Both the position numbers and the translations under genes were made by a program. The notes beneath the pieces were generated by a model. That model was not told the DNA's origin. It saw nothing but the letters and a program-made list of their open reading frames with translations, and ran no database searches. A DNA stretch of 64,000 nucleotides, taken from IMG/VR virus record IMGVR_UViG_3300042402_002641, positions 186,001 to 250,000 of that record, one strand, 5' to 3'. Positions 1 through 64,000 of this stretch are shown here, one piece after another (within the stretch, counting starts at the first letter, position 1; each line of letters begins with the position of its first letter).

Positions 1-1803
1 CATGAGATCCTGTACAGCTTCAAATAATCCACCGAATGCTATTTCTAATCCTGCTACCACACTGTTCACAATACCGAATAAGAAATTAAATGCTTCATCA
101 ACAACGTCAATTACACCTTTGAAATCTTCAAATTTCATGCTGACGCCTTCTAGGGCCTTGCCAATTCTTTCTACCACAGGCCCAAAAATCAGTTGCAGTC
201 CTAGACTGATCTTTTCAAACAGAGCAGATACCACTGCCAGCACTGGTGGAAATACTTTCTGGAAAATATCTACGATAGGACGTATGCCTGCATCTAGAGC
301 TTTTAATGCTGGTACAAGCACTGCATTAGCAATATCTGCTACCAGGCCAACAGCACTGATTAATAGATCTAAAAACCCGCTGTTGGCCAATATGCCTGTA
401 AAAGTATTACTAAGACCAGATAACACTTCTTTCATTTTGTTCATTTTTTCATTGAACTTGTCTGTATTGGCCGCGGCTTTTTTTTGTTCTTCTGTGCCTT
501 CTTTGAGTGCGTTGGCATTTATCTGTTGAGTAGCCGAAAGTTTGTTTACGGTTCCAGCAAGGTCTGCACTAGCAGCGCCTGCGCTCTTTATGCTCTGTAA
601 TTGTTTTCCGCCTTCTGACTTCATGAGATTGTTTAATGCGTTACGTTCTTCTAAGGTCACTGCCTCACCACGCTGCATTTTTTGATTCATTCTCTGTAGC
701 ATGGCCGCACTCTGAGGCATCATGGCCATGAGCTTTTGATTTTCTTCTGTGGTTGCTGTACCAGTGGCCATGATGTCTTTGGCAAAATCTTGTAGACCAT
801 CCGGAAGTCCGGTTGTGACTGCAAGAAAACTTTTTCTCACGCCATCACCTAACCCAGACATTGACGCTTGGAACTGCGCATCTTTGGCCATCGCAGCCAT
901 TTGATTTTCTACTTCTTGGCGACTTTTACCTGTGGCTTTGGCCAGCAGATCTAATTCTTTCATATAGCTTCTAGCACCTTGTGCTAGTTCTGCATTAGAT
1001 TTTTTGCCCTGCAGTCCCTGCAGTTTCATTAGATTACCATAACTGGCCAATCCTTGATTTATTTCTGCTGTGCTAAATCCCAATGCGTATAAGTCGCTGC
1101 TAGTAGATCTCAACTGTTTAGAAACCTTGGCAAAGTTAGCAGCACCGCCTTCTGTGGTAGTTCCAAACGCTCCCATAGCTTGACCATTTTTTGCAATCAA
1201 CGAACCAAATTCTTGTAGATTCATTCCGGCAGTAGTAGCTGCTGCTGAAAACTGACTGATACTACCCCCAAAACTAGATCCAGCGGCTGTAGCAGCACCA
1301 TAGGCAGCTAACATTCTGTCAGCGGCTCCTGCTACCATGGTGAATATTTTTCCTATCACAGGAAGACCGCTGAATATACTAGCAGCGTCTGAAGCATCGT
1401 CTCCCATGCGAGCTAGTGCGTCAGCAGCAGATAATCCTTTTTCAGCAAGGTCTATACCTTGTTTTACAACACCAAATAATGCGCCTGTGGCTAATCCAGC
1501 TCCGCTGGCTATTTTTCCAAGACCTCCGGCTACTACACCTGCAGCTTTACCGACTCCAAATAGTGCTGATCCTGCTGCAGAACCAGCTTTTCCGAATATG
1601 CCACCACCTCCTGCACCACCACCTCCTGCACCACCACCTCCTGCACCACCACCTCCTGCGCCACCACCACCTCCTGCGCCACCACCACCTCCACCGCGGC
1701 CACCTTTCATTACGGCCAGCAGTTCTCGAAGCGTGGATTCAGAAGCGGCATTTTTGGCTTCTACTTGTCCAATTCCTGGAATGTCGATCATTACTGCGGC
1801 CAT
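1..1803 (-). CDS. Tape-measure-like protein, N-terminal 601 codons (continues past left edge)
   Basis: Not in the ORF track because it has no stop in the window. Minus frame from ATG at 1803 reads MAAVMIDIPGIGQVEAKNAASESTLRELL, then a Gly-rich linker, then Ala/Gly-rich helical sequence (ALGFSTAEINQGL, YMKELDLLAKATGKSRQEV). Adjacent to hub chaperone genes, with a TAAATA motif upstream. Confidence 0.75.
   Translation of the reverse strand, partial: MAAVMIDIPGIGQVEAKNAASESTLRELLAVMKGGRGGGGGGAGGGGGAGGGGAGGGGAGGGGAGGGGIFGKAGSAAGSALFGVGKAAGVVAGGLGKIASGAGLATGALFGVVKQGIDLAEKGLSAADALARMGDDASDAASIFSGLPVIGKIFTMVAGAADRMLAAYGAATAAGSSFGGSISQFSAAATTAGMNLQEFGSLIAKNGQAMGAFGTTTEGGAANFAKVSKQLRSTSSDLYALGFSTAEINQGLASYGNLMKLQGLQGKKSNAELAQGARSYMKELDLLAKATGKSRQEVENQMAAMAKDAQFQASMSGLGDGVRKSFLAVTTGLPDGLQDFAKDIMATGTATTEENQKLMAMMPQSAAMLQRMNQKMQRGEAVTLEERNALNNLMKSEGGKQLQSIKSAGAASADLAGTVNKLSATQQINANALKEGTEEQKKAAANTDKFNEKMNKMKEVLSGLSNTFTGILANSGFLDLLISAVGLVADIANAVLVPALKALDAGIRPIVDIFQKVFPPVLAVVSALFEKISLGLQLIFGPVVERIGKALEGVSMKFEDFKGVIDVVDEAFNFLFGIVNSVVAGLEIAFGGLFEAVQDLM
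1601..1696. repeat. In-frame tandem repeat (4 x 15 bp CCACCACCTCCTGCR plus 2 x 18 bp variants) encoding a poly-Gly/Ala linker
   Basis: Read directly from the sequence; encodes (AGGGG)n on the minus strand. Confidence 0.95.
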
Positions 1804-1832
1804 GGCTTATTTTTTTCCTGGTAAAATACGCA

Positions 1833-1840
1833 TATAAATA
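1833..1840 (+). promoter_or_regulatory. T4-type late promoter TATAAATA for the gp26-like gene
   Basis: Exact T4 gp55 consensus 33 nt upstream of ATG 1873; GGAG RBS at 1864-1867. Confidence 0.75.
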
Positions 1841-1855
1841 CTTGTGAGCATTATA

Positions 1856-1861
1856 TATTTA
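1856..1861 (-). promoter_or_regulatory. Late promoter core TAAATA for the tape-measure-like gene
   Basis: Minus-strand TAAATA about 52 nt upstream of ATG 1803. Confidence 0.55.
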
Positions 1862-1872
1862 CCGGAGATAAA

Positions 1873-2742
1873 ATGAACGAAATTCCTAACACGATGCAGC
1901 AAAAAAAGAATCCCCTGGCTGGGTTTTTTAGACAGCCTAAGATCTATGTGTCTTTGCCATCAAAAGGTAAATTCTATTCCCAAGGCGCACTAGATCGCAG
2001 TGAAAACGGACAATATGCTGTATACGCTATGACTGCCAAAGACGAACTCATGTTTAAAACTCCCGATGCACTGCTGTCAGGACAAAGCACTGTGGAATTG
2101 ATCAAGAGCTGTATACCTGCAATACTTGATCCTTGGAAAATGCCCAGTATCGACATTGACTTTGCTTTGATTGCCATACGCATAGCTACTTATGGTAACA
2201 AGATGGAAGTCAACACACAATGTCCGCATTGTAATGCTGATAATAACTATGACGTAGATCTATCTGCATGGTTCAGCGTATTTGATAATTTTGAATATAA
2301 AGAACAAATCCATGCAGATCCTCTTCTTATACATGTGCGTCCTTATTCCTATAGTGAAATAACCAAGACCAGTATTAAAACCCTTGAGCAGCAGAGAATA
2401 TTCGCCATAGTCAATGATGAGACTATGGGGGACGAAGAAAAATTAGAAAGATTTGGAAAAAGTTTTGTAAAGTTAACTGAACTAACTGTGGATTTGATTG
2501 CAGAATGTATCAGCCAAATAGATACTCCAGACGGACCAGTTACAGACAAACAAATGATAAATGAATTTATTCACAACTGTAACAAAGATCTATTTGAAAC
2601 AATTTCAAAACATGTTGTGTCAATGAAAGACGAAATTGAATTGAAATCTCATATTGTGTCGTGTAGTGAATGTACCAAAGAATTTACCATGCCAATAACC
2701 ATGGATCAGGCAAATTTTTTCGCCGTAAAATCTCAAAATTAA
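1873..2742 (+). CDS. gp26: Baseplate hub assembly protein / tail chaperone, T4 gp26-like
   Basis: LPSKG..Y, MTAKDEL, D.D..LIAIRIATYG, CPHC and CSEC zinc pairs and near-terminal NFF, as in gp26-family proteins. Confidence 0.7.
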   Translation: MNEIPNTMQQKKNPLAGFFRQPKIYVSLPSKGKFYSQGALDRSENGQYAVYAMTAKDELMFKTPDALLSGQSTVELIKSCIPAILDPWKMPSIDIDFALIAIRIATYGNKMEVNTQCPHCNADNNYDVDLSAWFSVFDNFEYKEQIHADPLLIHVRPYSYSEITKTSIKTLEQQRIFAIVNDETMGDEEKLERFGKSFVKLTELTVDLIAECISQIDTPDGPVTDKQMINEFIHNCNKDLFETISKHVVSMKDEIELKSHIVSCSECTKEFTMPITMDQANFFAVKSQN

Positions 2743-2793
2743 CCTTGCCGGAGATTTTACGGGAATCTGATAACTTAGACAAAGAGGCAAGGT
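2712..2793 (+). promoter_or_regulatory. Programmed -1 ribosomal frameshift signal: A_AAT_TTT (overlapping T_TTT_TTC) plus H-type pseudoknot
   Basis: Heptamer 2712-2718 correctly phased in the gp26-like frame. Stem 1 CCGTAAAATCTC 2723-2734 / GAGATTTTACGG 2751-2762 (12/12). Stem 2 ACCTTGCC 2742-2749 / GGCAAGGT 2786-2793 (8/8). The -1 frame is open to 2948. Confidence 0.8.
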
Positions 2794-2948
2794 CGATAAA
2801 AAAAGACTGTCTAAAACTCTGTTGGTACATGCGAGGACTATCCTACAATGAAGTCGTCAACATGAGTTGGGACGAACGTGAGATAATTGGAGAGATTGTT
2901 GCAGAAAATCTCGAAACAACTAAAAAATCAGGACTGCCTTTCTTTTAG
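2718..2948 (+). CDS. gp51-like hub assembly module, probably expressed as a -1 frameshift extension of the gp26-like protein
   Basis: LCWYMRG.SY.E..NMS..ERE resembles short gp51-like chaperone segments. The track start at 2670 lacks an RBS and lies inside the upstream gene. Confidence 0.6.
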   Translation, partial: FRRKISKLTLPEILRESDNLDKEARSIKKDCLKLCWYMRGLSYNEVVNMSWDEREIIGEIVAENLETTKKSGLPFF

Positions 2949-3190
2949 AGTTTGTTATACATCTTTTTAATCAATGACATTTGTCTATTGTCTAAAGGTT
3001 GACCGTTAATAATACTCGCCAATATCTTTTTTGTATCTCTAGGATCTAATATAGAAAACACAGATTGTGTTGTATCAACAGACGGTGCAGAAGTTGCAGA
3101 GGTTGATACCGTACTAGGGCCAGGAGCAGTTTTAGCATATCCTTTTTTAAAACTGTCTACAAAACCGTCGTTTAAATCTCGAATTCTCAT
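2945..3190 (-). CDS. Small putative internal virion protein (MRIRDL N-terminus)
   Basis: 81 aa, ATGA-coupled to the upstream gene; shares N-terminal and KKGY motifs with neighbours. Confidence 0.55.
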   Translation of the reverse strand: MRIRDLNDGFVDSFKKGYAKTAPGPSTVSTSATSAPSVDTTQSVFSILDPRDTKKILASIINGQPLDNRQMSLIKKMYNKL

Positions 3191-4221
3191 TTTACAAATA
3201 CACTAGCGGTTCCCTTGGCCAGTGCTGATTCGAACATTCTGCGCTTGTGTATTTCCAGCTTCTGTGCAAATATTTCATTGAGGCTTTTTCCACGATGTAC
3301 TAGACTCTTTGTTTCTGCGGCTGCTTTGATTGCTAGTTTGTCTGACGCTGTTCGTTGGAATCCTGGTTTTGCTAGTGCTGCATCTGCGGCGGCTTTAACG
3401 GCCGGGTCTTTTGCGGGTTTAGACAACTGTTGAGCCACATTAGCAAATGCTCCTTGTCCTGCTGGTGCAGTCGCTGTGGCATCCGCTGCTGGTTCCGCCG
3501 CTGGGGGTTTTGCTGCTGCTAGATTAGGATTACTAGGATCAGCGGTGTTTGTTGCACTGACAGGTGCATTAGCCATAGTATTCGCTGGTGCTGCGGCTGC
3601 TGGCGCTGCTCCTGGCTTAGGTGCCCCTGCCGGTGCTGCTAATGATTTTGTCAACAGTTGCAAAATTCTCTGCTTGCCTTTCTTATCTAACTTATCTACG
3701 TTGGCCTTAACCTGAGCGTAAACAGTTTCTCCGGCTTTGGTTGAAGTTTGCTTATCTACTGCTGCTGTAGTTTTAGCTAACGCTGCGCCTGCTGCGCCTG
3801 TTTGTGGCTTAGCTGGTGCTGTGCCTGCAGGTCCTTGCGCATTGATATCTTGGGTTGAAGGAGCTGCTCCGCCTCCTGCTGCTGGTGCTGCTGCTGCTCC
3901 GCCTCCTGCTGCTGGTGCTGCTGCTGCTCCGCCTCCTGCTGCTGGTGCTGCTGCTGCTCCGCCTCCTGCTGCTGGTGCTTCTGCCGGTGGAGTATACCCA
4001 GGTTTTCCTGCATTAGGATCTGGATCATCTCCTACTACAGCTTTTCCAGACTGATAACCTTTCTTCAATGCTGTGCCAGCACCAACTACTCCGCCAGCTA
4101 CCGCGCCTATGCCTTTGGCAACACCGCCTACAGCTTTGCCTATACCACGGCCCAAGGCTCCTAGAGGGCCTTCGTCTATCTGTTCAAGCTGTGATTCAGT
4201 TAAGATTTCGTTAATTCTCAT
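3187..4221 (-). CDS. Ala/Pro/Gly-rich putative internal virion protein (MRINEILTES N-terminus)
   Basis: 344 aa; [IL]-x-E motifs near the N-terminus, glycine-zipper segment, low-complexity linkers. Confidence 0.6.
   Translation of the reverse strand: MRINEILTESQLEQIDEGPLGALGRGIGKAVGGVAKGIGAVAGGVVGAGTALKKGYQSGKAVVGDDPDPNAGKPGYTPPAEAPAAGGGAAAAPAAGGGAAAAPAAGGGAAAAPAAGGGAAPSTQDINAQGPAGTAPAKPQTGAAGAALAKTTAAVDKQTSTKAGETVYAQVKANVDKLDKKGKQRILQLLTKSLAAPAGAPKPGAAPAAAAPANTMANAPVSATNTADPSNPNLAAAKPPAAEPAADATATAPAGQGAFANVAQQLSKPAKDPAVKAAADAALAKPGFQRTASDKLAIKAAAETKSLVHRGKSLNEIFAQKLEIHKRRMFESALAKGTASVFVK
3863..3979. repeat. In-frame 30-bp tandem repeat x ~4 encoding AAAPAAGGGA
   Basis: Unit GCTGCTCCGCCTCCTGCTGCTGGTGCTGCT read directly. 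Confidence 0.95.
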
Positions 4222-4222
4222 A

Positions 4223-5695
4223 TCAAGCGGTTCCTAGTTGTTTGGTAAGGTAAGCAATCATGCGTTTTCTATCTTTAGTATTTAACTGCGCAATTGACTT
4301 TTTAATTTCTGCATATCCGCCTGTGGCTGCTTGAGCAGCTTGAGGTTCGGGTGCAGCAGAAATTTTTAAATCTGTAAACACTTTATCAACTACTGGTGCT
4401 TCAATGCCGCCATAGTTTAATAAAAATTGTTTGAATTCTTCGCTGTCAGTCGGTGATCCTTCCAACTTCCATGCTGCCAACAGCTTGGCCGATGTGACTT
4501 TTTCAGTGGCTTGTTTGCCTGCCCATGCAGCACCTTTGGCCACTGCGCCTACAGCCTTGCCAGCACCTGCTTTGAGTTTGTCTAAGAATCCTGCTTCAGT
4601 TAGCACACGATTAATAATCATGTAAACCTGGCCTTCACTCAGTGGACGAGTCTGAACATAATAACTTTCTTTTTTATTTTTGTCATCGCTGCCTGTTGAA
4701 GCTGCTACAGCACCTTGAGAAATGGCTTGTCCTGCTCCTGCCATCCCTTTAATCCAGTTTAATAATCCATCATTGGCCAATTGGTCAGCACGAGCGTTAC
4801 CTAATATATCATTAATGGCAGATGCATAGCTTTTGGTGTTAACTTCTCTAGCAATTTTTTGTAGTATATCAAATCCGCCCGGTTCACCGTTGCGAATCAT
4901 ATTCATAGCAGCATTAATACCTTCTGCTTCTTGTGGAAATACATTAACCTTAAATCCTTGAGTCATCTGTTTCCATTCAGTGCCTGGACCAGTTAATGTT
5001 TTAGTAGCTCCCCAAGACACTGTTTCTAAACCAGCGTCCTCTGCTCCAGGAACGGGCAGAGATTCAACACGCATTCCGCCAACAAACTTGCCCAGCATTT
5101 CAAATGCTTTACCAGATAGATAACCTAGAGCAGCAGTTTTAATACCTTTGCCTACGGCAGTGGAAAGTTTTTCACCTTTGATCAGTTCAGCAGCGCCTCG
5201 TAGCACCTGACCAGCAATAGCACCGCCAACTGGTCCACCTGCTAGGGAAGCCAACGCTGTTAGTACACCAATAATTGCTGCACTTTTTCCTGGATTCTCT
5301 TTCATCCAGGATCCTAGACCAGTCAGTTGTTTATCTAGATCAGGAAACTTTGAGCTAACCTTGGCTTTAAGTTGTTCAAATTTTTGATCAGCCATTTTAA
5401 CAGGAGTAGTATCCTGCAGCCACTTACCAACATTGTTGATCACTTCATTGGCTTTTTTAGCTATATCAACTCCAGCTCCTGCAATAGTACGATTAGCACC
5501 ACCTGCTACTGATTGCTTTTCTAACTCGCCGAATACCTGTTTAATCTGATCTGCTGTTAGACTAGCTTCAATAAGAGGCACGAACTCATTGTAAATGCCT
5601 TCTACAATACGTTTTTGTTCAAGAGTTAATCCATCACACGATTCTTTAAGTATCTGTCGATGATTATTATTTTCTAATAGATTTTCAATACGCAT
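4223..5695 (-). CDS. Putative internal virion/ejected protein with hydrophobic glycine-zipper segment (MRIENLLEN N-terminus)
   Basis: 490 aa; AAIIGVLTALASLAGGPVGGAIAG segment; TAAATA motif upstream. Confidence 0.6.
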   Translation of the reverse strand: MRIENLLENNNHRQILKESCDGLTLEQKRIVEGIYNEFVPLIEASLTADQIKQVFGELEKQSVAGGANRTIAGAGVDIAKKANEVINNVGKWLQDTTPVKMADQKFEQLKAKVSSKFPDLDKQLTGLGSWMKENPGKSAAIIGVLTALASLAGGPVGGAIAGQVLRGAAELIKGEKLSTAVGKGIKTAALGYLSGKAFEMLGKFVGGMRVESLPVPGAEDAGLETVSWGATKTLTGPGTEWKQMTQGFKVNVFPQEAEGINAAMNMIRNGEPGGFDILQKIAREVNTKSYASAINDILGNARADQLANDGLLNWIKGMAGAGQAISQGAVAASTGSDDKNKKESYYVQTRPLSEGQVYMIINRVLTEAGFLDKLKAGAGKAVGAVAKGAAWAGKQATEKVTSAKLLAAWKLEGSPTDSEEFKQFLLNYGGIEAPVVDKVFTDLKISAAPEPQAAQAATGGYAEIKKSIAQLNTKDRKRMIAYLTKQLGTA

Positions 5696-5718
5696 TTGTG
5701 ATCCACTGTTTGATTGTT

Positions 5719-5725
5719 TATTTAT
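5719..5725 (-). promoter_or_regulatory. Late promoter ATAAATA for the three-gene MRI operon
   Basis: Minus-strand ATAAATA 24 nt upstream of ATG 5695, just after a terminator-like hairpin. Confidence 0.65.
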
Positions 5726-5728
5726 TGT

Positions 5729-5750
5729 AAAAACGAGCTTACGCTCGTTT
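5729..5750 (-). terminator. Intrinsic terminator-like hairpin
   Basis: Minus strand AAACGAGC-GUAA-GCUCGUUUUU: 8-bp stem, GNRA loop, U-tract. Confidence 0.65.
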
Positions 5751-6175
5751 GCGTTTTCGCTTGTCGCTCAACGCATTTTCTTCTTCTTAGAATTGTTTTT
5801 ACAATGATATTGCGAAGCAATTCAAGTATTATGCAGATTGTTCAGTCACACTTTGCCCAGACCGGGCAAAGATAACAGCATTATGCGAGTTGCACAGACC
5901 ACTTCAGCGTTAGAGCATTACAGAGGCGGTCATCCGGTACCTCGAGCTCAGTCTTTATATGACGGCGATGTGTGAATCTACGCTAACAAACTCACACACG
6001 TGGGGTTTTTCTCCCCTCATTTTGCCTTGTTTTTCTTTTCAAATAACCAAATCGCAGGTCTTAGTAGCGATCGTCATCCTTTCGGGTAGTGGTTAAGCAC
6101 CTTTGCGGCAAGGTTTTCCATCCCTGTGTACACGTAGACCAGGTATAGGGCGCACGAAATTAAGCCTGCGCCAGC
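5730..6175 (-). ncRNA. Candidate large structured non-coding RNA, family not recognised
   Basis: 492-nt ORF-free gap in a densely coding genome, tiled by about 12 helices. G-U wobbles and GNRA loops work only on the minus strand. Includes a three-way junction and a possible 7-bp pseudoknot. Confidence 0.65.
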
Positions 6176-6187
6176 TAAAAAACCGCT

Positions 6188-6622
6188 TTATTTTGCCTGA
6201 GATTGTTCTAAAAGACGCTGTCTAAGTATATTTGAACCGCCTACTCTGACGTTTATAATGCCATTATAATAGTCGTCGGATTCTAAAACCCTGCGTTCAA
6301 ACTGCTCTCGAGCTTCTAAGTATGATAGTTCTGCCTTGGATTTGCAAAGGTAAAGTATTTCTCTTGTGAAGTTTTCCGGACCTAATGCTTGGACGTCTGC
6401 GTTTAACCTGTCTGATGAACCATAGTATTCGCGCCAATCGCTTTCTACTACTGATCTTCTTTTAAGTTTTTTGCCTTTGAGTGGGGGTTTAGTACGTTTG
6501 AATTGTGCTAATTTCTTGCCTATGTACTTCTGTCCGGTGGTTTTATTCGTGATTATATAAACAAAGCCAATATAGCCTTCTGGTATTTCGTTTAATATTT
6601 GATTTTGATACGTCCATTGCAC
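6188..6622 (-). CDS. Stand-alone GIY-YIG endonuclease domain protein (Seg-like)
   Basis: GFVY-x9-YIG motif, YYGSS, conserved Glu (YLEA) and YYN; 144 aa with no appended DNA-binding domain. Confidence 0.8.
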   Translation of the reverse strand: MQWTYQNQILNEIPEGYIGFVYIITNKTTGQKYIGKKLAQFKRTKPPLKGKKLKRRSVVESDWREYYGSSDRLNADVQALGPENFTREILYLCKSKAELSYLEAREQFERRVLESDDYYNGIINVRVGGSNILRQRLLEQSQAK

Positions 6623-6853
6623 TCATTTAGTTAGTTTCGGAGGTCTGCCTAGTTGGCCTTTTCTGGATTTTTTACGTTCTAGTCTTTTTGCCTGTATTTC
6701 CATGCGTCTTGTTGATGCATGGTTACGTATTTCTGATAGCCAATATCGTGCCTTAATGCCTGCTTCGTCTGAATTCTTGTATTCAAACCGATCCTGCCAT
6801 TTAAAATATTCTTGGAAAGCAGCGATCATTAGATCGTGGCTGTCTGTGCTCAC
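6623..6853 (-). CDS. Small basic helical protein, possibly Hc1-like nucleic-acid binding
   Basis: AGIKARYWLSEI...RRMEIQ pattern and Lys/Arg-rich tail; coupled to gp46. Confidence 0.4.
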   Translation of the reverse strand: MSTDSHDLMIAAFQEYFKWQDRFEYKNSDEAGIKARYWLSEIRNHASTRRMEIQAKRLERKKSRKGQLGRPPKLTK

Positions 6854-8628
6854 TCTATGATCTCCACATCGTTGGAATAACTTGTGAATCCATTTTCTTT
6901 GATCACCTTCAGCACATGATTCACACGGCTGGTTAGATCATCTCTATGTGAAATTAGAAATACATTCTTGTCACGCTCGCGGGTCATGCGTTTCAACACA
7001 GCAATACTGGATTCTACTCCGCTGGCATCCATGCCTGAATCCACTAATTCGTCGATGAACAAGAGATTGATGCTGTGATAGAGATTCTCCCATACATCAC
7101 GGAAAGCCCATGACAACGATAGAATCAATCTATTGCGTTCACCGCGGCTCAAATTGTCAAAATCTAGATCCTGTCCCAGTTGGGTGATGATCACTGTGAG
7201 ATCATTTTGGAATTCCACTGTGTGCGGCAGGCCAATCTTGTCCAGATAATAGGTAAGGCGTTGATTAAGGAATGCGAGATTCTGATCAATGATGCGTTTG
7301 CGCACAAAACTATCTTTGTTTGTGAGTAATTTGTACAGAAACTCCTGATGGTCTTTGACACGCATCAGTTCATTCATGTAGTTCCAATCGATCTCCTGCA
7401 CCGCAGTGGCCTTGAGCTCGATGATCTGTTCATCATAGGGATTTTCATCTGCAGCCTTGATCTCGAGATCTTTTTCTAAACTGGTCAGTGTGTTCTTGTG
7501 ATTCAATGCTTCTTCCAAGGTATCGTACTGCACCGTTGGACAATCGCCTAGAGCTCCTAATTCTGTGAGTGCTGATTCATAGGCCGAGATGTTTGCAGTC
7601 TGCGAATCATATTCTGCACAGGCAGCCTCATGATCCTTGCGTTTTGCATCCATGACTTCGTCGTGCTTGGCATCATGAAATTCTTGACCACAGGCATGAC
7701 ACAGATGTCGTTCCAAGGTAGCGATTTCTGCTGCTAGTCGATCACGAAGTTTTTCTTCTCTGCTTTGATCTAGCCTAGCACGATTTAATTGAGCAGTGAC
7801 TTCATTAATGTCTTTGCGCAGTTGATTATAAACAGCCAGAGCCTTGTGTGCAGCCACTTCTTGTTCGATATCTATATGACTCAGATGATCGATACTCTTG
7901 AGAATATTTTCAAGATTTTTTTCTTTGGCTTCATCCCACATGTTCTGCTTGCGCTCTAGAGCAGTGATGCTCTGCTGTATACGCTCGTTGCTGGCTTTGA
8001 CAGTTTCTACTCGAGTGTTCTCTGTGCTGATACTGTCTTTGGTTAGCTTGATCTGCTCTTTGAGAGCTTCTGCTTTTTCACTCAGCAGCGTAATACCCAA
8101 CAACTGTTCGATGATAGCACGTTGTTCTGCAGCCTTCTGCGCCAAGAATGGTTCTGTGTAGGTGTTTAATGCCACAAGGTGCTTGAACATGTCGTGGCTC
8201 ATACAGAATCGTTCTTCGATGCTTTTCTGTGTTTCTCTGCTGTCGCCTTGCGATTCGTCTAGATCTGTGAGCTGCTGTTCTTCGCCATTGACACTGAATT
8301 TCAGTATGTTGGGTTTACGACCACGCTCGATATGGTATTCAACACCGTCTACGTCAAAGGTCACTGTGACCAGCATGCCCTTGCCGTTGATCTTGTTGAT
8401 TAAATTATCACGTTTGATATTGGTCAAGGCCTGTCCGTAGATGCCGTAACTGAGACCATTGATGATAGTGGTCTTGCCTGTGCCGTTTCTAGCACCCGAG
8501 TCGTCACCGCCTAGGTCTAAGTTTTCACCTAAGACCAGTGTGAGCTGTCCGCGATCAAAATCGATGGCCTGGGTCTGTGCGCCCACACTCATGAAGTTAC
8601 GAACTGTGAGATTCTTAATTTTAATCAT
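6850..8628 (-). CDS. gp46: Recombination endonuclease ATPase subunit (Rad50/SbcC)
   Basis: Walker A NGTGKT, coiled coil with CHAC zinc hook, signature LSRGE, Walker B LLFIDE, ISH. Confidence 0.95.
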   Translation of the reverse strand: MIKIKNLTVRNFMSVGAQTQAIDFDRGQLTLVLGENLDLGGDDSGARNGTGKTTIINGLSYGIYGQALTNIKRDNLINKINGKGMLVTVTFDVDGVEYHIERGRKPNILKFSVNGEEQQLTDLDESQGDSRETQKSIEERFCMSHDMFKHLVALNTYTEPFLAQKAAEQRAIIEQLLGITLLSEKAEALKEQIKLTKDSISTENTRVETVKASNERIQQSITALERKQNMWDEAKEKNLENILKSIDHLSHIDIEQEVAAHKALAVYNQLRKDINEVTAQLNRARLDQSREEKLRDRLAAEIATLERHLCHACGQEFHDAKHDEVMDAKRKDHEAACAEYDSQTANISAYESALTELGALGDCPTVQYDTLEEALNHKNTLTSLEKDLEIKAADENPYDEQIIELKATAVQEIDWNYMNELMRVKDHQEFLYKLLTNKDSFVRKRIIDQNLAFLNQRLTYYLDKIGLPHTVEFQNDLTVIITQLGQDLDFDNLSRGERNRLILSLSWAFRDVWENLYHSINLLFIDELVDSGMDASGVESSIAVLKRMTRERDKNVFLISHRDDLTSRVNHVLKVIKENGFTSYSNDVEIIE

Positions 8629-9635
8629 AGGTCGCTGTATATCTCCAACAGCAGGCTCTTGTCAAAGGTATCGCTGTCAATGGCATTGATCTGATTCATC
8701 ACTATGGTATCTACACTTTCAAAATTTATATCTATAGGAGTAGAATTTGCATCTACTTCTATTTTTTCGGGTATCAGCATCAGTTCTCTGAGATCATATT
8801 CAGGCATGAACTTTTCTTTGATGAAGTTGGCTTCTTCAAATGTGATAGGCAAATCAATGGTTACTCGACAGTGCATCTTAGGACGCAGAAGTTTTTCTGG
8901 TGTGTCGATGATTTGACTCAGCTTGTAGGTTCTATATATGGGTTGATCAGGCCAAGATATGTATTCAGGTTTTCCACCCCATTCTAGAATCATCATGCCA
9001 CGATCGTCGTCACCGGCATCCGCATAGTTATGAGGAAATGCATTACCTATGTAAACGATGTTGTTGTTCTGCTGACGTTTGTGGAAGTGTCCTGAGAACA
9101 CATAGTCTTGATGTTGGAAATGGCTACGCTGTAATTGTCCGTGATCTGGCATCTGTACCATAGCATTCATGTAAAAACTAGGCAGTTCGAAATGACCAAA
9201 AATGTATCGGCTTTTGATCTTAGGAACATCGCGCCATTCATCACCAACTAGCCAAGGTAGTATGGTGACATCTTCCATGGTTAATGGATCTTTGATAGCA
9301 ATGATATTAGGAAACAGACGCATGAATTCTATACTGTTGATTTCACGTTTGTCTTTGTAGAACAGATCGTGATTACCTAGTATAAAAAATACTTTTTCAA
9401 ACGAAGCATTTAATCTTTCAAGATTGCTCACAGTATAGTTCATGGTACTGACATCAGTGGTGCTGCGATTATGATGCCAATCTCCGAGGAATATAGCAGT
9501 TTCACAGCCGTTGGCCTTAGCAGTGTCGCAGAACCAATCCACAAACTGTTCGCAGTCAGTGTTGTGTGTTCTTGAACCACCCTTGAGACCAAAGTGTATG
9601 TCCGTGAAACAAGCGACTTTTTTAAATAGACTCAT
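8625..9635 (-). CDS. gp47: Recombination endonuclease nuclease subunit (Mre11/SbcD)
   Basis: Metallophosphoesterase motifs DIH, GDWHH, GNHD, GHF, SGHFH; coupled to gp46. Confidence 0.95.
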   Translation of the reverse strand: MSLFKKVACFTDIHFGLKGGSRTHNTDCEQFVDWFCDTAKANGCETAIFLGDWHHNRSTTDVSTMNYTVSNLERLNASFEKVFFILGNHDLFYKDKREINSIEFMRLFPNIIAIKDPLTMEDVTILPWLVGDEWRDVPKIKSRYIFGHFELPSFYMNAMVQMPDHGQLQRSHFQHQDYVFSGHFHKRQQNNNIVYIGNAFPHNYADAGDDDRGMMILEWGGKPEYISWPDQPIYRTYKLSQIIDTPEKLLRPKMHCRVTIDLPITFEEANFIKEKFMPEYDLRELMLIPEKIEVDANSTPIDINFESVDTIVMNQINAIDSDTFDKSLLLEIYSDL

Positions 9636-9641
9636 AGACTT

Positions 9642-9670
9642 ATTATACCGCCTTTATGATGAAAGATCAA
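9642..9670 (-). promoter_or_regulatory. Sigma70-type promoter TTGATC-N17-TATAAT, probably giving a leaderless gp47 mRNA
   Basis: -35 at 9670-9665, -10 at 9647-9642, only 6 nt to the ATG at 9635. Confidence 0.7.
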
Positions 9671-10521
9671 TCCCAATCACTGCCTGTGTTATCCACAGTG
9701 GTAGTGACTATGGCAGGTCCGGGCACACTGCCGCCTGCGTTCTGTCTGGTCCATGAAGGGTTCATGCCGTTCATTTCTAGAATGTCGTCTCGAATGTTTT
9801 GATTGCGTTTTTCGATATTGATGATTCGCACGAATGAATTAGTAACAGCAGCGGTATAATAAGCAAAAGGATTATCGGATTTGGATTCATCGAACTGTAG
9901 TCCTATCTGAGTGAGTTGTAAGATGGCCTGCCCACGCATTTCGTCATTGTAGGTATAGCCTCGAACGTTGCCTCTAGTAGCATAGCGTTCACAGAGCTTG
10001 ATAAACATGCGAGCGAGATCGTTGGTCATCTGACCGTGATCCTTAGAGAATTCACCGTGTTCGAGATCACCTTTCCAGTGGCTCTTGCCCACACAACTGA
10101 TATTACCTTTGTCATCGAATTTCCAATGTTGGAATGGAGGAAAATTAACTTTGTCATGACTGTCCGCGGTGTTCTTCAACGTCTTTTTGCGACCCGGAGC
10201 CAACGGTATATGTTCAAAGGTCATCACACGGAATATGAGATCTTCCTTGCGCATCTTTTTGTAATCTACTTCAAATTCTTTAGCAGGTAGTTTTTTACCT
10301 CCGGCTATTACCGCTGCTTCGTGTGCCTGTTTACTGAGTCTAGCTGCACAATTTCTTTTAGCCTCTGCTATGGTTCTTATGTTGATTTTAGCTAGGTTAG
10401 GTACTATGAGATCATAGAATCCATATTCTGGTTTGAGGTAGCTGCAATAGGTATTTTTACTAAGGTGTATTTCTTTGAGTAGGTCTTTGTTGGTCAAGTA
10501 CTTGATCTTGGGCACTGTCAT
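9667..10521 (-). CDS. gp55: Late transcription sigma factor, T4 gp55-like
   Basis: YLTNKDLL N-terminus, GYTYNDEM, QFDESKSDNPFAYYT; next to gp47/gp46 as in T4-like phages. Confidence 0.85.
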   Translation of the reverse strand: MTVPKIKYLTNKDLLKEIHLSKNTYCSYLKPEYGFYDLIVPNLAKINIRTIAEAKRNCAARLSKQAHEAAVIAGGKKLPAKEFEVDYKKMRKEDLIFRVMTFEHIPLAPGRKKTLKNTADSHDKVNFPPFQHWKFDDKGNISCVGKSHWKGDLEHGEFSKDHGQMTNDLARMFIKLCERYATRGNVRGYTYNDEMRGQAILQLTQIGLQFDESKSDNPFAYYTAAVTNSFVRIINIEKRNQNIRDDILEMNGMNPSWTRQNAGGSVPGPAIVTTTVDNTGSDWD

Positions 10522-10548
10522 TGATTATAATTCTCCGTGGTTAGTAAT

Positions 10549-10557
10549 ATAATAGCA
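10549..10557 (-). promoter_or_regulatory. Extended -10-like element TGCTATTAT upstream of gp55
   Basis: TGnTATTAT on the minus strand; GGAG RBS downstream; no clear -35. Confidence 0.4.
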
Positions 10558-10570
10558 CATTTTTCTAATA

Positions 10571-10577
10571 ATAAATA
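10571..10577 (+). promoter_or_regulatory. Late promoter ATAAATA for the baseplate operon
   Basis: 27 nt upstream of ATG 10604; AAGGA RBS. Confidence 0.7.
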
Positions 10578-10603
10578 GTCTATAACAAGGAAATCTGTTC
10601 AAA

Positions 10604-11884
10604 ATGGCGAGAAAAACCTATCCTGAAACCCCTGCAGAAGAAGCCGCAAGAATCAACTCTGCCAGCGGTGATCCTGAGGGCATCACTGCACAACAGGTGG
10701 CTAACAACCGCAAGCTCAATGAATCATTGACTGCATCATTTGGATTTGGCAACAGTTCCAGTGGTCCTCCGGTTAATCCTTTCGCAAGTCTAGTAGCAGG
10801 AGTTTCTTCTAGAATACAACAAACCCAGGAAGCTGACGCGGCCCAATTACCTGGAAATTTTGCACAGGCCAAAGCTGAATTAGACGACAAGATTTCTAAA
10901 GCATCTGGAGAGATAGGATCGGGCCTTAACGGATTTACCGGTAATGTAAAACAAGGAATCTCCCAGTTGCAGGCATCTTTAGGTGCCTCGGGTGCTGAAA
11001 CAGGGCTTGGAGGATTTGCTGATGCTGCTAAAAGTAAATTAAGTGGTGCAATAGGTTCATTGCAATCAGCGGCAGGCTCAACCAGTAACATTGCGGCAGA
11101 TATCTCCGGTACTATAAACAAATTAACAGGCGGCAGCCTTGCTGGGGGTCTGCTGAAAGCTGCAGGACAAATTAGTGCAGCAGCCGGTATGCTTAACAAT
11201 ATACTTAGCTTAAAGAGAGGAGCCAATCTTCCAAAGGGAGCAGATGTGTTTAGTAAAAACGGAGAACCGATAAAATTAAATGTTTCTTCGAAAAATGATT
11301 GGCGTGTAAGAATAGATTGTCAATGGAATATTTTTGATAGTCCTATCTTTGAAAGATTAAAACTCACAGGCGGAGTGGTATGGCCATACCTACCTAGTAT
11401 CACAGTGGCTACCAAGGCAGAGTATACACCAATTAATACAACACACAATAATTACACCAACTATGCCTATAAAGGCAGCATGGTAGATGACATACAGATC
11501 TCTGGAGAGTTTTCGTGCGAAACAGCCAGCGATGCGGCATATTGGATAGCTGCTACTACCTTTTTCAAAACAGCAACTAAAATGTTTTTCGGTCAAGGAG
11601 AACTAGCTGGTAATCCTCCGATTATTTGTATTCTCAAAGGCTATGGAGCCAGTGTGTTTAACAATACACCAGTGATTATAAAAAGTTTTTCAGTAGACCT
11701 CAAGGATGATGTTAATTATGTTAAATGTGAAGAATTTGGATCTACTACATGGGTACCGGTTCTCAGCACGATTTCAGTAACAGTATCGCCAGTATATACC
11801 AGAGCTAGAATGCGCAAATTCAGTCTCCAAGATTATTCACGTGGTAGTCTTGCAGGAGAAAAAGGTCGAGTAGGATATATCTAA
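10604..11884 (+). CDS. Baseplate tail-tube cap/initiator-like protein with Gly/Ala-rich N-terminal extension
   Basis: C-terminal WPYLPSI...THNNY...I.ISGEF...PPII..L.GYG...PV.I.SF domain; position before the gp53-like gene. Confidence 0.55.
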   Translation: MARKTYPETPAEEAARINSASGDPEGITAQQVANNRKLNESLTASFGFGNSSSGPPVNPFASLVAGVSSRIQQTQEADAAQLPGNFAQAKAELDDKISKASGEIGSGLNGFTGNVKQGISQLQASLGASGAETGLGGFADAAKSKLSGAIGSLQSAAGSTSNIAADISGTINKLTGGSLAGGLLKAAGQISAAAGMLNNILSLKRGANLPKGADVFSKNGEPIKLNVSSKNDWRVRIDCQWNIFDSPIFERLKLTGGVVWPYLPSITVATKAEYTPINTTHNNYTNYAYKGSMVDDIQISGEFSCETASDAAYWIAATTFFKTATKMFFGQGELAGNPPIICILKGYGASVFNNTPVIIKSFSVDLKDDVNYVKCEEFGSTTWVPVLSTISVTVSPVYTRARMRKFSLQDYSRGSLAGEKGRVGYI

Positions 11885-12183
11885 TGGCAAAATATTCTAA
11901 AGCAAGTCCGTGGGCCAACACCCAACAAAATAATTTTTATCTGGAACTGTTAGATATTCGTCCAGTGCCTTCTGAAGCAGACGATGTTAGATATGTGATT
12001 GAAAATCAATATCGTAACAGACCGGATTTATTAGCCTATGATCTTTACGGGGATCCTAAATTATGGTGGGTATTTGTGCAAAGAAATATGTCAGTGATAA
12101 AAGATCCTATCTACGATTTCAGACCAGGCACAGCCATATATCTGCCTAAGAAAAGTAATCTATCAAAGTTTCTAGGAGTGTGA
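11884..12183 (+). CDS. gp53: Baseplate wedge protein, gp53/LysM-like
   Basis: RPDLLAYDLYGDPKLWWVF...N...DP...F..G..IYLP. Confidence 0.75.
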   Translation: MAKYSKASPWANTQQNNFYLELLDIRPVPSEADDVRYVIENQYRNRPDLLAYDLYGDPKLWWVFVQRNMSVIKDPIYDFRPGTAIYLPKKSNLSKFLGV

Positions 12184-12184
12184 T

Positions 12185-14602
12185 ATGGCGTTAAGAGAAC
12201 TAGGAAGAATTTTAGAAATTAAAAAACCAGACGGAACTTCTGTAATCCCGTTTGATACTGCTGCTGGCTTTAATATAAATTCAGTGTTTCGCACCACAGA
12301 AAATTTGATTGCCAGAGCGACTAATCCTATTCAGGACGGTAAAAGCAGTATAGCAGCTGATCCAAAAAAATTATCTTCAGCTGCAACAAAAAATTTACCA
12401 TCTTTAACTCCTAATCCTATGGAAGAGTTTGCCACCAGCACCATATTATGGACGCTGGCCGCATTGACTCCTCAGCAGTTTAATGATCCAGCATCATATA
12501 GAAATAGTACCAGTGAATTAAAAAATGTTGTGTTTAGTTCCGGTGGAAGATTTGATGACCAACGTGTGAACACCTTATTCGGAGCTCCGGAATATTTTAT
12601 TAATAATTTTGTTATGAACAGCATTATCGGAGCCAATGAAAAAACTGGAAACAGTAATGCCATAAAATTTAGTTTTGAAATTATAGAACCTCAATCTATG
12701 GGACTGTTGTTACAGAGCATGCAGAATGCTGCAATAAAGGCTGGATATCTCAGTTACCTTGACAACTGTCCGTATGTTCTAAGAATGGATATCAAAGGGT
12801 TCGACGAACTGGGAGTACCTATAAGTTCAATCAAACCAAAATTCTTTGTGATGAAGTTGGTTTCTATGAAATTTACAGTTACTGAAGCGGGTTCTAATTA
12901 TAAAGTAGAAGGCATTCCATACAATCATCAGGCATTTTCAGATGCTATTAATACAACCTATAACGATTTAAAAATAGCCGGAGATATTAAAGGACAAGGC
13001 GTAGTAGCTGAAGTTTTACAGACCAGTCCAGACGGGTTGACAGCGGTATTAAATCGTAACGAACAAAAATTAAAAGAAACAGAGCGTATTGTTTATCCTG
13101 ATAGATATGTTATACAATTCCCTCAAACCAGTAGCACTTGGTATTCTTCTGCAGGAAAAAAAGAAAAGAGAAATTCAGCTACAATAGATCCTGTCGAAGA
13201 AGAAAACGAGGGAGACATTGAGTTGTTTGGTTCTGGAGTTAGTGTAGAAGCAGATGTGTCAAACTTGCCGATTAATGATATAGGAAGGTCTAGTCTCGGC
13301 TTCGATCAATTGAGAGGCGGCGCTAATATTTTTAAACGGGCTGGAGACAGTATAGATGAAAAAACAGGATTAGTGAAAAGAGATGGGATGACTATAGATC
13401 CTAAGCAACGAGCTTTTCAATTTGGACAAGGACAGTCGCTGACTTCTATTATTAATCAGATAGTGTTGAGTTCTAAATATGCATTTAATGCCATTAACGA
13501 AAAACCTACTCCAGAAGGATATATCAAATGGTTTAAATTAGATGCACAGATAGAACTTTTAGAATATGACCCGTTAATAGGAGATTACGCTAAAAAAATT
13601 ACTTATAGAGTAGTGCCCTACTTTATACATCAATCTATATTTGCTAATCCTAGTTCTGCTCCTGTGGGATATCATGAATTAATGAAATCAGTGGTTAAGG
13701 AGTATCAATATATCTATACTGGACAAAATGTTGACGTCACACGATTTGATATAGAAATCAATAATTTATTCTATACTGGTGCCAATCCCTCATCAGAAAA
13801 TAGCGGATCTAAAACTGCTAATCAGGATCAAAAACCTGCAGAAAGAACAAATGCTACTACAGGTGTTGGCCAGGGTAACACACCGGCCGCACAGGCGGCT
13901 CAATTAGGTAGAGCTAGACCTAAACGAGATCCTAAACTGTTAAAGGGCTACAAAGGTGGTAATTCTGATAAGACAGTAGAACAGAACATAGCAGAAACTT
14001 TTCAACAGGCCTTTCTCAGCGGTAACAGTGCTGATTTGGTTACTGTAAATCTTGAAATACTCGGAGATCCTTATTGGCTTGTAGACAGCGGAATAGCTAA
14101 TTATTTTTCAGACGCTCCATCACCTAACAGCCAAATTACCAACGACGGAACCATGAACTATGAAAGTGGCAATGTTTACATCTATCTAACATTTCGAACT
14201 CCGACCGATATTAATGAAACAACTGGATTGTATGATTTTTCACAGGCCGGTAAAGAAAGTCCGTTCGGCGGCATATACCGAGTTGTGATGTGTGAAAACA
14301 CTTTTTCTGATGGACAATGGAAACAAAAACTCAAATGTATTAGGATGCCAGGACCTCAAGGACCAGAAGTAACTGATGAAGACCGTTCGGGCACAGTAAC
14401 TCCTACCGATGCTGGGGCTATTGACATTAAAGAACAGGAAGCTCCGAGTACTAGCCCTATAGATGATGGGAACCCCACTACACAACTAGCTTCTAACAAC
14501 AGTTCAACATCAACAGAAAGCACAGTATCGACTAGAACAACTTCTAATCAAGCACCGACTAGAACAGGTTTTAGATATTATAGAGATTTAGGACAAGGAT
14601 AA
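12185..14602 (+). CDS. Baseplate hub protein (gp27/VgrG-like)
   Basis: Lies between the gp53-like and gp5-like genes; LEILGDPYW and GIYRV...ENTFSDG.W.Q.L C-terminal hub motifs. Confidence 0.6.
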   Translation: MALRELGRILEIKKPDGTSVIPFDTAAGFNINSVFRTTENLIARATNPIQDGKSSIAADPKKLSSAATKNLPSLTPNPMEEFATSTILWTLAALTPQQFNDPASYRNSTSELKNVVFSSGGRFDDQRVNTLFGAPEYFINNFVMNSIIGANEKTGNSNAIKFSFEIIEPQSMGLLLQSMQNAAIKAGYLSYLDNCPYVLRMDIKGFDELGVPISSIKPKFFVMKLVSMKFTVTEAGSNYKVEGIPYNHQAFSDAINTTYNDLKIAGDIKGQGVVAEVLQTSPDGLTAVLNRNEQKLKETERIVYPDRYVIQFPQTSSTWYSSAGKKEKRNSATIDPVEEENEGDIELFGSGVSVEADVSNLPINDIGRSSLGFDQLRGGANIFKRAGDSIDEKTGLVKRDGMTIDPKQRAFQFGQGQSLTSIINQIVLSSKYAFNAINEKPTPEGYIKWFKLDAQIELLEYDPLIGDYAKKITYRVVPYFIHQSIFANPSSAPVGYHELMKSVVKEYQYIYTGQNVDVTRFDIEINNLFYTGANPSSENSGSKTANQDQKPAERTNATTGVGQGNTPAAQAAQLGRARPKRDPKLLKGYKGGNSDKTVEQNIAETFQQAFLSGNSADLVTVNLEILGDPYWLVDSGIANYFSDAPSPNSQITNDGTMNYESGNVYIYLTFRTPTDINETTGLYDFSQAGKESPFGGIYRVVMCENTFSDGQWKQKLKCIRMPGPQGPEVTDEDRSGTVTPTDAGAIDIKEQEAPSTSPIDDGNPTTQLASNNSSTSTESTVSTRTTSNQAPTRTGFRYYRDLGQG

Positions 14603-14605
14603 CAC

Positions 14606-16204
14606 ATGGCAGAATTAGGTCGTCCTTCAGCTGAAGGAGAAGGAAAGTCAGGAGGTCTCACCCAAGGTATATATCTTGCAAGGGTGATCAGTCATCTTGA
14701 TCCAACTTTCATGGGATCATTGGAAGTGACATTACTTAAAGATCAAGGTAATGACCCTGGAGATGACAGTCAATTACATATAGTAAAATATGCTCCGCCC
14801 TTCTTTGGTTACACAGGGTTTGAATATATGGGCAAGAATGATGGTACTAGTTCTACCATCGACGGATTCAATGATACACAGAAGAGCTACGGCATGTGGT
14901 TCGTGCCTCCAGATGTCGGTGTTAACGTGTTAGTGCTTTTTGTGGATGGCGATCCTGGACAGGGCTATTGGTTTGCCTGTGTTCCTGGCCGTTATATTAA
15001 TAACATGGTTCCGGCTATTGCAGGATCTAAAATAAATGCATTAGATGCAGAAGATAAAGCTAGGTACGGTAACACAAAACTGCCATTACCTGTAGCAGAA
15101 ATAAACAAACGTATCAACGGTGAGAAGCAAGAAATAGATCCAGAAAAAATTCCTAGAGTTGTACATCCTATTGCTGATAGATTTTTAGAGCAAGGATTAC
15201 TAGAAGATGATGTTCGTGGAACAAGTTCGTCATCACCTAGAAGAGAACTACCAGGTATGGTGTTTGGTATTTCAACTCCCGGCCCAGTCGATCGCAGAAC
15301 TAATGCTAAAAAAGCAGTGATAGGAAAAAAAGACAGCAAGTCTGCACCACTACCTATCAGCAGATTAGGTGGCACACAGCTAGTCATGGACGACGGCGAC
15401 GATCGTTATCACAGAGAAAAAACAGCCGCAGAAGGTCCAGTGAAATATGTTGACCTTTTAGATCCAGAAGTTCAGCGTAGAATTTCACAGGGAGAAGCCA
15501 CAGTTCCTTACAATGAATATTTCAGAGTGAGAACTAGAACTGGTCATCAGATACTTTTACATAATTCGGAAGATCTAATCTACATAGGCAATGCTAGAGG
15601 CACTGCTTGGATTGAAATGACCAGCAATGGCAAGATAGATATCTATGCACAAGACAGTGTCAGCATACACACAGCTACTGATCTTAACATACGTGCCGAC
15701 AGAGACATTAATTTTGAAGCTGGCCGCAACATGAATTTTAGAACAGAATCAGGAAAGTGGCATGCAGAAATTGCCACAGACATGGAGTTTTTGATCAACA
15801 ACGATGCCAAGCTCACAGTAGGAGCCAATTGTGATATTCTAGTAGGGGCTAAACTTAAAATTTCGGCCAACAATGACATGGACATCGCTACTAATACAGA
15901 ACTCAAAGTTTCCGCTACCGGCGACATCAGCGTAGGTTCGACATCAGAATTAAAAATGAATGGTTCAAAAATCAATCTCAACGGACCTAATAATTCGGAA
16001 ACTGCCGCGACAGCAGACTTTGTAAGACCTTATGATCTCAGAGATAACGTAGCAACCAGCACCACCGCAGGCTGGGACAAGAGATATCAATCAGGAATAG
16101 TTAAGAGTTTTATGAAAAGGATTCCTATGCACGAACCCTGGCCGTTGCATGAACATTTGGCTCCTGCGCAATTAACTCCTGATAACACAGATAGGGACGC
16201 ATAA
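14606..16204 (+). CDS. gp5: Baseplate central spike, gp5-like (OB-fold plus beta-helix, no lysozyme domain seen)
   Basis: DP..MG.L.V, YGMWFVPPDVG..VLV.F, RTRTGHQI, 8-residue beta-helix repeats, His-rich C-terminus. Confidence 0.75.
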   Translation: MAELGRPSAEGEGKSGGLTQGIYLARVISHLDPTFMGSLEVTLLKDQGNDPGDDSQLHIVKYAPPFFGYTGFEYMGKNDGTSSTIDGFNDTQKSYGMWFVPPDVGVNVLVLFVDGDPGQGYWFACVPGRYINNMVPAIAGSKINALDAEDKARYGNTKLPLPVAEINKRINGEKQEIDPEKIPRVVHPIADRFLEQGLLEDDVRGTSSSSPRRELPGMVFGISTPGPVDRRTNAKKAVIGKKDSKSAPLPISRLGGTQLVMDDGDDRYHREKTAAEGPVKYVDLLDPEVQRRISQGEATVPYNEYFRVRTRTGHQILLHNSEDLIYIGNARGTAWIEMTSNGKIDIYAQDSVSIHTATDLNIRADRDINFEAGRNMNFRTESGKWHAEIATDMEFLINNDAKLTVGANCDILVGAKLKISANNDMDIATNTELKVSATGDISVGSTSELKMNGSKINLNGPNNSETAATADFVRPYDLRDNVATSTTAGWDKRYQSGIVKSFMKRIPMHEPWPLHEHLAPAQLTPDNTDRDA

Positions 16205-16205
16205 T

Positions 16206-16646
16206 ATGGCAAATAAACTTTATAATCAAAAAACAGTAGCTAATAATACCGCTGTTACAACAGAAAAAAATCTAGGAGTTTTTTTGTACAAAGGATTTAG
16301 TAGTCAACAGAGTTCAAGAAATTACAAACTCTATGATATTGATCTAGTCAAGCAGGATTTGATTAATCATTTCTATATCCGTAAAGGAGAGAAATTAGAA
16401 AATCCAGATTTCGGCACAGTGATTTGGGATATGTTGTTTGAAAATTTTACCGAAGATGTCAAGCAGATCATCGCCAAAGACGTTGAAGCCATAATAAATT
16501 ACGATCCAAGAATTTCGGTGAACACTGTGACTATAGACAGTACGGACCAAGGAATTCGCATACAAGCCGACATAGTGTACATTCCTTTCAACGTAAATGA
16601 ACGCATGTCTTTTGATTTCGATAAAACTAATAATATCATAATATGA
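16206..16646 (+). CDS. gp25: Baseplate wedge subunit, gp25-like
   Basis: KGE...NPDFGT.IW..LFE...I..YDPR. Confidence 0.9.
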   Translation: MANKLYNQKTVANNTAVTTEKNLGVFLYKGFSSQQSSRNYKLYDIDLVKQDLINHFYIRKGEKLENPDFGTVIWDMLFENFTEDVKQIIAKDVEAIINYDPRISVNTVTIDSTDQGIRIQADIVYIPFNVNERMSFDFDKTNNIII

Positions 16647-16662
16647 CCACTTTATTTTATAA

Positions 16663-16670
16663 TATAAATA
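16663..16670 (+). promoter_or_regulatory. Late promoter TATAAATA
   Basis: Exact consensus 19 nt upstream of ATG 16689. Confidence 0.75.
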
Positions 16671-16688
16671 TTGGCATAGGGACTCGAA

Positions 16689-19600
16689 ATGACCACTACA
16701 AGTAGACAAAATAATCTAATTCTAAACCAAGACTGGACTAGAATCTATCAGACATTTAGAAACGCTGATTTCAAAAGCTATGACTTCGAAAATCTGCGCA
16801 GGGTTATAATCACTTATCTGCGAGAAAATTATCCAGAAGATTTCAACGACTATATTGAGTCATCTGAATATCTAGCACTAATTGATGCCGTGGCATTTTT
16901 AGGCCAGAGTCTAGCATTTCGTATTGATCTAGCCAGCAGAGAGAATTTTATCGAACTAGCTGAGACCAAAGAAAGCGTGTTGCGAATTGCTCGAATGCTT
17001 AGTTATAACGCCAAGAGAAACGTTGCTGCTAAAGGACTGTTAAAATTTACTTCGGTGACTACTACAGAAGATATTGTAGACAGTAACGGACGTAATCTCG
17101 CACAACAGATAGTCAGCTGGAATGATCCAACAAACACCAATTGGCTTGAGCAATTTATTTTAGTTTTAAATTCAGCAATGGCCGACAACACAGAATTTGG
17201 TCGCAGCCAAGGTTCAGCGACCATACAAGGTATACCTACAGAACAATATAGATTTAGAACTACCAGCACAGATGTGCCAATCTATTCTTTCAGCAAGACT
17301 GTAGCTGCTAGAGGCATGCTGTTTGAATTAGTTTCCACCGCATTTAAGAACAGTGAAAATATCTATGAAGAACCTCCTGTGCCTGGCAATCAATTAGGAT
17401 TTGTATATAGAAATGATGGCACAGGACCTGCTAGTCCCAACACCGGATTTTTCCTGATGTTCAAACAGGGCACACTAGCCCTAGCTGATTTTGGTATAGG
17501 GGTGCCAACTCCTAACGAAAAAATCGCCATCGATACGGCCGACATCAACAACGACGATGTATGGCTGTTTTCATTAAACAGTGCAGGAGCACAATTAGAA
17601 GAGTGGACTAAAGTTAGTACGCTGGTAGGTAACAATATTGCCTATAATAGCGTAGAACAAAACATTAGAAACATATATGCAGTTAATACTAAAGAAAATG
17701 ATACCGTTGATCTAGTTTTTGCTGACGGAGTATATGGTAATCTACCACAAGGTTCTTTCAGAGTATTTTATAGAACTAGTAACGGATTATCCTACACCAT
17801 CAGTCCCAATGAACTTAGAGGCATCAATATTAGTATTAGTTATTTTAATAAATCAGGAGTAGAGCATACCTTAACAGTAGGACTAGCTCTTCAATCTACA
17901 GTAGCGAACTCAGCTGCAACTGAAAGTATAGATTCGGTGAGAACCAATGCTCCAGCAGTTTATTATACGCAGAATCGAATGATCACTGCCGAAGACTATA
18001 ATCTTGCACCGTTAAGTAGCAGCCAAAATATAGTCAAGATTAAATCCATTAACAGAACATCCAGCGGTATTAGTAGAAATTTTGATATCATTGATGCATC
18101 TGGGAAATATTCAAGTATCAATGTGTTTTGTGATGATGGATATATCTATAAACAAGAAAGTGAAGAAACTCTTGGATTTAGATTTAACAATAGAGTCGAT
18201 GTAATTAATTTTCTTCGGCAAAGCGTAGAACCAAAATTCACAGACGCAGATGTTTATAATTTTTATTTTACAAAATTTGATCGTATTCTTTTCACAGATA
18301 ATAACACGGTATGGCAAAGCGTTACTTCTACAACCCCTACCGGCTATTTCAAGAATGTTGTGGATAATTCACTGTTAAAAGTAGGTACGTATTCTACTTC
18401 TAGTTTGAAATACCTGCTCAGCGGAGCATTAATTAAATTTACGGCACCCGCCGGACTAGCATTTAAAAAAGGTAAATTAGTAGCTATCAATTCTCAAGAT
18501 CCAGAGCAACGCGATAGGCTTTGGACTAAAGTAGTGTCTGTGGCAGGCGACGGTACTAATGCTGGTAGAGGTGTGCTGACCAACGGACTAGGGGCGGTAA
18601 CATTTAGTGACGCTGTGCCTACAGGTGCAGTGGCAAATCGCATTGTGCCTAGATTTATTAATGATTTAGATGCTGCGTTAGAAACAGAAATAGTTAATCA
18701 ATGCTCTCAGAATTTAAATTTTGGATTGAGATATGAATCGGTTTCGTCGACCTGGAAGATTGTTACCGCTACTAATATTAACCTAACCAGCGATTTTAGT
18801 CTAGGAAAATCGGGAGACGTAACTAACACAAATGCAGATAGTTCATGGTTAGTAGCTTTTGTTAAAGAAGCCGATAGATATGTAGTTAGACTAAGACGAC
18901 TCAGTTATGTGTTTGGCAGCGTTATGCAGAATCGTTTTTATTTTGATACCAACGAAAAACGTTATAATGACCAATTAGGTGCTGTGGTAAAAGATCAGGT
19001 CAAGGTACTTGGGATCAATACCGACAGCGGGTTTATCACAGAATTACGGCAAGACGTGCCCTTTGAAATTAGCGACACTATTAAATTTGATGATGGATAT
19101 GAAAGTACCACGGAAATAAAATTAAGTTTTCAAGATAGCGACGACGACGGAGTCATAGATAATCCAGATTCATTTGAACAGATAGTTGGCGCAGACACAG
19201 CGTTAAATTATTTGTTTTTTAAGGAAACTGTAGATCAATACGGCACAACTGATTATCAGTTAGTAGATAACTCGGATAATCTAATATTAATTCGAGAAAA
19301 AGAATCTGTAGTTGATTTCACTGATGCAACAACTTATCCCAACGGACAATTGATCTATTTTTATACCATTGACGAAGATGTTGTTAAAGCAGTGAATCGA
19401 AGCACTAATACATTTGATCTTGATAGATCATACAGAGCTAACATTGGTCGAAGAAATCTTAAATTTCAGTATATTCATAATGCCAGCGTGGATCGCAGAA
19501 TAGATCCAAGCTCTAGCAATATCATTGACGTGTTTTTATTAACCAGATCCTATGATGAATCATATAGGATTTATCTTGCAGGCGGCACTGCAACTGCACC

Positions 19601-20096
19601 AGAACCTCCCAGCACAGACAGTTTAAGAACAACGTTTGGAGCCAACCTATCTGCGATTAAATCTATCAGTGACGAAATCATTTATCATACAGTAAAATAT
19701 AAGGTGTTGTTTGGTTCAAAAGCAGATCCTAAACTACAGGCCATATTTAAAGTGGTTAAAAATCCTGGACAATCTATTAATGATAACGATCTTAAAGTTC
19801 GAGTTATCTCAGCAATAAACTCATTCTTCGACATTAGCAATTGGGATTTCGGTGATAGATTTTATATGGGTGAACTTACTACCTACATACTAAATTCTAC
19901 AGCACCTGATATCAGTAACATAGTTATATGTCCAAAACAAAGTGGTCAATCATTCGGAAGCCTGTTTGAGATACAGAGCAGATCGGATGAAATTTTAATC
20001 AGTGGAGCCACGGTCACAGATGTTGAGATAGTCACAGCTATCACAGCAGCTGAAGTTGGTTCTGCTATAACCAGTGTGGTATCTACTACCTATTAA
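16689..20096 (+). CDS. gp6: Baseplate wedge subunit, gp6-like (extended, 1135 aa)
   Basis: YDFE.L, FNDY..SS, ENF...A, ARMLSY, FADG.YG..P, ESIDS.R.NAP..Y.TQNRMITAEDY. Confidence 0.85.
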   Translation: MTTTSRQNNLILNQDWTRIYQTFRNADFKSYDFENLRRVIITYLRENYPEDFNDYIESSEYLALIDAVAFLGQSLAFRIDLASRENFIELAETKESVLRIARMLSYNAKRNVAAKGLLKFTSVTTTEDIVDSNGRNLAQQIVSWNDPTNTNWLEQFILVLNSAMADNTEFGRSQGSATIQGIPTEQYRFRTTSTDVPIYSFSKTVAARGMLFELVSTAFKNSENIYEEPPVPGNQLGFVYRNDGTGPASPNTGFFLMFKQGTLALADFGIGVPTPNEKIAIDTADINNDDVWLFSLNSAGAQLEEWTKVSTLVGNNIAYNSVEQNIRNIYAVNTKENDTVDLVFADGVYGNLPQGSFRVFYRTSNGLSYTISPNELRGINISISYFNKSGVEHTLTVGLALQSTVANSAATESIDSVRTNAPAVYYTQNRMITAEDYNLAPLSSSQNIVKIKSINRTSSGISRNFDIIDASGKYSSINVFCDDGYIYKQESEETLGFRFNNRVDVINFLRQSVEPKFTDADVYNFYFTKFDRILFTDNNTVWQSVTSTTPTGYFKNVVDNSLLKVGTYSTSSLKYLLSGALIKFTAPAGLAFKKGKLVAINSQDPEQRDRLWTKVVSVAGDGTNAGRGVLTNGLGAVTFSDAVPTGAVANRIVPRFINDLDAALETEIVNQCSQNLNFGLRYESVSSTWKIVTATNINLTSDFSLGKSGDVTNTNADSSWLVAFVKEADRYVVRLRRLSYVFGSVMQNRFYFDTNEKRYNDQLGAVVKDQVKVLGINTDSGFITELRQDVPFEISDTIKFDDGYESTTEIKLSFQDSDDDGVIDNPDSFEQIVGADTALNYLFFKETVDQYGTTDYQLVDNSDNLILIREKESVVDFTDATTYPNGQLIYFYTIDEDVVKAVNRSTNTFDLDRSYRANIGRRNLKFQYIHNASVDRRIDPSSSNIIDVFLLTRSYDESYRIYLAGGTATAPEPPSTDSLRTTFGANLSAIKSISDEIIYHTVKYKVLFGSKADPKLQAIFKVVKNPGQSINDNDLKVRVISAINSFFDISNWDFGDRFYMGELTTYILNSTAPDISNIVICPKQSGQSFGSLFEIQSRSDEILISGATVTDVEIVTAITAAEVGSAITSVVSTTY

Positions 20097-20097
20097 T

Positions 20098-23000
20098 ATG
20101 TCAGATAAATTTTTTCCTTTCAGTAAACTACCTATAAGAAAATCAGTAGAACTTCTACCTAAAGTTTTTCAGACAGAAGCTAACGATAAATTTCTTGCAG
20201 GCGTAGTAGATCCTTTAGTTCAACCAGGATTATTGGATAAAATTACAGGATATGTCGGTCGAAGGTTTGGCAAAACTTATAATGGTAACGATCTATATCT
20301 AGATACAGATGCTACATTAAGAAGTGCTTATCAGTTAGAACCTGGAGTGATATATCGAAATCAGGATAAGATTGAAAATTTCTATGATTACATTGATTTT
20401 AAAAATCAATTAAAATTCTTTGGTAATACAGATGAACGTGACGACAAACTTACTAGCCAGGAGCACTATGCCTGGAATCCGCCTATTGCCTGGGACAAGT
20501 TCATCAATTATCGCGAATATTATTGGGTTCCCGGCGGGCCGCCTAGTGTCTCAATATATGGACAAAGCGCCACAGTCAACAGTACATATAAAGTAGTATT
20601 GAGTACAACTGCAAACAGTTTTGTGTTTACTCCAGATGCCTATACCAATAATCCTACTCTAACATTATATCGAGGACAGACATATAAATTTAGAGTTAAT
20701 GCTCCTGGTGAAGGATTTAGTATTCGTACGAATTATGACACAGGAAGTTTGATATTTAAACCTAATTATCCATATCTTGCAGGCAATCTAGCAGTGTATG
20801 ATACTAAACTATATAGAGCACGCCGAGACATAAATCCCGCAGACGGCAGTTCCATCACATTAGATAGTGAAGATTGGGAATATCTCGAACCAGCTGCATC
20901 CGGCGCAGCCTTAGAATATAAAAAAGGTGTAATTAACAACGGTACTGAAAATGGCACAGTGACCTTCACAGTGCCCTACGATGCTCCTGATACATTATAT
21001 TATCAAGGTCTAATTAATCCTGATGCTTTTGGTAGATTTGTTATAGCTGATATTGAATCTAATACATATCTCAATGTAGATAAAGACATTGTTGGCAAGA
21101 GTGAATATACTAGTAGTACTGGTATTACACTAAGCAATGGAATGGTTGTTGAATTTCAAGGTACCGTTATTCCAGAAAAATATAGTCAGGAAACATGGGT
21201 GGTCGAAGGAGTTGGAAAAGCTATAACATTGACAAAATTCTCTGATCTTATAGTTCCAGTGTTAACGGCCACAGTACCTGAAGTATTATTTGATAACGCA
21301 GGTTTTGACACAGAACCTTTTGACGATGCTACCGCATATCCTACCTTTAAAGATTACATCACTATAGCTAAAGACAGTATTGATTCTAATCCTTGGTCAA
21401 GATATAATCGTTGGTTCCATAGAAGTGTATTAGAAACAGCTTATACTCTGCGAGGCGAAGATTTTCCTGCAGAAGAATCTACTAGAGCTAAACGACCTAT
21501 TATAGAATTTTCAGCTAATCTGCAGTTATTCAATCACGGATCAGCAGCTAAACAAACTGTAGACTATCTCGATGATTATACCACTGATGTATTATCTCGC
21601 ATTGAAGGCAGCACAGGTTACAACGTCGATGGAGAGTTTTTATTTGAAGGTGCTAGGATATTGGTTATTGCTGATACCGATAGATTAACCAACAACAAAA
21701 TATATGAAGTAAAATTCATTCGACACATAAACACTACTCAGATACATCTAGTAGAAACAGAAGATAGTGACAGTATATTAGGCCAAGGGGTGTTGGTGCG
21801 TCGAGGTTCCAAAAACGGTGGAAAGATGTTTCACTTCAACGGAACTAATTGGATACCAAGTCAAGCAAAAACTTCAGTAAATCAGGCTCCACGGTTTGAC
21901 GTATTTGATTCGACAGGTGTAAGTTTTAGCGATATCGAAAAATACACCACTAGTACATTTACAGGCACAAAAATTATAAGCTATAAGCTAGGGTCAGGAA
22001 GAATAGATACTGAATTAGGTTTTAGTTTAAGTTATTTGAACATTGACAATGTTGGTGATATAGAATTTAATTTCGACTGGGATTCGGATATTGCAGAATA
22101 CACAGAAACACGAACACCTAAAAGCGTTAAAATATCTACCGGATACTATAAATTTAATCCCGATGCAGTTTATGCTAATAATTGGTTACTGGCTGGTTCA
22201 GAATTTATGCAACCTATAGTAGATAGTCAATTAGTAATCAGTGATACAAATACGTTGACCTTTGATACGATAGACTGGTCTGCGTTGAAGACAGACCCAA
22301 TAATCAACATTTACATAAACGGCACAAAGTATGCAGGAACGTACACTAGGACGGAGAACACATTTGAGTTTCCCCTCACTCTGTCTGCCAAAGACGCTGT
22401 AGTTCTAAAAGTTATTACAGATCTTGATCCCGATCAAGGTTATTATGAAATACCAGCAGGTCTAGAAAAGAATCCATTTAATACAGAACTGACATCTTTC
22501 ACATTGGGCCAGGCTGTAGACCATATTGTTTCGGCTGTAGAATTTGATTCTAAGGTTACAGGTAATATACCGGGAGTTAGTAATCTAAGAGACAGCGATG
22601 GATATCAAAAACATGCCAAACGTTTTCTGAAGCATTCTGGTATAGCACCACTGGCTATTATGACGCTGTGTGATAAAACACATAATATTATCAAATCAAT
22701 ACAATATGCTAAAAAAGCCTACACAGATTTTAAAAATAATTTTGCTGCTAGGGCAGTAGAAATTGACTATAATGATAGTGTACCAGATTTTGTTGATGAT
22801 GTTATTAACAGTCTAGCAAAAAATAAAACTGCGGTGAGTCCGTTCGCAGACAGCGATATGCTAGGATCAGGTGCTTATACCGTTGTAACATATACTGTAG
22901 AAGATGTAGGAATAAAAACATTTTCATTAGGCGAAAAATTTGATCTAACCAGTCTCAGCAAACGTGCTGTTTATGTATATCTAAACGGCAGTCAACTTTT

Positions 23001-26000
23001 AAATGCAAGAGACTACTCATTCAATTCAACCTTTGGTTTTGTACAATTGAGTGTAAATCTTGAAGAAAATGATCTGGTCGAAATACGTGAATATGTTTCT
23101 ACAGCTACTAGTCACATTCCACCAACTCCTACCAGCATGGGACTGTATAAAAAATACACTCCTATACGTTTCATAGACGATACCTTCCAAGAACCTCGTG
23201 AAGTCATACAAGGCCACGATGGTAGTATTACAGCGGCGTATGGCGATTTCAGAGATGACTTATTACTAGAACTTGAGTATCGTATCTATAACAATATCAA
23301 GCAGGAATATGATTCTTCTATCTTTGATATTGATTCTATTTTAGGTGGGTATTACGGTGTTGGTCTTTACACAAAACCTCAATTAGATAATATTGTTAAT
23401 CAAGAGTTTTTAAAATGGGTACAAAACACCAACATAAATTATACTTTAAACTCGTATTTTGACAGTGAGAATAGTTTTACCTATACCTATTCTAAAATGT
23501 CAGATCCTCTAAAAACGCAGACATTGCCTGGATATTGGAGAGGAGTGTATCAATGGTTCTATGACACAGATCGCCCACATCGCTGCCCATGGGAAATGTT
23601 AGGATTTTCGCAAGAACCTACCTGGTGGCAATCACAGTATGGTGCCGCACCATATACACGCAACAATTTATTGCTCTGGGAAGATCTAGAGAATGGGCAT
23701 ATTAGGCAAGGTAACAGAGCTGGCCGCTATGATAGATATAAGCGTCCGGGATTGATAAATCATATCCCTGTAGACGGCGATGGGTTATTATTAAGTCCAC
23801 TAGATAGTGGGCTCGCCCAGGATTTTTCACTTATCAATAATCAAGGTACTTTTGTGCTAGGCGATATCGGTCCAGTAGAATATGCTTGGAGATCCAGTTC
23901 CGAATGGCCGTTTGCAGTTATAATGGCCATGTGTTTAATGAAACCTTTTGAATTCATTACAGATAACTTTGATCGTTCTAGAACTACCACTAACATATTA
24001 GATCAGACAGTTAACGGCACAACCTCTTTGTTCAGCACATTGGGCGAAATTGCACCAATAACATTGTCAGATTCGTATATAGGTCTATTAAAATATATAG
24101 CGGCCTATGTGAAATCAAGAGGTATCTCACAGGACAGTATTATAGAAAAAATTAACAATCTTGATGTTTCTTTGAGTTTTAGAATGAGTGGATTTGTTGA
24201 TCAACAACAACAGAAATTTTTGTTAGATTCTAAAAATCCATCTGCCACTACCAGCAGTATATATGTACCTGCAGAAAATTATGATATTATTTTTAATGTT
24301 GGCGCTCCGGTAGCTACTGTGGCTATTAGCGGAGTCATATTTGAAAAAACTCAAGGCGGTTGGATAGCCACAGGCTATGACGACATACATCCTTATTTTG
24401 AATATCATCAGGCTTTACCAAGTCAGAGAGATCCGGTAATATCTATAGGCGGAGTTAGCGAAACATTTTTAGACTGGACCTTAGATAAAAATTACAACAA
24501 CGGTACCTTGGTAAGATATTCTAATGATTTTTATAGGGCGTTACGAACACATAATAGCGGAAATACATTTGATAAGTCAGTGTGGCAAAAACTCAGCGAC
24601 ATTCCTAAGATAGGAGCAGTTGAAGCACAACGTCGCCGTACATTTAACACACTGGCAGTAAAACGTATTAGTTATGGCACACTGTTCACTACCGTTCAAC
24701 AGGTAGTAGATTTTCTATTAGGATATGAAAGTTATTTAAAAAGTCTAGGATTTATATTTGATAGATATGATCCAGTAAATCAGGTCAGTCAAGACTGGCT
24801 CAGCAGCGCCAAAGAATTTATGTTTTGGACCAAACACAACTGGGAACTAGGGTCGTTAATAGCCATTAGCCCTATGGCTGAAAAAGTGGATGTTGAGGTA
24901 CCTGTGGGAGTAGCCGATAACATACTTGATGGGTTTTATGACTATCAGGTACTAAAGGGTGACGGCAAACCTCTAGAGCCAAGATTCATAAATGTAAATC
25001 GCAGTTTTCAAAAAATTACGGTAGAAACCACTAACACCGATGAAGGTGTATTTTTCTTAAAATTAAACTATGTTCTTAAAGAACATGTTACAGTATTTGA
25101 CGATCGTACAGTATTCAATGATATAATTTATGATAAGACCACTGGCTATCGTCAAGGCAGAATTAAAGTACAGGGTTTTCGCACAGTAGATTGGGACGGA
25201 GATTACACAAGCCCGGGATTCTTATTTGATAATGTTAACATACAGACCTGGCAGCCATTCCGAGATTACAGGCTAGGCGACATAGTATCTTATAAAAGTT
25301 TTAATTGGACTAGTTTAAGAAATCAACTTGGTTCTGAAACCTTTAATGATTCTGTTTGGACCAAATTAGATAGCACACCTCAAAAACAGCTGATTCCTAA
25401 CTTCGACTACAAGATCAAACAATTTAGCGATTATTTTGAAACATCGTCAGAAGGCACAAATCAAAATCAACGGGAATTAGCCAGACACACAATAGGATAT
25501 CAACAGAGAGATTATTTGAATAATCTGGCCGAAGATCCGGTGAGTCAATTTCAGTTGTATCAAGGATTCATACGTGAAAAGGGATCAGCTAACGCTATTA
25601 CAAAAATATTTGGTAAACTTAGTCGATCAGGATCTGATAGTGTAACTCTGAATGAAGAGTGGGCGTTTTTATTAAGCAGAATAGGAGGCACTGATCAACT
25701 CACAGAAATAGAAATACAGATAGAAAAAAATAAAATAAAATTTAATTCTCAGGTATTAACTATAGAGTCTGGAGTTCGTGGTGTTGTTTCAGATCTTAAT
25801 TATAGAATTAATATCAACGACTTTACAGTACCACCGATACCGTATGTAACAAATATTAATCCAACTTCTTTAGAAATAAATCCAAGTTTCACCGCAGGAT
25901 ATGTGTACGAGAATCAATATGAACACGTGATAGCCACACAGACAGAATTAACTACACTAGATATCTCCACAGTTAAAGAAAATGATCATATATGGATAAC

Positions 26001-29000
26001 GTTTTATAGAGATTCCTGGACAGTGCTTAGAGCTAACCAAGTTGAAATGCTATCTGTAATTACTGTTGAAAGGTTCGACGATACAACTGTAACAGTTACT
26101 TTTAATCGACCGCATGTATTCTTAGTCGATACATATGTGGGATTTAGAAACATAGTTAATCTGCAGGGATTTTTTAAAATAATAACAGTGACTAACACCA
26201 CAGTTAGTATTGAAATTGATGCTGACAATGAAGATCCGGAAATAGATTCTAGTACTATAGTAAATCCTACAATACTTACTGAAAGTAGATTTGATAATTA
26301 TCAGATTCTAGATAGAGGAACATCTGCGCTGTTATATAACGGTGCTAGATTGTTTATAGATAACAACGGTAACGACCTATGGGAAGTCATAGAAAAGCAA
26401 AAACAATACACCGCTAATTCTATCACTGATTACGCTACAACTAGTCCTATCAATGCCGGTAAGAAAGTAATATATGACACAGTAAACTCTCAGCTACTTG
26501 TTAGCATACCTGGGTCTGGCATAGTAAACGTTTACGCAGAAAGTTCTACAGGACTAGTACTAAAACAAATCATTTCTCCCCCTAATGGATTCTTCGCCAA
26601 TGCATTAGGATCTTTCGGTAATGCGATGGCACTAAGTCCTGATGGTAAGGTGCTGATAGTTGGTGCAGCCGAAGCCAGCGGTGTAGCTAGTGCATTCCGA
26701 GGTCCGTGGGCCACAGATCAGTTTTATCAACAAGATGAGATAGTATTATATGGCGGCAGACTCTACCGAGCTAAAAATCCTAACACCGTAGGTGTAGACA
26801 ATAGCACCGAAATAGCTATTAACACAGATGATTGGGAGCTAGCCACTATTATACCGGCGCTTGAATCAGGAGTTAATACCGGCCTGTATCAACAGGGAAT
26901 GGTAGCAGTATACACCTATACGAATGGCAGATTTTTTAACACTGCGGCTTTTGTTAGTCCAAGACCTGCTGACAATGAAAAATTTGGCAGCGAAATAACT
27001 TTATCTGTCAGCGGCAGCTCTTATTATATGGCAGTATCTGCTACAGGTTCCTATAATAATACTGGCCGAGTGTACCTGTTTAAATTCAACGGAACAGCAT
27101 GGAGTCATTTAGAAAATCCTATGTACACAGGAGTATATGACTTTCAAAAATCCTACAAGGCAGGAGAAATTGTATGGCAGGCCGCCCAGGATCCCGTGGT
27201 TGAGGCTGCGAGAGGGAATTTGTGGATGAATCTAGAAGATTCGACCACAGACGGCAGTACGATAACTATCCAATCACAGGGATGGTTGAAAGTCAGCGAT
27301 ATCAGCACAAATTGTTCTCTGCCAACTACAATATCAGTAGAGGATGATGGATCGACCTTAGAATTTGCAGTAACAGGTCTATTGAATGAAACACAAATGG
27401 CAGAACTAGTCAAACAGGGTGATAAGTTTGGATCTAGTATGGCCATGAACAGAGACGGCAGTATATTAGTTATAGGTGCTCCGGATGCAGACGGACAATA
27501 TTTTGCAAACTATCGAGGTCTATGGAGAGGCGATGTAGAATATGTAGAAGGGGAAGTTGTGAGATTCAAGGATCTCACAGCACCGGGAGATTCTTATCAA
27601 TATTATCGATTGGGTGATGCATTCCTTGGAGCAGATTCTACCTATAGAAGCTATAATGAAGATCCATCAGACAGTGCAAACTGGCAGGTAGTAGGAGACA
27701 GCACCACAGAGTCTAGCGGTAAGGTGTGGGTCTATGCTCGCACCGCAGGCGATGTCTATGAACTAAAACAAATGATCAATGCAGCATCGATCAGCTCATT
27801 TTCAGATATAGATTCTGGATTAGTTATTAGTACAGGTGACCAGTTTGGATTTGCAATGGACATGGATTTTACTGGTAATACCTTGGTTGTTTCTAGTCCT
27901 AGATCAGATATTAATTATCAGGATCAAGGCAGTGTATATGTGCTAGAATTAGATAGTAACATTATTGAATACAGGGTGAAACAGCGCCTAGAAAGTTTCG
28001 AAACATACCCTAATGAATATTTTGGATACGGAGTTTCGGTGAGTCCGGATGCAGCAAAAATCGCTGTAGGCGCACGAAACGCTTCTAACGATATTCCTGT
28101 TGCATTCGATATTCTTCTCGGTACAATTTTTGATCTCGGAACTACTAGATTTAGCTCAGCTCAAGGTTACACCGGCGGAGTTTACATATTTGATAAAAAA
28201 GATCAGATATTCTTTCTCACCGAAAAACTGCAGGAAGTCTTTTCACCAGACGAAGCTTTCGGTTCTAGTGTAGACTGTGTAGGATCTTATGTGGCAGTGG
28301 GATCTCCGTACTATAGAGCTCCTGTGCTCGACTCAGAAGGAGAGCTAACCTACGAAGGTTCTTACATAGGAAATGCTAGATTGTTTAAGAAAGATTCTAC
28401 ACTGTCTTCTTGGAATATTTTAAACACACAGCAGCCTGTGGTAGATATACGAAAAATTCGGAGTATAGAATACTATGACAATGTGCAGAACATCAAAATA
28501 CAAGACCTTGATTTTATAGATTCTGCCAAAGGTAAAATATTAAACTCTGCCGAACAAGAAATTAAATTTAAGACACCCTATGATCCTGCAGTGTATACTA
28601 TAGGAACTGATCAGGTAGTTACGGATCCTGCCATAGCCTGGTACGAATCTAATGTTGGAAAATTATGGTGGAATATAGCTGCTGCAAAATGGATCTACGC
28701 CGAACAGGGTGATACTGCTTTTAGAACAGGTAATTGGAATCAATTAGCCAAGGGCAGCGATATTGCCGTGTATGAATGGATACAAAGTGTGTTATTGCCT
28801 AATGAATGGGCAGCAGTAGCAGACACCAACGAAGGACTGGCACAAGGAATTAGCGGACAACCTCTTTATCCCAACAACGATGCATATAGTGTAAAACAGA
28901 TCTTGAATCCAACTACTGGACAGGTACAAGAAACTTTCTATTTTTATTGGGTAGAAAATAAAACAGTGGTACCTGCGAATATGGCAGATAGAACAAAATC

Positions 29001-32000
29001 GGCAGCAGAAGTAGCAAACATTATTGCAAATCCTGTGGGCACAGGCACCTCGTTTATAGCACTAATAGCCTCTGATAAATTTGTTTTGTATAATGCAAAA
29101 TCAGTTATGTCATCAGATACTGCGTTGATTAATATCAAATATAGAAATGATTTGGCATCACTCAGACCTATACACAGTGAATATCAGCTATTGACAGAAT
29201 CTGTTGCAGACAGTGTGCCAACTTTACAACTAGAAAATAAATGGATCGACAGCCTGGTAGGAACTGATACACAGGGAAACAGAGTACCAGACACAGCGTT
29301 GCCTGCTAAACAAAAATATGGCATAAATTTTAGACCGCGTCAAAGCATGTTTGTCGACAGACTAACAGCATTAAAGTTAGCAATAATCAACATCAACGAA
29401 GTATTGACCAATCAACCGTTCGCTGACCTTATAGACTTTACAAATCTAAATGCTAAAGATCCTGCACCAGCCGAAATATTAAATCTATATGATGTTACAG
29501 TTGATACCGAGATTGATCTACAGACTGTAGGCACAGTAAGAACTAAACAAGCGGTACTTCGGGCTAATCTTGTTGATGGTGAATTAGATACTGTTGACAT
29601 AGTCGATCCTGGATTCGGCTATAGAGTAGTGCCACCGATAGAGGTAGAAGGTGATGGGTTAGGAGCTAAAATAGCGGTAACGCTAGATAATCAAGGAAGA
29701 ATAGCCACGATTACAGTGTTAAACAGAGGTAAACGGTATCGAACATTGCTGGCCAAGGTAAGGAACTTTTCAGTGCTGGTGTTGAATGATTCTACTATAG
29801 ATAATTTTTGGAGTGTCTATGCCTGGGATGATGTGAGAAAGGTATTTTTCCGCAGTCAATCTCAAGCCTACGATACTACCAAATATTGGAATACTGTGGA
29901 TTGGTATCTTTCAGGGTACAATCAAGATTCACCTATCACTAGAGAAATTTTAAGTGTGTTTCAAGAACCACAATATCAAATTTCACCAGGAGAATTAATC
30001 AGAGTCAAAGAATACGGAGCCGGGGGTTGGGCGATATTTGAAAAAATCAACAACGCAGGTACAACTTTTTCAGATAGGTTTAAATTAGTGGCTAGACAGG
30101 ACGGAACTTTGCAATTAAAATCTTCTCTATATGATACCACGGTGGCAGGTATAGGATTTGATAACGCACAGAGTTTTGACAACACTACCTATGATATTTC
30201 AAATTCAATAGAATTAAGAAATATTTTACAGGCTGTAAAAAAAGATATTTTTGTTGCAGATTATGCTATAGAATGGAATAAATTATTTTTCTCTAGCATA
30301 AGATATACTTTGTCAGAACAACAATATGTTGATTGGGTTTTTAAAACTAGTTTCTTAAACGCTACACACTCTGTAGGCAGTTTTGAACAAAAGCTAAATT
30401 ATAAAAATGATAATCTTGAAAGTTATCAACAATATATAGATGAAGTTAAACCTTTTAGAACTACAGTAAGAGAGTATGTGAGTCGTTACAATACTCCCGA
30501 GCCCTATCAATCAGCTATTGCAGATTTTGACCTTGCTCCGAATTATTCAGTTATAGATGGTAAAGTAGTTCCTATAACCTTTGATCGTGCAGAATTAACA
30601 CAGTACCCTTGGAAATGGTGGACAGACAATAACGGTTACTCAGTTACGGAAATTTTATTATATGAGTACGGCACCCTATATACCACTGTGCCTAGGGTGG
30701 TCATAGAAGGTAACGGTTCAGGAGCTACAGCGCAGGCCTATATATCTAACGGTCGTGTATCTGGTATTAAAATGTTGACCACAGGCAGCGGCTATACACA
30801 AACGCCCACAGTAACCTTAGTAGGGGGAAATTCCAACGACGGAACACAGGCTAAGGCTACAGCGGTGTTAGGCAATACTAAGATTAGAACTTTTAATCTC
30901 ACAGTGAAATTTGATCGTGTTAGCAAAACAGGTGATTATCAATCATATACACAAAATCAAATATTTGTAGCTACAGGCAGCACAGCGGTATTTGAACTAG
31001 GGTACGCTCCTACTAGAGACAAAACTAAAATATCAATATTTAAAAATAATCAATTAGTCTTAACCAGCGAATATACTATCAGCTTATATTATTTGGACAC
31101 TGATAATTATTCTTTGTTGAGAGGAAAAATTATATTTAATATAGCTCCAGTTAACGGCGATGTGATCACTGTAAACTATGAAAAAAATATCGAATTATTA
31201 TCTGCTATAAACAGAATAGATCGATTCTACACTCCCGTTTCCGGTATGGTAGGCAAAGAACTTAACCAACTTATGACCGGAATAGATTTTGGAGGTGTAC
31301 AGATACAAGGTACTACTTTTGAAGTTACTGGAGGATGGGATGCGCTGCCATGGTTTACAGACAACTGGGACAGCGTAGAAGCCGCCAGCGACTATTACGT
31401 AGTTCATGATGGTAGCACTAATACAGTAACTCTTCCGTACATTCCAGCGGCCGGACAAGAAATTAACATTTATATCAAGCGAGCAGGAGAAACACAGACT
31501 CGAAGAATAGACGATCCGGCATATAATGATCAGATAGATTCATCTACAAGTGCAAATCCTAATGCAGAAATGCCTACTTTTATAGGCGATGGCGTTAACA
31601 ATATTGTAGAAATTGGAGATTATCTATCAACACAAAGTGGGGATACATTAATTTTCCGTCCTTCAGAAAGCGATGGATCAGTAACAATCACCGATGATAA
31701 TTTGCTAGATACCAAACTCAGCGGAGGCACATTATCGGCCATAGATAATATATATGTCACCGCCAGAGGGACCACAGCAGAAGAAATAGCTATAACCGGT
31801 GGTAAGTTTATTGAACCTGATCACGTGCCTGCTCCGGAAGAAAATATTCCTGGACAGGTTATGGACAGTGTGTCTATTAAAGTGTTTCAATCGACCCCGA
31901 CAGGGTCAGCGGCCCTGCAATCTAAAATTGTCAAAGGTAACGGAATCGATACCGACTTTGATATTGGACAACCTATTGTTGAAAACAACTCAGTAATTGT

Positions 32001-33876
32001 GTATGTAAATAAAGTTAAAAAATACTTAGGTATAGACTATACTTTGGATCTAGTACAGAATAGAGTAGAATTTAATACAGCACCTATTAATAATTCAGTA
32101 ATAGAACTTATCTCTATAGGTGTAGGCGGAATAGGTATATTATCTTCAGATATATTCGTTGCCGATGGAGCCACTAACCTATTCCTAACAGATGCTAACT
32201 ACAACGACACAGCATTAATATTTGTTAGTGTAAATGGTGAGCCCGTAGATACTGGGTTTATAGACAGCACAGAAGTCACAGATATTCCGGGTAAAACTTT
32301 AGTAGAATTCGGAATAATTCCGTCGGCGGATGCAGTGATAAAAATAATAAGTCTTCAAGCCAGTGCCGATGTAGATAGTTCAGGAGTGTCTGTGGTGCAG
32401 GTCAATACTCAAACGGTGTATTTTGAAGGTAGTACGAGAAGTTTTGATCTTGAAGGGTTTGTAGAGATATCGAGGGGGTCGGCACCTAATTCAATGTTGG
32501 TAGAAGTAGATGGCCAATATCTCAGAGGTGCAGATACAATCTATGTTGAATATGACGGAACTAACAACACGTTTATTCTAGGTCAAGATCCGTTAGAAGT
32601 ATCTGGATCTATTCTACCCAGCAATATTAGAGTATATGTTAATAATCGATTGAAAACTTTTATCACGGAATATACCTATAACGCTGCTACGAAGGAATTA
32701 GTAATTATCCCGGCTGTTCTCAATAACGGAGATCGAATAAAAATTGAAAATAATCGTAGGGCAGAATATTCTATAGTTGATTCTAATCTTGTAATAGATT
32801 CTGGTGTTTCTATGATTACTACCAACGAAACAGATAATGTAGAAATAAATGTTACATGGTTTAGCGAATATGCTTCATTGGATATGATATCGGATGAAAT
32901 TGTAGGCGGCAAGGTACAGTATCAATTACCCCGTGCTCCTATATCTGCTAGTTATGTTTGGGTGTATAAGAACGGAACCCGCCTTACTCAGGATCAAGAT
33001 TACTATGTCAATATACCCAGAAATGTAGTTTATCTGGTTGCAGATTCAACCGTGAATGATCAGATCAAGATAGTGTTATTTTCATCAGACGTTTATCGAT
33101 CACCTAGTGCTTTTGAAATTCATAAAGATATGTTGAATGTATATCATTATAATAGATTTTCTAGAGGCGAAGTAACACTGGCCTCAACACTTAACTATTA
33201 TGATACTACTATTACGGTTACTGACGGTTCAAAACTAACCGAACCAATTACTTCAAGGAACATTCCGGGAATTATAAATGTAGAGGGAGAAAGAATAGAA
33301 TATATGAGTAAAGTTGGGAATGTTCTATCACAGCTAAGAAGAGGTTCTCAAGGCACAGCTATCGCAGAAATTTACTCTGCGGGAACCGCGGTTATTGATG
33401 TAGGATACGAAGAAGTGTTGCCTTACAATGAAACACAGCAAAGAACAGATTTCTATAGTGACGGTAGTTCACTATTAGTTGGGCCTTTAGATTTTGTGCC
33501 TATACAAGGTGTTAGAACTTCGTGGTACAGAGACACTGTGCCTAGTTCTTACAGTGCCTGTGATCAAATTGAAGTGTTTGCGGGAGGCCGTAGATTGCGC
33601 AAAGATCCTGTCGCAGTATGGGTGGAAGACAACGGAGCCTACAGCCCCGAAGCCGATGAAAGACTAGAAGCAGAATTTGCGGTGGACGGTATCACTGCTT
33701 ATATTAGGCTCACAGCGCCATTGGCTGCAGGTACAAGGGTAACTGTAATTAAAAGAACAGGCAGAATCTGGTACGATAGAGGAGAAACCGCAGCGTCTAG
33801 TGGCCAAACATTGCTGGATAATTCAACGGCTGTAGCAAGATTCATAGCGGAGAAGACTACGGTTTTACCTCGATAA
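20098..33876 (+). CDS. Giant multidomain baseplate wedge/receptor-binding protein (~4,592 aa), gp7-position
   Basis: Follows gp6; likely start ATG 20098. Contains CBM5/12-like Trp/Tyr repeats, FG-GAP-like blades, EVKPFRT wedge-like motif and Ig-like V.VNG repeats. Confidence 0.65.
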   Translation: MSDKFFPFSKLPIRKSVELLPKVFQTEANDKFLAGVVDPLVQPGLLDKITGYVGRRFGKTYNGNDLYLDTDATLRSAYQLEPGVIYRNQDKIENFYDYIDFKNQLKFFGNTDERDDKLTSQEHYAWNPPIAWDKFINYREYYWVPGGPPSVSIYGQSATVNSTYKVVLSTTANSFVFTPDAYTNNPTLTLYRGQTYKFRVNAPGEGFSIRTNYDTGSLIFKPNYPYLAGNLAVYDTKLYRARRDINPADGSSITLDSEDWEYLEPAASGAALEYKKGVINNGTENGTVTFTVPYDAPDTLYYQGLINPDAFGRFVIADIESNTYLNVDKDIVGKSEYTSSTGITLSNGMVVEFQGTVIPEKYSQETWVVEGVGKAITLTKFSDLIVPVLTATVPEVLFDNAGFDTEPFDDATAYPTFKDYITIAKDSIDSNPWSRYNRWFHRSVLETAYTLRGEDFPAEESTRAKRPIIEFSANLQLFNHGSAAKQTVDYLDDYTTDVLSRIEGSTGYNVDGEFLFEGARILVIADTDRLTNNKIYEVKFIRHINTTQIHLVETEDSDSILGQGVLVRRGSKNGGKMFHFNGTNWIPSQAKTSVNQAPRFDVFDSTGVSFSDIEKYTTSTFTGTKIISYKLGSGRIDTELGFSLSYLNIDNVGDIEFNFDWDSDIAEYTETRTPKSVKISTGYYKFNPDAVYANNWLLAGSEFMQPIVDSQLVISDTNTLTFDTIDWSALKTDPIINIYINGTKYAGTYTRTENTFEFPLTLSAKDAVVLKVITDLDPDQGYYEIPAGLEKNPFNTELTSFTLGQAVDHIVSAVEFDSKVTGNIPGVSNLRDSDGYQKHAKRFLKHSGIAPLAIMTLCDKTHNIIKSIQYAKKAYTDFKNNFAARAVEIDYNDSVPDFVDDVINSLAKNKTAVSPFADSDMLGSGAYTVVTYTVEDVGIKTFSLGEKFDLTSLSKRAVYVYLNGSQLLNARDYSFNSTFGFVQLSVNLEENDLVEIREYVSTATSHIPPTPTSMGLYKKYTPIRFIDDTFQEPREVIQGHDGSITAAYGDFRDDLLLELEYRIYNNIKQEYDSSIFDIDSILGGYYGVGLYTKPQLDNIVNQEFLKWVQNTNINYTLNSYFDSENSFTYTYSKMSDPLKTQTLPGYWRGVYQWFYDTDRPHRCPWEMLGFSQEPTWWQSQYGAAPYTRNNLLLWEDLENGHIRQGNRAGRYDRYKRPGLINHIPVDGDGLLLSPLDSGLAQDFSLINNQGTFVLGDIGPVEYAWRSSSEWPFAVIMAMCLMKPFEFITDNFDRSRTTTNILDQTVNGTTSLFSTLGEIAPITLSDSYIGLLKYIAAYVKSRGISQDSIIEKINNLDVSLSFRMSGFVDQQQQKFLLDSKNPSATTSSIYVPAENYDIIFNVGAPVATVAISGVIFEKTQGGWIATGYDDIHPYFEYHQALPSQRDPVISIGGVSETFLDWTLDKNYNNGTLVRYSNDFYRALRTHNSGNTFDKSVWQKLSDIPKIGAVEAQRRRTFNTLAVKRISYGTLFTTVQQVVDFLLGYESYLKSLGFIFDRYDPVNQVSQDWLSSAKEFMFWTKHNWELGSLIAISPMAEKVDVEVPVGVADNILDGFYDYQVLKGDGKPLEPRFINVNRSFQKITVETTNTDEGVFFLKLNYVLKEHVTVFDDRTVFNDIIYDKTTGYRQGRIKVQGFRTVDWDGDYTSPGFLFDNVNIQTWQPFRDYRLGDIVSYKSFNWTSLRNQLGSETFNDSVWTKLDSTPQKQLIPNFDYKIKQFSDYFETSSEGTNQNQRELARHTIGYQQRDYLNNLAEDPVSQFQLYQGFIREKGSANAITKIFGKLSRSGSDSVTLNEEWAFLLSRIGGTDQLTEIEIQIEKNKIKFNSQVLTIESGVRGVVSDLNYRININDFTVPPIPYVTNINPTSLEINPSFTAGYVYENQYEHVIATQTELTTLDISTVKENDHIWITFYRDSWTVLRANQVEMLSVITVERFDDTTVTVTFNRPHVFLVDTYVGFRNIVNLQGFFKIITVTNTTVSIEIDADNEDPEIDSSTIVNPTILTESRFDNYQILDRGTSALLYNGARLFIDNNGNDLWEVIEKQKQYTANSITDYATTSPINAGKKVIYDTVNSQLLVSIPGSGIVNVYAESSTGLVLKQIISPPNGFFANALGSFGNAMALSPDGKVLIVGAAEASGVASAFRGPWATDQFYQQDEIVLYGGRLYRAKNPNTVGVDNSTEIAINTDDWELATIIPALESGVNTGLYQQGMVAVYTYTNGRFFNTAAFVSPRPADNEKFGSEITLSVSGSSYYMAVSATGSYNNTGRVYLFKFNGTAWSHLENPMYTGVYDFQKSYKAGEIVWQAAQDPVVEAARGNLWMNLEDSTTDGSTITIQSQGWLKVSDISTNCSLPTTISVEDDGSTLEFAVTGLLNETQMAELVKQGDKFGSSMAMNRDGSILVIGAPDADGQYFANYRGLWRGDVEYVEGEVVRFKDLTAPGDSYQYYRLGDAFLGADSTYRSYNEDPSDSANWQVVGDSTTESSGKVWVYARTAGDVYELKQMINAASISSFSDIDSGLVISTGDQFGFAMDMDFTGNTLVVSSPRSDINYQDQGSVYVLELDSNIIEYRVKQRLESFETYPNEYFGYGVSVSPDAAKIAVGARNASNDIPVAFDILLGTIFDLGTTRFSSAQGYTGGVYIFDKKDQIFFLTEKLQEVFSPDEAFGSSVDCVGSYVAVGSPYYRAPVLDSEGELTYEGSYIGNARLFKKDSTLSSWNILNTQQPVVDIRKIRSIEYYDNVQNIKIQDLDFIDSAKGKILNSAEQEIKFKTPYDPAVYTIGTDQVVTDPAIAWYESNVGKLWWNIAAAKWIYAEQGDTAFRTGNWNQLAKGSDIAVYEWIQSVLLPNEWAAVADTNEGLAQGISGQPLYPNNDAYSVKQILNPTTGQVQETFYFYWVENKTVVPANMADRTKSAAEVANIIANPVGTGTSFIALIASDKFVLYNAKSVMSSDTALINIKYRNDLASLRPIHSEYQLLTESVADSVPTLQLENKWIDSLVGTDTQGNRVPDTALPAKQKYGINFRPRQSMFVDRLTALKLAIININEVLTNQPFADLIDFTNLNAKDPAPAEILNLYDVTVDTEIDLQTVGTVRTKQAVLRANLVDGELDTVDIVDPGFGYRVVPPIEVEGDGLGAKIAVTLDNQGRIATITVLNRGKRYRTLLAKVRNFSVLVLNDSTIDNFWSVYAWDDVRKVFFRSQSQAYDTTKYWNTVDWYLSGYNQDSPITREILSVFQEPQYQISPGELIRVKEYGAGGWAIFEKINNAGTTFSDRFKLVARQDGTLQLKSSLYDTTVAGIGFDNAQSFDNTTYDISNSIELRNILQAVKKDIFVADYAIEWNKLFFSSIRYTLSEQQYVDWVFKTSFLNATHSVGSFEQKLNYKNDNLESYQQYIDEVKPFRTTVREYVSRYNTPEPYQSAIADFDLAPNYSVIDGKVVPITFDRAELTQYPWKWWTDNNGYSVTEILLYEYGTLYTTVPRVVIEGNGSGATAQAYISNGRVSGIKMLTTGSGYTQTPTVTLVGGNSNDGTQAKATAVLGNTKIRTFNLTVKFDRVSKTGDYQSYTQNQIFVATGSTAVFELGYAPTRDKTKISIFKNNQLVLTSEYTISLYYLDTDNYSLLRGKIIFNIAPVNGDVITVNYEKNIELLSAINRIDRFYTPVSGMVGKELNQLMTGIDFGGVQIQGTTFEVTGGWDALPWFTDNWDSVEAASDYYVVHDGSTNTVTLPYIPAAGQEINIYIKRAGETQTRRIDDPAYNDQIDSSTSANPNAEMPTFIGDGVNNIVEIGDYLSTQSGDTLIFRPSESDGSVTITDDNLLDTKLSGGTLSAIDNIYVTARGTTAEEIAITGGKFIEPDHVPAPEENIPGQVMDSVSIKVFQSTPTGSAALQSKIVKGNGIDTDFDIGQPIVENNSVIVYVNKVKKYLGIDYTLDLVQNRVEFNTAPINNSVIELISIGVGGIGILSSDIFVADGATNLFLTDANYNDTALIFVSVNGEPVDTGFIDSTEVTDIPGKTLVEFGIIPSADAVIKIISLQASADVDSSGVSVVQVNTQTVYFEGSTRSFDLEGFVEISRGSAPNSMLVEVDGQYLRGADTIYVEYDGTNNTFILGQDPLEVSGSILPSNIRVYVNNRLKTFITEYTYNAATKELVIIPAVLNNGDRIKIENNRRAEYSIVDSNLVIDSGVSMITTNETDNVEINVTWFSEYASLDMISDEIVGGKVQYQLPRAPISASYVWVYKNGTRLTQDQDYYVNIPRNVVYLVADSTVNDQIKIVLFSSDVYRSPSAFEIHKDMLNVYHYNRFSRGEVTLASTLNYYDTTITVTDGSKLTEPITSRNIPGIINVEGERIEYMSKVGNVLSQLRRGSQGTAIAEIYSAGTAVIDVGYEEVLPYNETQQRTDFYSDGSSLLVGPLDFVPIQGVRTSWYRDTVPSSYSACDQIEVFAGGRRLRKDPVAVWVEDNGAYSPEADERLEAEFAVDGITAYIRLTAPLAAGTRVTVIKRTGRIWYDRGETAASSGQTLLDNSTAVARFIAEKTTVLPR

Positions 33877-33879
33877 ATA
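33872..33879 (+). promoter_or_regulatory. Late promoter GATAAATA overlapping the giant gene stop
   Basis: TAAATA core at 33874-33879; favours ATG 33905 as the downstream start. Confidence 0.55.
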
Positions 33880-33904
33880 CATGATGAATTCAACAGAGAA
33901 CAAA

Positions 33905-34552
33905 ATGTCAGAAAATCAATCAAAAATCTCCGAGATCCCCCAGGCCCGACCAAATGAAACGGGCGGTTTCCATTTTGAAGGACACATTAAGATCTTTGAT
34001 CCTAACACCAAAGAAGTGTTCATTGATAAACGTAACGCTATCCATTATGAAAATATGAGTGTGGCCATGGTGCAGAGTCTTAGCAATCAAGGTCAGGGAA
34101 CAATTTATCAAATGGCGTTTGGTTCTGGAGGCACAATCGTTGATCCAACTGGCCTGATAACATATCTAACACCTAATACTATAGGAGTTAACTCTAGTTT
34201 ATACAACCAAACCTATGTAAAAGTTGTAGATCAAAACGCTATTGAAAATACAGACCCTGCTAGAAATCTCATGCAGGTAAGACATATCAGTGGCGCTACT
34301 TACAGTGATATTCTAATCAGTTGTTTACTAGACTATGGAGAACCTCTAGAACAACAGGCCTTTGATAACTCAGTCGACATGAATGGAAATTTCGTTTTTG
34401 ATGAATTAGGATTAATTAGCTACAATCCTAATGGCGCAGGAAAACTGCTGACGCATGTGATATTTCATCCGGTGCAAAAAAGTTTAAACAGACTGTTACA
34501 GATCGATTATACAATCCGTGTACAGAGCTTAACCGGTTTCACAGAGGTATAA
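33905..34552 (+). CDS. Baseplate/fibre-attachment structural protein
   Basis: GHIKI.D, NAIH, MAFG.GG, FDELGL, HVIFHPVQKS..R..QIDYT.R; lies between wedge and fibre genes. Track start is 33881. Confidence 0.55.
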   Translation: MSENQSKISEIPQARPNETGGFHFEGHIKIFDPNTKEVFIDKRNAIHYENMSVAMVQSLSNQGQGTIYQMAFGSGGTIVDPTGLITYLTPNTIGVNSSLYNQTYVKVVDQNAIENTDPARNLMQVRHISGATYSDILISCLLDYGEPLEQQAFDNSVDMNGNFVFDELGLISYNPNGAGKLLTHVIFHPVQKSLNRLLQIDYTIRVQSLTGFTEV

Positions 34553-34555
34553 TAG

Positions 34556-36667
34556 ATGCCATATTCAGTTAATTTTACAGATAAAGAAAACAAAACACCA
34601 ATAACGGTGTTTGATAATACTTCCAGCACAGACACCAGTCTAAAATTTCCAGGCAGAAATGTAACAGGATACGGACAGATTATCGCAGAAAACTTTTTGG
34701 CTCTGTTAGAAAATTTCTCTTCTGCCGACGAACCAATTAATCCTATAGAAGGACAGTTGTGGTATAATAGCACAGACGGGGTTCTTCAGATTTGGGATAA
34801 CACTGCATGGAAAGCAGCTTCCGGCATACAAAAAGGTGTAAGTGAACCCTCAGTACAAACTAGTAAAGTTGGTGAACTATGGGTCGACACTACAAATCAA
34901 CAGCTACGCATTTTCACAGGTACACGCTGGATTTTAGTAGGACCAACAGAAAGCTCTGTCGACGGACTACGATATGGACCTGTAGTAGAAAGGATCGCCG
35001 ACTCTGATAACATTGACAGATTTGTTCTTACGTTTTACATTGCAGACATACCAGTAATTATTTTTAGTAAAGATAGTTTTACTCCCAAGACCATAATACC
35101 CGGATTTAATATTATTCGTTCCGGTATGAATATATCTGATCCCGGTACCGCACCTGAGATAGCAGCATTCGTTGGAGGTTTTGAGCCGATAATGTTTGGC
35201 ACAGCTACTCGAGCTAACGCATTAAATGTCGGAGGTATTGAAATTGATTCAGGCAAGTTTTTGAGATCGGATACAATTAATACTACAGATTTTGCATTCA
35301 ACGTTAGAAATAACAACGGAATTACTGTTGGCATTGATGGAACATTTAACATTGGTACTTCTGCTACCGCAGCAAAAATATATAACAGTGCTGCCGGTAG
35401 TTCGATTGACATACAAACCAGTCGCGACGGAATTCCATCTACGATTTTAAAAGTTGTAGATAACAGAGTGGGCATTAATCAGGCTACCCCTAGTCAGGCA
35501 TTAGACATTGATGGTAGTCTTACACTTACAGGTTCTGTTATTGTAACAAACAATACTGCTAGCACCAATTTTAATAATGGAAGTTTAAGAACAGCAGGTG
35601 GTGCCGCAATCACAAAAAATCTCATAGTAGGAGACGGTGTTGACATCACTGGCACTACACAGCTCAACAACCTGCAACCTAAAACGACTGATTTGTATGA
35701 CTTAGGCACCGGCCTCAAACGTTGGAAAACCGTCAGAGCCAAAACAGTTATAGCAGATACTATAGAAGGCGTATTATCCGGAAATATCAGCGGTAACGCT
35801 AATACCGCTTCTAGTCTCACGAATGTAACTAGTTTTCAACTAACAGGCGATGTGTCAAGCCCCCCTGTGCAGTTTGATGGGCAGGTTGGCAGTTTCACCA
35901 AAATATTTAATACCACCTTAACTGCTAATATCATTGTAGACAAAAATCAACCTTTTCCAAATATATCTAAATCCACAGACTTTGTGCTAGTTTATAGAGC
36001 AAGTGATGCAGCCCTAGCATCATCGGGATTATTAAAACAAACTAGAGACACCTTTGTAGGAGATTTAGGTATTCCTATTGGTGGCATAATTCCTTACGCC
36101 GGAGCAACTGCTCCTTATGGATTTTTATTCTGTGACGGTTCCGAGATTGAAAGACCAAAATTTTCTGTATTATATGACATTATAGGCAGTACATATAATG
36201 GAGCGACCCCATTGGTCGGTGTAAACACTTTTAGATTACCAGACTTACGAGGCAGATTTCCATTGGGTAGAGACAACATGGATAATGCAGGAACAGTTCC
36301 TATAAGTACGGGTGGATTTGTAGATTCGGGTGGCGGCACTGCGGGTAGGGTATCTGACATACAGGCTACCACCACAGGCGGTGCTGCAGGTTCAAGTTCG
36401 ACTACGCTTACATTGGCAAACTTACCAGAACACAGCCATACACTAAGTTCCGGAGCACAAGATTACTCAGCTATAGCAGTGACTACAACTATCGATCCAG
36501 CTGCAACTACAGGACTTGGACCAACTGCACCTGGTCAAGCACAATATCTCAAAGATTCAGGAGGAATTAAAAAACCGGCTCTGACTACACTGAGTACTCC
36601 GGTAGGCATCATGAATCCATTTCTAACAATAAATTATATTATTAGATCTGGACCACCGTTATTTTAA
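34556..36667 (+). CDS. Tail fibre protein 1 with tail-collar domain
   Basis: Shared fibre N-terminus (GYG...ENF..LLENF...P...GQ.W); collar motif PIGGIIPYAG..AP.G.L.CDG...F.LPDLRGRF; ends NPFLTINYII. Confidence 0.85.
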   Translation: MPYSVNFTDKENKTPITVFDNTSSTDTSLKFPGRNVTGYGQIIAENFLALLENFSSADEPINPIEGQLWYNSTDGVLQIWDNTAWKAASGIQKGVSEPSVQTSKVGELWVDTTNQQLRIFTGTRWILVGPTESSVDGLRYGPVVERIADSDNIDRFVLTFYIADIPVIIFSKDSFTPKTIIPGFNIIRSGMNISDPGTAPEIAAFVGGFEPIMFGTATRANALNVGGIEIDSGKFLRSDTINTTDFAFNVRNNNGITVGIDGTFNIGTSATAAKIYNSAAGSSIDIQTSRDGIPSTILKVVDNRVGINQATPSQALDIDGSLTLTGSVIVTNNTASTNFNNGSLRTAGGAAITKNLIVGDGVDITGTTQLNNLQPKTTDLYDLGTGLKRWKTVRAKTVIADTIEGVLSGNISGNANTASSLTNVTSFQLTGDVSSPPVQFDGQVGSFTKIFNTTLTANIIVDKNQPFPNISKSTDFVLVYRASDAALASSGLLKQTRDTFVGDLGIPIGGIIPYAGATAPYGFLFCDGSEIERPKFSVLYDIIGSTYNGATPLVGVNTFRLPDLRGRFPLGRDNMDNAGTVPISTGGFVDSGGGTAGRVSDIQATTTGGAAGSSSTTLTLANLPEHSHTLSSGAQDYSAIAVTTTIDPAATTGLGPTAPGQAQYLKDSGGIKKPALTTLSTPVGIMNPFLTINYIIRSGPPLF

Positions 36668-36680
36668 TTAGAGAACAAGA

Positions 36681-38531
36681 ATGGCATACCAAATAAACAA
36701 AACTGACGGAACTATTATAGCCACAGTGGCTGATGGGCAGATAGATACCCTATCCACAGACATCACACTGATAGGTAAAAATTACAGTGGGTTTGGAGAA
36801 GCATTTAATGAAAATCTAGTAAAAATGCTAGAAAATTTTGCCAGCACCACAGCACCTCTACATCCATTAAAAGGCCAGGTTTGGTTTGATAATGCAGAAA
36901 ATAAGTTAAAAGTTTATAATGGCTCAACATTTATTCCTGTGAGTTCCGCCACCATTTCTAGCACACAACCCGATACCTTATCTATAGGTGATTTATGGTT
37001 TGATGATGTAGGAGCTCAGTTGTATTTCTTCGACGGGAATCAACCTATATTAATCGGACCAGCATATTCAACAGCACAAGGTAAAAGCGGATTAGAGGTC
37101 GACAGCATATTAGATACTCTGAATCAAACCAAAGTAATAACATATCTTTATAACAATGGTATATTACTAGGAATTTTTTCTAAAGACAGTTTCACACCTA
37201 AAATTTCTATTATTGGATTTAGCGGTAGCATAGAGCCTGGATTTAACGCAGGTACATTGGCTAATATAAAGTTTCGAGTAACCTGTACTAATTCAGAACA
37301 ATTAGGAGGTGCAGTAGCTACCACATATGCTAGAAGAGATTCAGCTAACACGTTGAACGGACAATTAAGTATAAACGTAGATGCAGGTCTAGTGATAGGC
37401 TCGGGTAATCAGATGAATCTCTTGGTAAGCTCGGGAGATATAGAAGTATCCAATTTTGCCAGCGACAAAGATCTATTTCTTAAAGTTAGAAAAGGTATTG
37501 ATCAAGAAACTGCGGTATCTATAGATTCAAGCACACGAACAGTTGGAATATATTCAGGATTTCCAACCAGTATGGTTAATATCGGGGGCAGTTTAATAGT
37601 AGCAGGTGACCTTACTGTTGAAGGAACCACTACTACTATTAATACCGCTAATGTAACTATCGAAGACAAAACACTGACATTGGCCAACGTAGCAGCGCCA
37701 ACGGAAACCACTGCTACTGGTGCTGGTATAATAATTAGATCTACTGGTTCAGATTCATCTGCCTACGATAAAGAAATAGTTTATAGATCTACCAGCGAAG
37801 GACCTCCGCCTACCGGAGTATTTGACGTTAGTGAAGATCTAAATCTAGCAGCAGGCAAACAGTTACAGATAGGCGGGGTTAAAGTCATTGACGGTAACAG
37901 TCTTGGAAGTTCAATTACCAGTATTCCGGGAGTTACAGCTTTTGGTACACAGAATGTTCTAAACATTGGTCCTGGAGTACCGCCAGTAACACAGATGCGT
38001 TTAGAAAACCATAGGATCAGCACAGTGTCAACTAATTTTGACATCGAACTTGAACCAGACGGCTCGGGAAATGTTGCGTTAATAGGCTTGCCGAGAATCA
38101 CAGGAATGCAGAATCCTGTGGGTCAACAAGATGCAGCCACCAAAGAATATGTAGATAGCACAGTAGAGTCAAGATCATTGGTATTCAGCACGGATTTATC
38201 TGATGGAAAATCTAACACATATATTATTGCTAACATTTTAAATAATTTAGCTCCGGTAGCTGAATTTAGAAATGGTACTTATGCAAGAATATTGTGTACA
38301 CTAATCAATCCTTCCAGCACCAGTTTAGCTATCAATACATTGCCTCCTGGTATCGGTACTAATCCTTTCTTGACCGATCTATCAGGAAGCAGTTCTTTAG
38401 CCATTACTAGTATTTCATTCCCCACAGCTACAATTCCTGCAGCGTCTATTTCAACAACTAGAATTATTAAAACGTTTCAAATTGTAGCTAACGTTTGGAC
38501 ATGGCAGTCAGATTTGAGTTTACCACCATAA
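36681..38531 (+). CDS. Tail fibre protein 2
   Basis: Same N-terminal module; GDLTVEGTTTTIN...IEDK and DAATKEYVD fibre motifs. Confidence 0.8.
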   Translation: MAYQINKTDGTIIATVADGQIDTLSTDITLIGKNYSGFGEAFNENLVKMLENFASTTAPLHPLKGQVWFDNAENKLKVYNGSTFIPVSSATISSTQPDTLSIGDLWFDDVGAQLYFFDGNQPILIGPAYSTAQGKSGLEVDSILDTLNQTKVITYLYNNGILLGIFSKDSFTPKISIIGFSGSIEPGFNAGTLANIKFRVTCTNSEQLGGAVATTYARRDSANTLNGQLSINVDAGLVIGSGNQMNLLVSSGDIEVSNFASDKDLFLKVRKGIDQETAVSIDSSTRTVGIYSGFPTSMVNIGGSLIVAGDLTVEGTTTTINTANVTIEDKTLTLANVAAPTETTATGAGIIIRSTGSDSSAYDKEIVYRSTSEGPPPTGVFDVSEDLNLAAGKQLQIGGVKVIDGNSLGSSITSIPGVTAFGTQNVLNIGPGVPPVTQMRLENHRISTVSTNFDIELEPDGSGNVALIGLPRITGMQNPVGQQDAATKEYVDSTVESRSLVFSTDLSDGKSNTYIIANILNNLAPVAEFRNGTYARILCTLINPSSTSLAINTLPPGIGTNPFLTDLSGSSSLAITSISFPTATIPAASISTTRIIKTFQIVANVWTWQSDLSLPP

Positions 38532-38551
38532 TGAATACAGGAGCGCAATAA

Positions 38552-40822
38552 ATGGCTTACATAGTCAATAAATTTAGCGGAGCACAGTTAATAGTTCTTG
38601 AAGATGGAACTATTGATACCTCCACCAGTCTGGGCCTAGTTGGTAGAAACTATGTAGGCTACGGTGAAACACAGAACGAAAATTTTGTGTTTTTATTGGA
38701 AAATTTTGCTAACGAGTCTCCACCATCGAGACCCCTACAAGGACAAATTTGGTTCAACACCACTACCAACTTAACCTATGCCTACGACGGTGCAACTTGG
38801 AGCCCTATAGGTGCTGCTGTATTAAGTGCAACAGCTCCCGCCGATTCTAATGCAGGAGCTCTTTGGCTAGACATCACTGCTAATCAACTGAAAATTTACA
38901 CAGGGTCTACTTGGACTTTAATTGGTCCGGAAGTGGTAGCTGGATTCGGATCGACTAGAGCCAGGGCTACTTCCCTAGATGATTCTGTGGGTAATCCTAG
39001 ACCTGTAGTAATTTTAGAAACTGACGGTGTCGCTTTCGCTATATGCACAGCACAGGCATTTACTATAAATTCCTCTAATTCAGTTGTCGGGTTTGAAAAT
39101 AATTTGATAGCAGGTATCAATCTTTCAGCAACTGCAAAAGTCAAAGGAGATTTAATAGGCAATGCCGGTAGCGCAGATAGACTCAGCACCGCTAGGACTA
39201 TTAACGGTGTGCCTTTTGATGGTCAACAAAATGTTACTATACAATCTTCTACCACAAGCAAACTGGTCAAGGGCACATATATTCAAGGATCAGACTTTGA
39301 TGGCAGCACAGAGATCACATGGAGTGTAGATGCTACATCTTCAAATACTATAGGTAAGATAGTAGCTAGAAATTCAGAAGGCGGATTTTCAGCTGGTACT
39401 ATTTCGGCAAACCTCATAGGAAATGTCATAGGTAATGTAACTGCTGAATCCGGAACTAGCACATTTAATGTTATACAGGCCAACACATTTATCGGTGCAA
39501 CACTAACTGGTAATGCTAATTCTGCTACGCAGTTAGCTACTTCAAGACAGATCAATGGTATAAATTTTAATGGTACTAGTGACATCACTGTAACAGCAGC
39601 AGCTGATACACTAACCGGCAATACTTTAAACTCTACGATAATTCAAAGTAGTTTGCAACAATTAGGAACATTAGTTAATTTAAATGTTACTGATAGCGGA
39701 GTTAATATAGGTAGTTCTGGTCAGTTAAAAATGTTTGTAGATGCAAGTAGACCAACTATAAGATCCAGCACAGGAATACTTAATTTTGATATGGGAGTTA
39801 GTGGTCCTGATATTTCTTTCGTAGACTCTGCGACCGCACTATCATTAGGCGGTCCTAATGCACCTGCTGTGCTAGGAGATAATACCACAAACCTAGGTAT
39901 CACAGGATATAAATTTAATAACATCTATGCTAACAATTTCTTAGGTAATGCTACTACATCTACTCTAGCCACAACTGCAACTAACATATCAGGCGGTGGC
40001 GCAGGAGCTATACCTTTTCAAACTGCCGCCGGTATTACTTCAATGTTGGGCCTTGGCTTGCCGGGTACAGTTCTAACAGCACAGGTCGGTGGTCTGGCTT
40101 GGCAGCCAAATTCACAAGAATCTCTGACCAAAGGTAGTTATTTGAATATGATAAACACCACCACTAGTGGCAGTTTAAGTGTATTCAACGGTAATCTTCC
40201 TGCGACAATTTCAGTAGATGCTACAACAACTAACACCGCTAGCAAAGTTGTAGCACGTGATGCTAGCGGTAATTTTGCAGCAGGAACTATCACAGCTAAT
40301 CTTGTGGGGGCAATCACAGGTAATGCTGCTACTGCAACACAGTTACAAACTGCAAGAACTATCAACGGTGTATCATTTAACGGTACACAAGATATAACAA
40401 TCACAGCCACTGATACTACCAAAGTAGCATTAGCAGGCAGCACTATGACAGGATATCTAACATTAGTAGGAGCTCCTGTTAATGCAGATCACGCTACTAC
40501 CAAAAACTATGTAGACAGTAGATTACCTCAGTACACTATTATCTCTGGAGTCAGTTACAGCATAGCAGGATTTACCAACCAGGTAGGATCATTTAACGAT
40601 GGTGCCAACTACTTTGATGTGTATCCGCCTGCAGGTAAATCTATGGGGAACCTAGTAGCGTTTATACCAAGTATACATGTGGTTCACTATGCTGGAGGAG
40701 TAGATGGCAATGACAGTATCAGATGTACCTATTCGTATTTGGGTGATAGAATTAGGGTCTATGTGCAAAACACAGAACAGCGTTCTACTCCTGCAGCTAA
40801 CTATTTGGTAATTTGGAGTTAA
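38552..40822 (+). CDS. Tail fibre protein 3
   Basis: Same N-terminal module; three R.ING..F.G...(V/I)T(I/V) repeats, two VAR...G.F.AGTI.ANL repeats, ATTKNYVD. Confidence 0.8.
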   Translation: MAYIVNKFSGAQLIVLEDGTIDTSTSLGLVGRNYVGYGETQNENFVFLLENFANESPPSRPLQGQIWFNTTTNLTYAYDGATWSPIGAAVLSATAPADSNAGALWLDITANQLKIYTGSTWTLIGPEVVAGFGSTRARATSLDDSVGNPRPVVILETDGVAFAICTAQAFTINSSNSVVGFENNLIAGINLSATAKVKGDLIGNAGSADRLSTARTINGVPFDGQQNVTIQSSTTSKLVKGTYIQGSDFDGSTEITWSVDATSSNTIGKIVARNSEGGFSAGTISANLIGNVIGNVTAESGTSTFNVIQANTFIGATLTGNANSATQLATSRQINGINFNGTSDITVTAAADTLTGNTLNSTIIQSSLQQLGTLVNLNVTDSGVNIGSSGQLKMFVDASRPTIRSSTGILNFDMGVSGPDISFVDSATALSLGGPNAPAVLGDNTTNLGITGYKFNNIYANNFLGNATTSTLATTATNISGGGAGAIPFQTAAGITSMLGLGLPGTVLTAQVGGLAWQPNSQESLTKGSYLNMINTTTSGSLSVFNGNLPATISVDATTTNTASKVVARDASGNFAAGTITANLVGAITGNAATATQLQTARTINGVSFNGTQDITITATDTTKVALAGSTMTGYLTLVGAPVNADHATTKNYVDSRLPQYTIISGVSYSIAGFTNQVGSFNDGANYFDVYPPAGKSMGNLVAFIPSIHVVHYAGGVDGNDSIRCTYSYLGDRIRVYVQNTEQRSTPAANYLVIWS

Positions 40823-40824
40823 TC

Positions 40825-41181
40825 ATGTACTATGTATGTATAGAAAATAATCAGATCACAGGCATACAGAGTTATGAACCTGCGGTGCCTAACACAGTGT
40901 CTGTGGTTACTATCACAGATACTCAACACGCACAGATCATGGCGCAGACACACCGATTCGATGTGGCTTCTAGAACTATAGTTGCTGTAGATCAAGCTAT
41001 TATTAGTCAAAGAGAACAGGACAGGTTAAACGGTATAGAACGTGAATTTTTAAATTCAACTGATTGGAAAGTTATGCGCCATATTAGGCAAAAAGCTCTG
41101 GGAATTGCTACTAGCCTTACTGATGCAGAGTACACAGAATTAGAGCAGCAGCGGCAGACCGCGGCAGCTCGCATAGTTTGA
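40825..41181 (+). CDS. Tail fibre assembly chaperone-like protein
   Basis: R.FL.STDW.V.R...RQ.AA pattern; GGAG RBS before ATG 40825; follows a fibre gene. Confidence 0.6.
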   Translation: MYYVCIENNQITGIQSYEPAVPNTVSVVTITDTQHAQIMAQTHRFDVASRTIVAVDQAIISQREQDRLNGIEREFLNSTDWKVMRHIRQKALGIATSLTDAEYTELEQQRQTAAARIV

Positions 41182-41213
41182 TAAGTAATAATAATGACTA
41201 GCGGAGTATATCA

Positions 41214-43022
41214 ATGGCATATCAAGTAGATAAATTTAACGGTGCTTTTTTTGTATCCGTAGAAGACGGTACGATCGATACCACCTCGGATCTTAGATTT
41301 GTAGGTAAAAACTATGCGGGATACGGCGAAGTACAAAATGAAAACTTTCTACATCTTTTAGAAAATTTCTCAAACACCACTGCTCCGCCCAAAGTGATCA
41401 CTGGACAGATTTGGTTCGATAGTGCCAATAAAAAGTTAAAATTCTATGATGGTTCAAGATTTAAACTGGCAGGTGGAGCAGAAGTCAGTACTACTGCGCC
41501 TAGCGGGCTGAGTACCGGAGATTTTTGGTGGGATTCTGCAGCCAAACAATTATATGCATGGACAGGCACTGAATTTGCACTCATTGGTCCAGAAGCCAGT
41601 CCAGATCTCGGATCGTCAATCATTAGTGCTGCCGTAGTTAAAGGCACTATAAGCACCGCGGTAGGACCGCATACTATACTTAAAGTCATAGCTGATGATA
41701 AAACTATAGGCATTTTCAGTAAGACTGCATTCACTTTAGACAATGCACAGAATGCTATAGATGATTTCACGGTTATTAAGAAAGGTTTCACGCTAGCTAA
41801 GTCTCAATCCGGAATCAGCTCCGATGACTACATTCTATGGGGTACTGCAAATAACGCAAATCGTCTAGGCGGGTTTGCCGCAGATCAATATTTAAAATTA
41901 GGAGATAACTCATTTACTGGCGAAGTTAAATTCTTTGATCCAGGTTTAACAGTAGGTGACGGTAATGATTTTAGACTGCGTGTAGAAAACGGTGATGAAG
42001 TAATTGTTGAAAATCGTTTGGGAAATCCTATAACATTTAGAATCACAGTAGTTGATACCACAGATGAACGAGATGTTGCTGTAATAACTAGTACAGGAGT
42101 AGTACCCGGTGATGACGCTGCTTATGCACTAGGCTCCGCCGGATCGCGCTGGAGCAATGTGTATGCTGCTATCCATACCGGAAACTTAATAGGTAACGTT
42201 ACAGGAAATTCCACCGGAGTCCATACAGGCAATGTATTAGCCTCAGACAACACGGTGATGATCAATGCCGCAACTAAACAGATTGGATTTGCAGGAGCTA
42301 ACATAATTGGCACCCTAACTGGTTCAGTAACAGGAACAGCTAGTTCAGCCACCAATGCTAGTAAACTAAATGATTTAGATCCTAGTGCAACAGTACCGGG
42401 ATCTGCTGTTGCTACTATTGCTGTAAGAAATGCATCTGGAAACATTTTAGCAAATCAATTCGTTGGTACATCGGATAAGTCAGATAGACTGTTTCTCGAC
42501 GATAGCATAAGTGCTGGAGTATCGGATCCGGCATGGGACCCTGCAACTACCAGCACAAAATATAGAACTGCAAAAGTAACAGCTACCGCTTACAGCATAG
42601 CAGCTAGAGATGCCAGCGGTAATATTGCAGCTAATATTTTCTCGGGTACTGCAACTGCTGCTAGATATGCAGACTTAGCAGAAAAATATTTGCCCGATAC
42701 AGAATACCTACCAGGTACAGTTGTTATGATCGGCGGAGAAAAGGAAATTACTGCAAGTGTATTCGGCAAACGTGCTATAGGAGTTATCAGTGCAAATCCT
42801 GCATTTATGATGAATAAAGATCTAGAAGGTGGTGTGTATGTTGCTTTGAAAGGTCGAGTACCTGTTATGGTAATTGGACCTATTATAAAAGGTCAAGAGC
42901 TAGTTCCAGCAGAAAATGGCCATGCTGTATATAACGGTGATAATCCGACTAGAGCATTTGCGGTTGCATTAGAATCTAATAACAGTATAGAAGTTAAATT
43001 AATAGAGGCATTGGTGCTGTAA
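41214..43022 (+). CDS. Tail fibre protein 4 with C-terminal intramolecular chaperone (peptidase G2/IMC-like) domain
   Basis: Shared N-terminus; C-terminal YADLAEKY...PGTVV.IGG...GVIS..PA..MN...VALKGRVPV...KG..LV. Confidence 0.8.
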   Translation: MAYQVDKFNGAFFVSVEDGTIDTTSDLRFVGKNYAGYGEVQNENFLHLLENFSNTTAPPKVITGQIWFDSANKKLKFYDGSRFKLAGGAEVSTTAPSGLSTGDFWWDSAAKQLYAWTGTEFALIGPEASPDLGSSIISAAVVKGTISTAVGPHTILKVIADDKTIGIFSKTAFTLDNAQNAIDDFTVIKKGFTLAKSQSGISSDDYILWGTANNANRLGGFAADQYLKLGDNSFTGEVKFFDPGLTVGDGNDFRLRVENGDEVIVENRLGNPITFRITVVDTTDERDVAVITSTGVVPGDDAAYALGSAGSRWSNVYAAIHTGNLIGNVTGNSTGVHTGNVLASDNTVMINAATKQIGFAGANIIGTLTGSVTGTASSATNASKLNDLDPSATVPGSAVATIAVRNASGNILANQFVGTSDKSDRLFLDDSISAGVSDPAWDPATTSTKYRTAKVTATAYSIAARDASGNIAANIFSGTATAARYADLAEKYLPDTEYLPGTVVMIGGEKEITASVFGKRAIGVISANPAFMMNKDLEGGVYVALKGRVPVMVIGPIIKGQELVPAENGHAVYNGDNPTRAFAVALESNNSIEVKLIEALVL

Positions 43023-43023
43023 T

Positions 43024-43920
43024 ATGTCTTTGAACTCAGATATCACAGCCGCTGGATTTGTAACAATACAGAACAAAGCTGAGGGATTGTTAGGTACCGG
43101 TGCCGCCACTAGAGGATACAATCAAACAGTATTATCGTCGGATGTGTTTTCTGGAAATCAAATTACTAGAGCACAGTGGGATCTATTAAAAACTGACATT
43201 GTTAACATATTGTATCATCAAAATGGAGAGCTGCCAAATATTGTATCTGTTAATGCCGGCGATGTAATTGGATTCGGTGCCAGTCATCCGAATACCAACT
43301 ATGATACTCTGTTAACAACAGCAGATCAAAATAGATTTCAGATAGCAGCTACTCAGTCTGCGGTTAGTTCTAAAGGTTCAGCAACCTACACCAGTGCTTG
43401 GAGTTCATCTGTAGAATTTACACTAACTGTAACATTTGCGTCTGCAGACCAGGGACGATATTTTTTTAACAGCGGCGGAAAAGTTAGAATTAACACAACT
43501 ATTACCGGCGGCACAAACACTGCTCAGTATAACGCCTGGCTTAATGTTTTAAATGCAGTAGGAATCCGATCATTTGGCGCAGACACCGACCCATTAGTGA
43601 ACTATTATACTCTTACTAGTTCTTTCCAAATATATTATCAAAATTCTCTTTCAACACCATATTCTGCTAATAATTATCGATTAGAAGCCAAAACTGATGT
43701 GGCTAACAATTCTACAGGCACGGCAACTATTTTAACTTTAAGAGTAACGTTAACTGATGCATATGTTGACCCAGGACCAGCAGTTCCGCCAGGAGACTCG
43801 GTCGACGGAACGCTGACTATATCAGTAGAAGAATTAAAAGCGTCAGGCTCACTTATACCGTCAGGAACTTTTACAATTGTTAGCCCTTCATACTCGCTCT
43901 CTGTGATCAGTGGCAGTTAA
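43024..43920 (+). CDS. Ser/Thr-rich virion structural protein (paralog A)
   Basis: G.G...GY.Q, RYFFNSGG..R, YSANNY, PGDSVDGT; clear paralog of the next gene. Confidence 0.6.
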   Translation: MSLNSDITAAGFVTIQNKAEGLLGTGAATRGYNQTVLSSDVFSGNQITRAQWDLLKTDIVNILYHQNGELPNIVSVNAGDVIGFGASHPNTNYDTLLTTADQNRFQIAATQSAVSSKGSATYTSAWSSSVEFTLTVTFASADQGRYFFNSGGKVRINTTITGGTNTAQYNAWLNVLNAVGIRSFGADTDPLVNYYTLTSSFQIYYQNSLSTPYSANNYRLEAKTDVANNSTGTATILTLRVTLTDAYVDPGPAVPPGDSVDGTLTISVEELKASGSLIPSGTFTIVSPSYSLSVISGS

Positions 43921-43924
43921 TCGA

Positions 43925-43931
43925 TTAAATA
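43925..43931 (+). promoter_or_regulatory. Late promoter TTAAATA
   Basis: 25 nt upstream of ATG 43956. Confidence 0.55.
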
Positions 43932-43955
43932 TAAGACTTAATCAAAGACAAACGC

Positions 43956-44900
43956 ATGCCAGTAAATGACATTATCACCCAAGCAGAATACAACAATATC
44001 AGAAACAAAGTACTCGGAGTGCTCGGCACAGGATCGGGGAATTCTGGCTATGGACAACCCTTTGTCAGCACCGCGGTAGCAGAAGGAAATTCTATTACCA
44101 TTAATGAGTATGCTAATCTAAGATACGATATTTTCAGTGCTTATGTACATCAGGTAGGATCTAATCCTTCTACAGTTACCGTAGTAGAAGGTAACACGGT
44201 AAGATTTAGTGCTATAGATGCGCCAGTTACTACATACGATACACTAGCTAATACACTCATATCAAATAGATTTAATGTAGGAGCTGGACAATCAGCTATA
44301 AACATTCCCACCGCACCTTCAAGTACTACCTGGCCTGGAATATATGGTGCAGATTGGTCTAGCCTTATACAGTGTACAGTGACTGCTACATGGCCTGATA
44401 GTAATCAAGCTAGATATTTTTGGAACAGTGGTGGTCAGATTCGATTTACAGCATCTCGTACCGGCACTACTCCTACTACTCAGAACACACAATGGACGTC
44501 TATTCTCAGCACTGCTGGTACACAGACCTATGGCGGTAATAATCCTGGCACTGGTACTAGTCCCAATGATGGCCAAAACTGGTACAGATGCACCAACACT
44601 CGACAGTTGTGGTACAGTCAAAGCGGATCTAGTCCTTACGGATCTAATACCTATAAAATATATGCTAGAACTTTAGATGCAAGCAATAACTCTACAGGCA
44701 CCGCTCGCCAAGGTGAATGGCACATAGAGTTTGTTGATAACTATACAGATCCAGGTGGCCCTGCTCCAGGAGATTCAGTAGACGGAACATTCACAGTATC
44801 AGTTAGTTTACAATATGCTACAGGTATTTTGGTACCGCCAAGTCAGGGTAGTTTTACAGTAACATTGCCTACAGTTACTATTTCAGCTATAACACCTTAA
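43956..44900 (+). CDS. Ser/Thr-rich virion structural protein (paralog B)
   Basis: G.G..GYGQ, RYFWNSGG..R, YGSNTY, PGDSVDGT. Confidence 0.6.
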   Translation: MPVNDIITQAEYNNIRNKVLGVLGTGSGNSGYGQPFVSTAVAEGNSITINEYANLRYDIFSAYVHQVGSNPSTVTVVEGNTVRFSAIDAPVTTYDTLANTLISNRFNVGAGQSAINIPTAPSSTTWPGIYGADWSSLIQCTVTATWPDSNQARYFWNSGGQIRFTASRTGTTPTTQNTQWTSILSTAGTQTYGGNNPGTGTSPNDGQNWYRCTNTRQLWYSQSGSSPYGSNTYKIYARTLDASNNSTGTARQGEWHIEFVDNYTDPGGPAPGDSVDGTFTVSVSLQYATGILVPPSQGSFTVTLPTVTISAITP

Positions 44901-44924
44901 TTTTTCCTTGAATCTCTAAGCCGC

Positions 44925-44930
44925 TAAATA
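44925..44930 (+). promoter_or_regulatory. Late promoter core TAAATA heading the glycosyltransferase/radical SAM cassette
   Basis: 28 nt upstream of ATG 44958; AAGGA RBS. Confidence 0.6.
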
Positions 44931-44957
44931 AAGTGCGCAGATAATCAAGGAAAATAC

Positions 44958-45308
44958 ATGAAGGATCAACTCAAAAAAGCTTTGGAGTTTGCTAATTACA
45001 GGCAGACGTTTTCAATTCAACGTAAGATTCTAAAAGAAAAAATCGCAGCCAAGTTAACACTAGGTTATAATGGTGGACTATTTCAAATTGACAGAACGCT
45101 TCTGACTTTTATAGAAATGTTGCTAGTCAAAGGAAGAAGCAGCGGAGTTGTATTATTAGATACAAACGAAACCCCTATAATGATCGAGGATTTAGTTGCG
45201 TTTCGAGATGAATGCTTTGATAGGTATTTCGAAGCCACTAGTGAGTATTTTGAACAAGACCAAAATCTCAAAAAAAGTAGATCAGTAGAAAAATTGCTAG
45301 AACAATGA
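44958..45308 (+). CDS. Hypothetical protein, first gene of the modification cassette
   Basis: 116-aa ORF with RBS, ATGA-coupled to the next gene. Confidence 0.6.
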   Translation: MKDQLKKALEFANYRQTFSIQRKILKEKIAAKLTLGYNGGLFQIDRTLLTFIEMLLVKGRSSGVVLLDTNETPIMIEDLVAFRDECFDRYFEATSEYFEQDQNLKKSRSVEKLLEQ

Positions 45309-46165
45309 ACAAAGGTATATTGATCTACGCTCATAATAATCGCACTGTGGACTATGCATTAATGGCGATTATTTCTGGAGGATTAGCTAAAAAATATCTT
45401 GGACAGCCTGCGTCGTTGGTTACTGACCAAGCCACGTTAGATTGGATGATAGAATCTAAGATATACACTCGTGCTCAAACAATTTTTGAAAATATTTTTA
45501 TAGTTTCTAGACCCGAGTCAACTAATTCTAGAGGGTTGTATGATGGCACAGAACGCAGTACAGTTCAATTTATGAACGGTAACAGAAATTCCGCCTACGA
45601 CATTACTCCATATCAACGAACACTTTTGATTGACGCAGACTTTCTGATATTTTCCAATAGACTGGCAGAATATTGGGACATAGATGATGATTTTATGATT
45701 GGCGAATCTATTAATGATATCTATGACAATCAACGACTAGGATATCATGATAACTATGTTTCGGACGTAGGTATTAAATTGTATTGGGCTACTACTGTGA
45801 TGTTCACAAAAAATGATAATTCAAAAATGTTTTTTGATCTTGTGCGCCATGTTAAGGATAACTATCAATACTATGCCGACACATACAGATTTGATTCAAA
45901 ACAATACAGAAATGATATTGCATTTAGCGTGGCCAAACACGTATTAGCAGGATTTGAACAGTCACCATTGGGATGTTTACCGCCTGTGTTAACATCATTA
46001 GACAGAGATATACTACACTCTGTAGATGCCGATAAATTAACGTTTCTGATATCCCCGAAATTAGATGAGAATTATTGTGCGGCTTCGATACAGAATATTG
46101 ACATTCATATAATGAATAAACAGAGTATAGTAAGACATAGCGATAAATTACTGGAGCTGATATGA
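45305..46165 (+). CDS. GT-A fold glycosyltransferase-like protein
   Basis: TPY..TLLIDADF (DxD), WAT.VMF.K, RND.AF. Confidence 0.65.
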   Translation: MNKGILIYAHNNRTVDYALMAIISGGLAKKYLGQPASLVTDQATLDWMIESKIYTRAQTIFENIFIVSRPESTNSRGLYDGTERSTVQFMNGNRNSAYDITPYQRTLLIDADFLIFSNRLAEYWDIDDDFMIGESINDIYDNQRLGYHDNYVSDVGIKLYWATTVMFTKNDNSKMFFDLVRHVKDNYQYYADTYRFDSKQYRNDIAFSVAKHVLAGFEQSPLGCLPPVLTSLDRDILHSVDADKLTFLISPKLDENYCAASIQNIDIHIMNKQSIVRHSDKLLELI

Positions 46166-47001
46166 AATTCGGATATCTGTTAATAGTAGCAGAGAATGAA
46201 TTTGTGGACTATCTACAGTTAGCCTATGCCTTGGCTATCAGTATTAAAAATACACAAAAACCTGGGTTTGATCAAGTGGCACTAGTGATCAATGACAAGC
46301 AAAAACTTAAAGATTTAAACAGCAGTTGGGTCTTTGATCATGTTATAGAATGGAATCAAGAAACATTCTGGGATGGTCGTAGCTGGATGGATCAGTTGAC
46401 ACCTTTTGACCACACAGTATGCTTAGATGTTGACATGCTGTTTATGCGTGACTACAGTCATTGGGTCGAATACTTTATTGAAAACAGCGAATTATATGTT
46501 GCTAACAAAAGCTACACCTATCGAGGAGAGATAGCTGTTGATCATCATTATCGAAAGACATTTATAAAAAACGATCTCCCTAATCTTTACAGCATGTATA
46601 CCTTTTTTAAAAAAGATAGCGAAGCGGTTAAAGAATTTTTTGATCTAGGAAGATATATTATAAAAAATCCTATAGAATTTTCAAATATTTTTTTATCGGA
46701 TCATAAACCTCGAGTTGTAGGTACAGATGAATCCTTTGCCTTGGCAGCTAAAATATTAGATATTACCGATGATATTGCATATCCTTTAGAGTTTCCCCGA
46801 GTTGTACATATGAAACCTATGATACAGAATTGGCCATGGCCTGCTGATTGCTGGAGTGATCATGTAGGATTTTATCTAAATCAAAAAGGAAAACTAAAGA
46901 TAGGAAATTATCAACAACATGATATTGTTCATTATGTGGAAAAAGATAAAATTAACAAGGAAATGATCAATATTCTCGAGGAAGTTTTATGGAAGAAATA
47001 A
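46162..47001 (+). CDS. GT-A fold glycosyltransferase-like protein (paralog)
   Basis: TPFD.TV.LDVDM (DxD), TD..FA, HMK, VHY. Confidence 0.65.
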   Translation: MKFGYLLIVAENEFVDYLQLAYALAISIKNTQKPGFDQVALVINDKQKLKDLNSSWVFDHVIEWNQETFWDGRSWMDQLTPFDHTVCLDVDMLFMRDYSHWVEYFIENSELYVANKSYTYRGEIAVDHHYRKTFIKNDLPNLYSMYTFFKKDSEAVKEFFDLGRYIIKNPIEFSNIFLSDHKPRVVGTDESFALAAKILDITDDIAYPLEFPRVVHMKPMIQNWPWPADCWSDHVGFYLNQKGKLKIGNYQQHDIVHYVEKDKINKEMINILEEVLWKK

Positions 47002-47606
47002 TTGATTTTGATAATTGGCTTGCAAATTTCAAATTACCTCCTGTAAAATTTGTTGCGGTTTTTAATCCCGACACCGGCGCAGTAGTTAGTGTAGGACCTA
47101 GTCATGCCTTTAAAGATCAAAAACACAAAATATCTATAGATAAAGAATTGGCAGAATCTATAATTAATGCAGAAATTAAAATTAACAACTGCATAGTTGA
47201 TATAAATTCAAATACTTTAGAAGTAGCAGAAATAAAAAATACCTATAAGATAGACGATGTGCTGCATAGAATTATTTCTAAGAAAGATTCTGAAATAAAA
47301 AACCCAGATATCTATATTAAATATGATTCAAAACTTAATACTTTTAAAATAGAAATGTCTTCAGAATTTGGGGGAACACGTAAGGCTAGGGCTGGGATAA
47401 AGAAAAGAAATATTGTATGGGATGGTGACACTGAAATGCAATTTTTTATTACAGAATACAACGACCCAAACTTGCTTTTTGAAACAGTAAGTGTTACAAT
47501 TAACGATCTTACTGGAAACCATAAATTGATTACAGGTTTTAACTATCCTAAATTTAGTGTGTACACTAGACGCTTGTTTAAAAACTATATGATAGAATAT
47601 AAATGA
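46989..47606 (+). CDS. Hypothetical protein
   Basis: 205-aa ORF overlapping both neighbours. Confidence 0.6.
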   Translation: MEEIIDFDNWLANFKLPPVKFVAVFNPDTGAVVSVGPSHAFKDQKHKISIDKELAESIINAEIKINNCIVDINSNTLEVAEIKNTYKIDDVLHRIISKKDSEIKNPDIYIKYDSKLNTFKIEMSSEFGGTRKARAGIKKRNIVWDGDTEMQFFITEYNDPNLLFETVSVTINDLTGNHKLITGFNYPKFSVYTRRLFKNYMIEYK

Positions 47607-48520
47607 AAATTATTGAATTTGATGTTGTATTTTTAAGCTACGATGAACCTAATGCAGATCTACATTATGCAGATTTATGCAACAAAGTTCCTTGGGCTAA
47701 ACGTGTACACGGTGTCAAGGGATCTGATCATGCTCATAAAGCCGCAGCAGAAGCTAGCGAAACAGATTGGTTTATCACTGTTGATGCTGACAACATTGTA
47801 GATCCTAAGTTTTTTAATATTGACCTAGATATGAGTGATCCTAAGATTCAAGTCTACGGATGGTGCGGTCGAAATGTTATCAACGGCCTTCGATACGGCA
47901 ATGGCGGTCTAAAAATTTGGAAAAAAGACTTTGTGCTTAATATGAAAACGCATGAAAACTCAGACAGCGATCGTGGACAGGTAGATTTCTGTTGGGAAGA
48001 TGGATATCGAAATTTTCCTTTGAGTTTTAGCGATAGTGTTATTACTGGAAGTCCTTTTCAGGCCTGGAGAGCAGGGTTCCGTGAAGGTGTTAAAATGACC
48101 TTACTCGACGGAGTTAGGGTTCCAGCCCAAGAAATACAACAGAGAATATGGTGGCATAATATTCATAGGTTACGTATGTGGTCCACAGTTGGTAGCCATG
48201 AAGAAAACGGAATCTTTGCAGTTTATGGTGCAAGATTGGGAACCTGGATGGCTAATTGCACCAACTGGAATTATGTTGACGTTAGAGATTTTGAAATACT
48301 TAGAGGTATATGGAATCAATACGGAAGACCATATGAAGAAGTTAATGGCGAAGGTCTCGTAGACGCAATAAAAGATCTTGGAGACAAAATAAAAATTAAT
48401 TTAGGATTAGATTGGCCTTGGTTAGATGAAAGTCAAAGTAAGTATACTTTAGATCTCTACAATGAAACTATGAATTTAAACGATACATATTTTAAAATGC
48501 CGGTACCTGCCAATGTATGA
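47603..48520 (+). CDS. Glycosyltransferase family 2-like protein
   Basis: DVVFLSYDE, HGVKG...AH..AA, FITVDADN (DxD), YGNGG.K, WR.GFRE..K. Confidence 0.6.
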   Translation: MKIIEFDVVFLSYDEPNADLHYADLCNKVPWAKRVHGVKGSDHAHKAAAEASETDWFITVDADNIVDPKFFNIDLDMSDPKIQVYGWCGRNVINGLRYGNGGLKIWKKDFVLNMKTHENSDSDRGQVDFCWEDGYRNFPLSFSDSVITGSPFQAWRAGFREGVKMTLLDGVRVPAQEIQQRIWWHNIHRLRMWSTVGSHEENGIFAVYGARLGTWMANCTNWNYVDVRDFEILRGIWNQYGRPYEEVNGEGLVDAIKDLGDKIKINLGLDWPWLDESQSKYTLDLYNETMNLNDTYFKMPVPANV

Positions 48521-50180
48521 TATTTTTTATGTTTCTAAAACTGCAGGTAATGACAGTGACTGGGAATATATCAAGTCTAAATATCCCCTTGCGCATCGGT
48601 TAACCAACATAAGATCTTTTGACGACATTAAAATTAATTCTTTCACTAAGATGTTTTGGGTCATCTGGGATGATATACATCTAATAGACACATTTGATCT
48701 AACAGAATATAAAGCCACTAAGTGGGACGACATGTATGTTCACGTTTTTAAAAACGGAGAACATCACGATGGAGTATGTTTATTTCCTAAAGTATTGAAC
48801 ATCTCGCAACGAGAGTTTTATCATAGATTTTTTACAGAAAAAAAAGAAATAGATATTTTAGCGAGCGTTCCTAAGAAATACAATGTATACTCACCTTCAA
48901 ATTATGACGAGTATTTGTCTATTGATGATGAAATGTTTTGGTTAGTTTGGCCAGAAGTTGAAATTATAGACGAATCAGTTTTTAAATTGTATTTTAGTCA
49001 TCATAATACCTACGATCGTAGAGAAAATCATATTTTTAAAAACACATGTAATAACGATGAATCGTATATGAGTGGAGTTATTCTCTGTAGTAAGTATAAA
49101 CAAATTTCATCTCGAGAGTTTGAAAAACAATATGTGATCGATAAAAAAGAACATGATATAATTGCGAGTAGATTTCGATATCCGACGTATGTTATTCACA
49201 GCTATGAACAATATCTAGAAATTCTTAAAAATTTAAAAAATAAAATGTTTTGGGGTATATGGCCCGAAGTTGAAATAATTGACACAGAAATCTTTGATTT
49301 TTACTTCGATCCCAACAATGGAACATACGACCATGATAGAAAAGAAAATCATACATTTAAACATCTGTTTAACAACACCGAAATTTATATTAACGGTGTA
49401 GTATTATTTTCTAAAGAAAAACAAATTAGTCAAAGAGAGTTTATTCATAGATTTTTGATTAATAAAAAAGAACACGATAGAATAGTATCAAAACATCGAC
49501 TATATGATGTTGTGTTTATATCTTACAACGAATCTAATGCAGATGAAAATTACAATAAGTTACTTAATAAGTGTCCTAGAGCAAAAAGAATACACGGGGT
49601 TGAAGGTATACATCAAGCACACATTGAAGCAGCATCTATTTGTAATACAGATATGATTTGGATAGTTGACGGAGATGCAATTATTGAAGATAGTTTTGAT
49701 TTTGATATAGTTATGTCTAGTTATGATATTAATTGTGTACATGTGTGGCGTAGTCGTAATCCTATTAATGATTTAGAATATGGCAATGGCGGTGTTAAGT
49801 TATTGCCTAGAAAGTTAACATTAGATATGGACAAAACTACTCCGGATATGACAACAAGCATATCTAAAAAGTTTAAAGTCATGAATACTGTGTCAAATAT
49901 TAATTCTTTTAATACTGACGAATTTACTACGTGGAGATCGGCATTTAGAGAATGCTGCAAATTAGCCAGTAGAGTAATTAAACGGCAATATGAAGACGAA
50001 ACACAACAGCGATTAGATATTTGGTGCAGTGTAGGGAAAGATAAACAATACGGCGATTTTGCAATAATGGGTGCTAAAATGGGTAGACAATACGGATTAG
50101 ATAATAAAAATAATCCTGAAGCGTTGCAAAAGATTAATGATTTTAAATGGCTAAGGAATATATTTAATAATGCTTACTGA
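48513..50180 (+). CDS. Glycosyltransferase-like protein with three internal repeats plus a complete C-terminal domain
   Basis: Three MFW..W...H.FK...G..L..K..IS.REF...KE.D modules, then a domain paralogous to 47603-48520 (VDGD, YGNGG.K, WRSAFRE..KL). Confidence 0.6.
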   Translation: MYDIFYVSKTAGNDSDWEYIKSKYPLAHRLTNIRSFDDIKINSFTKMFWVIWDDIHLIDTFDLTEYKATKWDDMYVHVFKNGEHHDGVCLFPKVLNISQREFYHRFFTEKKEIDILASVPKKYNVYSPSNYDEYLSIDDEMFWLVWPEVEIIDESVFKLYFSHHNTYDRRENHIFKNTCNNDESYMSGVILCSKYKQISSREFEKQYVIDKKEHDIIASRFRYPTYVIHSYEQYLEILKNLKNKMFWGIWPEVEIIDTEIFDFYFDPNNGTYDHDRKENHTFKHLFNNTEIYINGVVLFSKEKQISQREFIHRFLINKKEHDRIVSKHRLYDVVFISYNESNADENYNKLLNKCPRAKRIHGVEGIHQAHIEAASICNTDMIWIVDGDAIIEDSFDFDIVMSSYDINCVHVWRSRNPINDLEYGNGGVKLLPRKLTLDMDKTTPDMTTSISKKFKVMNTVSNINSFNTDEFTTWRSAFRECCKLASRVIKRQYEDETQQRLDIWCSVGKDKQYGDFAIMGAKMGRQYGLDNKNNPEALQKINDFKWLRNIFNNAY

Positions 50181-51531
50181 AGAAAAAAAATACAAAAAAG
50201 TTATTGAAATTTTAGATTCTGTTAGTCCGAGTTTTTGTCTAGCAAAATGGCATCAATTAACATTGTATCTACAAAATGGATTTAATCATAGCTGTCACCA
50301 TCCTAGTCCTCATCAGGTGCCGTTGGAGGAACTAGCTGTAAATCATAAAGCGTTGCATAACACACAATTTAAAAAAAAGCAGATGCAAAAAATGTTAGAT
50401 GGCGAGCGTCCTAGTGAATGTGATTATTGCTGGAAAGCAGAAGATGCAGGCAGAATAAGTGATCGTGTTTATAAGAGTGCATCGTCATGGGCAAAAATTA
50501 ATTTTGATTCTGTAATAGAAAATAAAACAGCAGATGTTAATCCCGCTTATCTAGAAATTAGTTTTAGCAATGTTTGCAATTTTAAATGTGCTTATTGTAG
50601 TCCAGATTTAAGCAGCCAATGGTTTGAAGAAATTAAAACTCACGGCCCGTATCCAACATCATACAAATACAATAATTTTGATTGGTTTGAAAAAACAGGA
50701 AAAATGCCTATTAAACATAGTGACTATAATCCTTATGTTGAAGCTTTTTGGAAATGGTGGCCTGAGTTATATAGAGATCTACATACCTTAAGATTGACCG
50801 GAGGTGAACCATTATTAAGCAAAGATGCTTGGAAAATGATAGATTATATTGAGGACAATCCTAATAAAAATTTAGTGTTTGCTATCAATACTAACTTATG
50901 TGTACCTGATGAGTTAGTTGATAAAATAATATCGAAGATACAAAATATTTCTATAGATACTAAAGAATTTCAGTTTTTTACCAGTGGTGAAGCACTAGGA
51001 GCTCCTGCTGAATATATCAGATATGGTCTTGATTACAACAAATGGTCTGCTAATCTAGAAAAAGTTTTAGATAACACAAATGTTATTGTTGCAATTATGA
51101 CTACAGTTAACTTAACCAGTGTAACTACCTATGCCGACTTTTTGAGATACATTTTAGATCTCAGAGGAAAATATAATAAAAACGCCGATTTTAATAAAGT
51201 TCAGTTCATGACAAACTTTTTAAGATACCCTGAATTTTTATCTTTGACACTACTAGATCGAGAAACTAAAGCAACATTTACTCAAGATATCGAAACTCTA
51301 ATAGCAGAGAGAGGTGTCTGGGACGGCTTTGCTACATTAACTTTTTCTGAAGTCGATCAACTACGGCGCATGCTAGATTATATGAATTCTTCAATAGATG
51401 ATGACAAATTAACATTATTAAGAACGGATTTTAAATCGTTTGTTGACGAATATGACCGTAGACGAAATACTAATTTTAATCAAGTATTTCCTGAATTAAC
51501 TAACTTTTACAACCTATGCAACAAGACATAA
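50170..51531 (+). CDS. Radical SAM enzyme 1 with N-terminal SPASM/Twitch-like Cys domain
   Basis: CNFKCAYC, TGGEP, NTN; N-terminal FC..KW...SCHH...CDYC. Confidence 0.9.
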   Translation: MLTEEKKYKKVIEILDSVSPSFCLAKWHQLTLYLQNGFNHSCHHPSPHQVPLEELAVNHKALHNTQFKKKQMQKMLDGERPSECDYCWKAEDAGRISDRVYKSASSWAKINFDSVIENKTADVNPAYLEISFSNVCNFKCAYCSPDLSSQWFEEIKTHGPYPTSYKYNNFDWFEKTGKMPIKHSDYNPYVEAFWKWWPELYRDLHTLRLTGGEPLLSKDAWKMIDYIEDNPNKNLVFAINTNLCVPDELVDKIISKIQNISIDTKEFQFFTSGEALGAPAEYIRYGLDYNKWSANLEKVLDNTNVIVAIMTTVNLTSVTTYADFLRYILDLRGKYNKNADFNKVQFMTNFLRYPEFLSLTLLDRETKATFTQDIETLIAERGVWDGFATLTFSEVDQLRRMLDYMNSSIDDDKLTLLRTDFKSFVDEYDRRRNTNFNQVFPELTNFYNLCNKT

Positions 51532-52844
51532 GAAAAACAATAGAGCTCATCAACGATATCAGTCCTAGTTTTTGTGCGGCCAAATGGTATAATGCCACTA
51601 TCTGGTTAGGGAATGGTCGCACCGCCAGTTGCCATTTGCCTCCGGCGCACAGTATTCCCTTAGAAGAAATTAAAAATAATCCAAGTGCTTTACATAATAC
51701 GACATTTAAAAAACATCGAAGACTAGAAATGATTCAAGGCAAAAGATGCAAAGAATGTGCATACTGCTGGACTGTAGAAGATAATGCTTCTCCTGATGTA
51801 TACAGTGATCGTGTCTATAAGACCAGGATTTATCAAGAAAACGAAATATTGCAATTAGCCAGACTTGATCCTCAAGCAGATATTGATCCTAAAACATTAG
51901 AAATTAGTTTTGATAATTTATGTAATTTAAGTTGCAGTTATTGTAATTCAGAATTCAGCACAACCTGGGCCAGCGATATTAAACTTAATGGCCCGTATAC
52001 TGAATTAAAGACTCAGGGCGGTGGTGCATTTCAAAATTCAGGTGAACATGCATTGCCCTATGGCATTAAGAATGAAAATAATCCCTATATAGAAGCTTTT
52101 TTTAAATGGTTTCATGCTAGCCTTAAAAACAATTTACAAGAGCTTAGAATTACCGGAGGGGAACCTACACGAAGTCCTTGGTTTTGGAAATTATTAGACG
52201 AATGCAAAGATACAAAATTTGATTTTGCAGTTAACAGTAATCTTATAATGGACCAAAATAAACTTGCACAACTCATTGATGCTAGTAAAAAATTTAAAAA
52301 GTTTGATTTATACACCAGCGGAGAGGGCTATGGCGCTCACGGTGAGTTTATTAGATGGGGATTAGATTATAGTTTATGGAGAAAAAATTTAATTCAGTTT
52401 GCTCAAGAAGGCAAATACAGTATGATCCATGTAATGATGACTATTAGTGCTTTGAGCATTTGGTCAATAACTGAATTCATGACAGATATGCTAGAATTAA
52501 GAAAACAATTTGGTGGTCATCAATTCCACATGAGTCTTAATTTAGTGAGATTTCCTAGCTTTCAAAATTTGAATGTGTTGCCGATAGATCTAAAACAAAT
52601 CCAGGTAAATAAAATCGAAACGTGGCTCAGTGATGCTGTTGGGTTAAGTTCATCCGAACAAAATCAAATAGAAAGAATCGTTGAGTATCTTAAAAATGTT
52701 GATCGCAGTCAAGAAGACACAGATAGCCAAGAAAATAAACAGCATGATTTAAAAAAATTTACACAACAATATGCTGATAGAAAAAATGTTGATCTCTCAA
52801 CAGTATTTCCAAAAGAATTCACACAATGGTTTAACACAATATGA
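51516..52844 (+). CDS. Radical SAM enzyme 2 with N-terminal SPASM/Twitch-like Cys domain
   Basis: CNLSCSYC, TGGEP, NSN; N-terminal FC..KW...SCHL...CAYC. Confidence 0.9.
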   Translation: MQQDIRKTIELINDISPSFCAAKWYNATIWLGNGRTASCHLPPAHSIPLEEIKNNPSALHNTTFKKHRRLEMIQGKRCKECAYCWTVEDNASPDVYSDRVYKTRIYQENEILQLARLDPQADIDPKTLEISFDNLCNLSCSYCNSEFSTTWASDIKLNGPYTELKTQGGGAFQNSGEHALPYGIKNENNPYIEAFFKWFHASLKNNLQELRITGGEPTRSPWFWKLLDECKDTKFDFAVNSNLIMDQNKLAQLIDASKKFKKFDLYTSGEGYGAHGEFIRWGLDYSLWRKNLIQFAQEGKYSMIHVMMTISALSIWSITEFMTDMLELRKQFGGHQFHMSLNLVRFPSFQNLNVLPIDLKQIQVNKIETWLSDAVGLSSSEQNQIERIVEYLKNVDRSQEDTDSQENKQHDLKKFTQQYADRKNVDLSTVFPKEFTQWFNTI

Positions 52845-54055
52845 ACGAAGATAAATTCTGTATAATACCTTGGATACACCTTAACACAGAACCCAATGGG
52901 CGTGTTAAACCGTGTTGTGCATATTTTGGAGAAGAGTCGGGAAATTTAAAAAATACTACACTAGAAGAAATATGGAATAACGAACATACTAAATCTATGC
53001 GTAGAAGCTTTTTAGAAAATAAAATCCCAGAAGGATGTCTAACCTGTACTAAAAAAGAAAGCAGTGGCGGAGTAAGCTACCGGATGGCAGTCACTGAAAG
53101 ATTCAGTCATCATATCGAAAAAGCTAAAAGTAATACATTGCCCGATGGTACCTATGAAACATTTGAAATAATTTTTTGGGATTTTAGATTTAGTAATATC
53201 TGTAACTTTAAATGCCGTATGTGTGGCCCCGGCGCAAGCAGTTCTTGGTACGACGATTTTAGTCCGGAAGAAAAGAAAACTAACATAAAATTCTTAGACA
53301 GTTCTTACTATGGAACTGATTTAATGAAATATGTTGACCAGTTTATCGATAGTGTTGAAGAAATTTATTTTGCAGGCGGTGAACCGTTGCTTATGGCTGA
53401 ACATTATCAAATATTAGATAAGTTAATTTCTAAAGAACGCTATGATGTATTTTTAAGATACAACACCAACATGAGTACTATTAAGTATAAAGACTATGAC
53501 TTAATCAACATATGGAAAAGATTTAAGAGCGTGAAAATATTTGCCAGTATTGACGGTATAGAAGAAAACGCAGAATACAGCAGATCAGGCACGGACTGGC
53601 CAAAGGTAGAAGAAAATTTAAAAAAACTGGTAAACTCTAAAGTTGACTACGTTGTATCTAGTACTATAAACATCTTTAATGTTTTTAATTTTACACACTT
53701 AGTAGACAGACTAATAGAATTAAAAATGTCAACTAGAAAGATGTTAGTAAGTCATGTTAACTGGCCTCATTACTACATGACTTCAATTCTGCCGGAAGAT
53801 ATAAAGGATAAAATAAGATTACAGTTAGACGAACACCTAGAAAAAATAACCCCAACAATTACAGAAGAAGAAAGTAGGTGGCTTGGTAACTTATACAACG
53901 AGATTAAATTTTATCTAATACCTACAACTTCACCAGAAGAAACTGTTAAATTGCGGAAAAAATTTAAGTATGATACTGTTAAATTAGATAGTATCAGAAA
54001 AGAAGATATTAGAATCGCTGCGCCCGAATTAGCTGAATGGTTTGATACATTATGA
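52841..54055 (+). CDS. Radical SAM enzyme 3 with N-terminal SPASM/Twitch-like Cys domain
   Basis: CNFKCRMC, AGGEP, YNTN, SIDG; N-terminal FC..PW...G.VKPCC...GNL....LEEIWN...CLTC. Confidence 0.9.
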   Translation: MNEDKFCIIPWIHLNTEPNGRVKPCCAYFGEESGNLKNTTLEEIWNNEHTKSMRRSFLENKIPEGCLTCTKKESSGGVSYRMAVTERFSHHIEKAKSNTLPDGTYETFEIIFWDFRFSNICNFKCRMCGPGASSSWYDDFSPEEKKTNIKFLDSSYYGTDLMKYVDQFIDSVEEIYFAGGEPLLMAEHYQILDKLISKERYDVFLRYNTNMSTIKYKDYDLINIWKRFKSVKIFASIDGIEENAEYSRSGTDWPKVEENLKKLVNSKVDYVVSSTINIFNVFNFTHLVDRLIELKMSTRKMLVSHVNWPHYYMTSILPEDIKDKIRLQLDEHLEKITPTITEEESRWLGNLYNEIKFYLIPTTSPEETVKLRKKFKYDTVKLDSIRKEDIRIAAPELAEWFDTL

Positions 54056-55260
54056 ACGATAAATTTATTTGCGACTTTCCCTGGGTGCATCTAAGTGTGT
54101 TTCCACAAGGTAATTGTACAATTTGTTGTGTAGCCAAACATTCCGGAAAAGGTAACGGGCATTCATGGAATCGTATTAGCGAAGATAAAACTAAAACTGT
54201 TACAGTAATGAATAGCACAGTTTCAGAAATCATTAACTGTGATAATTACAGGGCAATTAGATTAGATATGCTTGCTGGAAAAGTTCCGACAGCATGCGAA
54301 GGATGTCACCAGGTAGAGCAAGCAGGCGGCAGAAGTAAGCGACAATTAGAAACTAATCGAAATTTAGATCATGCGGCATTAACTGCCGATGATGGAGCTA
54401 TCAAATCAGACTTACGACACATAGAACTACGCCTAGGCAACTTTTGTAATCTGAAATGTCGAAGCTGCAATGCAGATTCTAGCACAAGTTGGATTCAAGA
54501 CTATTATAAACTTAAAGATACAGTAAAGTTAGCCAGCGGTTATCATTGGATTAAAAGCAATCCCGAATTTAGCTTTGACTGGGTCGATGATGAATCGTTT
54601 TACGACCAGTTAACAGAGCTAGCACCTAATCTTGAACAAATACATATCAGTGGCGGCGAACCATTTTTAGTGCCTACGCATTTTAAATTGTTAGAAAAAC
54701 TTGTTCGCGAAGGCAAGACTGATATTGCTATACACTATCATACCAATTTGAATTACAAGTGGGAGAAAATTACTCCGGCATTAGACCTGCTTACACAATT
54801 CAAAGAAGTACATATTAATTTTAGTATCGACGATGTAGAAGAACGAAATACTTATATTAGAAGTTTAAGTGATTGGAATTTAACTATAAGTAATTTAAAA
54901 TTATTTCTAACACACTACAATTTCATTTTTGCTGTTACTCAAACTGTAAGTGTATATAACTTTATGTATGTAGAAGAATTAACACAATATCTTAAAGAAA
55001 ACAATATTTACATTAAAGTGCGTTTGAATCATGTGCAGAGTCCGGATTACTTAGATGCTAATGTATTGCCTAAGCAAGTACGCCAAGATAAGATTAATTC
55101 GTTACAAGGAATTGTCATTCCCCGTATATGGGAAGATTTATACGGTCATTATTACAATCCGGAAGCTAACGGCCAGTGGGATTATTTTAAATACTTTACT
55201 GAAAAAATCGACGCAGTACGTAACGAAAACTTAAATGATATTTTTCCAAAACTTGCATGA
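54052..55260 (+). CDS. Radical SAM enzyme 4 with N-terminal SPASM/Twitch-like Cys domain
   Basis: CNLKCRSC, SGGEP, HTN, SIDD; N-terminal C..PW...ICC...CEGC. Confidence 0.9.
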   Translation: MNDKFICDFPWVHLSVFPQGNCTICCVAKHSGKGNGHSWNRISEDKTKTVTVMNSTVSEIINCDNYRAIRLDMLAGKVPTACEGCHQVEQAGGRSKRQLETNRNLDHAALTADDGAIKSDLRHIELRLGNFCNLKCRSCNADSSTSWIQDYYKLKDTVKLASGYHWIKSNPEFSFDWVDDESFYDQLTELAPNLEQIHISGGEPFLVPTHFKLLEKLVREGKTDIAIHYHTNLNYKWEKITPALDLLTQFKEVHINFSIDDVEERNTYIRSLSDWNLTISNLKLFLTHYNFIFAVTQTVSVYNFMYVEELTQYLKENNIYIKVRLNHVQSPDYLDANVLPKQVRQDKINSLQGIVIPRIWEDLYGHYYNPEANGQWDYFKYFTEKIDAVRNENLNDIFPKLA

Positions 55261-56057
55261 AATTTATTTTTTTAAAAACTGGTGATTATTTAGACCTAGA
55301 GCCTAATAATACTCCTATTGCGTCTGCGTGGTTTGATTATATTTTTTCTAAGCAGATGAATATGAGTTATTTTGCTAGAGATGCATTGTTTGTAACTCGA
55401 ACTAATGACACTATTAAAGATCTAAATTCCGCAATCGATATTGTACATCAATTTGCTATAGAAAAGAACTTGCCCCAACTTATTTTTAATAAAATTATTG
55501 ACCTTGACCAATCATGGCTTAATGCTTCTCATAAAAAGTGGGTAAAATACACACACGAATTAAAAAACATTGTTAACGGCGACGATACAAAACAACACTA
55601 TCCTGCCGTTGTAAAATCTTGGCAAAACATTAATCTGTTTATCCATTCGTTAGAAAACTATTACTCGGCTTATTTTACTAATACTAAAGGCGCATATCTA
55701 GAAGACGTCAAAGTCAATATAAGACCAGAAGATTGCGAGTACGCACAACATGACTTAATTCTAAGATTTGACGATTTAGGTAAACACCAATACGATCAAT
55801 GGTTGACAGGCAGTAGTGTTGACTGGGAAACTAGTAACTACAAGACAATATCGGCGAGATTTGAATACGCATATAATCCGCAAACAATTAAAGGATTACA
55901 GCCAAATCAAGATTATATTAACTGGTGTTCTAAAAACAACTTACAAGCAATGCCGCCGTTTATTATTTTAGGAAATTTTAAAAAGAATAGATGGGACGTT
56001 AAACAACTTATGCATCAAAATCTATCGAAAGGATTAGAAGTAGGATTTGAGTTATGA
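55257..56057 (+). CDS. Hypothetical protein with LN..H and IH.LE motifs
   Basis: 266-aa ORF ATGA-coupled on both sides. Confidence 0.55.
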   Translation: MKFIFLKTGDYLDLEPNNTPIASAWFDYIFSKQMNMSYFARDALFVTRTNDTIKDLNSAIDIVHQFAIEKNLPQLIFNKIIDLDQSWLNASHKKWVKYTHELKNIVNGDDTKQHYPAVVKSWQNINLFIHSLENYYSAYFTNTKGAYLEDVKVNIRPEDCEYAQHDLILRFDDLGKHQYDQWLTGSSVDWETSNYKTISARFEYAYNPQTIKGLQPNQDYINWCSKNNLQAMPPFIILGNFKKNRWDVKQLMHQNLSKGLEVGFEL

Positions 56058-56899
56058 AGATATATGTAAACGGTGATAGTTTCACCGACGGTGACGGTCT
56101 AGCTGATGCAGAAACATTCCCGGGCATGTACCCGGGACATCATCATGCAGATGGAAATCTAATTGTAGATCGCCGGTGGTCAAATGCTCGGCACGATATA
56201 CTGTCAAATGACTTGTCATTATGGGACACATATCGTAATAATAATCGGAAATATGTTTGGGCAACAATATTAGGAGAGCTTGTTGGTGCTAGTGTGGTTA
56301 ATAATGCCGTTGGTGGTTCTTGTATGATGGGAATTGCAACTAGGACTATTGCAGATCTTAGCTCAATACACCTACGTGCAAATTTGCCAGACTACGTCTT
56401 TATAGGATTAACAATGTCTGATCGTCTAGGATGGTACGATAAAGAACATACAGAAAACAATCATACAGGAAGTTGGGTTAAAACAGCTATACCCGCATTC
56501 AGCGAAAGAATGTTACCCGAACACTATAAAAAGATGTTCATGGCTACATGGGCAACACTGTCTGACGAAGAATTGCTTATAAATTATCTAAAAGAATGTT
56601 TACAAATTAAAAATTATGTTAAGCGAAGAATTGGCCGAGATCCTATTTTTTTAAATACCTCATACCAATTTTGGGAGTATAAAAATATAGTTCAATCATC
56701 TAAAAATCAATGGCTTAGAATGCTTTGGTTCGAGTTATTAGAATTTGATAAGATTAACCCCCAATGGTTTAATTCTGGATCGTTTGACATTGTAACAGCT
56801 TGTGGACATGCTATTCCGGAAGTTCATTCTCAATTTGCAAGAGATATAGCTAGAGAACACTTTGGTTGGGGCAAAAGTCCGGTTGACAAAGATGCCTAG
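56054..56899 (+). CDS. SGNH/GDSL hydrolase-fold protein 1
   Basis: YVNGDSFTDG block I, N.AVGG block II, C-terminal CGH. Confidence 0.65.
   Translation: MKIYVNGDSFTDGDGLADAETFPGMYPGHHHADGNLIVDRRWSNARHDILSNDLSLWDTYRNNNRKYVWATILGELVGASVVNNAVGGSCMMGIATRTIADLSSIHLRANLPDYVFIGLTMSDRLGWYDKEHTENNHTGSWVKTAIPAFSERMLPEHYKKMFMATWATLSDEELLINYLKECLQIKNYVKRRIGRDPIFLNTSYQFWEYKNIVQSSKNQWLRMLWFELLEFDKINPQWFNSGSFDIVTACGHAIPEVHSQFARDIAREHFGWGKSPVDKDA
56876..56895. repeat. 20-bp direct repeat, copy 1 (AGTCCGGTTGACAAAGATGC)
   Basis: 18/20 identical to 57778-57797. Confidence 0.8.
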
Positions 56900-57788
56900 A
56901 ATTTTTCTTCCAACAGTTAACGAATATCGAGAAATAAATCGCATTGTAGCATTTGGGTGTAGCCAAACCGCAGGCTCAGAACTTCTTGATTCAAAAAGAT
57001 ATCCAAACATTCCTGATGTAGAATTAAAAAAACACAGCCTAGGAATAGAAGGATGGCACAAATATTCAGAGAATGAATCAAATCTGCCGTTACATTTTAA
57101 AATACAAGACGAAGAACGTATGTTAGCGTGGCCTGCACAACTAGCAAAACTTTATAACATTCCTATTCATAACTATGCCGAGCCAGCAACTGGCAATGAG
57201 CAACAGATGGCACAATTCTTAAAAGCAAAATCTGAAGGTGTTATTAGTAACGACACACTAGTGCTCTGGGGATTTACTAGTATGAATCGAGGCTTTTGGA
57301 TTGACCAAGAACAAGGATGTTCATATTATCTGCTCGGTAATAACAAGATCTTTAAACAACCCGTTGACATAAACATGTTTAATGAAAAACTGTGGTATAA
57401 CGGTATAAATTCAGATTATATGTTAGCATGGAGATATTATCAAAGTTTATCTACTATCTTCCATTGGGCTAACGAAATATGTAACGAACAGTTTTTATTC
57501 ATTCAGGCATTACATTATTCACCAAGTTACGAACAATGGTCTGCTAAAATAGAAGGTCCAGTAAATCCAACGGTCGAGCTGTTAATGCAAAGATTTTGGG
57601 ATACTATAAAATACAATTACGAAATAAAATACCCAATTTTTAAAGATTTTGAGCAGACAAATCTGTTCACTTGGAGTAAAAGTATTGGCGGTCGACTAGG
57701 GTGCGGGCATCCAACATTAGATGCACATGAAAAATATGCACTTTTAATTAAAAATGAGCTTGACCGGTTAGAACAAGAGTCCAGTTGA
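56892..57788 (+). CDS. SGNH/GDSL hydrolase-fold protein 2
   Basis: AFGCSQTAG block I, NYA....GN, C-terminal CGHP...H; likely start ATG 56892 (track start 56862). Confidence 0.65.
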   Translation: MPRIFLPTVNEYREINRIVAFGCSQTAGSELLDSKRYPNIPDVELKKHSLGIEGWHKYSENESNLPLHFKIQDEERMLAWPAQLAKLYNIPIHNYAEPATGNEQQMAQFLKAKSEGVISNDTLVLWGFTSMNRGFWIDQEQGCSYYLLGNNKIFKQPVDINMFNEKLWYNGINSDYMLAWRYYQSLSTIFHWANEICNEQFLFIQALHYSPSYEQWSAKIEGPVNPTVELLMQRFWDTIKYNYEIKYPIFKDFEQTNLFTWSKSIGGRLGCGHPTLDAHEKYALLIKNELDRLEQESS

Positions 57789-57797
57789 CAAAGACGC
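57778..57797. repeat. 20-bp direct repeat, copy 2 (AGTCCAGTTGACAAAGACGC)
   Basis: 18/20 identical to 56876-56895. Confidence 0.8.
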
Positions 57798-57877
57798 AGA
57801 ATGATTACAAATGCGTATCATTTTCCGTTGGATGAAGTCAATTACTTACATGAGACTGAATTTTAATTGCAAATACG

Positions 57878-58183
57878 TTAGAAAATATTCTTAGAGGAAT
57901 CAGTAATATCCTTCTTTAATCTTTCTACATCGACTTTAAAATCTATTTTTGTAATTTCGTTTTTGTATTCTTGAAGAGTGTTAAGTAGGATATCGGCAAT
58001 ATCCTCCGGTCTTTGTTTTTCTAATTCGGTATGAACATCTATTTCCCATACCCTGCCATCTTTGAATTCTAGATGTACTAGATCCAAATAGGCCACAGGC
58101 ATGGTATTCATATAGAGATCTTCAAAAACTTCCGGCCACTCTTTGACAAGATGTCGAGGTGGCCTAAACAACGGATTAGGCAT
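57878..58183 (-). CDS. Hypothetical phage protein
   Basis: 101-aa ORF (WPEVF...P..Y...F.DG..W), overlapping the upstream gene. Confidence 0.6.
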   Translation of the reverse strand: MPNPLFRPPRHLVKEWPEVFEDLYMNTMPVAYLDLVHLEFKDGRVWEIDVHTELEKQRPEDIADILLNTLQEYKNEITKIDFKVDVERLKKDITDSSKNIF

Positions 58184-58811
58184 CTACTGTATCTTTTGCC
58201 TTTGTGGTTTTCTTCACTGTGGGATCTAGTTCTTCAGCTTCTTTACGCAATCTTGCTGCTTCTTTGTACATGGCGTCTGCTTGACTGCGATAGCTCTTAG
58301 CGATATCCTTGTCTGTGAGTACAGCATCGGTAGCAGCCTGCGCCCTAACTGGTGCAGGAACATCTGTGTCTATCGCAGGCGCTAGATCTTTAACTTCCGC
58401 CTTGACTTTAGGAGCACCTTTGACAAATGTGTAAAGATCGTCCACTGCGCAGTTTTTCTGTTCTGCAATCAGCGTGTTTAGACTACTTAACAGCACAGTA
58501 TCATTGGTGGTAGGAGTCATAGTTACAGCATCGGTGGCCACTTTCTGCAATCTACCATCAGCCTGCATGGCCTGTAACATGGGCCTGCCGTCTGGGAATG
58601 TGCGGATAAACATCATTTCGCCTAGTTCATAGGCTTCCTGACATTGATCAGTTTCAACCATGGTCATGATTGAATCGTGATAGGAATCGCTTAATTGTGT
58701 TACTGGTAATACCAGCGCCATGTTTGATTCGCCTGGCAGAGTTCTAAACACCACAAGAACCTTAACTCCTGTGTTGTTGATCCTGCCGATGTGTTTTAGT
58801 GGTCGTGCCAT
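58176..58811 (-). CDS. Hypothetical phage protein with C-terminal coiled coil
   Basis: 211-aa ORF with AGGAGG RBS. Confidence 0.65.
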   Translation of the reverse strand: MARPLKHIGRINNTGVKVLVVFRTLPGESNMALVLPVTQLSDSYHDSIMTMVETDQCQEAYELGEMMFIRTFPDGRPMLQAMQADGRLQKVATDAVTMTPTTNDTVLLSSLNTLIAEQKNCAVDDLYTFVKGAPKVKAEVKDLAPAIDTDVPAPVRAQAATDAVLTDKDIAKSYRSQADAMYKEAARLRKEAEELDPTVKKTTKAKDTVDA

Positions 58812-58812
58812 T

Positions 58813-59040
58813 TTAGGCCTCCTTTTTAGCCACAGCTTCTAAGAAGGTGTTTAGCTTGTTGAAAGCTTTGCCCACGGCTTCTAGTTCTGCTGCTTTGAAC
58901 GCTCCTCGTTGTGTAGCAACTTCGATGATGCTTCTCAGCGCAGCAAGATCGCTGACATTGAGATCTGGACCCTGTGCAGGGGCCGTTTCTGGTACTTGTG
59001 CCACAGCTTCGGGTGCTTGGTCTTTGACTTCTTCTGACAT
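58813..59040 (-). CDS. Hypothetical small helical protein
   Basis: 75-aa ORF with AGGAG RBS (DL..L..II.VA..RGAFKA.E...VG). Confidence 0.65.
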   Translation of the reverse strand: MSEEVKDQAPEAVAQVPETAPAQGPDLNVSDLAALRSIIEVATQRGAFKAAELEAVGKAFNKLNTFLEAVAKKEA

Positions 59041-59309
59041 TAGGTTCTCCTTAAATGGTTACATGCAAGCATGAAATACGTTAATTCTTTTTGATCTTCA
59101 AATCCTAGATAATGAGTAGAACGCAGATTTCCAGATTTATCAATACCTGGTTGTTTGGCCAAGCAGTAGCGGCCTTTCAATTTGGTCTTGACCCATTCTT
59201 CTACGCCTTCAAAAATTTCGTTATCTGAGATAGCAATTTTGCTGAAGTGGGGAGGAATGGTCTTAAGCCTGCGCTGTTTTAGTACATCAATAGGATTTAA
59301 ATCAAACAT
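59040..59309 (-). CDS. Hypothetical protein
   Basis: 89-aa ORF ending GFED.KE..YF.L; TATAAATA just upstream. Confidence 0.6.
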   Translation of the reverse strand: MFDLNPIDVLKQRRLKTIPPHFSKIAISDNEIFEGVEEWVKTKLKGRYCLAKQPGIDKSGNLRSTHYLGFEDQKELTYFMLACNHLRRT

Positions 59310-59317
59310 CGTGAAAA

Positions 59318-59325
59318 TATTTATA
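59318..59325 (-). promoter_or_regulatory. Late promoter TATAAATA (near-leaderless transcript)
   Basis: Exact consensus ending 8 nt before ATG 59309. Confidence 0.65.
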
Positions 59326-59327
59326 AG

Positions 59328-59735
59328 TCAATTAGATTCGAGGGTGGATTCTTGGCTTAGTCTTTTAGACATAGCCTTGGTGTGACCCAGCTTGGCAACA
59401 TCACCAGAAAAAAGGTACAGTTCAAAAGCGGATTTTTCTTTCATAACTATGATATGTTTTTTATTGATGTAAAAAGGAGAATCAATAAAATGATCTAACC
59501 AAACTAAAACCTGCGGAGTGAACGCAAATTCTTTTGGAAAATCTATTTTATAAGTTTTGATTTTAGCATATTCTTCAATGAACTGCAAGGCCTGTTCTGT
59601 CAATCTAAGCCCACCTTGAGACTTTTCTCTGAAACTCCACCACCATACAGATCTATACTGTTTTACTGTGTCAGCATCTATAGGTAGTCCTGCTACCTGC
59701 AAGAACACCCTAGTATAGGCATCCTTAGAGTCCAT
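59328..59735 (-). CDS. Hypothetical protein (WW...R...GLRLT motif)
   Basis: Likely start ATG 59735 with GAGG RBS (track start 59777). Confidence 0.6.
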   Translation of the reverse strand: MDSKDAYTRVFLQVAGLPIDADTVKQYRSVWWWSFREKSQGGLRLTEQALQFIEEYAKIKTYKIDFPKEFAFTPQVLVWLDHFIDSPFYINKKHIIVMKEKSAFELYLFSGDVAKLGHTKAMSKRLSQESTLESN

Positions 59736-59736
59736 G

Positions 59737-60021
59737 TTATGCAACCTCTTCGCCGGCAGTGAGTTTAACCACAGCAAAGTCTGTGGTTTTAAAAAGTTTG
59801 TTTAATTTTTTAGCCAGATTGTGTGCATGGCCAGGATTTGAGAATGATACTTTCTTATATTTAGGACCAGGATAGCTGGCTACTAGGCTACCACTCTTTA
59901 GATTAAACGGTTGGTGTCGATAGAAAACAGCCCAAATGGCTTCCGAGTCCAGTATCTGCTCGACTTTGAAAGTTTCTTTGTTGGCATATTCTAAAAGTAT
60001 CTTTGGTTTTGGTCTCGACAT
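59737..60021 (-). CDS. Hypothetical basic protein
   Basis: 94-aa ORF (MSRPKP...PGPKYKK.SF.NPGHA). Confidence 0.65.
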   Translation of the reverse strand: MSRPKPKILLEYANKETFKVEQILDSEAIWAVFYRHQPFNLKSGSLVASYPGPKYKKVSFSNPGHAHNLAKKLNKLFKTTDFAVVKLTAGEEVA

Positions 60022-60051
60022 TTTATACGGGTTCCTAATTAACCACGTATA

Positions 60052-60059
60052 TATTTATC
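60052..60059 (-). promoter_or_regulatory. Late promoter GATAAATA
   Basis: Minus-strand motif in the 41-nt gap, about 30 nt upstream of ATG 60021. Confidence 0.6.
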
Positions 60060-60062
60060 TTT

Positions 60063-60311
60063 TTAGAATGAGCCGCCGTCGAACTTAACGTCTATACTTT
60101 GACTGGATTCTTTGATCTGAGCCAGCATTGCATGTATCTGCTGCACAGTGCTACCGAGTTTTGCGGAAAAAATAGCCAGCTCGGCGGTGAGATCTCTGGC
60201 TTCCTGTATAGTGATCCTTATTTCTTTCTGCTGACTTTTTTCTGCCATTGTTATTCGTTGAAGTAGTTTCTCAACTGTAGGCAACACAGCAGGCATGTTA
60301 TTTTGAGACAT
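60063..60311 (-). CDS. Hypothetical protein
   Basis: 82-aa ORF ending DGGSF, overlapping the upstream gene. Confidence 0.6.
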   Translation of the reverse strand: MSQNNMPAVLPTVEKLLQRITMAEKSQQKEIRITIQEARDLTAELAIFSAKLGSTVQQIHAMLAQIKESSQSIDVKFDGGSF

Positions 60312-60774
60312 TAGCTAACACCTGTTTCATTTCCATTTCTGTTTTAAACGGACCACGGTAGGGATATCTTTCTAAGGTGATCTTTTTAGGACAGAAACTC
60401 TTGACCCAACCTTTTTCAAATTTAATAGTGTAGTAACCTGCACAATACAAACTTTTTGAATCTAGACTTTTGGTAAACAGTGGAAGTTTTTTGCGTATGT
60501 CGAACATGGCATTGTGAGGTGCTGTGCTGGTTGGATAACCGTGAACCTCATTAGGTAAGGCGTTTTCACTTTCTTTTACAATCTTAACAGTAAAGAATTT
60601 TTTACCGAATGTTCTGGTAACGTGTTCTTTGGTTTCGTAGATTTTTATTCCATCTTGATTACTCATTACAAATCTATTGTCTTCGTTTTTTCTTAGAGTA
60701 GCAATCTTCTCGCCATTCTCTTCAACGATCCAAAACTTGTTATCTATTATAGGTTTGGCGTGTAAATCAGTCAT
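60298..60774 (-). CDS. Hypothetical protein
   Basis: Likely start ATG 60774 with GGAG RBS; LFTK...SKS..CAGYY, FCPK, Y.GPF. Confidence 0.6.
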   Translation of the reverse strand: MTDLHAKPIIDNKFWIVEENGEKIATLRKNEDNRFVMSNQDGIKIYETKEHVTRTFGKKFFTVKIVKESENALPNEVHGYPTSTAPHNAMFDIRKKLPLFTKSLDSKSLYCAGYYTIKFEKGWVKSFCPKKITLERYPYRGPFKTEMEMKQVLANVSK

Positions 60775-61768
60775 TTCGTTCTCCAATTAGATACCTCGCA
60801 TTCAATGGCTCCGAATAACTTGCAGCTTGATCAGATATCTTCTTGAGATCATACAGTCCGCAGAATTTCATTAATCTAAGACCAACCTGACTGATATTTT
60901 TATCTGCACTGGTAGCCTTGGCAATGGTCTCTGAAATTATGGCCTTGATGTCATCGGGCTGATGACTGAGGTCAATCAATCTACGATTGCGTTCATAATC
61001 TTCTAGGACTCTGTGTTCTTTGCCTTCGTGATCAGTCCATCTCTGTAGCATGAGATTGTTCCACGCATATCCTTTGCTGCCACGATCTTCGAACGCTTCA
61101 CTGAGACCCACTTTTTTGCTTGTGCCTTTAGTACGCACACCTGGATACGCTGAGAAGACATTATCACTGGTATCACCACGCATACATTTTTCGAATAAGA
61201 GCCATTCTGGATTCGGTGCTGGCTTGGGCTCTTGTGTTTTCTTGTCAATGATTCTTTTGCCTTTGTCATCGAAGATTCCTTCATGTGTGATTACATGTTC
61301 CATAACGCCGTTGTACTGTGTGACATTGGGTGCGATCAATTGTACAAAATCTGTGTCAGTACTGATAATCACATGTTTATCATTTGGATGACTCTGTATC
61401 CAGCCTGCGATTAAATCATCTGCTTCTAGCTGTGGGTTCTGCATAACCGTGCAGTTTGTTTTGTCTGTGATAAACTCTTTGAACGTGTCAAAGGCTTCCC
61501 AAAACACACGATCTTCTTCTGCTTCTTTTTCTGTGTGAGCTGCACGAGCATCTGAACGATTACGCTTGTAGGGTGCATAATAATCTTTGCGCCATGATCT
61601 ACCTTCTAAACAGAAAATGACATGACTGCCGTTGAACTGCTGCCATGCTTTGCGAATTGAATTAAGGGTGATATGAAAGGCCATGCCTAGTTTGATATCA
61701 GCATCACCGTTGATCACGTGACGAGCACGGAAAAATGTATTTGCTGTATCAACTAAAATATAGGTCAT
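60767..61768 (-). CDS. rnh: T4 RNase H-like 5'-3' exonuclease (FEN/PIN fold)
   Basis: ILVD..N, SWRK..Y..YK.NR, EADD.I, STD.DF.QL, GD.SDNV...PGV, N..LIDL. Confidence 0.9.
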   Translation of the reverse strand: MTYILVDTANTFFRARHVINGDADIKLGMAFHITLNSIRKAWQQFNGSHVIFCLEGRSWRKDYYAPYKRNRSDARAAHTEKEAEEDRVFWEAFDTFKEFITDKTNCTVMQNPQLEADDLIAGWIQSHPNDKHVIISTDTDFVQLIAPNVTQYNGVMEHVITHEGIFDDKGKRIIDKKTQEPKPAPNPEWLLFEKCMRGDTSDNVFSAYPGVRTKGTSKKVGLSEAFEDRGSKGYAWNNLMLQRWTDHEGKEHRVLEDYERNRRLIDLSHQPDDIKAIISETIAKATSADKNISQVGLRLMKFCGLYDLKKISDQAASYSEPLNARYLIGERND

Positions 61769-62202
61769 TGATTTGTCTTCTTCACTGTTTTAATGTCTAT
61801 AACACCTGTGTTTACAGGGCCGCCAAAATCACCATCTACCACAACATTTGCACAAAGTTCACGGAACCAACGATCTACAATTTCTTCTTCTTTGTCACCA
61901 TCTTCACCGTATCCCTCTTGCTTTAATTGTAGCACAAATTGGTCATTCCAGTCAAGCTCAAAAAAGCCATTTCGTATGTTATCTTTATTGACATGGGTGT
62001 TTATCACACCAACCCATGCTTCTTTGCGTCTAGTAGCACGTTCTTTCGGCGAGAGTTTAGCAGTTTCTTCTGCTTGTTCGGCAGTTTTAGATGCAGCCTC
62101 AGCCGCAGCCAACCTGTTGTTGGCTTCTGCCAAATCCAGTTCAGCTTTTTGGATAGAAGCTTCTAGTTTATCCAGCCCAAATAGTTTTTTAATTATTTTC
62201 AT
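61765..62202 (-). CDS. Hypothetical protein (FELDWN..F motif)
   Basis: Likely start ATG 62202 in TAATG overlap with the queE-like stop. Confidence 0.6.
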   Translation of the reverse strand: MKIIKKLFGLDKLEASIQKAELDLAEANNRLAAAEAASKTAEQAEETAKLSPKERATRRKEAWVGVINTHVNKDNIRNGFFELDWNDQFVLQLKQEGYGEDGDKEEEIVDRWFRELCANVVVDGDFGGPVNTGVIDIKTVKKTNQ

Positions 62203-63056
62203 TAAGTACCCCATTCATTCTTAAACAGTGGCACCTGTAATCTGTCTGAATATCTCAGTCCATGTTTCATTGCCAGTTCTGCTACTCTGCGGTTATTCAG
62301 TGTGTATACACTTTCAACTCCGCCCACAGGCATGAGATAAACATTACCGGTGAAACCTTCTGCACGATAGATATCCACAGCTTCTAGAGCTTCTTCTGCA
62401 TCATCCTCAGTGGCCACTACTAGTTTGAGATATACATGACCAGCTTCTTGATATTCACAGACTATGTCTGGGCGTATGGCTTCACTGGGTTGTTCTCCTG
62501 AACAACTGAGTTTGGCACTGACTGAGAATGTGATTTCTCTACTGGCAAAAGGAGGGTTCTGTGACCATTCTTGCAGATATTTTTTAAACTCCGGAGTTAG
62601 ATTTTGAGTGCCGTTGGTCTCAAAAGTAATTTCTTTAAGACCTGTCATACTCGGATGATTCAACAGATCCGGATAAGCACGTTGCCAACCTAACAACGGT
62701 TCGCCACCAGTGATTACAAGATGTTCATCTTCCCATTTATTATATGGCAAGATCTCACATATTCTTTCTGCGATGGCGTCTGATGTAAGCATTGGTGAAA
62801 GGTCTTTAAAACGTGGATCCCAACTAGCATAACTGTCGCAGCCAGTAGAAACCAATGGTAATTCTTCGTAAGTTTTAAAAGAATGTATCTGAGCCGCAAT
62901 CGTTTCAACCTCATTGCTAGATTCACCTTTGGGCATACCAAACCCTGCACATTTGAAATTACAGCCAAATGTACGAAGGAATACACTGGGCACACCCATA
63001 TATCTGCCTTCACCTTGTATGCTGTAAAAAAGTTCTGCTATTTTTAATTTACTCAT
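62202..63056 (-). CDS. queE: QueE-like radical SAM (7-carboxy-7-deazaguanine synthase family)
   Basis: E.FYSIQGEG...G.PSVFLR..GCN..C, CDS, VITGGEPL, ETNGT, S.KL, YLMP.G, S.RL...L; third cluster Cys displaced. Confidence 0.75.
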   Translation of the reverse strand: MSKLKIAELFYSIQGEGRYMGVPSVFLRTFGCNFKCAGFGMPKGESSNEVETIAAQIHSFKTYEELPLVSTGCDSYASWDPRFKDLSPMLTSDAIAERICEILPYNKWEDEHLVITGGEPLLGWQRAYPDLLNHPSMTGLKEITFETNGTQNLTPEFKKYLQEWSQNPPFASREITFSVSAKLSCSGEQPSEAIRPDIVCEYQEAGHVYLKLVVATEDDAEEALEAVDIYRAEGFTGNVYLMPVGGVESVYTLNNRRVAELAMKHGLRYSDRLQVPLFKNEWGT

Positions 63057-63234
63057 CGTTTATTATACCACTTTTTATAAATGTTGTCAAGTCTTCCTTG
63101 ACCAATTGCCAAGATCCATCGTGTCGATCAATCCAATGTAGGCAATCACCTTCTCGCCATCCTGCAGCATCTAAAAGATCCTGCGGCAACGATATTATAC
63201 CGCCTTCTTCCACTGTTAGTGTCCATGTTTGCAT
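63049..63234 (-). CDS. AbrB/MazE/SpoVT-like small DNA-binding protein
   Basis: G.ISLP.DLL...GWREGD.L.W....G...L.K swapped-hairpin pattern. Confidence 0.65.
   Translation of the reverse strand: MQTWTLTVEEGGIISLPQDLLDAAGWREGDCLHWIDRHDGSWQLVKEDLTTFIKSGIINDE
63062..63090 (-). promoter_or_regulatory. Perfect sigma70 promoter TTGACA-N17-TATAAT with extended TG, probably leaderless queE mRNA
   Basis: -35 at 63090-63085, -10 at 63067-63062, 5 nt to ATG 63056; embedded in the upstream gene. Confidence 0.85.
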
Positions 63235-63235
63235 T

Positions 63236-63442
63236 TTATATATACCTATCTTTGGATTCTGTTTCTTGATTCAATCTACGCCATTCTTCTATTCTTAGTC
63301 TAGCACATTCTTGTTTGACTTCTATGGGATAGTCTGGATGCCAATGCGCATCTCTGCAGTCGTAGACTCTGCCTTCGGGTCGATATCGCACCAGCACTAC
63401 AATCAACACAATCATGATACAGATATAGACAAAATGTTTCAT
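63236..63442 (-). CDS. Small membrane-anchored protein
   Basis: N-terminal hydrophobic helix; YDC.....HPD.P..VK.EC. Confidence 0.55.
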   Translation of the reverse strand: MKHFVYICIMIVLIVVLVRYRPEGRVYDCRDAHWHPDYPIEVKQECARLRIEEWRRLNQETESKDRYI

Positions 63443-63633
63443 ATTTTATCGCTGATCATTATTTTACACATCAATGCATCTCGATCATCAGTGAAATCAA
63501 AATGCATGTGATCCGCAGTGATCTCAGTGACATACTTATCCCCTGGCAGACCGAAATGCTCTAAAATATTCGCACAGGTTTCATTCCACCATGTGTTGGA
63601 TTGATTTTTCCAAGGCACAGTGATCCTAGTCAT
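63439..63633 (-). CDS. Hypothetical protein
   Basis: 64-aa ORF (WNE.CA...E.FGLPG..Y), ATGA-coupled on both sides. Confidence 0.6.
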   Translation of the reverse strand: MTRITVPWKNQSNTWWNETCANILEHFGLPGDKYVTEITADHMHFDFTDDRDALMCKIMISDKI

Positions 63634-64000
63634 TTGCGATAGTTGCCCTTTTCCGGTATCACATGTCGCACACCGCCTGTAGGATCTGGCATGTCGCCCT
63701 TGCGTCTAGGGATCAAATGCACATGTGGCCAGCTACAGGTCTGTCCAGCGGCTTCACCTACATTCATTCCAAGATTAAACCCATCCCATTCGTGATCGAG
63801 TAGTTTTCTTTCTCCGTGTCTGATAGCACTGGCCACAGCATCATTCATCACAGCAATGGTATTATATTTAGGCACGAATAATAAATGTCCTTCAGTCACG
63901 GGATACATATCACGAAATATTTTAACATGATAATCTTCGTCGACAAGTTCAGTCCAAGGAGCACCTTTTGAATCTTCGATACAGTCAGTTTCCCAAGGTA
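63630..64000 (-). CDS. HIT-family nucleotide hydrolase (5' end beyond window)
   Basis: D.YPV..GH.L.VPK, GFN.G.N.GEAAGQT..WPHVHLIPRR.GD; frame stays open from 63908 to the window edge. Confidence 0.85.
   Translation of the reverse strand, partial: PWETDCIEDSKGAPWTELVDEDYHVKIFRDMYPVTEGHLLFVPKYNTIAVMNDAVASAIRHGERKLLDHEWDGFNLGMNVGEAAGQTCSWPHVHLIPRRKGDMPDPTGGVRHVIPEKGNYRK

Follow-up and report, generated by a model that had tools for sequence, protein, structure and literature searches.

A conserved slippery site by which one gene of a giant T4-like phage very probably makes both a short and a long baseplate-hub assembly protein

Can one phage gene yield two hub-assembly proteins that T4 makes from two separate genes, 26 and 51? 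The question is raised by a gene near the start of a 64,000-nucleotide stretch (positions 186,001 to 250,000 of IMG/VR record IMGVR_UViG_3300042402_002641; hereafter the window), in which a zero-frame ORF ends just downstream of a run of T and a second ORF continues in the −1 frame. A sequence-only reading had proposed a pseudoknot-stimulated −1 frameshift fusing a gp26-like to a gp51-like protein, as a functional equivalent of the lambda G/GT system. The relevant elements are as follows.

1..1806, minus strand: N-terminal 602 aa of a divergently transcribed protein of more than 978 aa, a putative tape measure protein.
1833..1840, plus strand: TATAAATA, a T4-type late-promoter-like box 33 nt upstream of the ATG.
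1864..1868, plus strand: GGAGA, a Shine-Dalgarno-like motif 4 nt upstream of ATG 1873.
1873..2742, plus strand: zero-frame ORF of 289 aa, the gp26-like baseplate-hub (assembly) protein, with two CxxC zinc-ribbon pairs and the C-terminus ..MDQANFFAVKSQN.
2712..2718, plus strand: A_AAT_TTT, an upstream overlapping heptamer in phase, which would give the same product.
2715..2721, plus strand: T_TTT_TTC, the conserved slippery heptamer, on which tRNA-Phe would occupy both the P and A sites.
2721..2948, plus strand: −1-frame extension of 75 codons (RRKISKLTLPEIL...KKSGLPFF) plus TAG at 2946–2948.
2723..2762, plus strand: stem 1, 2723–2734 (CCGTAAAATCTC) pairing with 2751–2762 (GAGATTTTACGG), 12 bp with a 16-nt loop and a conserved core of 2726–2734 with 2751–2759.
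2740..2742, plus strand: zero-frame stop TAA, lying inside the structure.
2742..2793, plus strand: stem 2, loop bases 2742–2749 (ACCTTGCC) pairing with 2786–2793 (GGCAAGGT), 8 bp.

Direct inspection of the sequence confirmed the observation. The frame set by ATG 1873 reads GCA AAT TTT TTC GCC GTA AAA TCT CAA AAT TAA, placing both heptamers in the X_XXY_YYZ phase. Both helices are perfectly paired and together close an H-type pseudoknot with loops of 7, 1, and 23 nt; stem 1 was also recovered by an inverted-repeat search and by minimum-free-energy folding. The products are 289 aa and 283 + 75 = 358 aa, with the junction ..DQANFFRRKISK.. in the longer form. Two corrections are nevertheless in order. 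Only the second heptamer is universally conserved, as the first is kept in this clade only and is lost in the loci L032 and L061, in RaK2, PA5oct, and Atu_ph07, and in the cyanophages. In addition, the −1 frame of the window, said to lack a convincing start, does hold an ATG at 2670, which gives the 92-aa ORF that gene callers report; it has no Shine-Dalgarno-like motif and is absent from most relatives. The late-promoter-like box has only three copies in the window, two of which lie just upstream of structural genes (1873 and 16689), and a gp55-like late sigma factor is encoded at 9667–10521; promoter function is inferred. An upstream Shine-Dalgarno-like stimulator of frameshifting was considered for the window and set aside, since ATGGATCA is only weakly Shine-Dalgarno-like and is fixed by the MDQ codons.

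Is the arrangement more than chance? TTTTTTC by itself is common, with 35 occurrences in the window against 22 expected. In contrast, stem 1 is the only perfect hairpin-type inverted repeat of at least 12 bp with separate arms in the 64 kb, and the combination is conserved in every relative examined, although the structures of a few (loci L036, L038, and L069) are weak or displaced. Whether homologs retain the heptamer and stems, and whether the stems covary, had been posed beforehand as a test of the proposal. All 80 IMG/VR relatives retrieved (60–100% aa identity) keep TTTTTTCG followed by a −1 ORF of 77–78 aa ending in PFF. The three synonymous sites inside the heptamer are invariant in 62 of 62 distinct close relatives, while other third positions average 1.44 bits of entropy. 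The slippery FF codons also encode a conserved protein motif in both frames, such that part of their conservation comes from the protein. The heptamer is likewise present in all distant relatives examined, including RaK2, PA5oct, Atu_ph07, Munch, and Turkey5, and in 66 cyanophage-type loci.

Congruent with a change of reading frame at this point, coding constraint switches from frame 0 to frame −1 exactly at the slip site: The highest codon-position entropy sits on frame-0 third positions upstream (1.44) and on −1-frame third positions downstream (1.33), and the −1-frame peptide is conserved from the slip site onwards. No start codon is conserved in the −1 frame. Of 69 distinct loci, 54 have no ATG, GTG, or TTG between the preceding −1-frame stop and the slip site, and in locus L089 and phage Munch a −1-frame TAA directly abuts TTT TTT. 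Downstream candidate starts are not conserved either, and the position of TTG 2745, which had been named as a possible independent start, reads TTA, CTG, GTA, or TGG elsewhere.

Both helices of the proposed pseudoknot covary, although these controls do not correct for phylogeny. Across relatives, 82.7% of stem 1 cells are paired and 6 pairs change on both sides; the pair 27:54 is GC in 36, AU in 19, GU in 2, and never unpaired, and the stem's own partner pairs better than a foreign partner in 2000 of 2000 permutations. For stem 2, 75% of cells are paired and 5 pairs change on both sides, as exemplified by ACCTTGCC/GGCAAGGT in the window and TTCCGTAC/GTACGGAA in the relative L070; its own partner averages −13.0 and a foreign partner −9.5 kcal/mol, with 0 of 2000 permutations as good. 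The spacer is short, being 1 nt from T_TTT_TTC to the full stem 1 and 4 nt to its conserved core, against the usual 5–8 nt. In E. coli, stimulators start 5–8 nt downstream of the slip, and UUN A-site codons and all-pyrimidine ZZN codons are among the better shifters (PMC4066793). The pseudoknot is specific to this clade. Other clades keep the slip site but use nested stems or plain hairpins, strong structures that start 2–7 nt after the slip: Atu_ph07 (z −5.9), L089 (z −4.3), the hairpins of PA5oct and RaK2, and an 11-bp cyanophage hairpin after 5 nt. An Rfam search of positions 2500–3100 gave nothing relevant.

What, then, are the two products? The short one is a gp26-type protein. It matches Pfam PF12322 (T4_baseplate) over residues 51–283 (E 2.3e-16; 60.6 bits against a cut-off of 24.5) and phrog_150 over positions 7–235 of 282, the same span as T4 gp26, and ends with the same motif of FF plus a few residues, T4 gp26 ending EFFELL. 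It also carries an N-terminal NPLxGFFRQPK motif that T4 lacks. Its AlphaFold model has a pLDDT of 80.3 with a disordered last 10 residues. The extension alone (77 aa) returned no hit in Pfam, PHROGs, or NCBIfam, whereas a profile built from it found 441 proteins. About 21 of the top 150 are proteins of 261–351 aa (20 of them 319–351 aa) that carry the extension in frame behind PF12322, with junctions such as ..CNNFRNQIL.. collinear with ..ANFFRRKIS..; such natural fusions show only that the architecture is viable. In three loci, L093, L094, and L099, such a long form lies directly after a short paralogue of 287–319 aa that ends ..SDFFAK or ..SNFMS, and the synteny (a large divergent protein in all three, and a T4-type portal in the GCA_015689235.1 contig that also carries the L093 protein) matches that of the window. 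The extension is modelled as a helical domain in the protein P0016, and the long-form homologue gave BFVD fold matches to baseplate hub assembly proteins.

The long product thus finds its counterpart in T4 gp51, itself a gp26 paralogue whose residues 1–201 are a complete PF12322 domain followed by a 48-aa tail, while gp26 is the domain alone. A tail-against-tail profile comparison by hhalign aligned the extension with gp51 tails at a probability of 90.6% (E 1.3e-6, over 34 columns), a score reached by 0 of 200 column shuffles. Weaker tests failed: The extension profile against the single T4 gp51 sequence gave no tail match, and whole-protein profiles of the long forms against the gp51 family aligned only the N-terminal 100 columns, at a probability of 51%. 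Moreover, precomputed Pfam PF28602, which gp51 relatives carry, is not assigned to the −1 ORF products. The proposed interpretation is therefore partly supported: A conserved −1 frameshift joining a gp26-like domain to a peptide that corresponds to the gp51 tail is strongly supported by the comparative data, but it is the whole transframe product that is gp51-like, the −1 ORF corresponding to the gp51 tail only. Nor are T4 genes 26 and 51 a tandem pair; they are divergently transcribed paralogues. T4 has a separate gene 51 and encodes FF as TTC TTT, which is not slippery, and the gp51 tail measures 48 aa against the 75 aa of the extension.

The same arrangement recurs in cyanophages. P-SSM2 and 66 relatives have the slip site in front of the puzzling mini "gp51" of cyanophages and marine vibriophages (Sullivan et al. 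2010, PMC3037559), a small −1-frame ORF directly after gp26 that is similar to the C-terminal region of T4 gp51 and preceded by in-phase T_TTT_TTC and a hairpin. This case was reached through T4 gp26 and then P-SSM2, since a search with the gp51-tail profile found only 4 fragments. Unlike the gene in the window, the mini gp51 is annotated as an independent gene of about 57 aa with a conserved ATG 4 codons after the slip, its zero-frame tail is a single codon, and the putative stimulator is a plain 11-bp hairpin with a 5-nt spacer. P-SSM2-type phages also have GGAGG 10 nt upstream of the slip, the spacing of the Shine-Dalgarno-like stimulator of dnaX. Bacterial −1 frameshift cassettes (dnaX; IS3-family orfA-orfB) and RNA viruses similarly combine an X_XXY_YYZ heptamer with a downstream hairpin or pseudoknot, and pseudoknot stimulators are not peculiar to RNA viruses, as the "RNA-virus-style" label of the sequence-only reading had implied; bacterial IS elements use them too. 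The differences from these cassettes are a heptamer of U_UUU_UUC rather than A_AAA_AAG, the spacer of only 4 nt to the conserved stem core, and a shift that extends the protein, whereas in dnaX it shortens it.

The comparison with lambda gpG/gpGT and related tail assembly chaperones (also P2 E/E+E′) remains an analogy. In common are two morphogenetic proteins that share an N-terminus, the longer one made by a −1 shift near the end of the short ORF, which here rests on sequence-level evidence only. The T4 homologues are assembly factors, gp51 is absent from virions, the gene neighbors a tape-measure-like gene, and one GenBank record already labels a gp26 homologue "tape measure protein assembly chaperone." In the PA5oct record, the neighboring proteins carry an MS note and the hub protein does not. 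However, no sequence or fold relationship was found: Pfam, PHROGs, and NCBIfam gave only baseplate hub, PDB sequence searches with both profiles gave nothing, and neither did Foldseek searches of both models against the PDB. Lambda uses G_GGA_AAG. The gene does not lie between a tube gene and the tape measure gene on the same strand; it is divergent from the tape-measure-like ORF, and downstream genes are on the opposite strand. That neighbor is tape-measure-like only by composition (17% Ala and 12% Gly, a poly-Gly run, Gly-zipper hydrophobic stretches, and a K/E/A-rich tail) and by synteny with a RaK2 protein whose note reads "similar to tape measure" and with a PA5oct structural protein. BLASTP against RaK2 ORF088 and T4 gp29, Pfam, PHROGs, NCBIfam, and tblastn returned no homology hit, leaving the assignment inferred only.

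Taken together, the gene at 1873 is, with high confidence, best explained as the single hub-assembly chaperone gene of a T4-related jumbo phage, decoded in two ways. In this view, most ribosomes would read frame 0, stop at 2740, and release the 289-aa protein corresponding to gp26. A fraction would pause with tRNA-Phe on UUU (P site) and UUC (A site) of U_UUU_UUC, because the mRNA entrance meets the conserved core of stem 1, four nucleotides downstream, which stem 2 locks into the pseudoknot. Both tRNAs would re-pair one base back on UUU UUU, and translation would continue to 2948 to give the 358-aa protein, a T4_baseplate domain plus a 75-aa helical tail. The frameshift would therefore fix the ratio of a gp26-like and a gp51-like chaperone made from one late transcript, a pair that some uncultured relatives make from two tandem genes. 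What the analysis establishes is the sequence elements and their conservation, the frame switch of coding constraint, the covariation, the in-frame homologues, and the homology of the tail. That slippage really occurs and yields a transframe protein, how efficiently it does so, the stimulatory role of the pseudoknot, and the chaperone function, including any binding to the tape measure or tube, are inferred in the absence of experimental evidence such as a junction peptide or reporter assay; the function is taken from T4 genetics, in which gp26 and gp51 are listed as hub assembly chaperones and gp51 is absent from particles (PMC3004832). Searches of the literature, subscription-only papers excepted, found no report of a frameshift in gp26 or baseplate-hub genes, and the RaK2 paper does not mention it.

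The principal alternative, considered unlikely, is that the −1 ORF is a separate mini gp51, translated from ATG 2670 or TTG 2745 or by termination–reinitiation at the gp26 stop, with no fusion made. Gene callers and annotators treat it this way, as seen in more than 1512 clusters of "hypothetical protein," the 57-aa gp51 of P-SSM2, and small ORFs in Munch, Turkey5, and Atu_ph07. Indeed, in some lineages a −1-frame ATG lies right at the stop, Atu_ph07 and Turkey5 having an ATGA stop–start overlap and cyanophages TAAGTATG, such that separate initiation could coexist there. Against this stand the absence of a conserved start in the window's clade, the onset of peptide conservation and −1-frame codon constraint upstream of every candidate downstream start, the −1-frame stops that abut the slip, the invariant synonymous sites, and the in-frame fusions with a collinear junction; the cyanophage ATG, in turn, is buried in the 5′ arm of the conserved hairpin.

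Slippage of RNA polymerase on the T6 run, by which a fraction of mRNAs would carry U7 and encode the fusion in frame, would give exactly the same protein; the T run is invariant, and one long-read contig (L098) does show T7. That contig looks error-ridden, however, with the N-terminal half of its gp26 in another frame, and was set aside as a natural fusion because homopolymer sequencing errors are the probable cause. Six T is shorter than the runs of about 9 known to give efficient slippage in bacteria (review PMC5009743), a downstream RNA structure conserved by covariation at ribosome-scale spacing has no role in such a model, and the requirement for an NNT codon before TTT TTC fits tRNA re-pairing; this possibility is very unlikely. 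Least tenable is a chance arrangement or decaying gene, with coincidental heptamer and stems and a remnant −1 ORF. Although TTTTTTC is frequent in this AT-rich genome, this view is already contradicted by conservation of the whole arrangement across phage lineages that share only 21–40% protein identity, with purifying selection on the −1 frame.

A bolder proposal is not excluded but remains tentative and less likely than not: gp26 and gp51 would be the long-missing counterpart, in T4-type myophages, of the G/GT logic, a short and a long form of one protein, needed in a fixed ratio, loading the tape measure protein into the hub. The one-gene-plus-frameshift arrangement seen here, in other jumbo phages, and in cyanophages would then be the widespread and possibly the ancestral state, and T4's two genes a derived duplication.

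Short/long pairs made by frameshifting are a hallmark of tail assembly in long-tailed phages, but T4 and its relatives were not known to use one. The present finding places a conserved and very probable −1 frameshift in a different, unrelated protein family, the gp26/gp51 hub chaperones, and gives a simple reason why T4 carries two paralogues. It explains the long-noted oddity that cyanophage and vibriophage "gp51" is only about 20% of the T4 length, and re-annotates well over a thousand clusters of small "hypothetical proteins" as C-terminal extensions. It also makes the old question of what gp51 does "catalytically" experimentally tractable, as the short:long ratio could be varied by editing one heptamer, and provides a family in which frameshift stimulators of different topology (pseudoknot, nested stems, and hairpin) have replaced one another on a fixed slip site.

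ATG 1873 opens a 289-codon ORF in which the zero frame, near its end, reads GCA AAT TTT TTC GCC, so that two overlapping heptamers both lie in the phase needed for tandem tRNA slippage. The elements of the locus are as follows:

1833-1840 (+), a TATAAATA box preceding the ORF
1864-1868 (+), a GGAGA motif preceding the ORF
1873-2742 (+), the zero-frame ORF, stopping at TAA 2740-2742
2712-2718 (+), A_AAT_TTT, the upstream heptamer
2715-2721 (+), T_TTT_TTC, the second heptamer
2723-2734 with 2751-2762 (+), stem 1, 12 perfect pairs
2742-2749 with 2786-2793 (+), stem 2, 8 perfect pairs
2946-2948 (+), TAG, the stop to which the -1 frame runs on

A shift at either heptamer gives the same 358-aa product, with the junction ..DQANFFRRKISK.. 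The sequence-only reading had described loops of 7, 1 and 23 nt, and its observation held on re-examination. The nested fold recovers stem 1, which is also the only perfect hairpin-type inverted repeat of at least 12 bp with separate arms in the 64-kb window, whereas TTTTTTC by itself is common. Only three TATAAATA boxes occur in the 64 kb, fewer than the 7.6 expected by chance, and two of them, at 1833-1840 and 16663-16670 (+), sit 26-33 nt upstream of structural gene starts, as T4 late promoters do.

The 289-aa product matches Pfam T4_baseplate (PF12322) over residues 51-283 and phrog_150 'baseplate hub' over profile positions 7-235; the profile match therefore ends exactly at the two Phe codons of the slip site. 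The window, which is identical here to a 280-kb IMG/VR contig, belongs to a T4-related jumbo phage, and encodes gp46/gp47-like nuclease subunits, a gp55-like late sigma factor, gp5- and gp6-like baseplate proteins and tail fibres. The closest cultured relatives of the hub protein are Atu_ph07, Phosso, PA5oct and the RaK2 group, at 28-37% identity. Elsewhere in the window, a single ORF of 4600 codons with a GTG start (20074-33876, +) lies between a gp6-like baseplate wedge gene (16689-20096) and tail-fibre-like genes (34556-40822), and a 144-aa ORF (6188-6622, -) that matches phrog_447 and several homing-endonuclease PHROGs lies just downstream of the gp46-like SbcC gene (6850-8628).

All 80 fetched IMG/VR relatives (60-100% protein identity) show the same arrangement: ..NNT TTT TTC G.., a short zero-frame tail of variable length (AVKSQN, GVKS, AVRS or AKG before the stop), and a -1 ORF of 77-78 codons counted from the FF and ending ..GLPFF. 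In 62 distinct sequences all three synonymous positions inside the heptamer are invariant, while frame-0 third positions upstream average 1.44 bits of entropy. Upstream of the slip the entropy maximum lies on frame-0 third positions, and downstream it lies on -1-frame third positions (1.33 bits); the frame under protein-coding selection therefore changes at the heptamer. Of 69 distinct loci, 54 have no ATG, GTG or TTG between the preceding -1-frame stop and the slip, the -1 frame usually being open for only 0-16 codons upstream. The possible downstream starts are not conserved and lack Shine-Dalgarno-like motifs, and the window's TTG 2745 is TTA, CTG, GTA or TGG elsewhere. More distant phages, namely Atu_ph07, PA5oct, RaK2, Munch, Turkey5 and the IMG/VR loci L086-L090, all carry in-phase T_TTT_TTC and a -1 ORF of 72-78 codons. 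No GenBank record examined annotates this as a frameshift, and some leave the ORF uncalled. In L089 and Munch, a -1-frame TAA directly abuts TTT TTT.

The RNA structure was tested on an ungapped alignment of 57 distinct sequences, in which 82.7% of cells are paired in stem 1, with 6 pairs changed on both sides, and 75.0% in stem 2, with 5 pairs changed on both sides. Pair 27:54 of stem 1 is GC in 36 sequences, AU in 19 and GU in 2, and is never unpaired. The given register beats all slid registers, and no shuffle reached the observed covariation score. In a second control, each sequence's arms were paired with the partner arms of other sequences, and own partners were better for both stems, at -11.4 against -8.4 kcal/mol for stem 1 and -13.0 against -9.5 kcal/mol for stem 2, with 0 of 2000 permutations as good for either. 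Because these controls do not remove phylogenetic signal, the pseudoknot is well supported rather than proven. Stem 2 is remade with quite different letters in different lineages, for example TTCCGTAC/GTACGGAA in the relative L070, and sometimes in a register shifted by one. The conserved core of stem 1 starts at 2726, four nucleotides after the heptamer, or about position +11 from the P-site codon, where the mRNA enters the ribosome; this spacing is at the short end of the usual 5-8 nt (PMC4066793). Other clades keep the slip site but use other putative stimulators: a 9-bp stem enclosing an 8-bp hairpin in Atu_ph07 (z -5.9), a 16-bp long-range stem in L089 (z -4.3), simple hairpins in PA5oct and RaK2, and an 11-bp hairpin 5 nt downstream in cyanophages.

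That the fusion is a real protein architecture is indicated by a profile search with the extension against 1.84 billion representative proteins, which found 441 hits. Most are fragments of 40-100 aa, which are -1 ORFs called on their own. However, about 21 of the top 150 are proteins of 261-351 aa (20 of them 319-351 aa) that bear the extension at their C-terminus, in frame behind a PF12322 domain, and their junctions, such as ..CNNFRNQILMMPESD.., are collinear with the predicted transframe junction. In three such contigs, the long form follows directly on a shorter T4_baseplate paralogue of 287-319 aa that ends ..SDFFAK, ..SNFMS or ..TSFFND at the stop. The synteny, with a large protein on the opposite strand in all three and a T4-type portal in the GCA_015689235.1 contig that carries the same protein as L093 (one of the three), is like that of RaK2 and PA5oct, and the window shares the divergent large neighbour. 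These lineages therefore encode a short and a long form as two genes. The N-terminal motif of the window's hub protein (GFFRQPKIYVSLP, 1924-1962) resembles the transframe junction (NFFRRKISKLTLP, 2716-2754); in lineages with two tandem genes the short paralogue keeps the N-terminal copy and the long one keeps the junction copy. This may be a repeated binding motif. In AlphaFold models, one long-form protein, P0016, is predicted with high confidence (pLDDT 88.9, pTM 0.81), its extension forming four helices, whereas the window's short form (pLDDT 80.3) ends in a disordered tail that holds the FF.

In T4, genes 26 and 51 are divergent, not tandem. gp26 (208 aa) is the PF12322 domain alone and ends ..EFFELL, while gp51 (249 aa) is a complete PF12322 domain (residues 1-201, E 4e-52) plus a 48-aa tail. 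A tail-against-tail profile comparison of the extension with 23 T4-like gp51 tails gives a probability of 90.6% and E 1.3e-6 over 34 columns. The shared pattern is ..S/Y..M.P.ER..I..L/I-I/V-E-K.. and, in some gp51s, a terminal KTGL. No score from 200 column shuffles came near it (maximum 21.2 against 34.6). T4-like gp51 proteins also carry a precomputed Pfam family, PF28602, beside PF12322; that family, which was not part of the Pfam set searched here, is not assigned to any of the -1 ORF products, although the tails are homologous by profile comparison. So the predicted transframe product as a whole is the gp51 equivalent, and the zero-frame product is the gp26 equivalent. T4 has its own gene 51 and writes the FF as TTC TTT, which cannot slip. 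The T4 literature lists both proteins as hub assembly chaperones, with gp51 absent from the particle (PMC3004832). The sequence elements, their conservation, the change of coding frame and the homology of the tail are what the analysis itself demonstrates, whereas slippage on the ribosome, a stimulatory role for the RNA structure and the chaperone function are inferred.

The same slip site is found in cyanophages. Sullivan et al. (PMC3037559) noted that the gp51 of cyanophages and marine vibriophages is only about 20% of the T4 length, lacking the first ~200 residues but resembling the C-terminal region; the paper does not mention a frameshift. In P-SSM2, gp26 ends CAG AGT TTT TTC GTA TAA, the annotated 57-aa gp51 lies 2 nt later in the -1 frame, and the -1 frame is open through the slip and reads ..AEFFRISMAHEDLESYYKINF..PWEREIYLALL.. 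Of 68 distinct IMG/VR relatives, 66 keep the heptamer, the hairpin and a GGAGG 10 nt upstream, the two exceptions being truncated loci. In these cyanophage gp26 genes (2170-2240 of the P-SSM2 locus, L100, and loci L101-L180), the GGAGG stands at the spacing of the dnaX internal Shine-Dalgarno stimulator. A conserved ATG four codons after the slip leaves separate initiation possible there, but that ATG, the annotated gp51 start, lies inside the 5′ arm of the 11-bp hairpin and would be sequestered by it. The frameshift is regarded as likely in cyanophages too, albeit less secure than in the window's clade.

A proposal of the sequence-only reading was that this pair is the functional equivalent of lambda G/GT, and its interpretation is only partly supported. 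The logic is the same: a short and a long morphogenetic protein would be made from one gene by a -1 shift near the end of the short ORF, next to a tape-measure-like gene, and one GenBank record even labels a gp26 homologue 'tape measure protein assembly chaperone'. Yet apart from the shift itself, every membership criterion that could be examined came out against it. No sequence or fold similarity to known chaperones was found, and the gene is not between the tube and tape measure genes. The divergent neighbour at 1-1806 (-), more than 978 aa long and seen at full length in locus L002, is tape-measure-like only by composition and synteny: it has a poly-Gly run, Gly-zipper hydrophobic stretches and a K/E/A-rich C-terminal part, yet no hit in Pfam, PHROGs, NCBIfam or 50,697 phage records. 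That the pair works like G/GT is a reasonable but tentative hypothesis, whereas the statement that it is a G/GT is not supported.

Among alternative explanations, separate initiation or termination-reinitiation of the -1 ORF is unlikely, as the conservation pattern argues against it in this clade. In Atu_ph07 (L081/L092, about 3831-3845) and Turkey5 (L097, about 2345-2358), however, the sequence TTTTTTCGCATGA places the zero-frame TGA over a -1-frame ATG, such that stop-start coupling could operate alongside slippage in these phages. Transcriptional slippage on T6 is more doubtful still, since the run is too short and this model would not explain the conserved RNA structure. One relative, the ENA long-read contig L098, has seven T at the slip site (about 2440), giving an in-frame fusion ..SFFRRKLL.., with a 9-bp GC-rich stem 7 nt after the run, but the N-terminal half of its gp26 is in another frame, so homopolymer sequencing errors are likely. 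Chance is all but excluded.

No paper in the literature searched, which did not extend to subscription-only articles, and no GenBank record examined describes a frameshift in gp26 or baseplate-hub genes, and the large recoding review PMC5009743 does not mention gp26, gp51 or baseplate. A programmed -1 frameshift making a short/long pair of assembly factors is in itself familiar; what differs here is that it is inferred, from comparative sequence evidence, in an unrelated protein family, and that it brings an evolutionary link to the T4 gp26/gp51 paralogues and to the mini gp51 of marine phages.

What the first reader, a model, noticed from the sequence alone, without database searches (positions are those of the whole stretch)
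2945..5695. Late three-gene operon sharing an MRI-x-[DEN]-[LI] leader and modular motifs: candidate packaged/ejected proteins
Seen: N-termini are MRIENLLE, MRINEILTE and MRIRDLND. [IL]-x-E-[SAG] sites recur (ILKES, LIEAS, LSEG, LTEAG, LTES, IDEG). The 490-aa and 344-aa proteins share a helix, YAEIKKSIAQLNTKDRKRMIAYLTKQL versus YAQVKANVDKLDKKGKQRILQLLTKSL, and both carry glycine-zipper segments. Established: T4 internal proteins use a short N-terminal capsid-targeting sequence and are cut by the gp21 protease after [IL]-x-E. Inference: this is a phage-specific capsid-targeting signal on proteins processed in the head, possibly forming a membrane conduit on ejection.
Basis: partly seen in the sequence, partly recalled or inferred. 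Interest (0 to 1): 0.6.

Follow-up and report, generated by a model that had tools for sequence, protein, structure and literature searches.

The report
Capsid-targeting-like leader on hypervariable phage proteins
Three adjacent late genes of an uncultured 280-kb lake phage related to T4 share a short N-terminal leader that closely resembles the peptides T4 uses to load proteins into its head and then cuts off, so they are probably fast-evolving proteins packed with the DNA; this rests on sequence analysis only.

Summary
Three translationally coupled minus-strand ORFs of 490, 344 and 81 aa sit behind one late-promoter-like ATAAATA site. They share the leader, a C-terminal helix (hhalign E 4e-5) and glycine-zipper segments.

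In about 20 distinct related cassettes from IMG/VR, nearly every gene, including highly divergent third-gene variants, starts with M-[RK]-[IL]-x-x-[ILV]-[ILV]-x-E. The rest of each protein diverges far faster than the flanking genes.

The phage encodes a T4-type S77 prohead protease. Its capsid protein has L-S-E|S at the position of T4 gp23's cleavage site. The 344-aa leader nearly matches the 10-residue gp24 propeptide that T4 gp21 removes.

Conserved glutamates mostly sit in [LIVM]-x-E context. Leaders are acidic and the mature parts basic. Four unrelated genes elsewhere in the genome carry the same leader (6 of 331 gene starts against 0.19 expected).

Best reading: T4-style capsid-targeting propeptides on a hypervariable, mosaic set of internal head proteins (confidence about 0.55). 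The membrane-conduit idea is untested. The 81-aa protein has Asp where Glu is needed, so it may be targeted but not cut. There are no homologues in cultured phages, no fold assignment and no proteomics. Verdict: a new variant of a known kind.

The parts
4223..5695 (-). p490 CDS (490 aa): leader, N-terminal module, then a p344-like C-terminal module
   Evidence: No Pfam or PHROG hit. At least 1189 metagenomic relatives, all unnamed.
3187..4221 (-). p344 CDS (344 aa): leader, glycine zipper, Ala/Pro/Gly-rich linkers, shared helix, basic C-terminus
   Evidence: It is present in every related cassette.
2945..3190 (-). p81 CDS (81 aa): leader with Asp at the expected cutting position, and a conserved C-terminal motif shared with the hypervariable third-gene variants
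5719..5725 (-). ATAAATA late-promoter-like site, 23 nt upstream of the p490 ATG
   Evidence: The T4 late promoter TATAAATA is established knowledge. The late sigma factor is confirmed.
5729..5748 (-). Hairpin plus T-run just upstream of the promoter-like site; probably ends the upstream transcript
   Evidence: Read directly from the sequence. The consensus scan did not list it.
5567..5695 (-). p490 residues 1-43: acidic N-terminal region with L-L-E8 and the conserved L-K-E18|S, I-V-E32|G and L-I-E43|A sites
   Evidence: conserved Glu with L/I/V at -2. (pI 5.0).
4171..4221 (-). p344 residues 1-17: leader with invariant E9 (L-T-E|S) and E17 (I-D-E|G)
   Evidence: Synonymous codon variation within the leader.
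3167..3190 (-). p81 residues 1-8: leader ending L-N-D. Orthologues have L-H-E|G or I-N-E|A.
5198..5290 (-). p490 residues 136-166: conserved hydrophobic glycine-zipper segment (Kyte-Doolittle 19-residue maximum 1.74)
4631..4642 (-). p490 invariant L-S-E354|G site, at the boundary of the C-terminal module
4520..4621 (-). p490 residues 359-392: internal copy of the p344 N-terminus (leader-like segment plus glycine zipper)
   Evidence: hhalign E 1.9e-6, aligned from Met-1 of p344.
4226..4333 (-). p490 residues 455-490: shared C-terminal helix motif
   Evidence: hhalign E 4.1e-5.
3625..3738 (-). p344 residues 162-199: the same helix motif
4057..4170 (-). p344 residues 18-55: E-G-P junction and amphipathic glycine zipper, the best conserved part after the leader
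3863..3984 (-). 30-bp tandem repeat, 4.1 copies, encoding an Ala/Gly/Pro unit inside p344; its length varies among orthologues

Best explanation
The three genes form a late-transcribed, translationally coupled cassette of paralogous, mosaic, fast-evolving basic proteins. Each starts with a short acidic leader that works like the capsid-targeting sequence of T4 internal proteins and the gp24 propeptide.

Proposed mechanism (inferred):
1. The leader brings the protein into the scaffolding core of the assembling prohead.
2. The phage's S77 (gp21-type) prohead protease then cuts after Glu in [LI]-x-E. The predicted cuts are at E8 (and possibly on to E43) and E354 in p490, and at E9 and/or E17 in p344.
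3. The basic mature parts stay in the head with the DNA and probably leave with it at infection.
4. p81 in this window has Asp at the cutting position, so it would be loaded but probably not trimmed.

Shown: gene arrangement, promoter-like motif, leader conservation and portability, motif statistics, presence of the protease, and alignment with known T4 cleavage sites.

Inferred: targeting, cleavage, presence in the virion, ejection, and any role after entry.
For: 1. **Leader conservation.** The leader is conserved in almost all cassette genes of about 20 distinct related cassettes, including highly divergent third-gene variants. In the p344 family M1, E9 and E17 are invariant. The leader scores 0.81 majority identity, against 0.54 for the rest of the protein.
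2. **Protein-level constraint.** Codons inside the leader vary synonymously.
3. **Portability.** An unrelated 370-aa family keeps the leader and an invariant E|A-N junction in about 70 orthologues. So does an 86-aa basic protein, whose residues after the leader copy the capsid protein's predicted cleavage junction. Genome-wide, 6 of 331 N-termini match, against 0.19 expected.
4. **Protease and known sites.** An S77 prohead protease is encoded 5 kb outside the window (87 bits). The capsid protein's L-S-E41|S aligns with T4 gp23 L-T-E65|A. The first ten residues of T4 gp24 nearly match the p344 leader. T4 cleavage positions are from PMC9958956.
5. **Glu context.** Conserved glutamates lie in [LIVM]-x-E context in 5 of 10 cases (p490 family) and 4 of 4 cases (p344 family), against a background of 0.15-0.23.
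6. **Charge.** Leaders are acidic (pI 4-5) and mature parts basic (pI 9-10), as in T4 internal proteins (PMC8442874).
7. **Divergence.** The cassette diverges or is swapped in genomes whose flanking genes are 96-100% identical. This parallels the T-even internal-protein loci, where only the targeting sequence is conserved (PMC3012670).
8. **Virion link.** In the cultured relative PA5oct, a 73-aa protein that starts with the same leader type and is encoded next to the portal gene is flagged as detected in virions by mass spectrometry.
9. **Late expression.** Late-promoter-like motif and late sigma factor.
Against: - There is no proteomic or any other experimental evidence for these proteins.
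- No homologue exists in 50,697 cultured phage records.
- The cassette lies beside the baseplate-hub and tape-measure-like genes, not inside the head module.
- In the p490 family the leader is no better conserved than the rest (0.60 against 0.65), and 7 of 33 members lack it.
- p81 here has Asp at P1.
- [LIVM]-x-E near an N-terminus is common: 36% of control proteins have one.
- T4 internal proteins have no glycine zippers.
- The AlphaFold2 model of p490 is poor (pLDDT 46.6).
- A second PA5oct leader-bearing gene (gp213) was not flagged as detected in virions.
Confidence: 0.55

Rival explanations
1. The proteins are prohead core or scaffold components. They enter by the same leader but are cut into fragments and expelled before DNA packaging, like T4 gp22, gp67 and gp68. 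On this reading they are not delivered to the host.
For: p490 carries several conserved [LI]-x-E|[SGA] sites (E18, E32, E43, E354), which suits multi-site degradation. In T4 most core proteins are degraded and leave the head (PMC8442874, PMC9958956). The proteins are poorly ordered in prediction.
Against: They are basic rather than acidic coiled coils. A separate scaffold (364 aa) and an acidic 281-aa core-like protein already sit in the head module. p490 is dispensable in several relatives. Hypervariability fits an interface with the host better than an assembly role.
Confidence: 0.18
2. The proteins are tail or baseplate-lumen proteins associated with the tape-measure-like protein. On this reading the shared N-terminus is simply inherited among paralogues, or serves tail assembly, and the head protease plays no part.
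For: The cassette lies next to the baseplate-hub gene (phrog_150) and the 998-aa tape-measure-like gene. The p344 glycine zipper weakly resembles one in that protein (BLASTP E 0.024 for the single comparison).
Against: The same leader occurs on unrelated proteins elsewhere in the genome. In the 86-aa protein it is fused directly to a copy of the capsid protein's cleavage junction. The invariant Glu residues and their L/I at -2 are unexplained by paralogy alone. The tape-measure-like protein itself lacks the leader.
Confidence: 0.15
3. The proteins are late but non-virion, acting for example in membrane-related steps of lysis or in superinfection exclusion. On this reading the leader is a conserved helix of unrelated function.
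For: There are glycine-zipper segments and one borderline hydrophobic stretch. No structural-protein family matches.
Against: There is no signal peptide or clear transmembrane topology. The acidic leader with invariant [LI]-x-E, and its match to T4 gp24's cleaved propeptide, would be coincidence. In PA5oct, a protein with this leader type is flagged as a virion protein.
Confidence: 0.07

Closest known systems
[quoted passage not shown]
   Same: A short N-terminal leader ending in [LI]-x-E. Basic, non-conserved mature parts. Only the leader is conserved among relatives. The locus is hypervariable. A gp21-family protease is present in the genome (PMC3012670, PMC9026906, PMC8442874).
   Different: There is no sequence homology to T4 internal proteins. 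The leader is one residue shorter and has a different sequence. The cargo proteins are much larger, with glycine zippers, low-complexity linkers and mosaic modules. One of them carries an internal copy of the leader. Packaging and ejection are untested.
T4 gp24 vertex-protein propeptide (first 10 residues, removed by gp21)
   Same: Near-identical pattern, K-I-N-E-L-L-R-E|S against R-I-N-E-I-L-T-E|S, with Ser after the cut (cleavage position from PMC9958956).
   Different: gp24 is a capsid-shell protein of the Gp23 family. The cassette proteins are not. No second Gp23-family gene was found in this 280-kb contig, which is estimated 79% complete.
Inner-body and ejection proteins of phiKZ-like giant phages (phiKZ, 201phi2-1, SPN3US)
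   Same: Many head-internal proteins are processed after Glu by a gp21-related protease, with redundant sites in the propeptides. The sets are paralogous and fast-evolving (PMC9026906, PMC5694885).
   Different: It is a different phage lineage. The motif differs, and their propeptides are usually longer. No homology was detected.
Ejection proteins of podophages (P22 gp7/gp16/gp20, T7 gp14/15/16)
   Same: They are head-stored proteins proposed to act at the membrane after ejection (PMC8402733).
   Different: Those phages lack a contractile tail. This phage has a full T4-type baseplate. No homology was detected, and only one borderline hydrophobic segment is present.

Membership tests
T4-type CTS-bearing internal head proteins | N-terminal propeptide of about 10-19 residues that is conserved while the mature part varies | tested here: met
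   The feature is weaker in the p490 family.
T4-type CTS-bearing internal head proteins | Propeptide ends in the gp21 cleavage motif [LI]-x-E | tested here: met
   p490 has L-L-E8. p344 has L-T-E9 and I-D-E17, with both Glu invariant. p81 in this window has L-N-D8, so the feature is not met for p81; its orthologues have Glu.
T4-type CTS-bearing internal head proteins | gp21-family (Peptidase_S77) prohead protease encoded by the phage | tested here: met
   PF03420 matches at 87.4 bits, over the cut-off, at G000 180810-181259.
T4-type CTS-bearing internal head proteins | Basic mature protein | tested here: met
   Mature parts have pI 9.0-10.0; leaders have pI 4.1-5.0.
T4-type CTS-bearing internal head proteins | Sequence homology to IPI, IPII or IPIII | tested here: not met
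   No Pfam or PHROG hit. No tblastn hit in cultured phages.
T4-type CTS-bearing internal head proteins | Leader necessary and sufficient for packaging; protein present in virions and ejected | not testable with these tools
   This needs virion proteomics or reporter fusions. The protease-plus-leader complex prediction gave no verdict.
Prohead scaffold or core proteins (gp22, gp67, gp68 type) | Encoded within the portal-protease-scaffold-capsid module; acidic, coiled-coil | tested here: not met
   The cassette lies about 6-10 kb from that module, beyond the tape-measure-like and hub genes. The proteins are basic.
Tape-measure or tail-lumen proteins | Homology to, or shared modules with, the tape-measure protein | tested here: inconclusive
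   Only a 54-residue glycine-zipper match, E 0.024 for a single comparison. p490 gives E 0.12.
Membrane-conduit ejection proteins | Clear transmembrane or membrane-inserting segments | tested here: inconclusive
   One conserved segment in p490 has a Kyte-Doolittle score of 1.74. The other zippers are amphipathic. The model has low confidence, and the fold search gave nothing above noise.

The most novel reading that the evidence does not exclude
A widespread clade of lake jumbo myophages uses one portable leader to load a varied, rapidly exchanged cargo into the head. The cargo would include glycine-zipper proteins that act on the host membrane during DNA entry, and enzymes such as the leader-bearing nucleotidyltransferase-like protein. 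That would amount to a capsid-delivered effector repertoire, unlike the small DNA-binding internal proteins of T4.
Probability: 0.15. Interest if true: 0.75.

Novelty: new variant of a known kind. Interest (0 to 1): 0.5.

Why it matters
If the leader is a working capsid-targeting signal, it gives a simple sequence rule for listing the proteins that abundant, uncultured lake jumbo phages carry into their hosts. In this genome that list has at least seven candidates. Such proteins are prime candidates for counter-defence and entry functions.

The finding would also show that the T4 targeting-and-trimming logic extends to a distant jumbo lineage with quite different cargo. The leader itself might serve to load foreign proteins into such heads, as the T4 sequence does.

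The cassette is swapped between otherwise near-identical genomes, which marks it as a likely interface with the host.

Tried and rejected
- **Family scans.** Pfam and PHROG scans of the three proteins gave nothing.
- **Cultured phages.** blastn and tblastn against 50,697 cultured phage records gave nothing for any of the three.
- **Large protein search.** It found at least 1189 relatives of p490. All are metagenomic and unnamed, so it gave no functional lead.
- **ESM Atlas look-alikes.** Only viral hypothetical clusters came back.
- **Structure.** The AlphaFold2 model of p490, built on a 28-row alignment, had mean pLDDT 46.6 and pTM 0.23. A wide PDB fold search on it gave a best Z of 6.1 among helical matches, which is below noise for helical models. 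No fold is assigned.
- **Complex prediction.** Prohead protease plus p344 residues 1-60 gave no verdict (score 0.00). This is neither support nor evidence against binding.
- **Leader as a DNA-level signal.** I considered that the leader might be a recombination or translation signal. This was rejected as the main cause, because Ile, Thr, Ser, Leu and Arg codons vary synonymously while the residues stay.
- **Leader confined to the three genes.** My first MRI-only scan suggested this. A broader pattern found four more genes.
- **The 188-aa protein with a T4-CTS-like N-terminus.** I considered counting it as support. Its PA5oct homologue is a virion protein but lacks the [LI]-x-E site and sits in the neck/tail module, so I do not lean on it.
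- **Metatranscriptomes.** Contigs from four freshwater RNA runs cover parts of p490 and p344 of relatives, and the upstream RNA element. Contigs in RNA libraries do not prove transcription.
Full report
**Context**

The window is bases 186001-250000 of a single 280,019-bp viral contig. CheckV estimates it as 79% complete. Its SbcC-like gp46 homologue is 46-49% identical to those of the jumbo phages PA5oct, Atu_ph07 and Phosso.

Around the finding lie:
- a gp55-like late sigma factor, SbcD and SbcC;
- a conserved GIY-YIG-like gene;
- a baseplate-hub gene (phrog_150);
- a 998-aa tape-measure-like gene;
- just outside the window, the portal, an acidic core-like protein, an S77 prohead protease, a scaffold and a Gp23-family capsid protein.

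Near-identical DNA occurs in lake-water metagenomes of more than 15 studies.

**The observation**

The three ORFs and their N-termini are as described. They are translationally coupled.

An ATAAATA site lies 23 nt upstream of the first ATG, preceded by a hairpin and T-run. ATAAATA is strongly enriched just upstream of genes: 25 of 49 copies against about 1.7 expected. It precedes the hub gene, baseplate genes and a 2511-aa ORF. The T4 late promoter is TATAAATA (established knowledge). "Late operon" is therefore a reasonable reading, though it rests on a motif.

**Relatives**

IMG/VR holds about 60 related loci, and the large protein search found at least 1189 p490 relatives, all unnamed. There are about 20 distinct cassettes between the same flanking genes. 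Their architecture is: GIY-YIG-like gene, an RNA element, an optional p490-like gene, a p344-like gene that is always present, and a hypervariable third gene. Sometimes there is a fourth or fifth gene.

Nearly every cassette gene begins M-[RK]-[IL]-x-x-[ILV]-[ILV]-x-E. This includes third-gene variants that share only the leader and a short C-terminal motif with p81.

In the p344 family M1, E9 and E17 are invariant and R2, I3, L7, G18 and P19 nearly so. The leader is much better conserved than the rest (0.81 against 0.54). Codons inside it vary synonymously, so the constraint is on the peptide.

The cassette is far more divergent than its flanks. Examples:
- flanks 96-98% identical, against 79, 66 and 79% for the three proteins;
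- flanks 98-100% identical with p490 essentially replaced.

**Modularity**

The shared helix is significant at profile level (E 4.1e-5). p490 residues 359-392 align with p344 residues 1-41, starting exactly at its Met-1 (E 1.9e-6). The C-terminal third of p490 is therefore a compact p344-like unit with an internal, fossil leader, preceded by the invariant L-S-E354|G site. Some third-gene variants carry the same glycine zipper. The three genes are mosaic paralogues.

**Link to the head protease**

- The genome encodes a Peptidase_S77 protein (87 bits).
- When the N-termini are aligned with T4 sequences taken from the T4 record, the capsid protein's L-S-E41|S falls on T4 gp23's L-T-E65|A. The first ten residues of T4 gp24 read almost like the p344 leader, with Ser after the Glu in both.
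- T4 gp21 removes 65 residues from gp23 and 10 from gp24 (PMC9958956).
- Among well-conserved glutamates, 5 of 10 in the p490 family and 4 of 4 in the p344 family have L, I, V or M two residues before. The background for these residues is 0.23 and 0.15. My rough binomial estimate for 9 of 14 at 0.2 is about 4e-4.
- Leaders are acidic and mature parts basic, as for the highly basic T4 internal proteins (PMC8442874).

**Portability**

A pattern derived from the cassette matches 6 of 331 called gene starts. The expectation is 0.19, with a maximum of 3 in 2000 simulations, and it matches 0 of 1625 internal Met positions. Because the pattern came from the cassette, the fair count is the four hits outside it, which are still well above expectation.

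- One is a 370-aa protein with no family match. Its roughly 70 orthologues keep the leader and an invariant E|A-N junction, even where the leader length changes.
- Another is an 86-aa very basic protein. In its roughly 75 orthologues the leader is followed directly by a copy of the capsid protein's post-cleavage sequence.
- The other two are a 168-aa protein and a nucleotidyltransferase-like 239-aa protein.
- In PA5oct, a 73-aa protein encoded next to the portal starts with the same leader type and is flagged as found in virions by mass spectrometry. Its orthologue is present and highly conserved in this clade.

**Interpretation**

[quoted passage not shown] I therefore take the leader as a targeting and cleavage propeptide, and the cassette as hypervariable internal head proteins, with confidence about 0.55.

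p81 in this window has Asp at the cutting position. In T4, Asp there blocks processing but not targeting (PMC9026906).

Fate and function after packaging are open. The alternatives are degradation as core components, a tail-lumen location, or a non-virion role; these are listed as rivals. The membrane-conduit idea rests only on glycine zippers and one borderline hydrophobic segment.

**What did not help**

- No family, cultured-phage or Atlas lead.
- A poor AlphaFold2 model and a fold search at noise level.
- A complex prediction without verdict.
- RNA-library contigs of relatives cover parts of the cassette but do not prove transcription.

**Novelty**

The mechanism proposed is the known T4 one. 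What is new:
- its use in a distant, uncultured jumbo lineage;
- the leader variant;
- the unannotated mosaic glycine-zipper cargo families, one with an internal leader copy;
- a genome-wide set of leader-bearing genes.

All of this is inference from sequence.

Noticed in passing
window 6041-6176, minus strand: There is a strong match to Rfam RF01718 (Polynucleobacter-1 RNA, 98 bits), between the GIY-YIG-like gene and the cassette. The same RNA lies 350-500 nt upstream of the p490-like gene in 9 of 9 related loci tested. Its describers found it in no purified phage (PMC2864571 supplement); here it sits in jumbo-phage contigs. Contigs from 4 of 4 freshwater RNA runs cover it.
   Followed up: partly
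window 6188-6622, minus strand: A 144-aa GIY-YIG homing-endonuclease-like gene is present at the same position in every related cassette, at 57-99% identity. That is unlike a sporadic homing endonuclease.
   Followed up: partly
G000:C1:266291-266551, minus strand (outside the window; L069 2291-2551): An 86-aa, very basic, Pro/Gly/Lys-rich protein has a leader followed at once by a near copy of the capsid protein's sequence after its predicted cleavage site. This is conserved in about 75 orthologues. PA5oct virion protein gp281 contains a similar motif.
   Followed up: partly
G000:C1:48446-49558, 64416-64922 and 91487-92206, all minus strand (outside the window): Three further genes carry the leader: a 370-aa protein, a 168-aa protein and a 239-aa nucleotidyltransferase-like protein (phrog_36119; weak NTP_transf_2 hit). 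Leader conservation was checked only for the 370-aa family.
   Followed up: partly
G000:C1:126801-127367, minus strand (outside the window; L070): A 188-aa protein has first ten residues that closely resemble the T4 capsid-targeting sequence. It is a homologue of PA5oct virion protein gp282, which lacks the [LI]-x-E site and sits beside neck and tail genes.
   Followed up: partly
window 3863-3984: A 30-bp tandem repeat (4.1 copies, 98% matches) lies inside p344 and encodes an Ala/Gly/Pro unit. This region varies in length among orthologues.
   Followed up: partly
window 20074-33876, plus strand: A single 4600-aa ORF lies in the baseplate/fibre region. PA5oct has a comparably giant virion structural protein, gp355.
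   Followed up: no
window 1-1803 with L068 18807-20000, minus strand: The 998-aa tape-measure-like protein has a long poly-Gly/Ala run near its N-terminus and a glycine zipper weakly similar to that of p344 (E 0.024). It is itself among the more variable genes of the region.
   Followed up: partly
L068 16854-17093, minus strand (G000 about 182854-183093): A small protein encoded just after the portal gene is the orthologue of PA5oct gp333 (E 2e-16) and is 77-100% conserved across the clade. The PA5oct protein starts with the leader type discussed here; this one starts with a related hydrophobic-x-E N-terminus.
   Followed up: partly

What the first reader, a model, noticed from the sequence alone, without database searches (positions are those of the whole stretch)
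5730..6622. Minimal GIY-YIG nuclease directly followed by the structured RNA: possible ribonucleoprotein or RNA-guided nuclease
Seen: the first helix begins about 15 nt after the nuclease stop, on the same strand, with no promoter recognised in between and a terminator only after the RNA. The 144-aa protein is a bare catalytic domain with a basic insert (KRTKPPLKGKKLKRR) and none of the NUMOD/HTH modules typical of homing endonucleases. It ends the gp47-gp46 operon. Established: OMEGA systems pair compact nucleases with adjacent structured RNAs. Inference, speculative: the RNA supplies targeting or regulation for the nuclease, perhaps making breaks for gp46/47 recombination-dependent replication or packaging, or acts as an RNA antitoxin.
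Basis: inference. Interest (0 to 1): 0.8.

Follow-up and report, generated by a model that had tools for sequence, protein, structure and literature searches.

The report
Large orphan RNA after phage nuclease
A roughly 445-base structured RNA of unknown function, whose first third is the known 'Polynucleobacter-1' motif, does sit directly after a small GIY-YIG nuclease gene in this phage. However, the RNA and the nuclease family each occur without the other elsewhere, so an RNA-guided nuclease is unlikely.

Summary
A 144-aa SegE-type GIY-YIG ORF (6622-6188) closes a gp55-like/gp47/gp46/small-basic-ORF gene string. Eleven nt after its stop codon a structured RNA begins and runs to an intrinsic terminator (6176-5731).

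The RNA's 5' third is Rfam RF01718 (Polynucleobacter-1, 98 bits). A 2010 supplement already noted that this motif lies downstream of the gene family that I show here to be GIY-YIG.

New findings:
- The RNA is about three times longer than the Rfam model. It has a pseudoknotted middle domain and a 3' module with two direct repeats whose 7-nt cores are identical to each other in each locus and differ between loci.
- The gp46/GIY-YIG/RNA cassette is conserved in more than 200 aquatic phage contigs, some with a different 5' domain.
- The complete RNA also occurs in integrative elements of Burkholderiales with no GIY-YIG nearby.
- GIY-YIG homologues that carry the same basic insert occur without the RNA in isolated phages.
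- No guide-like hypervariable end was found.

Verdict: a real, large orphan RNA that is co-transcribed with the nuclease but is probably autonomous. A ribonucleoprotein (RNP) or guide role is not supported, though not excluded. Function is unknown.

The parts
9667..10521 (-). gp55-like late sigma factor gene, first gene of the same-strand string
   Evidence: phrog_12791, E 1.7e-80
8625..9635 (-). gp47 / SbcD (Mre11)-like nuclease subunit
   Evidence: Pfam Metallophos; phrog_100, E 3e-64
6850..8628 (-). gp46 / SbcC (Rad50)-like ATPase subunit
   Evidence: Pfam AAA_23 and SMC_N; phrog_77, E 7e-103. Found upstream of the cassette in nearly all related loci.
6623..6853 (-). Small basic ORF (76 aa). 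No family match. Its stop abuts the GIY-YIG start.
   Evidence: An ORF of 50-110 aa ends at the GIY-YIG start in 146 related loci. No Pfam or PHROG hit.
6188..6622 (-). Minimal SegE-type GIY-YIG nuclease (144 aa): catalytic domain only, with a K/R-rich insert
   Evidence: PF19835, E 5.5e-37, full model. phrog_447, E 1e-40. Invariant Y22, Y33, R87, E103 and N120 in alignments A2 and A3. 43% identical to P-SSM2 PSSM2_218.
5729..6176 (-). Whole structured RNA gene, from the 5' end of the Rfam match to the end of the terminator U-run
   Evidence: DNA conservation of 70-90% over this whole span in relatives whose GIY protein is about 55% identical. End-to-end architecture is shared with bacterial copies.
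6041..6176 (-). 5' domain = Rfam RF01718 Polynucleobacter-1: P1 6171-6150, P2 6142-6122, P3 6115-6098, and a P4 multi-stem 6096-6040
   Evidence: 98.1 bits, full model. Compensatory changes in P1-P4.
5904..6018 (-). Middle pseudoknotted domain. It has a hairpin at 6018-6000 and a long hairpin at 5999-5969 whose loop (5986-5981) pairs with 5909-5904. Segment 5963-5959 pairs with 5933-5929 across the helices 5949-5946/5916-5913 and AGG/CCU, around the invariant GGUACC..ACCGCC.
   Evidence: Watson-Crick covariation of columns 251-396, 252-395, 273-308, 274-307, 289-391 to 292-388, and 297-315. Coordinates.
5878..5891 (-). Repeat R1 (A-CUC-X; X = GCAUAAU here)
   Evidence: Identity covariation with R2 at six or more columns, 95-97% identical in four of them
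5851..5871 (-). Hairpin between R1 and R2 (CUUUGCCC..GGGCAAAG)
   Evidence: Compensatory changes, columns 449-471
5826..5839 (-). Repeat R2 (A-UCU-X; same X as R1)
   Evidence: An exact CTC-X7...TCT-X7 pair in 154 of 204 viral and 19 of 32 bacterial loci, against 7 of 4720 shuffles
5775..5821 (-). Small UUCG hairpin (5821-5809) and an A-rich linker of variable length (5808-5775)
   Evidence: Alignment A1, columns 510-570; the region is gap-rich
5751..5774 (-). Hairpin with conserved loop GAGCG-NN-AGCGAA (possible tandem G.A pairs) and a covarying outer stem
   Evidence: Present in class A, class C and bacterial copies
5729..5750 (-). Intrinsic terminator hairpin plus U-run
   Evidence: Sequence. 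Stem covaries, columns 605-626.

Best explanation
Shown.
- 6176-5729 (minus strand) is one gene for a large multi-domain structured RNA.
- Its domains are a 5' domain (Rfam RF01718), a pseudoknotted middle domain, and a 3' module. The 3' module holds two direct repeats with identical 7-nt cores around a hairpin, then a GAGCG/AGCGAA hairpin and a terminator.
- In this phage the RNA is the untranslated tail of the gp55-like/gp47/gp46/small-basic-ORF/GIY-YIG gene string.

Inferred.
- The RNA is made by read-through together with the recombination nucleases.
- It is nevertheless an autonomous functional RNA, not a guide or obligate subunit of the GIY-YIG enzyme.
- It most likely acts in trans by binding two copies of one partner (a dimeric protein or a nucleic acid) through its twin repeats.
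- It probably takes part in dealings between gp55-encoding T4-like or jumbo phages and integrative elements of the same hosts. Those elements carry their own full copy behind a T4-late-type NTAAATA motif.
- The GIY-YIG protein is a DNA-binding-domain-less SegE-type nuclease fixed in this phage clade. It most likely works on DNA with gp46/gp47, making breaks or cutting DNA structures.
- The partner of the RNA and its effect are unknown.
For: What the RNA is:
- RF01718 hit at 98 bits, and hits in 17 of 17 related loci tested.
- Conservation and covariation over about 445 nt, with G-U pairs on the gene-sense strand.
- One copy in the 64-kb window.

Co-transcription:
- An 11-nt gap after the stop codon, no promoter-like site, and a terminator only at the end.
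- RNA-library contigs bridge the gene and the RNA, and depth over GIY plus RNA exceeds that over gp46/47.

Autonomy:
- The full RNA, including linker, GAGCG hairpin and terminator, sits in Burkholderiales integrative elements. These carry DUF6641, tyrosine recombinases and an AAA ATPase, and have no GIY-YIG, gp46/47 or small-ORF homologue.
- All 27 bacterial loci that have the RNA and enough upstream sequence carry NTAAATA upstream, against 11% of shuffles.
- In phages the RNA always follows whatever ORF is last. In L181 that is a PD-(D/E)XK nuclease; in 7 loci it is an inserted ORF.
- Downstream genes vary and are often convergent baseplate genes, so the RNA is not a 5' UTR.
- The GIY-YIG family, with its basic insert, exists without the RNA.
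- The type of RNA 5' domain needs at least 5 switches on the GIY tree.

Twin repeats:
- Identity covariation holds in phage classes A and C and in bacterial copies, with 24 or more X variants.

Nuclease role:
- Among about 300 viral loci, the only GIY-less RNA locus has at that position an orthologue (46% identity) of PA5oct gp342, which is annotated as Holliday-junction-resolvase-like.
Against: - In phages the gene-RNA adjacency is nearly perfect across 50-98% protein identity. It persists where the RNA's 5' domain is replaced (classes B and C). This is also what a functional pair would show.
- No trans partner was found.
- The read evidence is contigs only: no transcript ends, and DNA carry-over is not excluded.
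- The bacterial elements could supply a different, undetected protein partner.
- The late-promoter reading rests on a 7-nt AT-rich motif.
- The nuclease-replacement argument rests on a single contig.
Confidence: 0.45

Rival explanations
1. Regulatory RNP. The RNA binds the GIY-YIG protein (and/or the small basic protein) made from the same transcript. It holds the nuclease in check or times it, acting as an immunity or antitoxin-like decoy. The two repeats would be the two protein-binding sites.
For: - Directly adjacent in 116 of the 123 loci that have the GIY-YIG gene upstream, across deep divergence.
- Same transcription unit.
- Two repeat units with concerted cores, recalling repeat-built RNA antitoxins.
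- The nuclease lacks any DNA-binding domain.
- A small basic ORF always accompanies it.
Against: - The RNA is complete in bacterial elements without the nuclease or the small ORF.
- Nuclease homologues with the same basic insert live without the RNA.
- ORFs are inserted between gene and RNA in 7 loci.
- The GIY tree does not track the RNA class.
Confidence: 0.2
2. RNA-guided DNA enzyme (OMEGA- or bridge-RNA-like). The duplicated 7-9-nt core X base-pairs with DNA and supplies site recognition to catalytic-domain-only enzymes encoded nearby: GIY-YIG in phages, or a roughly 200-aa tyrosine recombinase in bacterial elements.
For: - X is variable inside an invariant scaffold and is always the same in both repeats.
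- Neighbouring enzymes are bare catalytic domains: GIY-YIG 144 aa and a tyrosine recombinase of about 190-210 aa with only PF00589.
Against: - X diversity is low (about 24 variants, mostly purine swaps) and X is internal, not at an RNA end.
- No enrichment of X or its complement in the 64-kb window or at a fixed nearby place.
- Not mobile: one copy at a fixed syntenic site.
- The recombinase is present in only 13 of about 29 bacterial loci and lies 250 nt or more away.
- Gene and RNA each occur alone.
Confidence: 0.05
3. Selfish free-standing homing endonuclease that settled next to a conserved RNA gene and cuts nuclease-less alleles there. On this view the linkage is parasitic, not functional.
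For: - SegE-type catalytic domain.
- T4-like phages carry many such genes between conserved genes (established knowledge).
- A different nuclease family occupies the same site in L181.
- The region is a hotspot for insertions.
Against: - No empty site (gp46 then RNA with no nuclease) was seen among about 120 informative RNA-first loci. Homing genes are normally sporadic.
- The protein lacks the DNA-binding domain that gives Seg enzymes their specificity.
- The protein diverges in step with the phages.
- The L181 nuclease is an orthologue of a gene that also lies near gp46 in the related jumbo phage PA5oct, not a typical homing gene.
Confidence: 0.1
4. Cis-acting element. The structure serves only the operon or the DNA, as a 3' stabiliser or processing site for the mRNA, or as a transcribed replication-origin primer.
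For: - Position at the 3' end of the operon, before a terminator at a convergent junction.
- An A-rich linker and direct repeats recall origins.
- Neighbours are recombination and replication genes.
Against: - About 445 nt with pseudoknots and invariant loops is far more than a stabiliser needs.
- It is a stand-alone unit with its own upstream motif and terminator in bacterial elements.
- The repeat spacing varies from 47 to 63 nt, so there is no helical phasing.
- G-U pairs point to RNA-level selection.
Confidence: 0.1

Closest known systems
Rfam RF01718, Polynucleobacter-1 RNA motif (Weinberg et al. 2010, PMC2864571)
   Same: Window 6176-6041 matches the whole model at 98 bits. The paper's supplement says most examples lie downstream of gene family GOS11034, similar to P-SSM2 PSSM2_218. 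I show that this family is the GIY-YIG family (43% identity).
   Different: - The family model covers only the first 141 nt, while the conserved RNA is about 445 nt in phages and longer in bacteria.
- The gene family had not been recognised as a nuclease.
- The paper found the motif in no purified phage. Here it is in more than 200 viral contigs.
- Related RNAs with another 5' domain escape the model.
OMEGA systems (IscB/TnpB with omega-RNA; HEARO RNA)
   Same: A compact nuclease gene next to a large structured RNA on the same strand. HEARO came from the same 2010 survey as an orphan nuclease-associated RNA.
   Different: - Not in a transposon, single copy, fixed synteny.
- No guide at an RNA end.
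- Nuclease and RNA each occur alone.
- The enzyme is GIY-YIG, not RuvC/HNH.
T4 Seg (SegE) free-standing GIY-YIG homing endonucleases
   Same: Same catalytic-domain family, PF19835. T4-like phage setting between conserved genes.
   Different: - 144 aa with no C-terminal DNA-binding region.
- Fixed in the clade rather than sporadic.
- Translationally abutted to the upstream ORF.
Type III toxin-antitoxin pairs (ToxIN-like)
   Same: An RNA with direct repeats and a nuclease gene in one transcription unit ended by a terminator.
   Different: - Gene order is reversed.
- There are only two imperfect repeats of about 25 nt, buried in a large fold.
- The enzyme family is a DNase family, not an endoribonuclease.
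- The RNA exists without the gene.
Large orphan phage or prophage RNAs (GOLLD, ROOL)
   Same: Large, intricately folded, carried by phages and integrated elements, function unknown.
   Different: No Rfam match to them even at E of 10 or less. Different size and neighbours.
T4 endonuclease II (DenA) acting before gp46/47
   Same: A small stand-alone GIY-YIG DNase whose cuts feed the gp46/47 exonuclease (established T4 knowledge). Here the small GIY-YIG is co-operonic with gp46/47.
   Different: No sequence relationship was tested or shown here. It is a functional analogy only.

Membership tests
Rfam RF01718 Polynucleobacter-1 | Covariance-model score at or above the gathering score, full length | tested here: met
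   98.1 bits against 37, model positions 1-141
Rfam RF01718 Polynucleobacter-1 | Model helices kept by compensatory changes in relatives | tested here: met
   P1, P2, P3 and P4 pairs show both-sided changes in 66 sequences
Rfam RF01718 Polynucleobacter-1 | Lies downstream of the GOS11034 / PSSM2_218-like gene (as described in 2010) | tested here: met
   The upstream ORF is 43% identical to PSSM2_218, E 4e-25
GIY-YIG nuclease superfamily, SegE_GIY-YIG (PF19835) | Profile match above the curated cut-off | tested here: met
   127 bits against 25, E 5.5e-37, whole model
GIY-YIG nuclease superfamily, SegE_GIY-YIG (PF19835) | Conserved motif residues (the two Tyr, Arg, Glu, Asn) | tested here: met
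   Y22, Y33, R87, E103 and N120 are invariant in A2 and A3. Mapping them to catalytic roles is by analogy.
GIY-YIG nuclease superfamily, SegE_GIY-YIG (PF19835) | GIY-YIG fold and nuclease activity | not tested
No PDB sequence hit. Activity needs the bench.
Free-standing homing endonuclease (Seg-like) | C-terminal DNA-binding module giving site specificity | tested here: not met
   144 aa with only the catalytic domain
Free-standing homing endonuclease (Seg-like) | Sporadic presence, with empty sites in close relatives | tested here: not met
   No empty site among about 120 RNA-first loci. One locus has a different nuclease.
Free-standing homing endonuclease (Seg-like) | Cuts the nuclease-less allele and is over-inherited in crosses | not testable with these tools
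   Needs enzyme assays and mixed infections
RNA-guided nuclease (OMEGA-like) | Structured RNA adjacent and co-oriented with the nuclease gene | tested here: met
   11-nt gap, same strand
RNA-guided nuclease (OMEGA-like) | Hypervariable guide at one end of a conserved scaffold | tested here: not met
   The ends are conserved or are the terminator. The only variable segment is an internal duplicated 7-mer with about 24 variants.
RNA-guided nuclease (OMEGA-like) | Nuclease and RNA always occur together | tested here: not met
   The RNA occurs without the gene in 27-29 bacterial loci and in L181. The gene occurs without the RNA in Melnitz, P-SSM2 and others.
RNA-guided nuclease (OMEGA-like) | Mobile-element context with multiple copies | tested here: not met
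   One copy in 64 kb and fixed synteny after gp46
RNA-guided nuclease (OMEGA-like) | RNA-dependent, programmable cleavage | not testable with these tools
   Needs biochemistry
Type III toxin-antitoxin | Tandem array of near-identical RNA repeats upstream of an endoribonuclease toxin | tested here: not met
   Two imperfect repeats 47-63 nt apart, downstream of a DNase-family gene
Group I intron carrying a homing endonuclease | Match to intron models, and flanking ORFs that are halves of one gene | tested here: not met
   No Rfam intron hit at E of 10 or less. The upstream ORF abuts the GIY start, and downstream genes vary between loci.

The most novel reading that the evidence does not exclude
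The RNA may be a programmable recognition scaffold. Its two identical 7-9-nt cores would read the same nucleic-acid sequence twice, for example the shared core of two DNA sites or two copies of one RNA. It would lend that specificity to catalytic-domain-only enzymes encoded beside it: GIY-YIG in phages and a roughly 200-aa tyrosine recombinase in bacterial elements. That would be a new kind of RNA-directed DNA enzyme outside the CRISPR, OMEGA and IS110 families.
Probability: 0.06. Interest if true: 0.95.

Novelty: new member of a known kind. Interest (0 to 1): 0.55.

Why it matters
Polynucleobacter-1 has been an orphan Rfam motif since 2010. This work makes four points about it:
- It is only the first third of a large, pseudoknotted RNA of about 450-560 nt.
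- The RNA is common in aquatic T4-like or jumbo phage contigs. There it ends a conserved recombination-nuclease operon.
- The same RNA sits, with what looks like its own phage-late-type promoter, in integrative elements of freshwater Burkholderiales.
- It has variants with a swapped 5' domain and an invariant 3' module.

Large, complex bacterial or phage RNAs of unknown function are few, and several have proved to have unusual roles. The twin repeats with identical cores are a concrete, mutable feature on which experiments can be built.

The result also removes a tempting but weakly founded claim of a GIY-YIG RNA-guided nuclease. It further suggests that hundreds of phage genes labelled 'NAD synthetase' are GIY-YIG nucleases.

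Tried and rejected
- Group I intron or any other Rfam family in 5600-6700: nothing beyond RF01718, even at E of 10 or less.
- 5' UTR or riboswitch of the downstream gene: downstream genes differ between loci and are often convergent.
- A cis partner for the repeat core X: mutual information over the alignment gives no Watson-Crick partner. A scan of +/-6 kb on the same strand finds no consistent site.
- X as a genome-wide motif: 21 matches in the window against 19.1 +/- 4.2 expected.
- DNA helical phasing of the repeats: the spacing varies from 47 to 63 nt.
- R1-R2 mutual pairing, or palindromic X: checked by hand on the variants and not consistent.
- Homology between the phage small basic ORF and bacterial DUF6641: hhalign probability 0.1%.
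- Homologues of the bacterial neighbour genes in the window or viral loci: none.
- Isolated phage with the RNA: no blastn match among 50,697 phage records. The closest isolates by GIY (Melnitz) or by gp46 (Phosso, PA5oct) lack it.
- First viral scan with a 14-mer: too unspecific.
- Read laying: gave contigs only, so transcript ends could not be mapped.
Full report
**1. What is in the window**

The region is read on the minus strand. A same-strand string of genes runs as follows:
- a gp55-like late sigma factor (10521-9667)
- a gp47/SbcD-like gene (9635-8625)
- a gp46/SbcC-like gene (8628-6850)
- a 76-aa basic ORF with no family match (6853-6623)
- a 144-aa ORF (6622-6188) whose GTG start abuts the previous stop codon

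The 144-aa ORF matches Pfam PF19835 (SegE_GIY-YIG) over the whole model at E 5.5e-37 and has no other domain.

A 490-nt gap follows, with no minus-strand ORF of 40 aa or more. Rfam finds RF01718 (Polynucleobacter-1) at 6176-6041, full length, at 98.1 bits against a gathering score of 37. The gap folds better than all 100 shuffles (z = -2.76). No promoter-like site on that strand separates the gene from the RNA. A hairpin plus U-run at 5750-5729 closes the RNA.

**2. The RNA is much larger than the Rfam motif**

Against these, DNA similarity to the window runs from about 6180 down to 5810-5717. It stands at 70-90% identity even where the adjacent protein is only about 55% identical.

I built an alignment of 66 non-redundant sequences (A1). 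RNAalifold gives 57 pairs on it, 38 with compensatory changes. Mutual information adds further long-range Watson-Crick pairs that make pseudoknots:
- the loop of the long hairpin (5986-5981) pairs with 5909-5904
- 5963-5959 pairs with 5933-5929
- 5949-5946 pairs with 5916-5913

Frequent G-U pairs on the gene-sense strand show that selection acts on a transcript of that strand.

The raw alignment in the 2010 supplement already shows conservation beyond the model.

The RNA thus has three parts:
- a 5' domain, the Rfam motif
- a middle pseudoknot domain around the invariant GGUACC..ACCGCC
- a 3' module

The 3' module reads in order: repeat R1, a hairpin, repeat R2, a UUCG hairpin, an A-rich linker, a hairpin with loop GAGCG-NN-AGCGAA, and the terminator.

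**3. An unexplained feature: twin repeats**

R1 (A-CUC-X) and R2 (A-UCU-X) flank the central hairpin. Their cores X are identical to each other within each locus and differ between loci. For example, columns 420/488 read GG in 35 sequences and AA in 29, and columns 426/494 read UU in 42, AA in 16 and GG in 6.

An exact CTC-X7...TCT-X7 arrangement 47-63 nt apart occurs in 154 of 204 viral loci and 19 of 32 bacterial loci. It occurs in only 7 of 4720 shuffles. At least 24 different X were seen.

I found no complementary partner within the RNA, nearby, or enriched in the window. Identity of two sites points to one partner being read twice, but the partner is unknown.

**4. Co-occurrence, starting from the RNA**

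Of 129 viral loci with the RNA core:
- 123 have a homologue of the GIY-YIG (50-98% identity) upstream on the same strand
- 116 of those have it directly adjacent
- 7 have one or two other ORFs inserted between gene and RNA
- 5 are cut off by the contig end
- 1 (L181) lacks the GIY-YIG

In L181 a PD-(D/E)XK nuclease sits in that place (PF24608, E 1e-27). It is 46% identical to PA5oct gp342, a gene that lies near gp46 in that jumbo phage. It was found in no other fetched viral locus nor in the window.

gp47 and gp46 lie upstream almost everywhere. Downstream genes vary, and in distant relatives they are convergent baseplate genes. The RNA therefore marks the end of the operon. It is not the leader of a downstream gene.

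**5. Co-occurrence, starting from the gene**

A profile of the protein returned 80 further viral loci, nearly all with gp46 upstream. Pooling all loci that have a full-length gene and enough downstream sequence gives three classes:
- 142 carry the Rfam 5' domain (class A)
- 15 give only a weak 3'-domain hit (class B)
- 33 give no hit (class C)

Class C loci still have an ORF-free stretch of 350-550 nt after the gene. It is conserved among them. Its 5' and middle parts are different, but its 3' module is the same, including twin repeats with their own X (ACAUGAA, ACGUGAA and others). Rfam sees nothing there.

On the protein tree the class labels are mixed, and class A needs at least five changes.

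Outside this clade the gene occurs without the RNA:
- In Melnitz (63.5% identity) the gene sits elsewhere in the genome and has only a 148-nt gap after it.
- S-SRM01, RHph_I1_18, phiN3 and P-SSM2 PSSM2_218 (43% identity) have no room for an RNA downstream.

The K/R-rich insert is present in the four RNA-less homologues included in the alignment (Melnitz, RHph_I1_18 and phiN3 in full, S-SRM01 in shorter form). PSSM2_218 is the homologue named in the 2010 supplement. The association had therefore been noted before, but not the nuclease identity.

The closest isolates by gp46, at 46-49% identity, are jumbo phages (Phosso, PA5oct, Atu_ph07). The two whose gp46 region I examined, Phosso and PA5oct, lack both the gene and the RNA at this site.

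**6. The RNA without the nuclease**

A scan of one genome per species found 32 loci, mostly Burkholderiales: Polynucleobacter, Limnohabitans, Comamonadaceae and Oxalobacteraceae, with some genomes holding two copies.
- 29 have the 5' domain by nhmmer, and all 7 tested reach 86-98 bits with Rfam.
- None has a GIY-YIG, gp46/47 or small-ORF homologue within the fetched flanks.
- The neighbours are a divergent DUF6641 gene (24 loci), small and large tyrosine recombinases, an AAA ATPase and unknown genes. This is an integrative element.
- None of these neighbour proteins has a homologue in the window or in the viral loci.

A Polynucleobacter copy shows the complete architecture down to the linker, GAGCG hairpin and terminator. 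One copy matches window 5801-5731 at 83%.

All 27 bacterial loci that have the RNA and enough upstream sequence carry NTAAATA upstream of it, against 11% of shuffles. This resembles the T4-type late promoter (TATAAATA, established knowledge). The window phage encodes a gp55-like late sigma factor.

**7. Expression**

Several freshwater metatranscriptomes hold a fifth to a third of the sampled words of 5700-6650. When laid on 4000-9900, their contigs cover the whole operon. Summed depth over the GIY-YIG gene and the RNA is several-fold that over gp46/47, and single contigs bridge the gene end and the RNA 5' domain.

These are assembled contigs from mixed relatives. They show presence in RNA libraries. 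They do not show transcript ends, and DNA carry-over is not excluded.

**8. Interpretation**

The facts fit best with an autonomous RNA gene that this phage clade expresses as the tail of its recombination-nuclease operon, and that host integrative elements express on their own.

The nuclease is best read as a domesticated SegE-type catalytic domain. It is fixed in the clade and co-operonic with gp46/47. The one contig that lacks it has a resolvase-like PD-(D/E)XK gene in its place. This suggests a DNA break-making or structure-cutting role in recombination, by analogy with T4 endonuclease II feeding gp46/47. That step is inference.

The rivals rank as follows:
- A regulatory RNP remains possible, because adjacency in phages is so constant.
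- RNA-guided cleavage is unlikely.
- A selfish homing gene is unlikely, because no empty sites were found.
- A purely cis-acting role is unlikely, given the RNA's size and its stand-alone bacterial form.

**9. Novelty**

The instance is a new member of a known Rfam family, and its gene neighbour had been noted in 2010. The new points are:
- the true extent and architecture of the RNA
- the nuclease identity of the neighbouring gene family
- the breadth of the cassette in viral contigs
- the variant 5' domains
- the bacterial-element copies with a late-promoter-like motif
- the twin repeats with identical cores

The function remains open.

Noticed in passing
L232:3451-3950 (also L231, L235, L245, L248, L253 and others): Marine-type relatives have, after the same GIY-YIG gene, a conserved non-coding stretch of 350-550 nt. 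Its 5' and middle parts are different, Rfam does not recognise it, and it ends in the same 3' module as the window RNA (twin repeats, GAGCG hairpin, terminator). It is probably an undescribed sister class of the RNA.
   Followed up: partly
L318:4100-4800 (also L329, L313, L303, L316, L304 and others): Full-length copies of the RNA lie in integrative elements of Polynucleobacter, Limnohabitans and other Burkholderiales, between a divergent DUF6641 gene and tyrosine recombinase genes. A conserved NTAAATA motif resembling a T4 late promoter lies upstream, in 27 of the 27 loci that have the RNA and enough upstream sequence.
   Followed up: partly
window 6623-6853 (-): A small basic ORF with no family match lies between gp46 and the GIY-YIG. 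An ORF of similar size ends at the GIY-YIG start in 146 related loci, and L181 has one too. It could be a nucleic-acid-binding partner of either neighbour.
   Followed up: partly
L181:1669-2184 (-): The only RNA-bearing viral contig without the GIY-YIG has a PD-(D/E)XK nuclease in its place. It is orthologous (46% identity) to PA5oct gp342, which is annotated as Holliday-junction-resolvase-like.
   Followed up: yes
L130:7965-11148 (also L142, L152, L155, L160, L163, L086): The cassette is an insertion hotspot. In L130, radical SAM/SPASM genes (confirmed by Pfam) lie between gp46 and the GIY-YIG. L155 and L160 have similar CxxxCxxC ORFs there, not tested with Pfam. In all seven loci, unknown ORFs of 151-458 aa lie between the GIY-YIG and the RNA.
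   Followed up: partly
phage records, e.g. L331:36712-37149 (P-SSM2 PSSM2_218): Many phage records, and phrog_447, label this GIY-YIG family 'NAD synthetase'. The Pfam match and conserved motifs indicate a nuclease, so the label looks like a propagated misannotation.
   Followed up: partly
window 6086-6076 (alignment A1 columns 115, 122, 127): The small hairpin in the 5' domain exists in two discrete forms that switch together (ACCC-GAAA-GGAU versus AUCC-UUNAC-AGGAC; the sequences split 33 to 33). This looks like a module swap rather than ordinary covariation.
   Followed up: no
A1 columns 319-387 (L138, L159, L168, L171, L201): Some relatives carry an extra hairpin of 20-70 nt inserted after CCGCCUCUG in the middle domain. 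This is a typical expansion segment of a structured RNA.
   Followed up: no
window 5717-5726 (-): AATAAATAAA lies directly after the terminator and before the next gene's start. Many relatives have UAAAUA at the same place. It looks like a late promoter for the downstream gene.
   Followed up: no
window 4223-5695 and 3187-4221 (-): The two genes after the RNA (490 and 344 aa) match no Pfam or PHROG family. They occur only in the closest relatives of this phage.
   Followed up: partly
By gp46 the nearest isolated phages are jumbo phages (Phosso 469 kb, PA5oct 287 kb, Atu_ph07 490 kb). Some RNA-bearing viral contigs are 262-345 kb. The window may therefore come from a jumbo phage rather than a classical T4-size one.
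   Followed up: no
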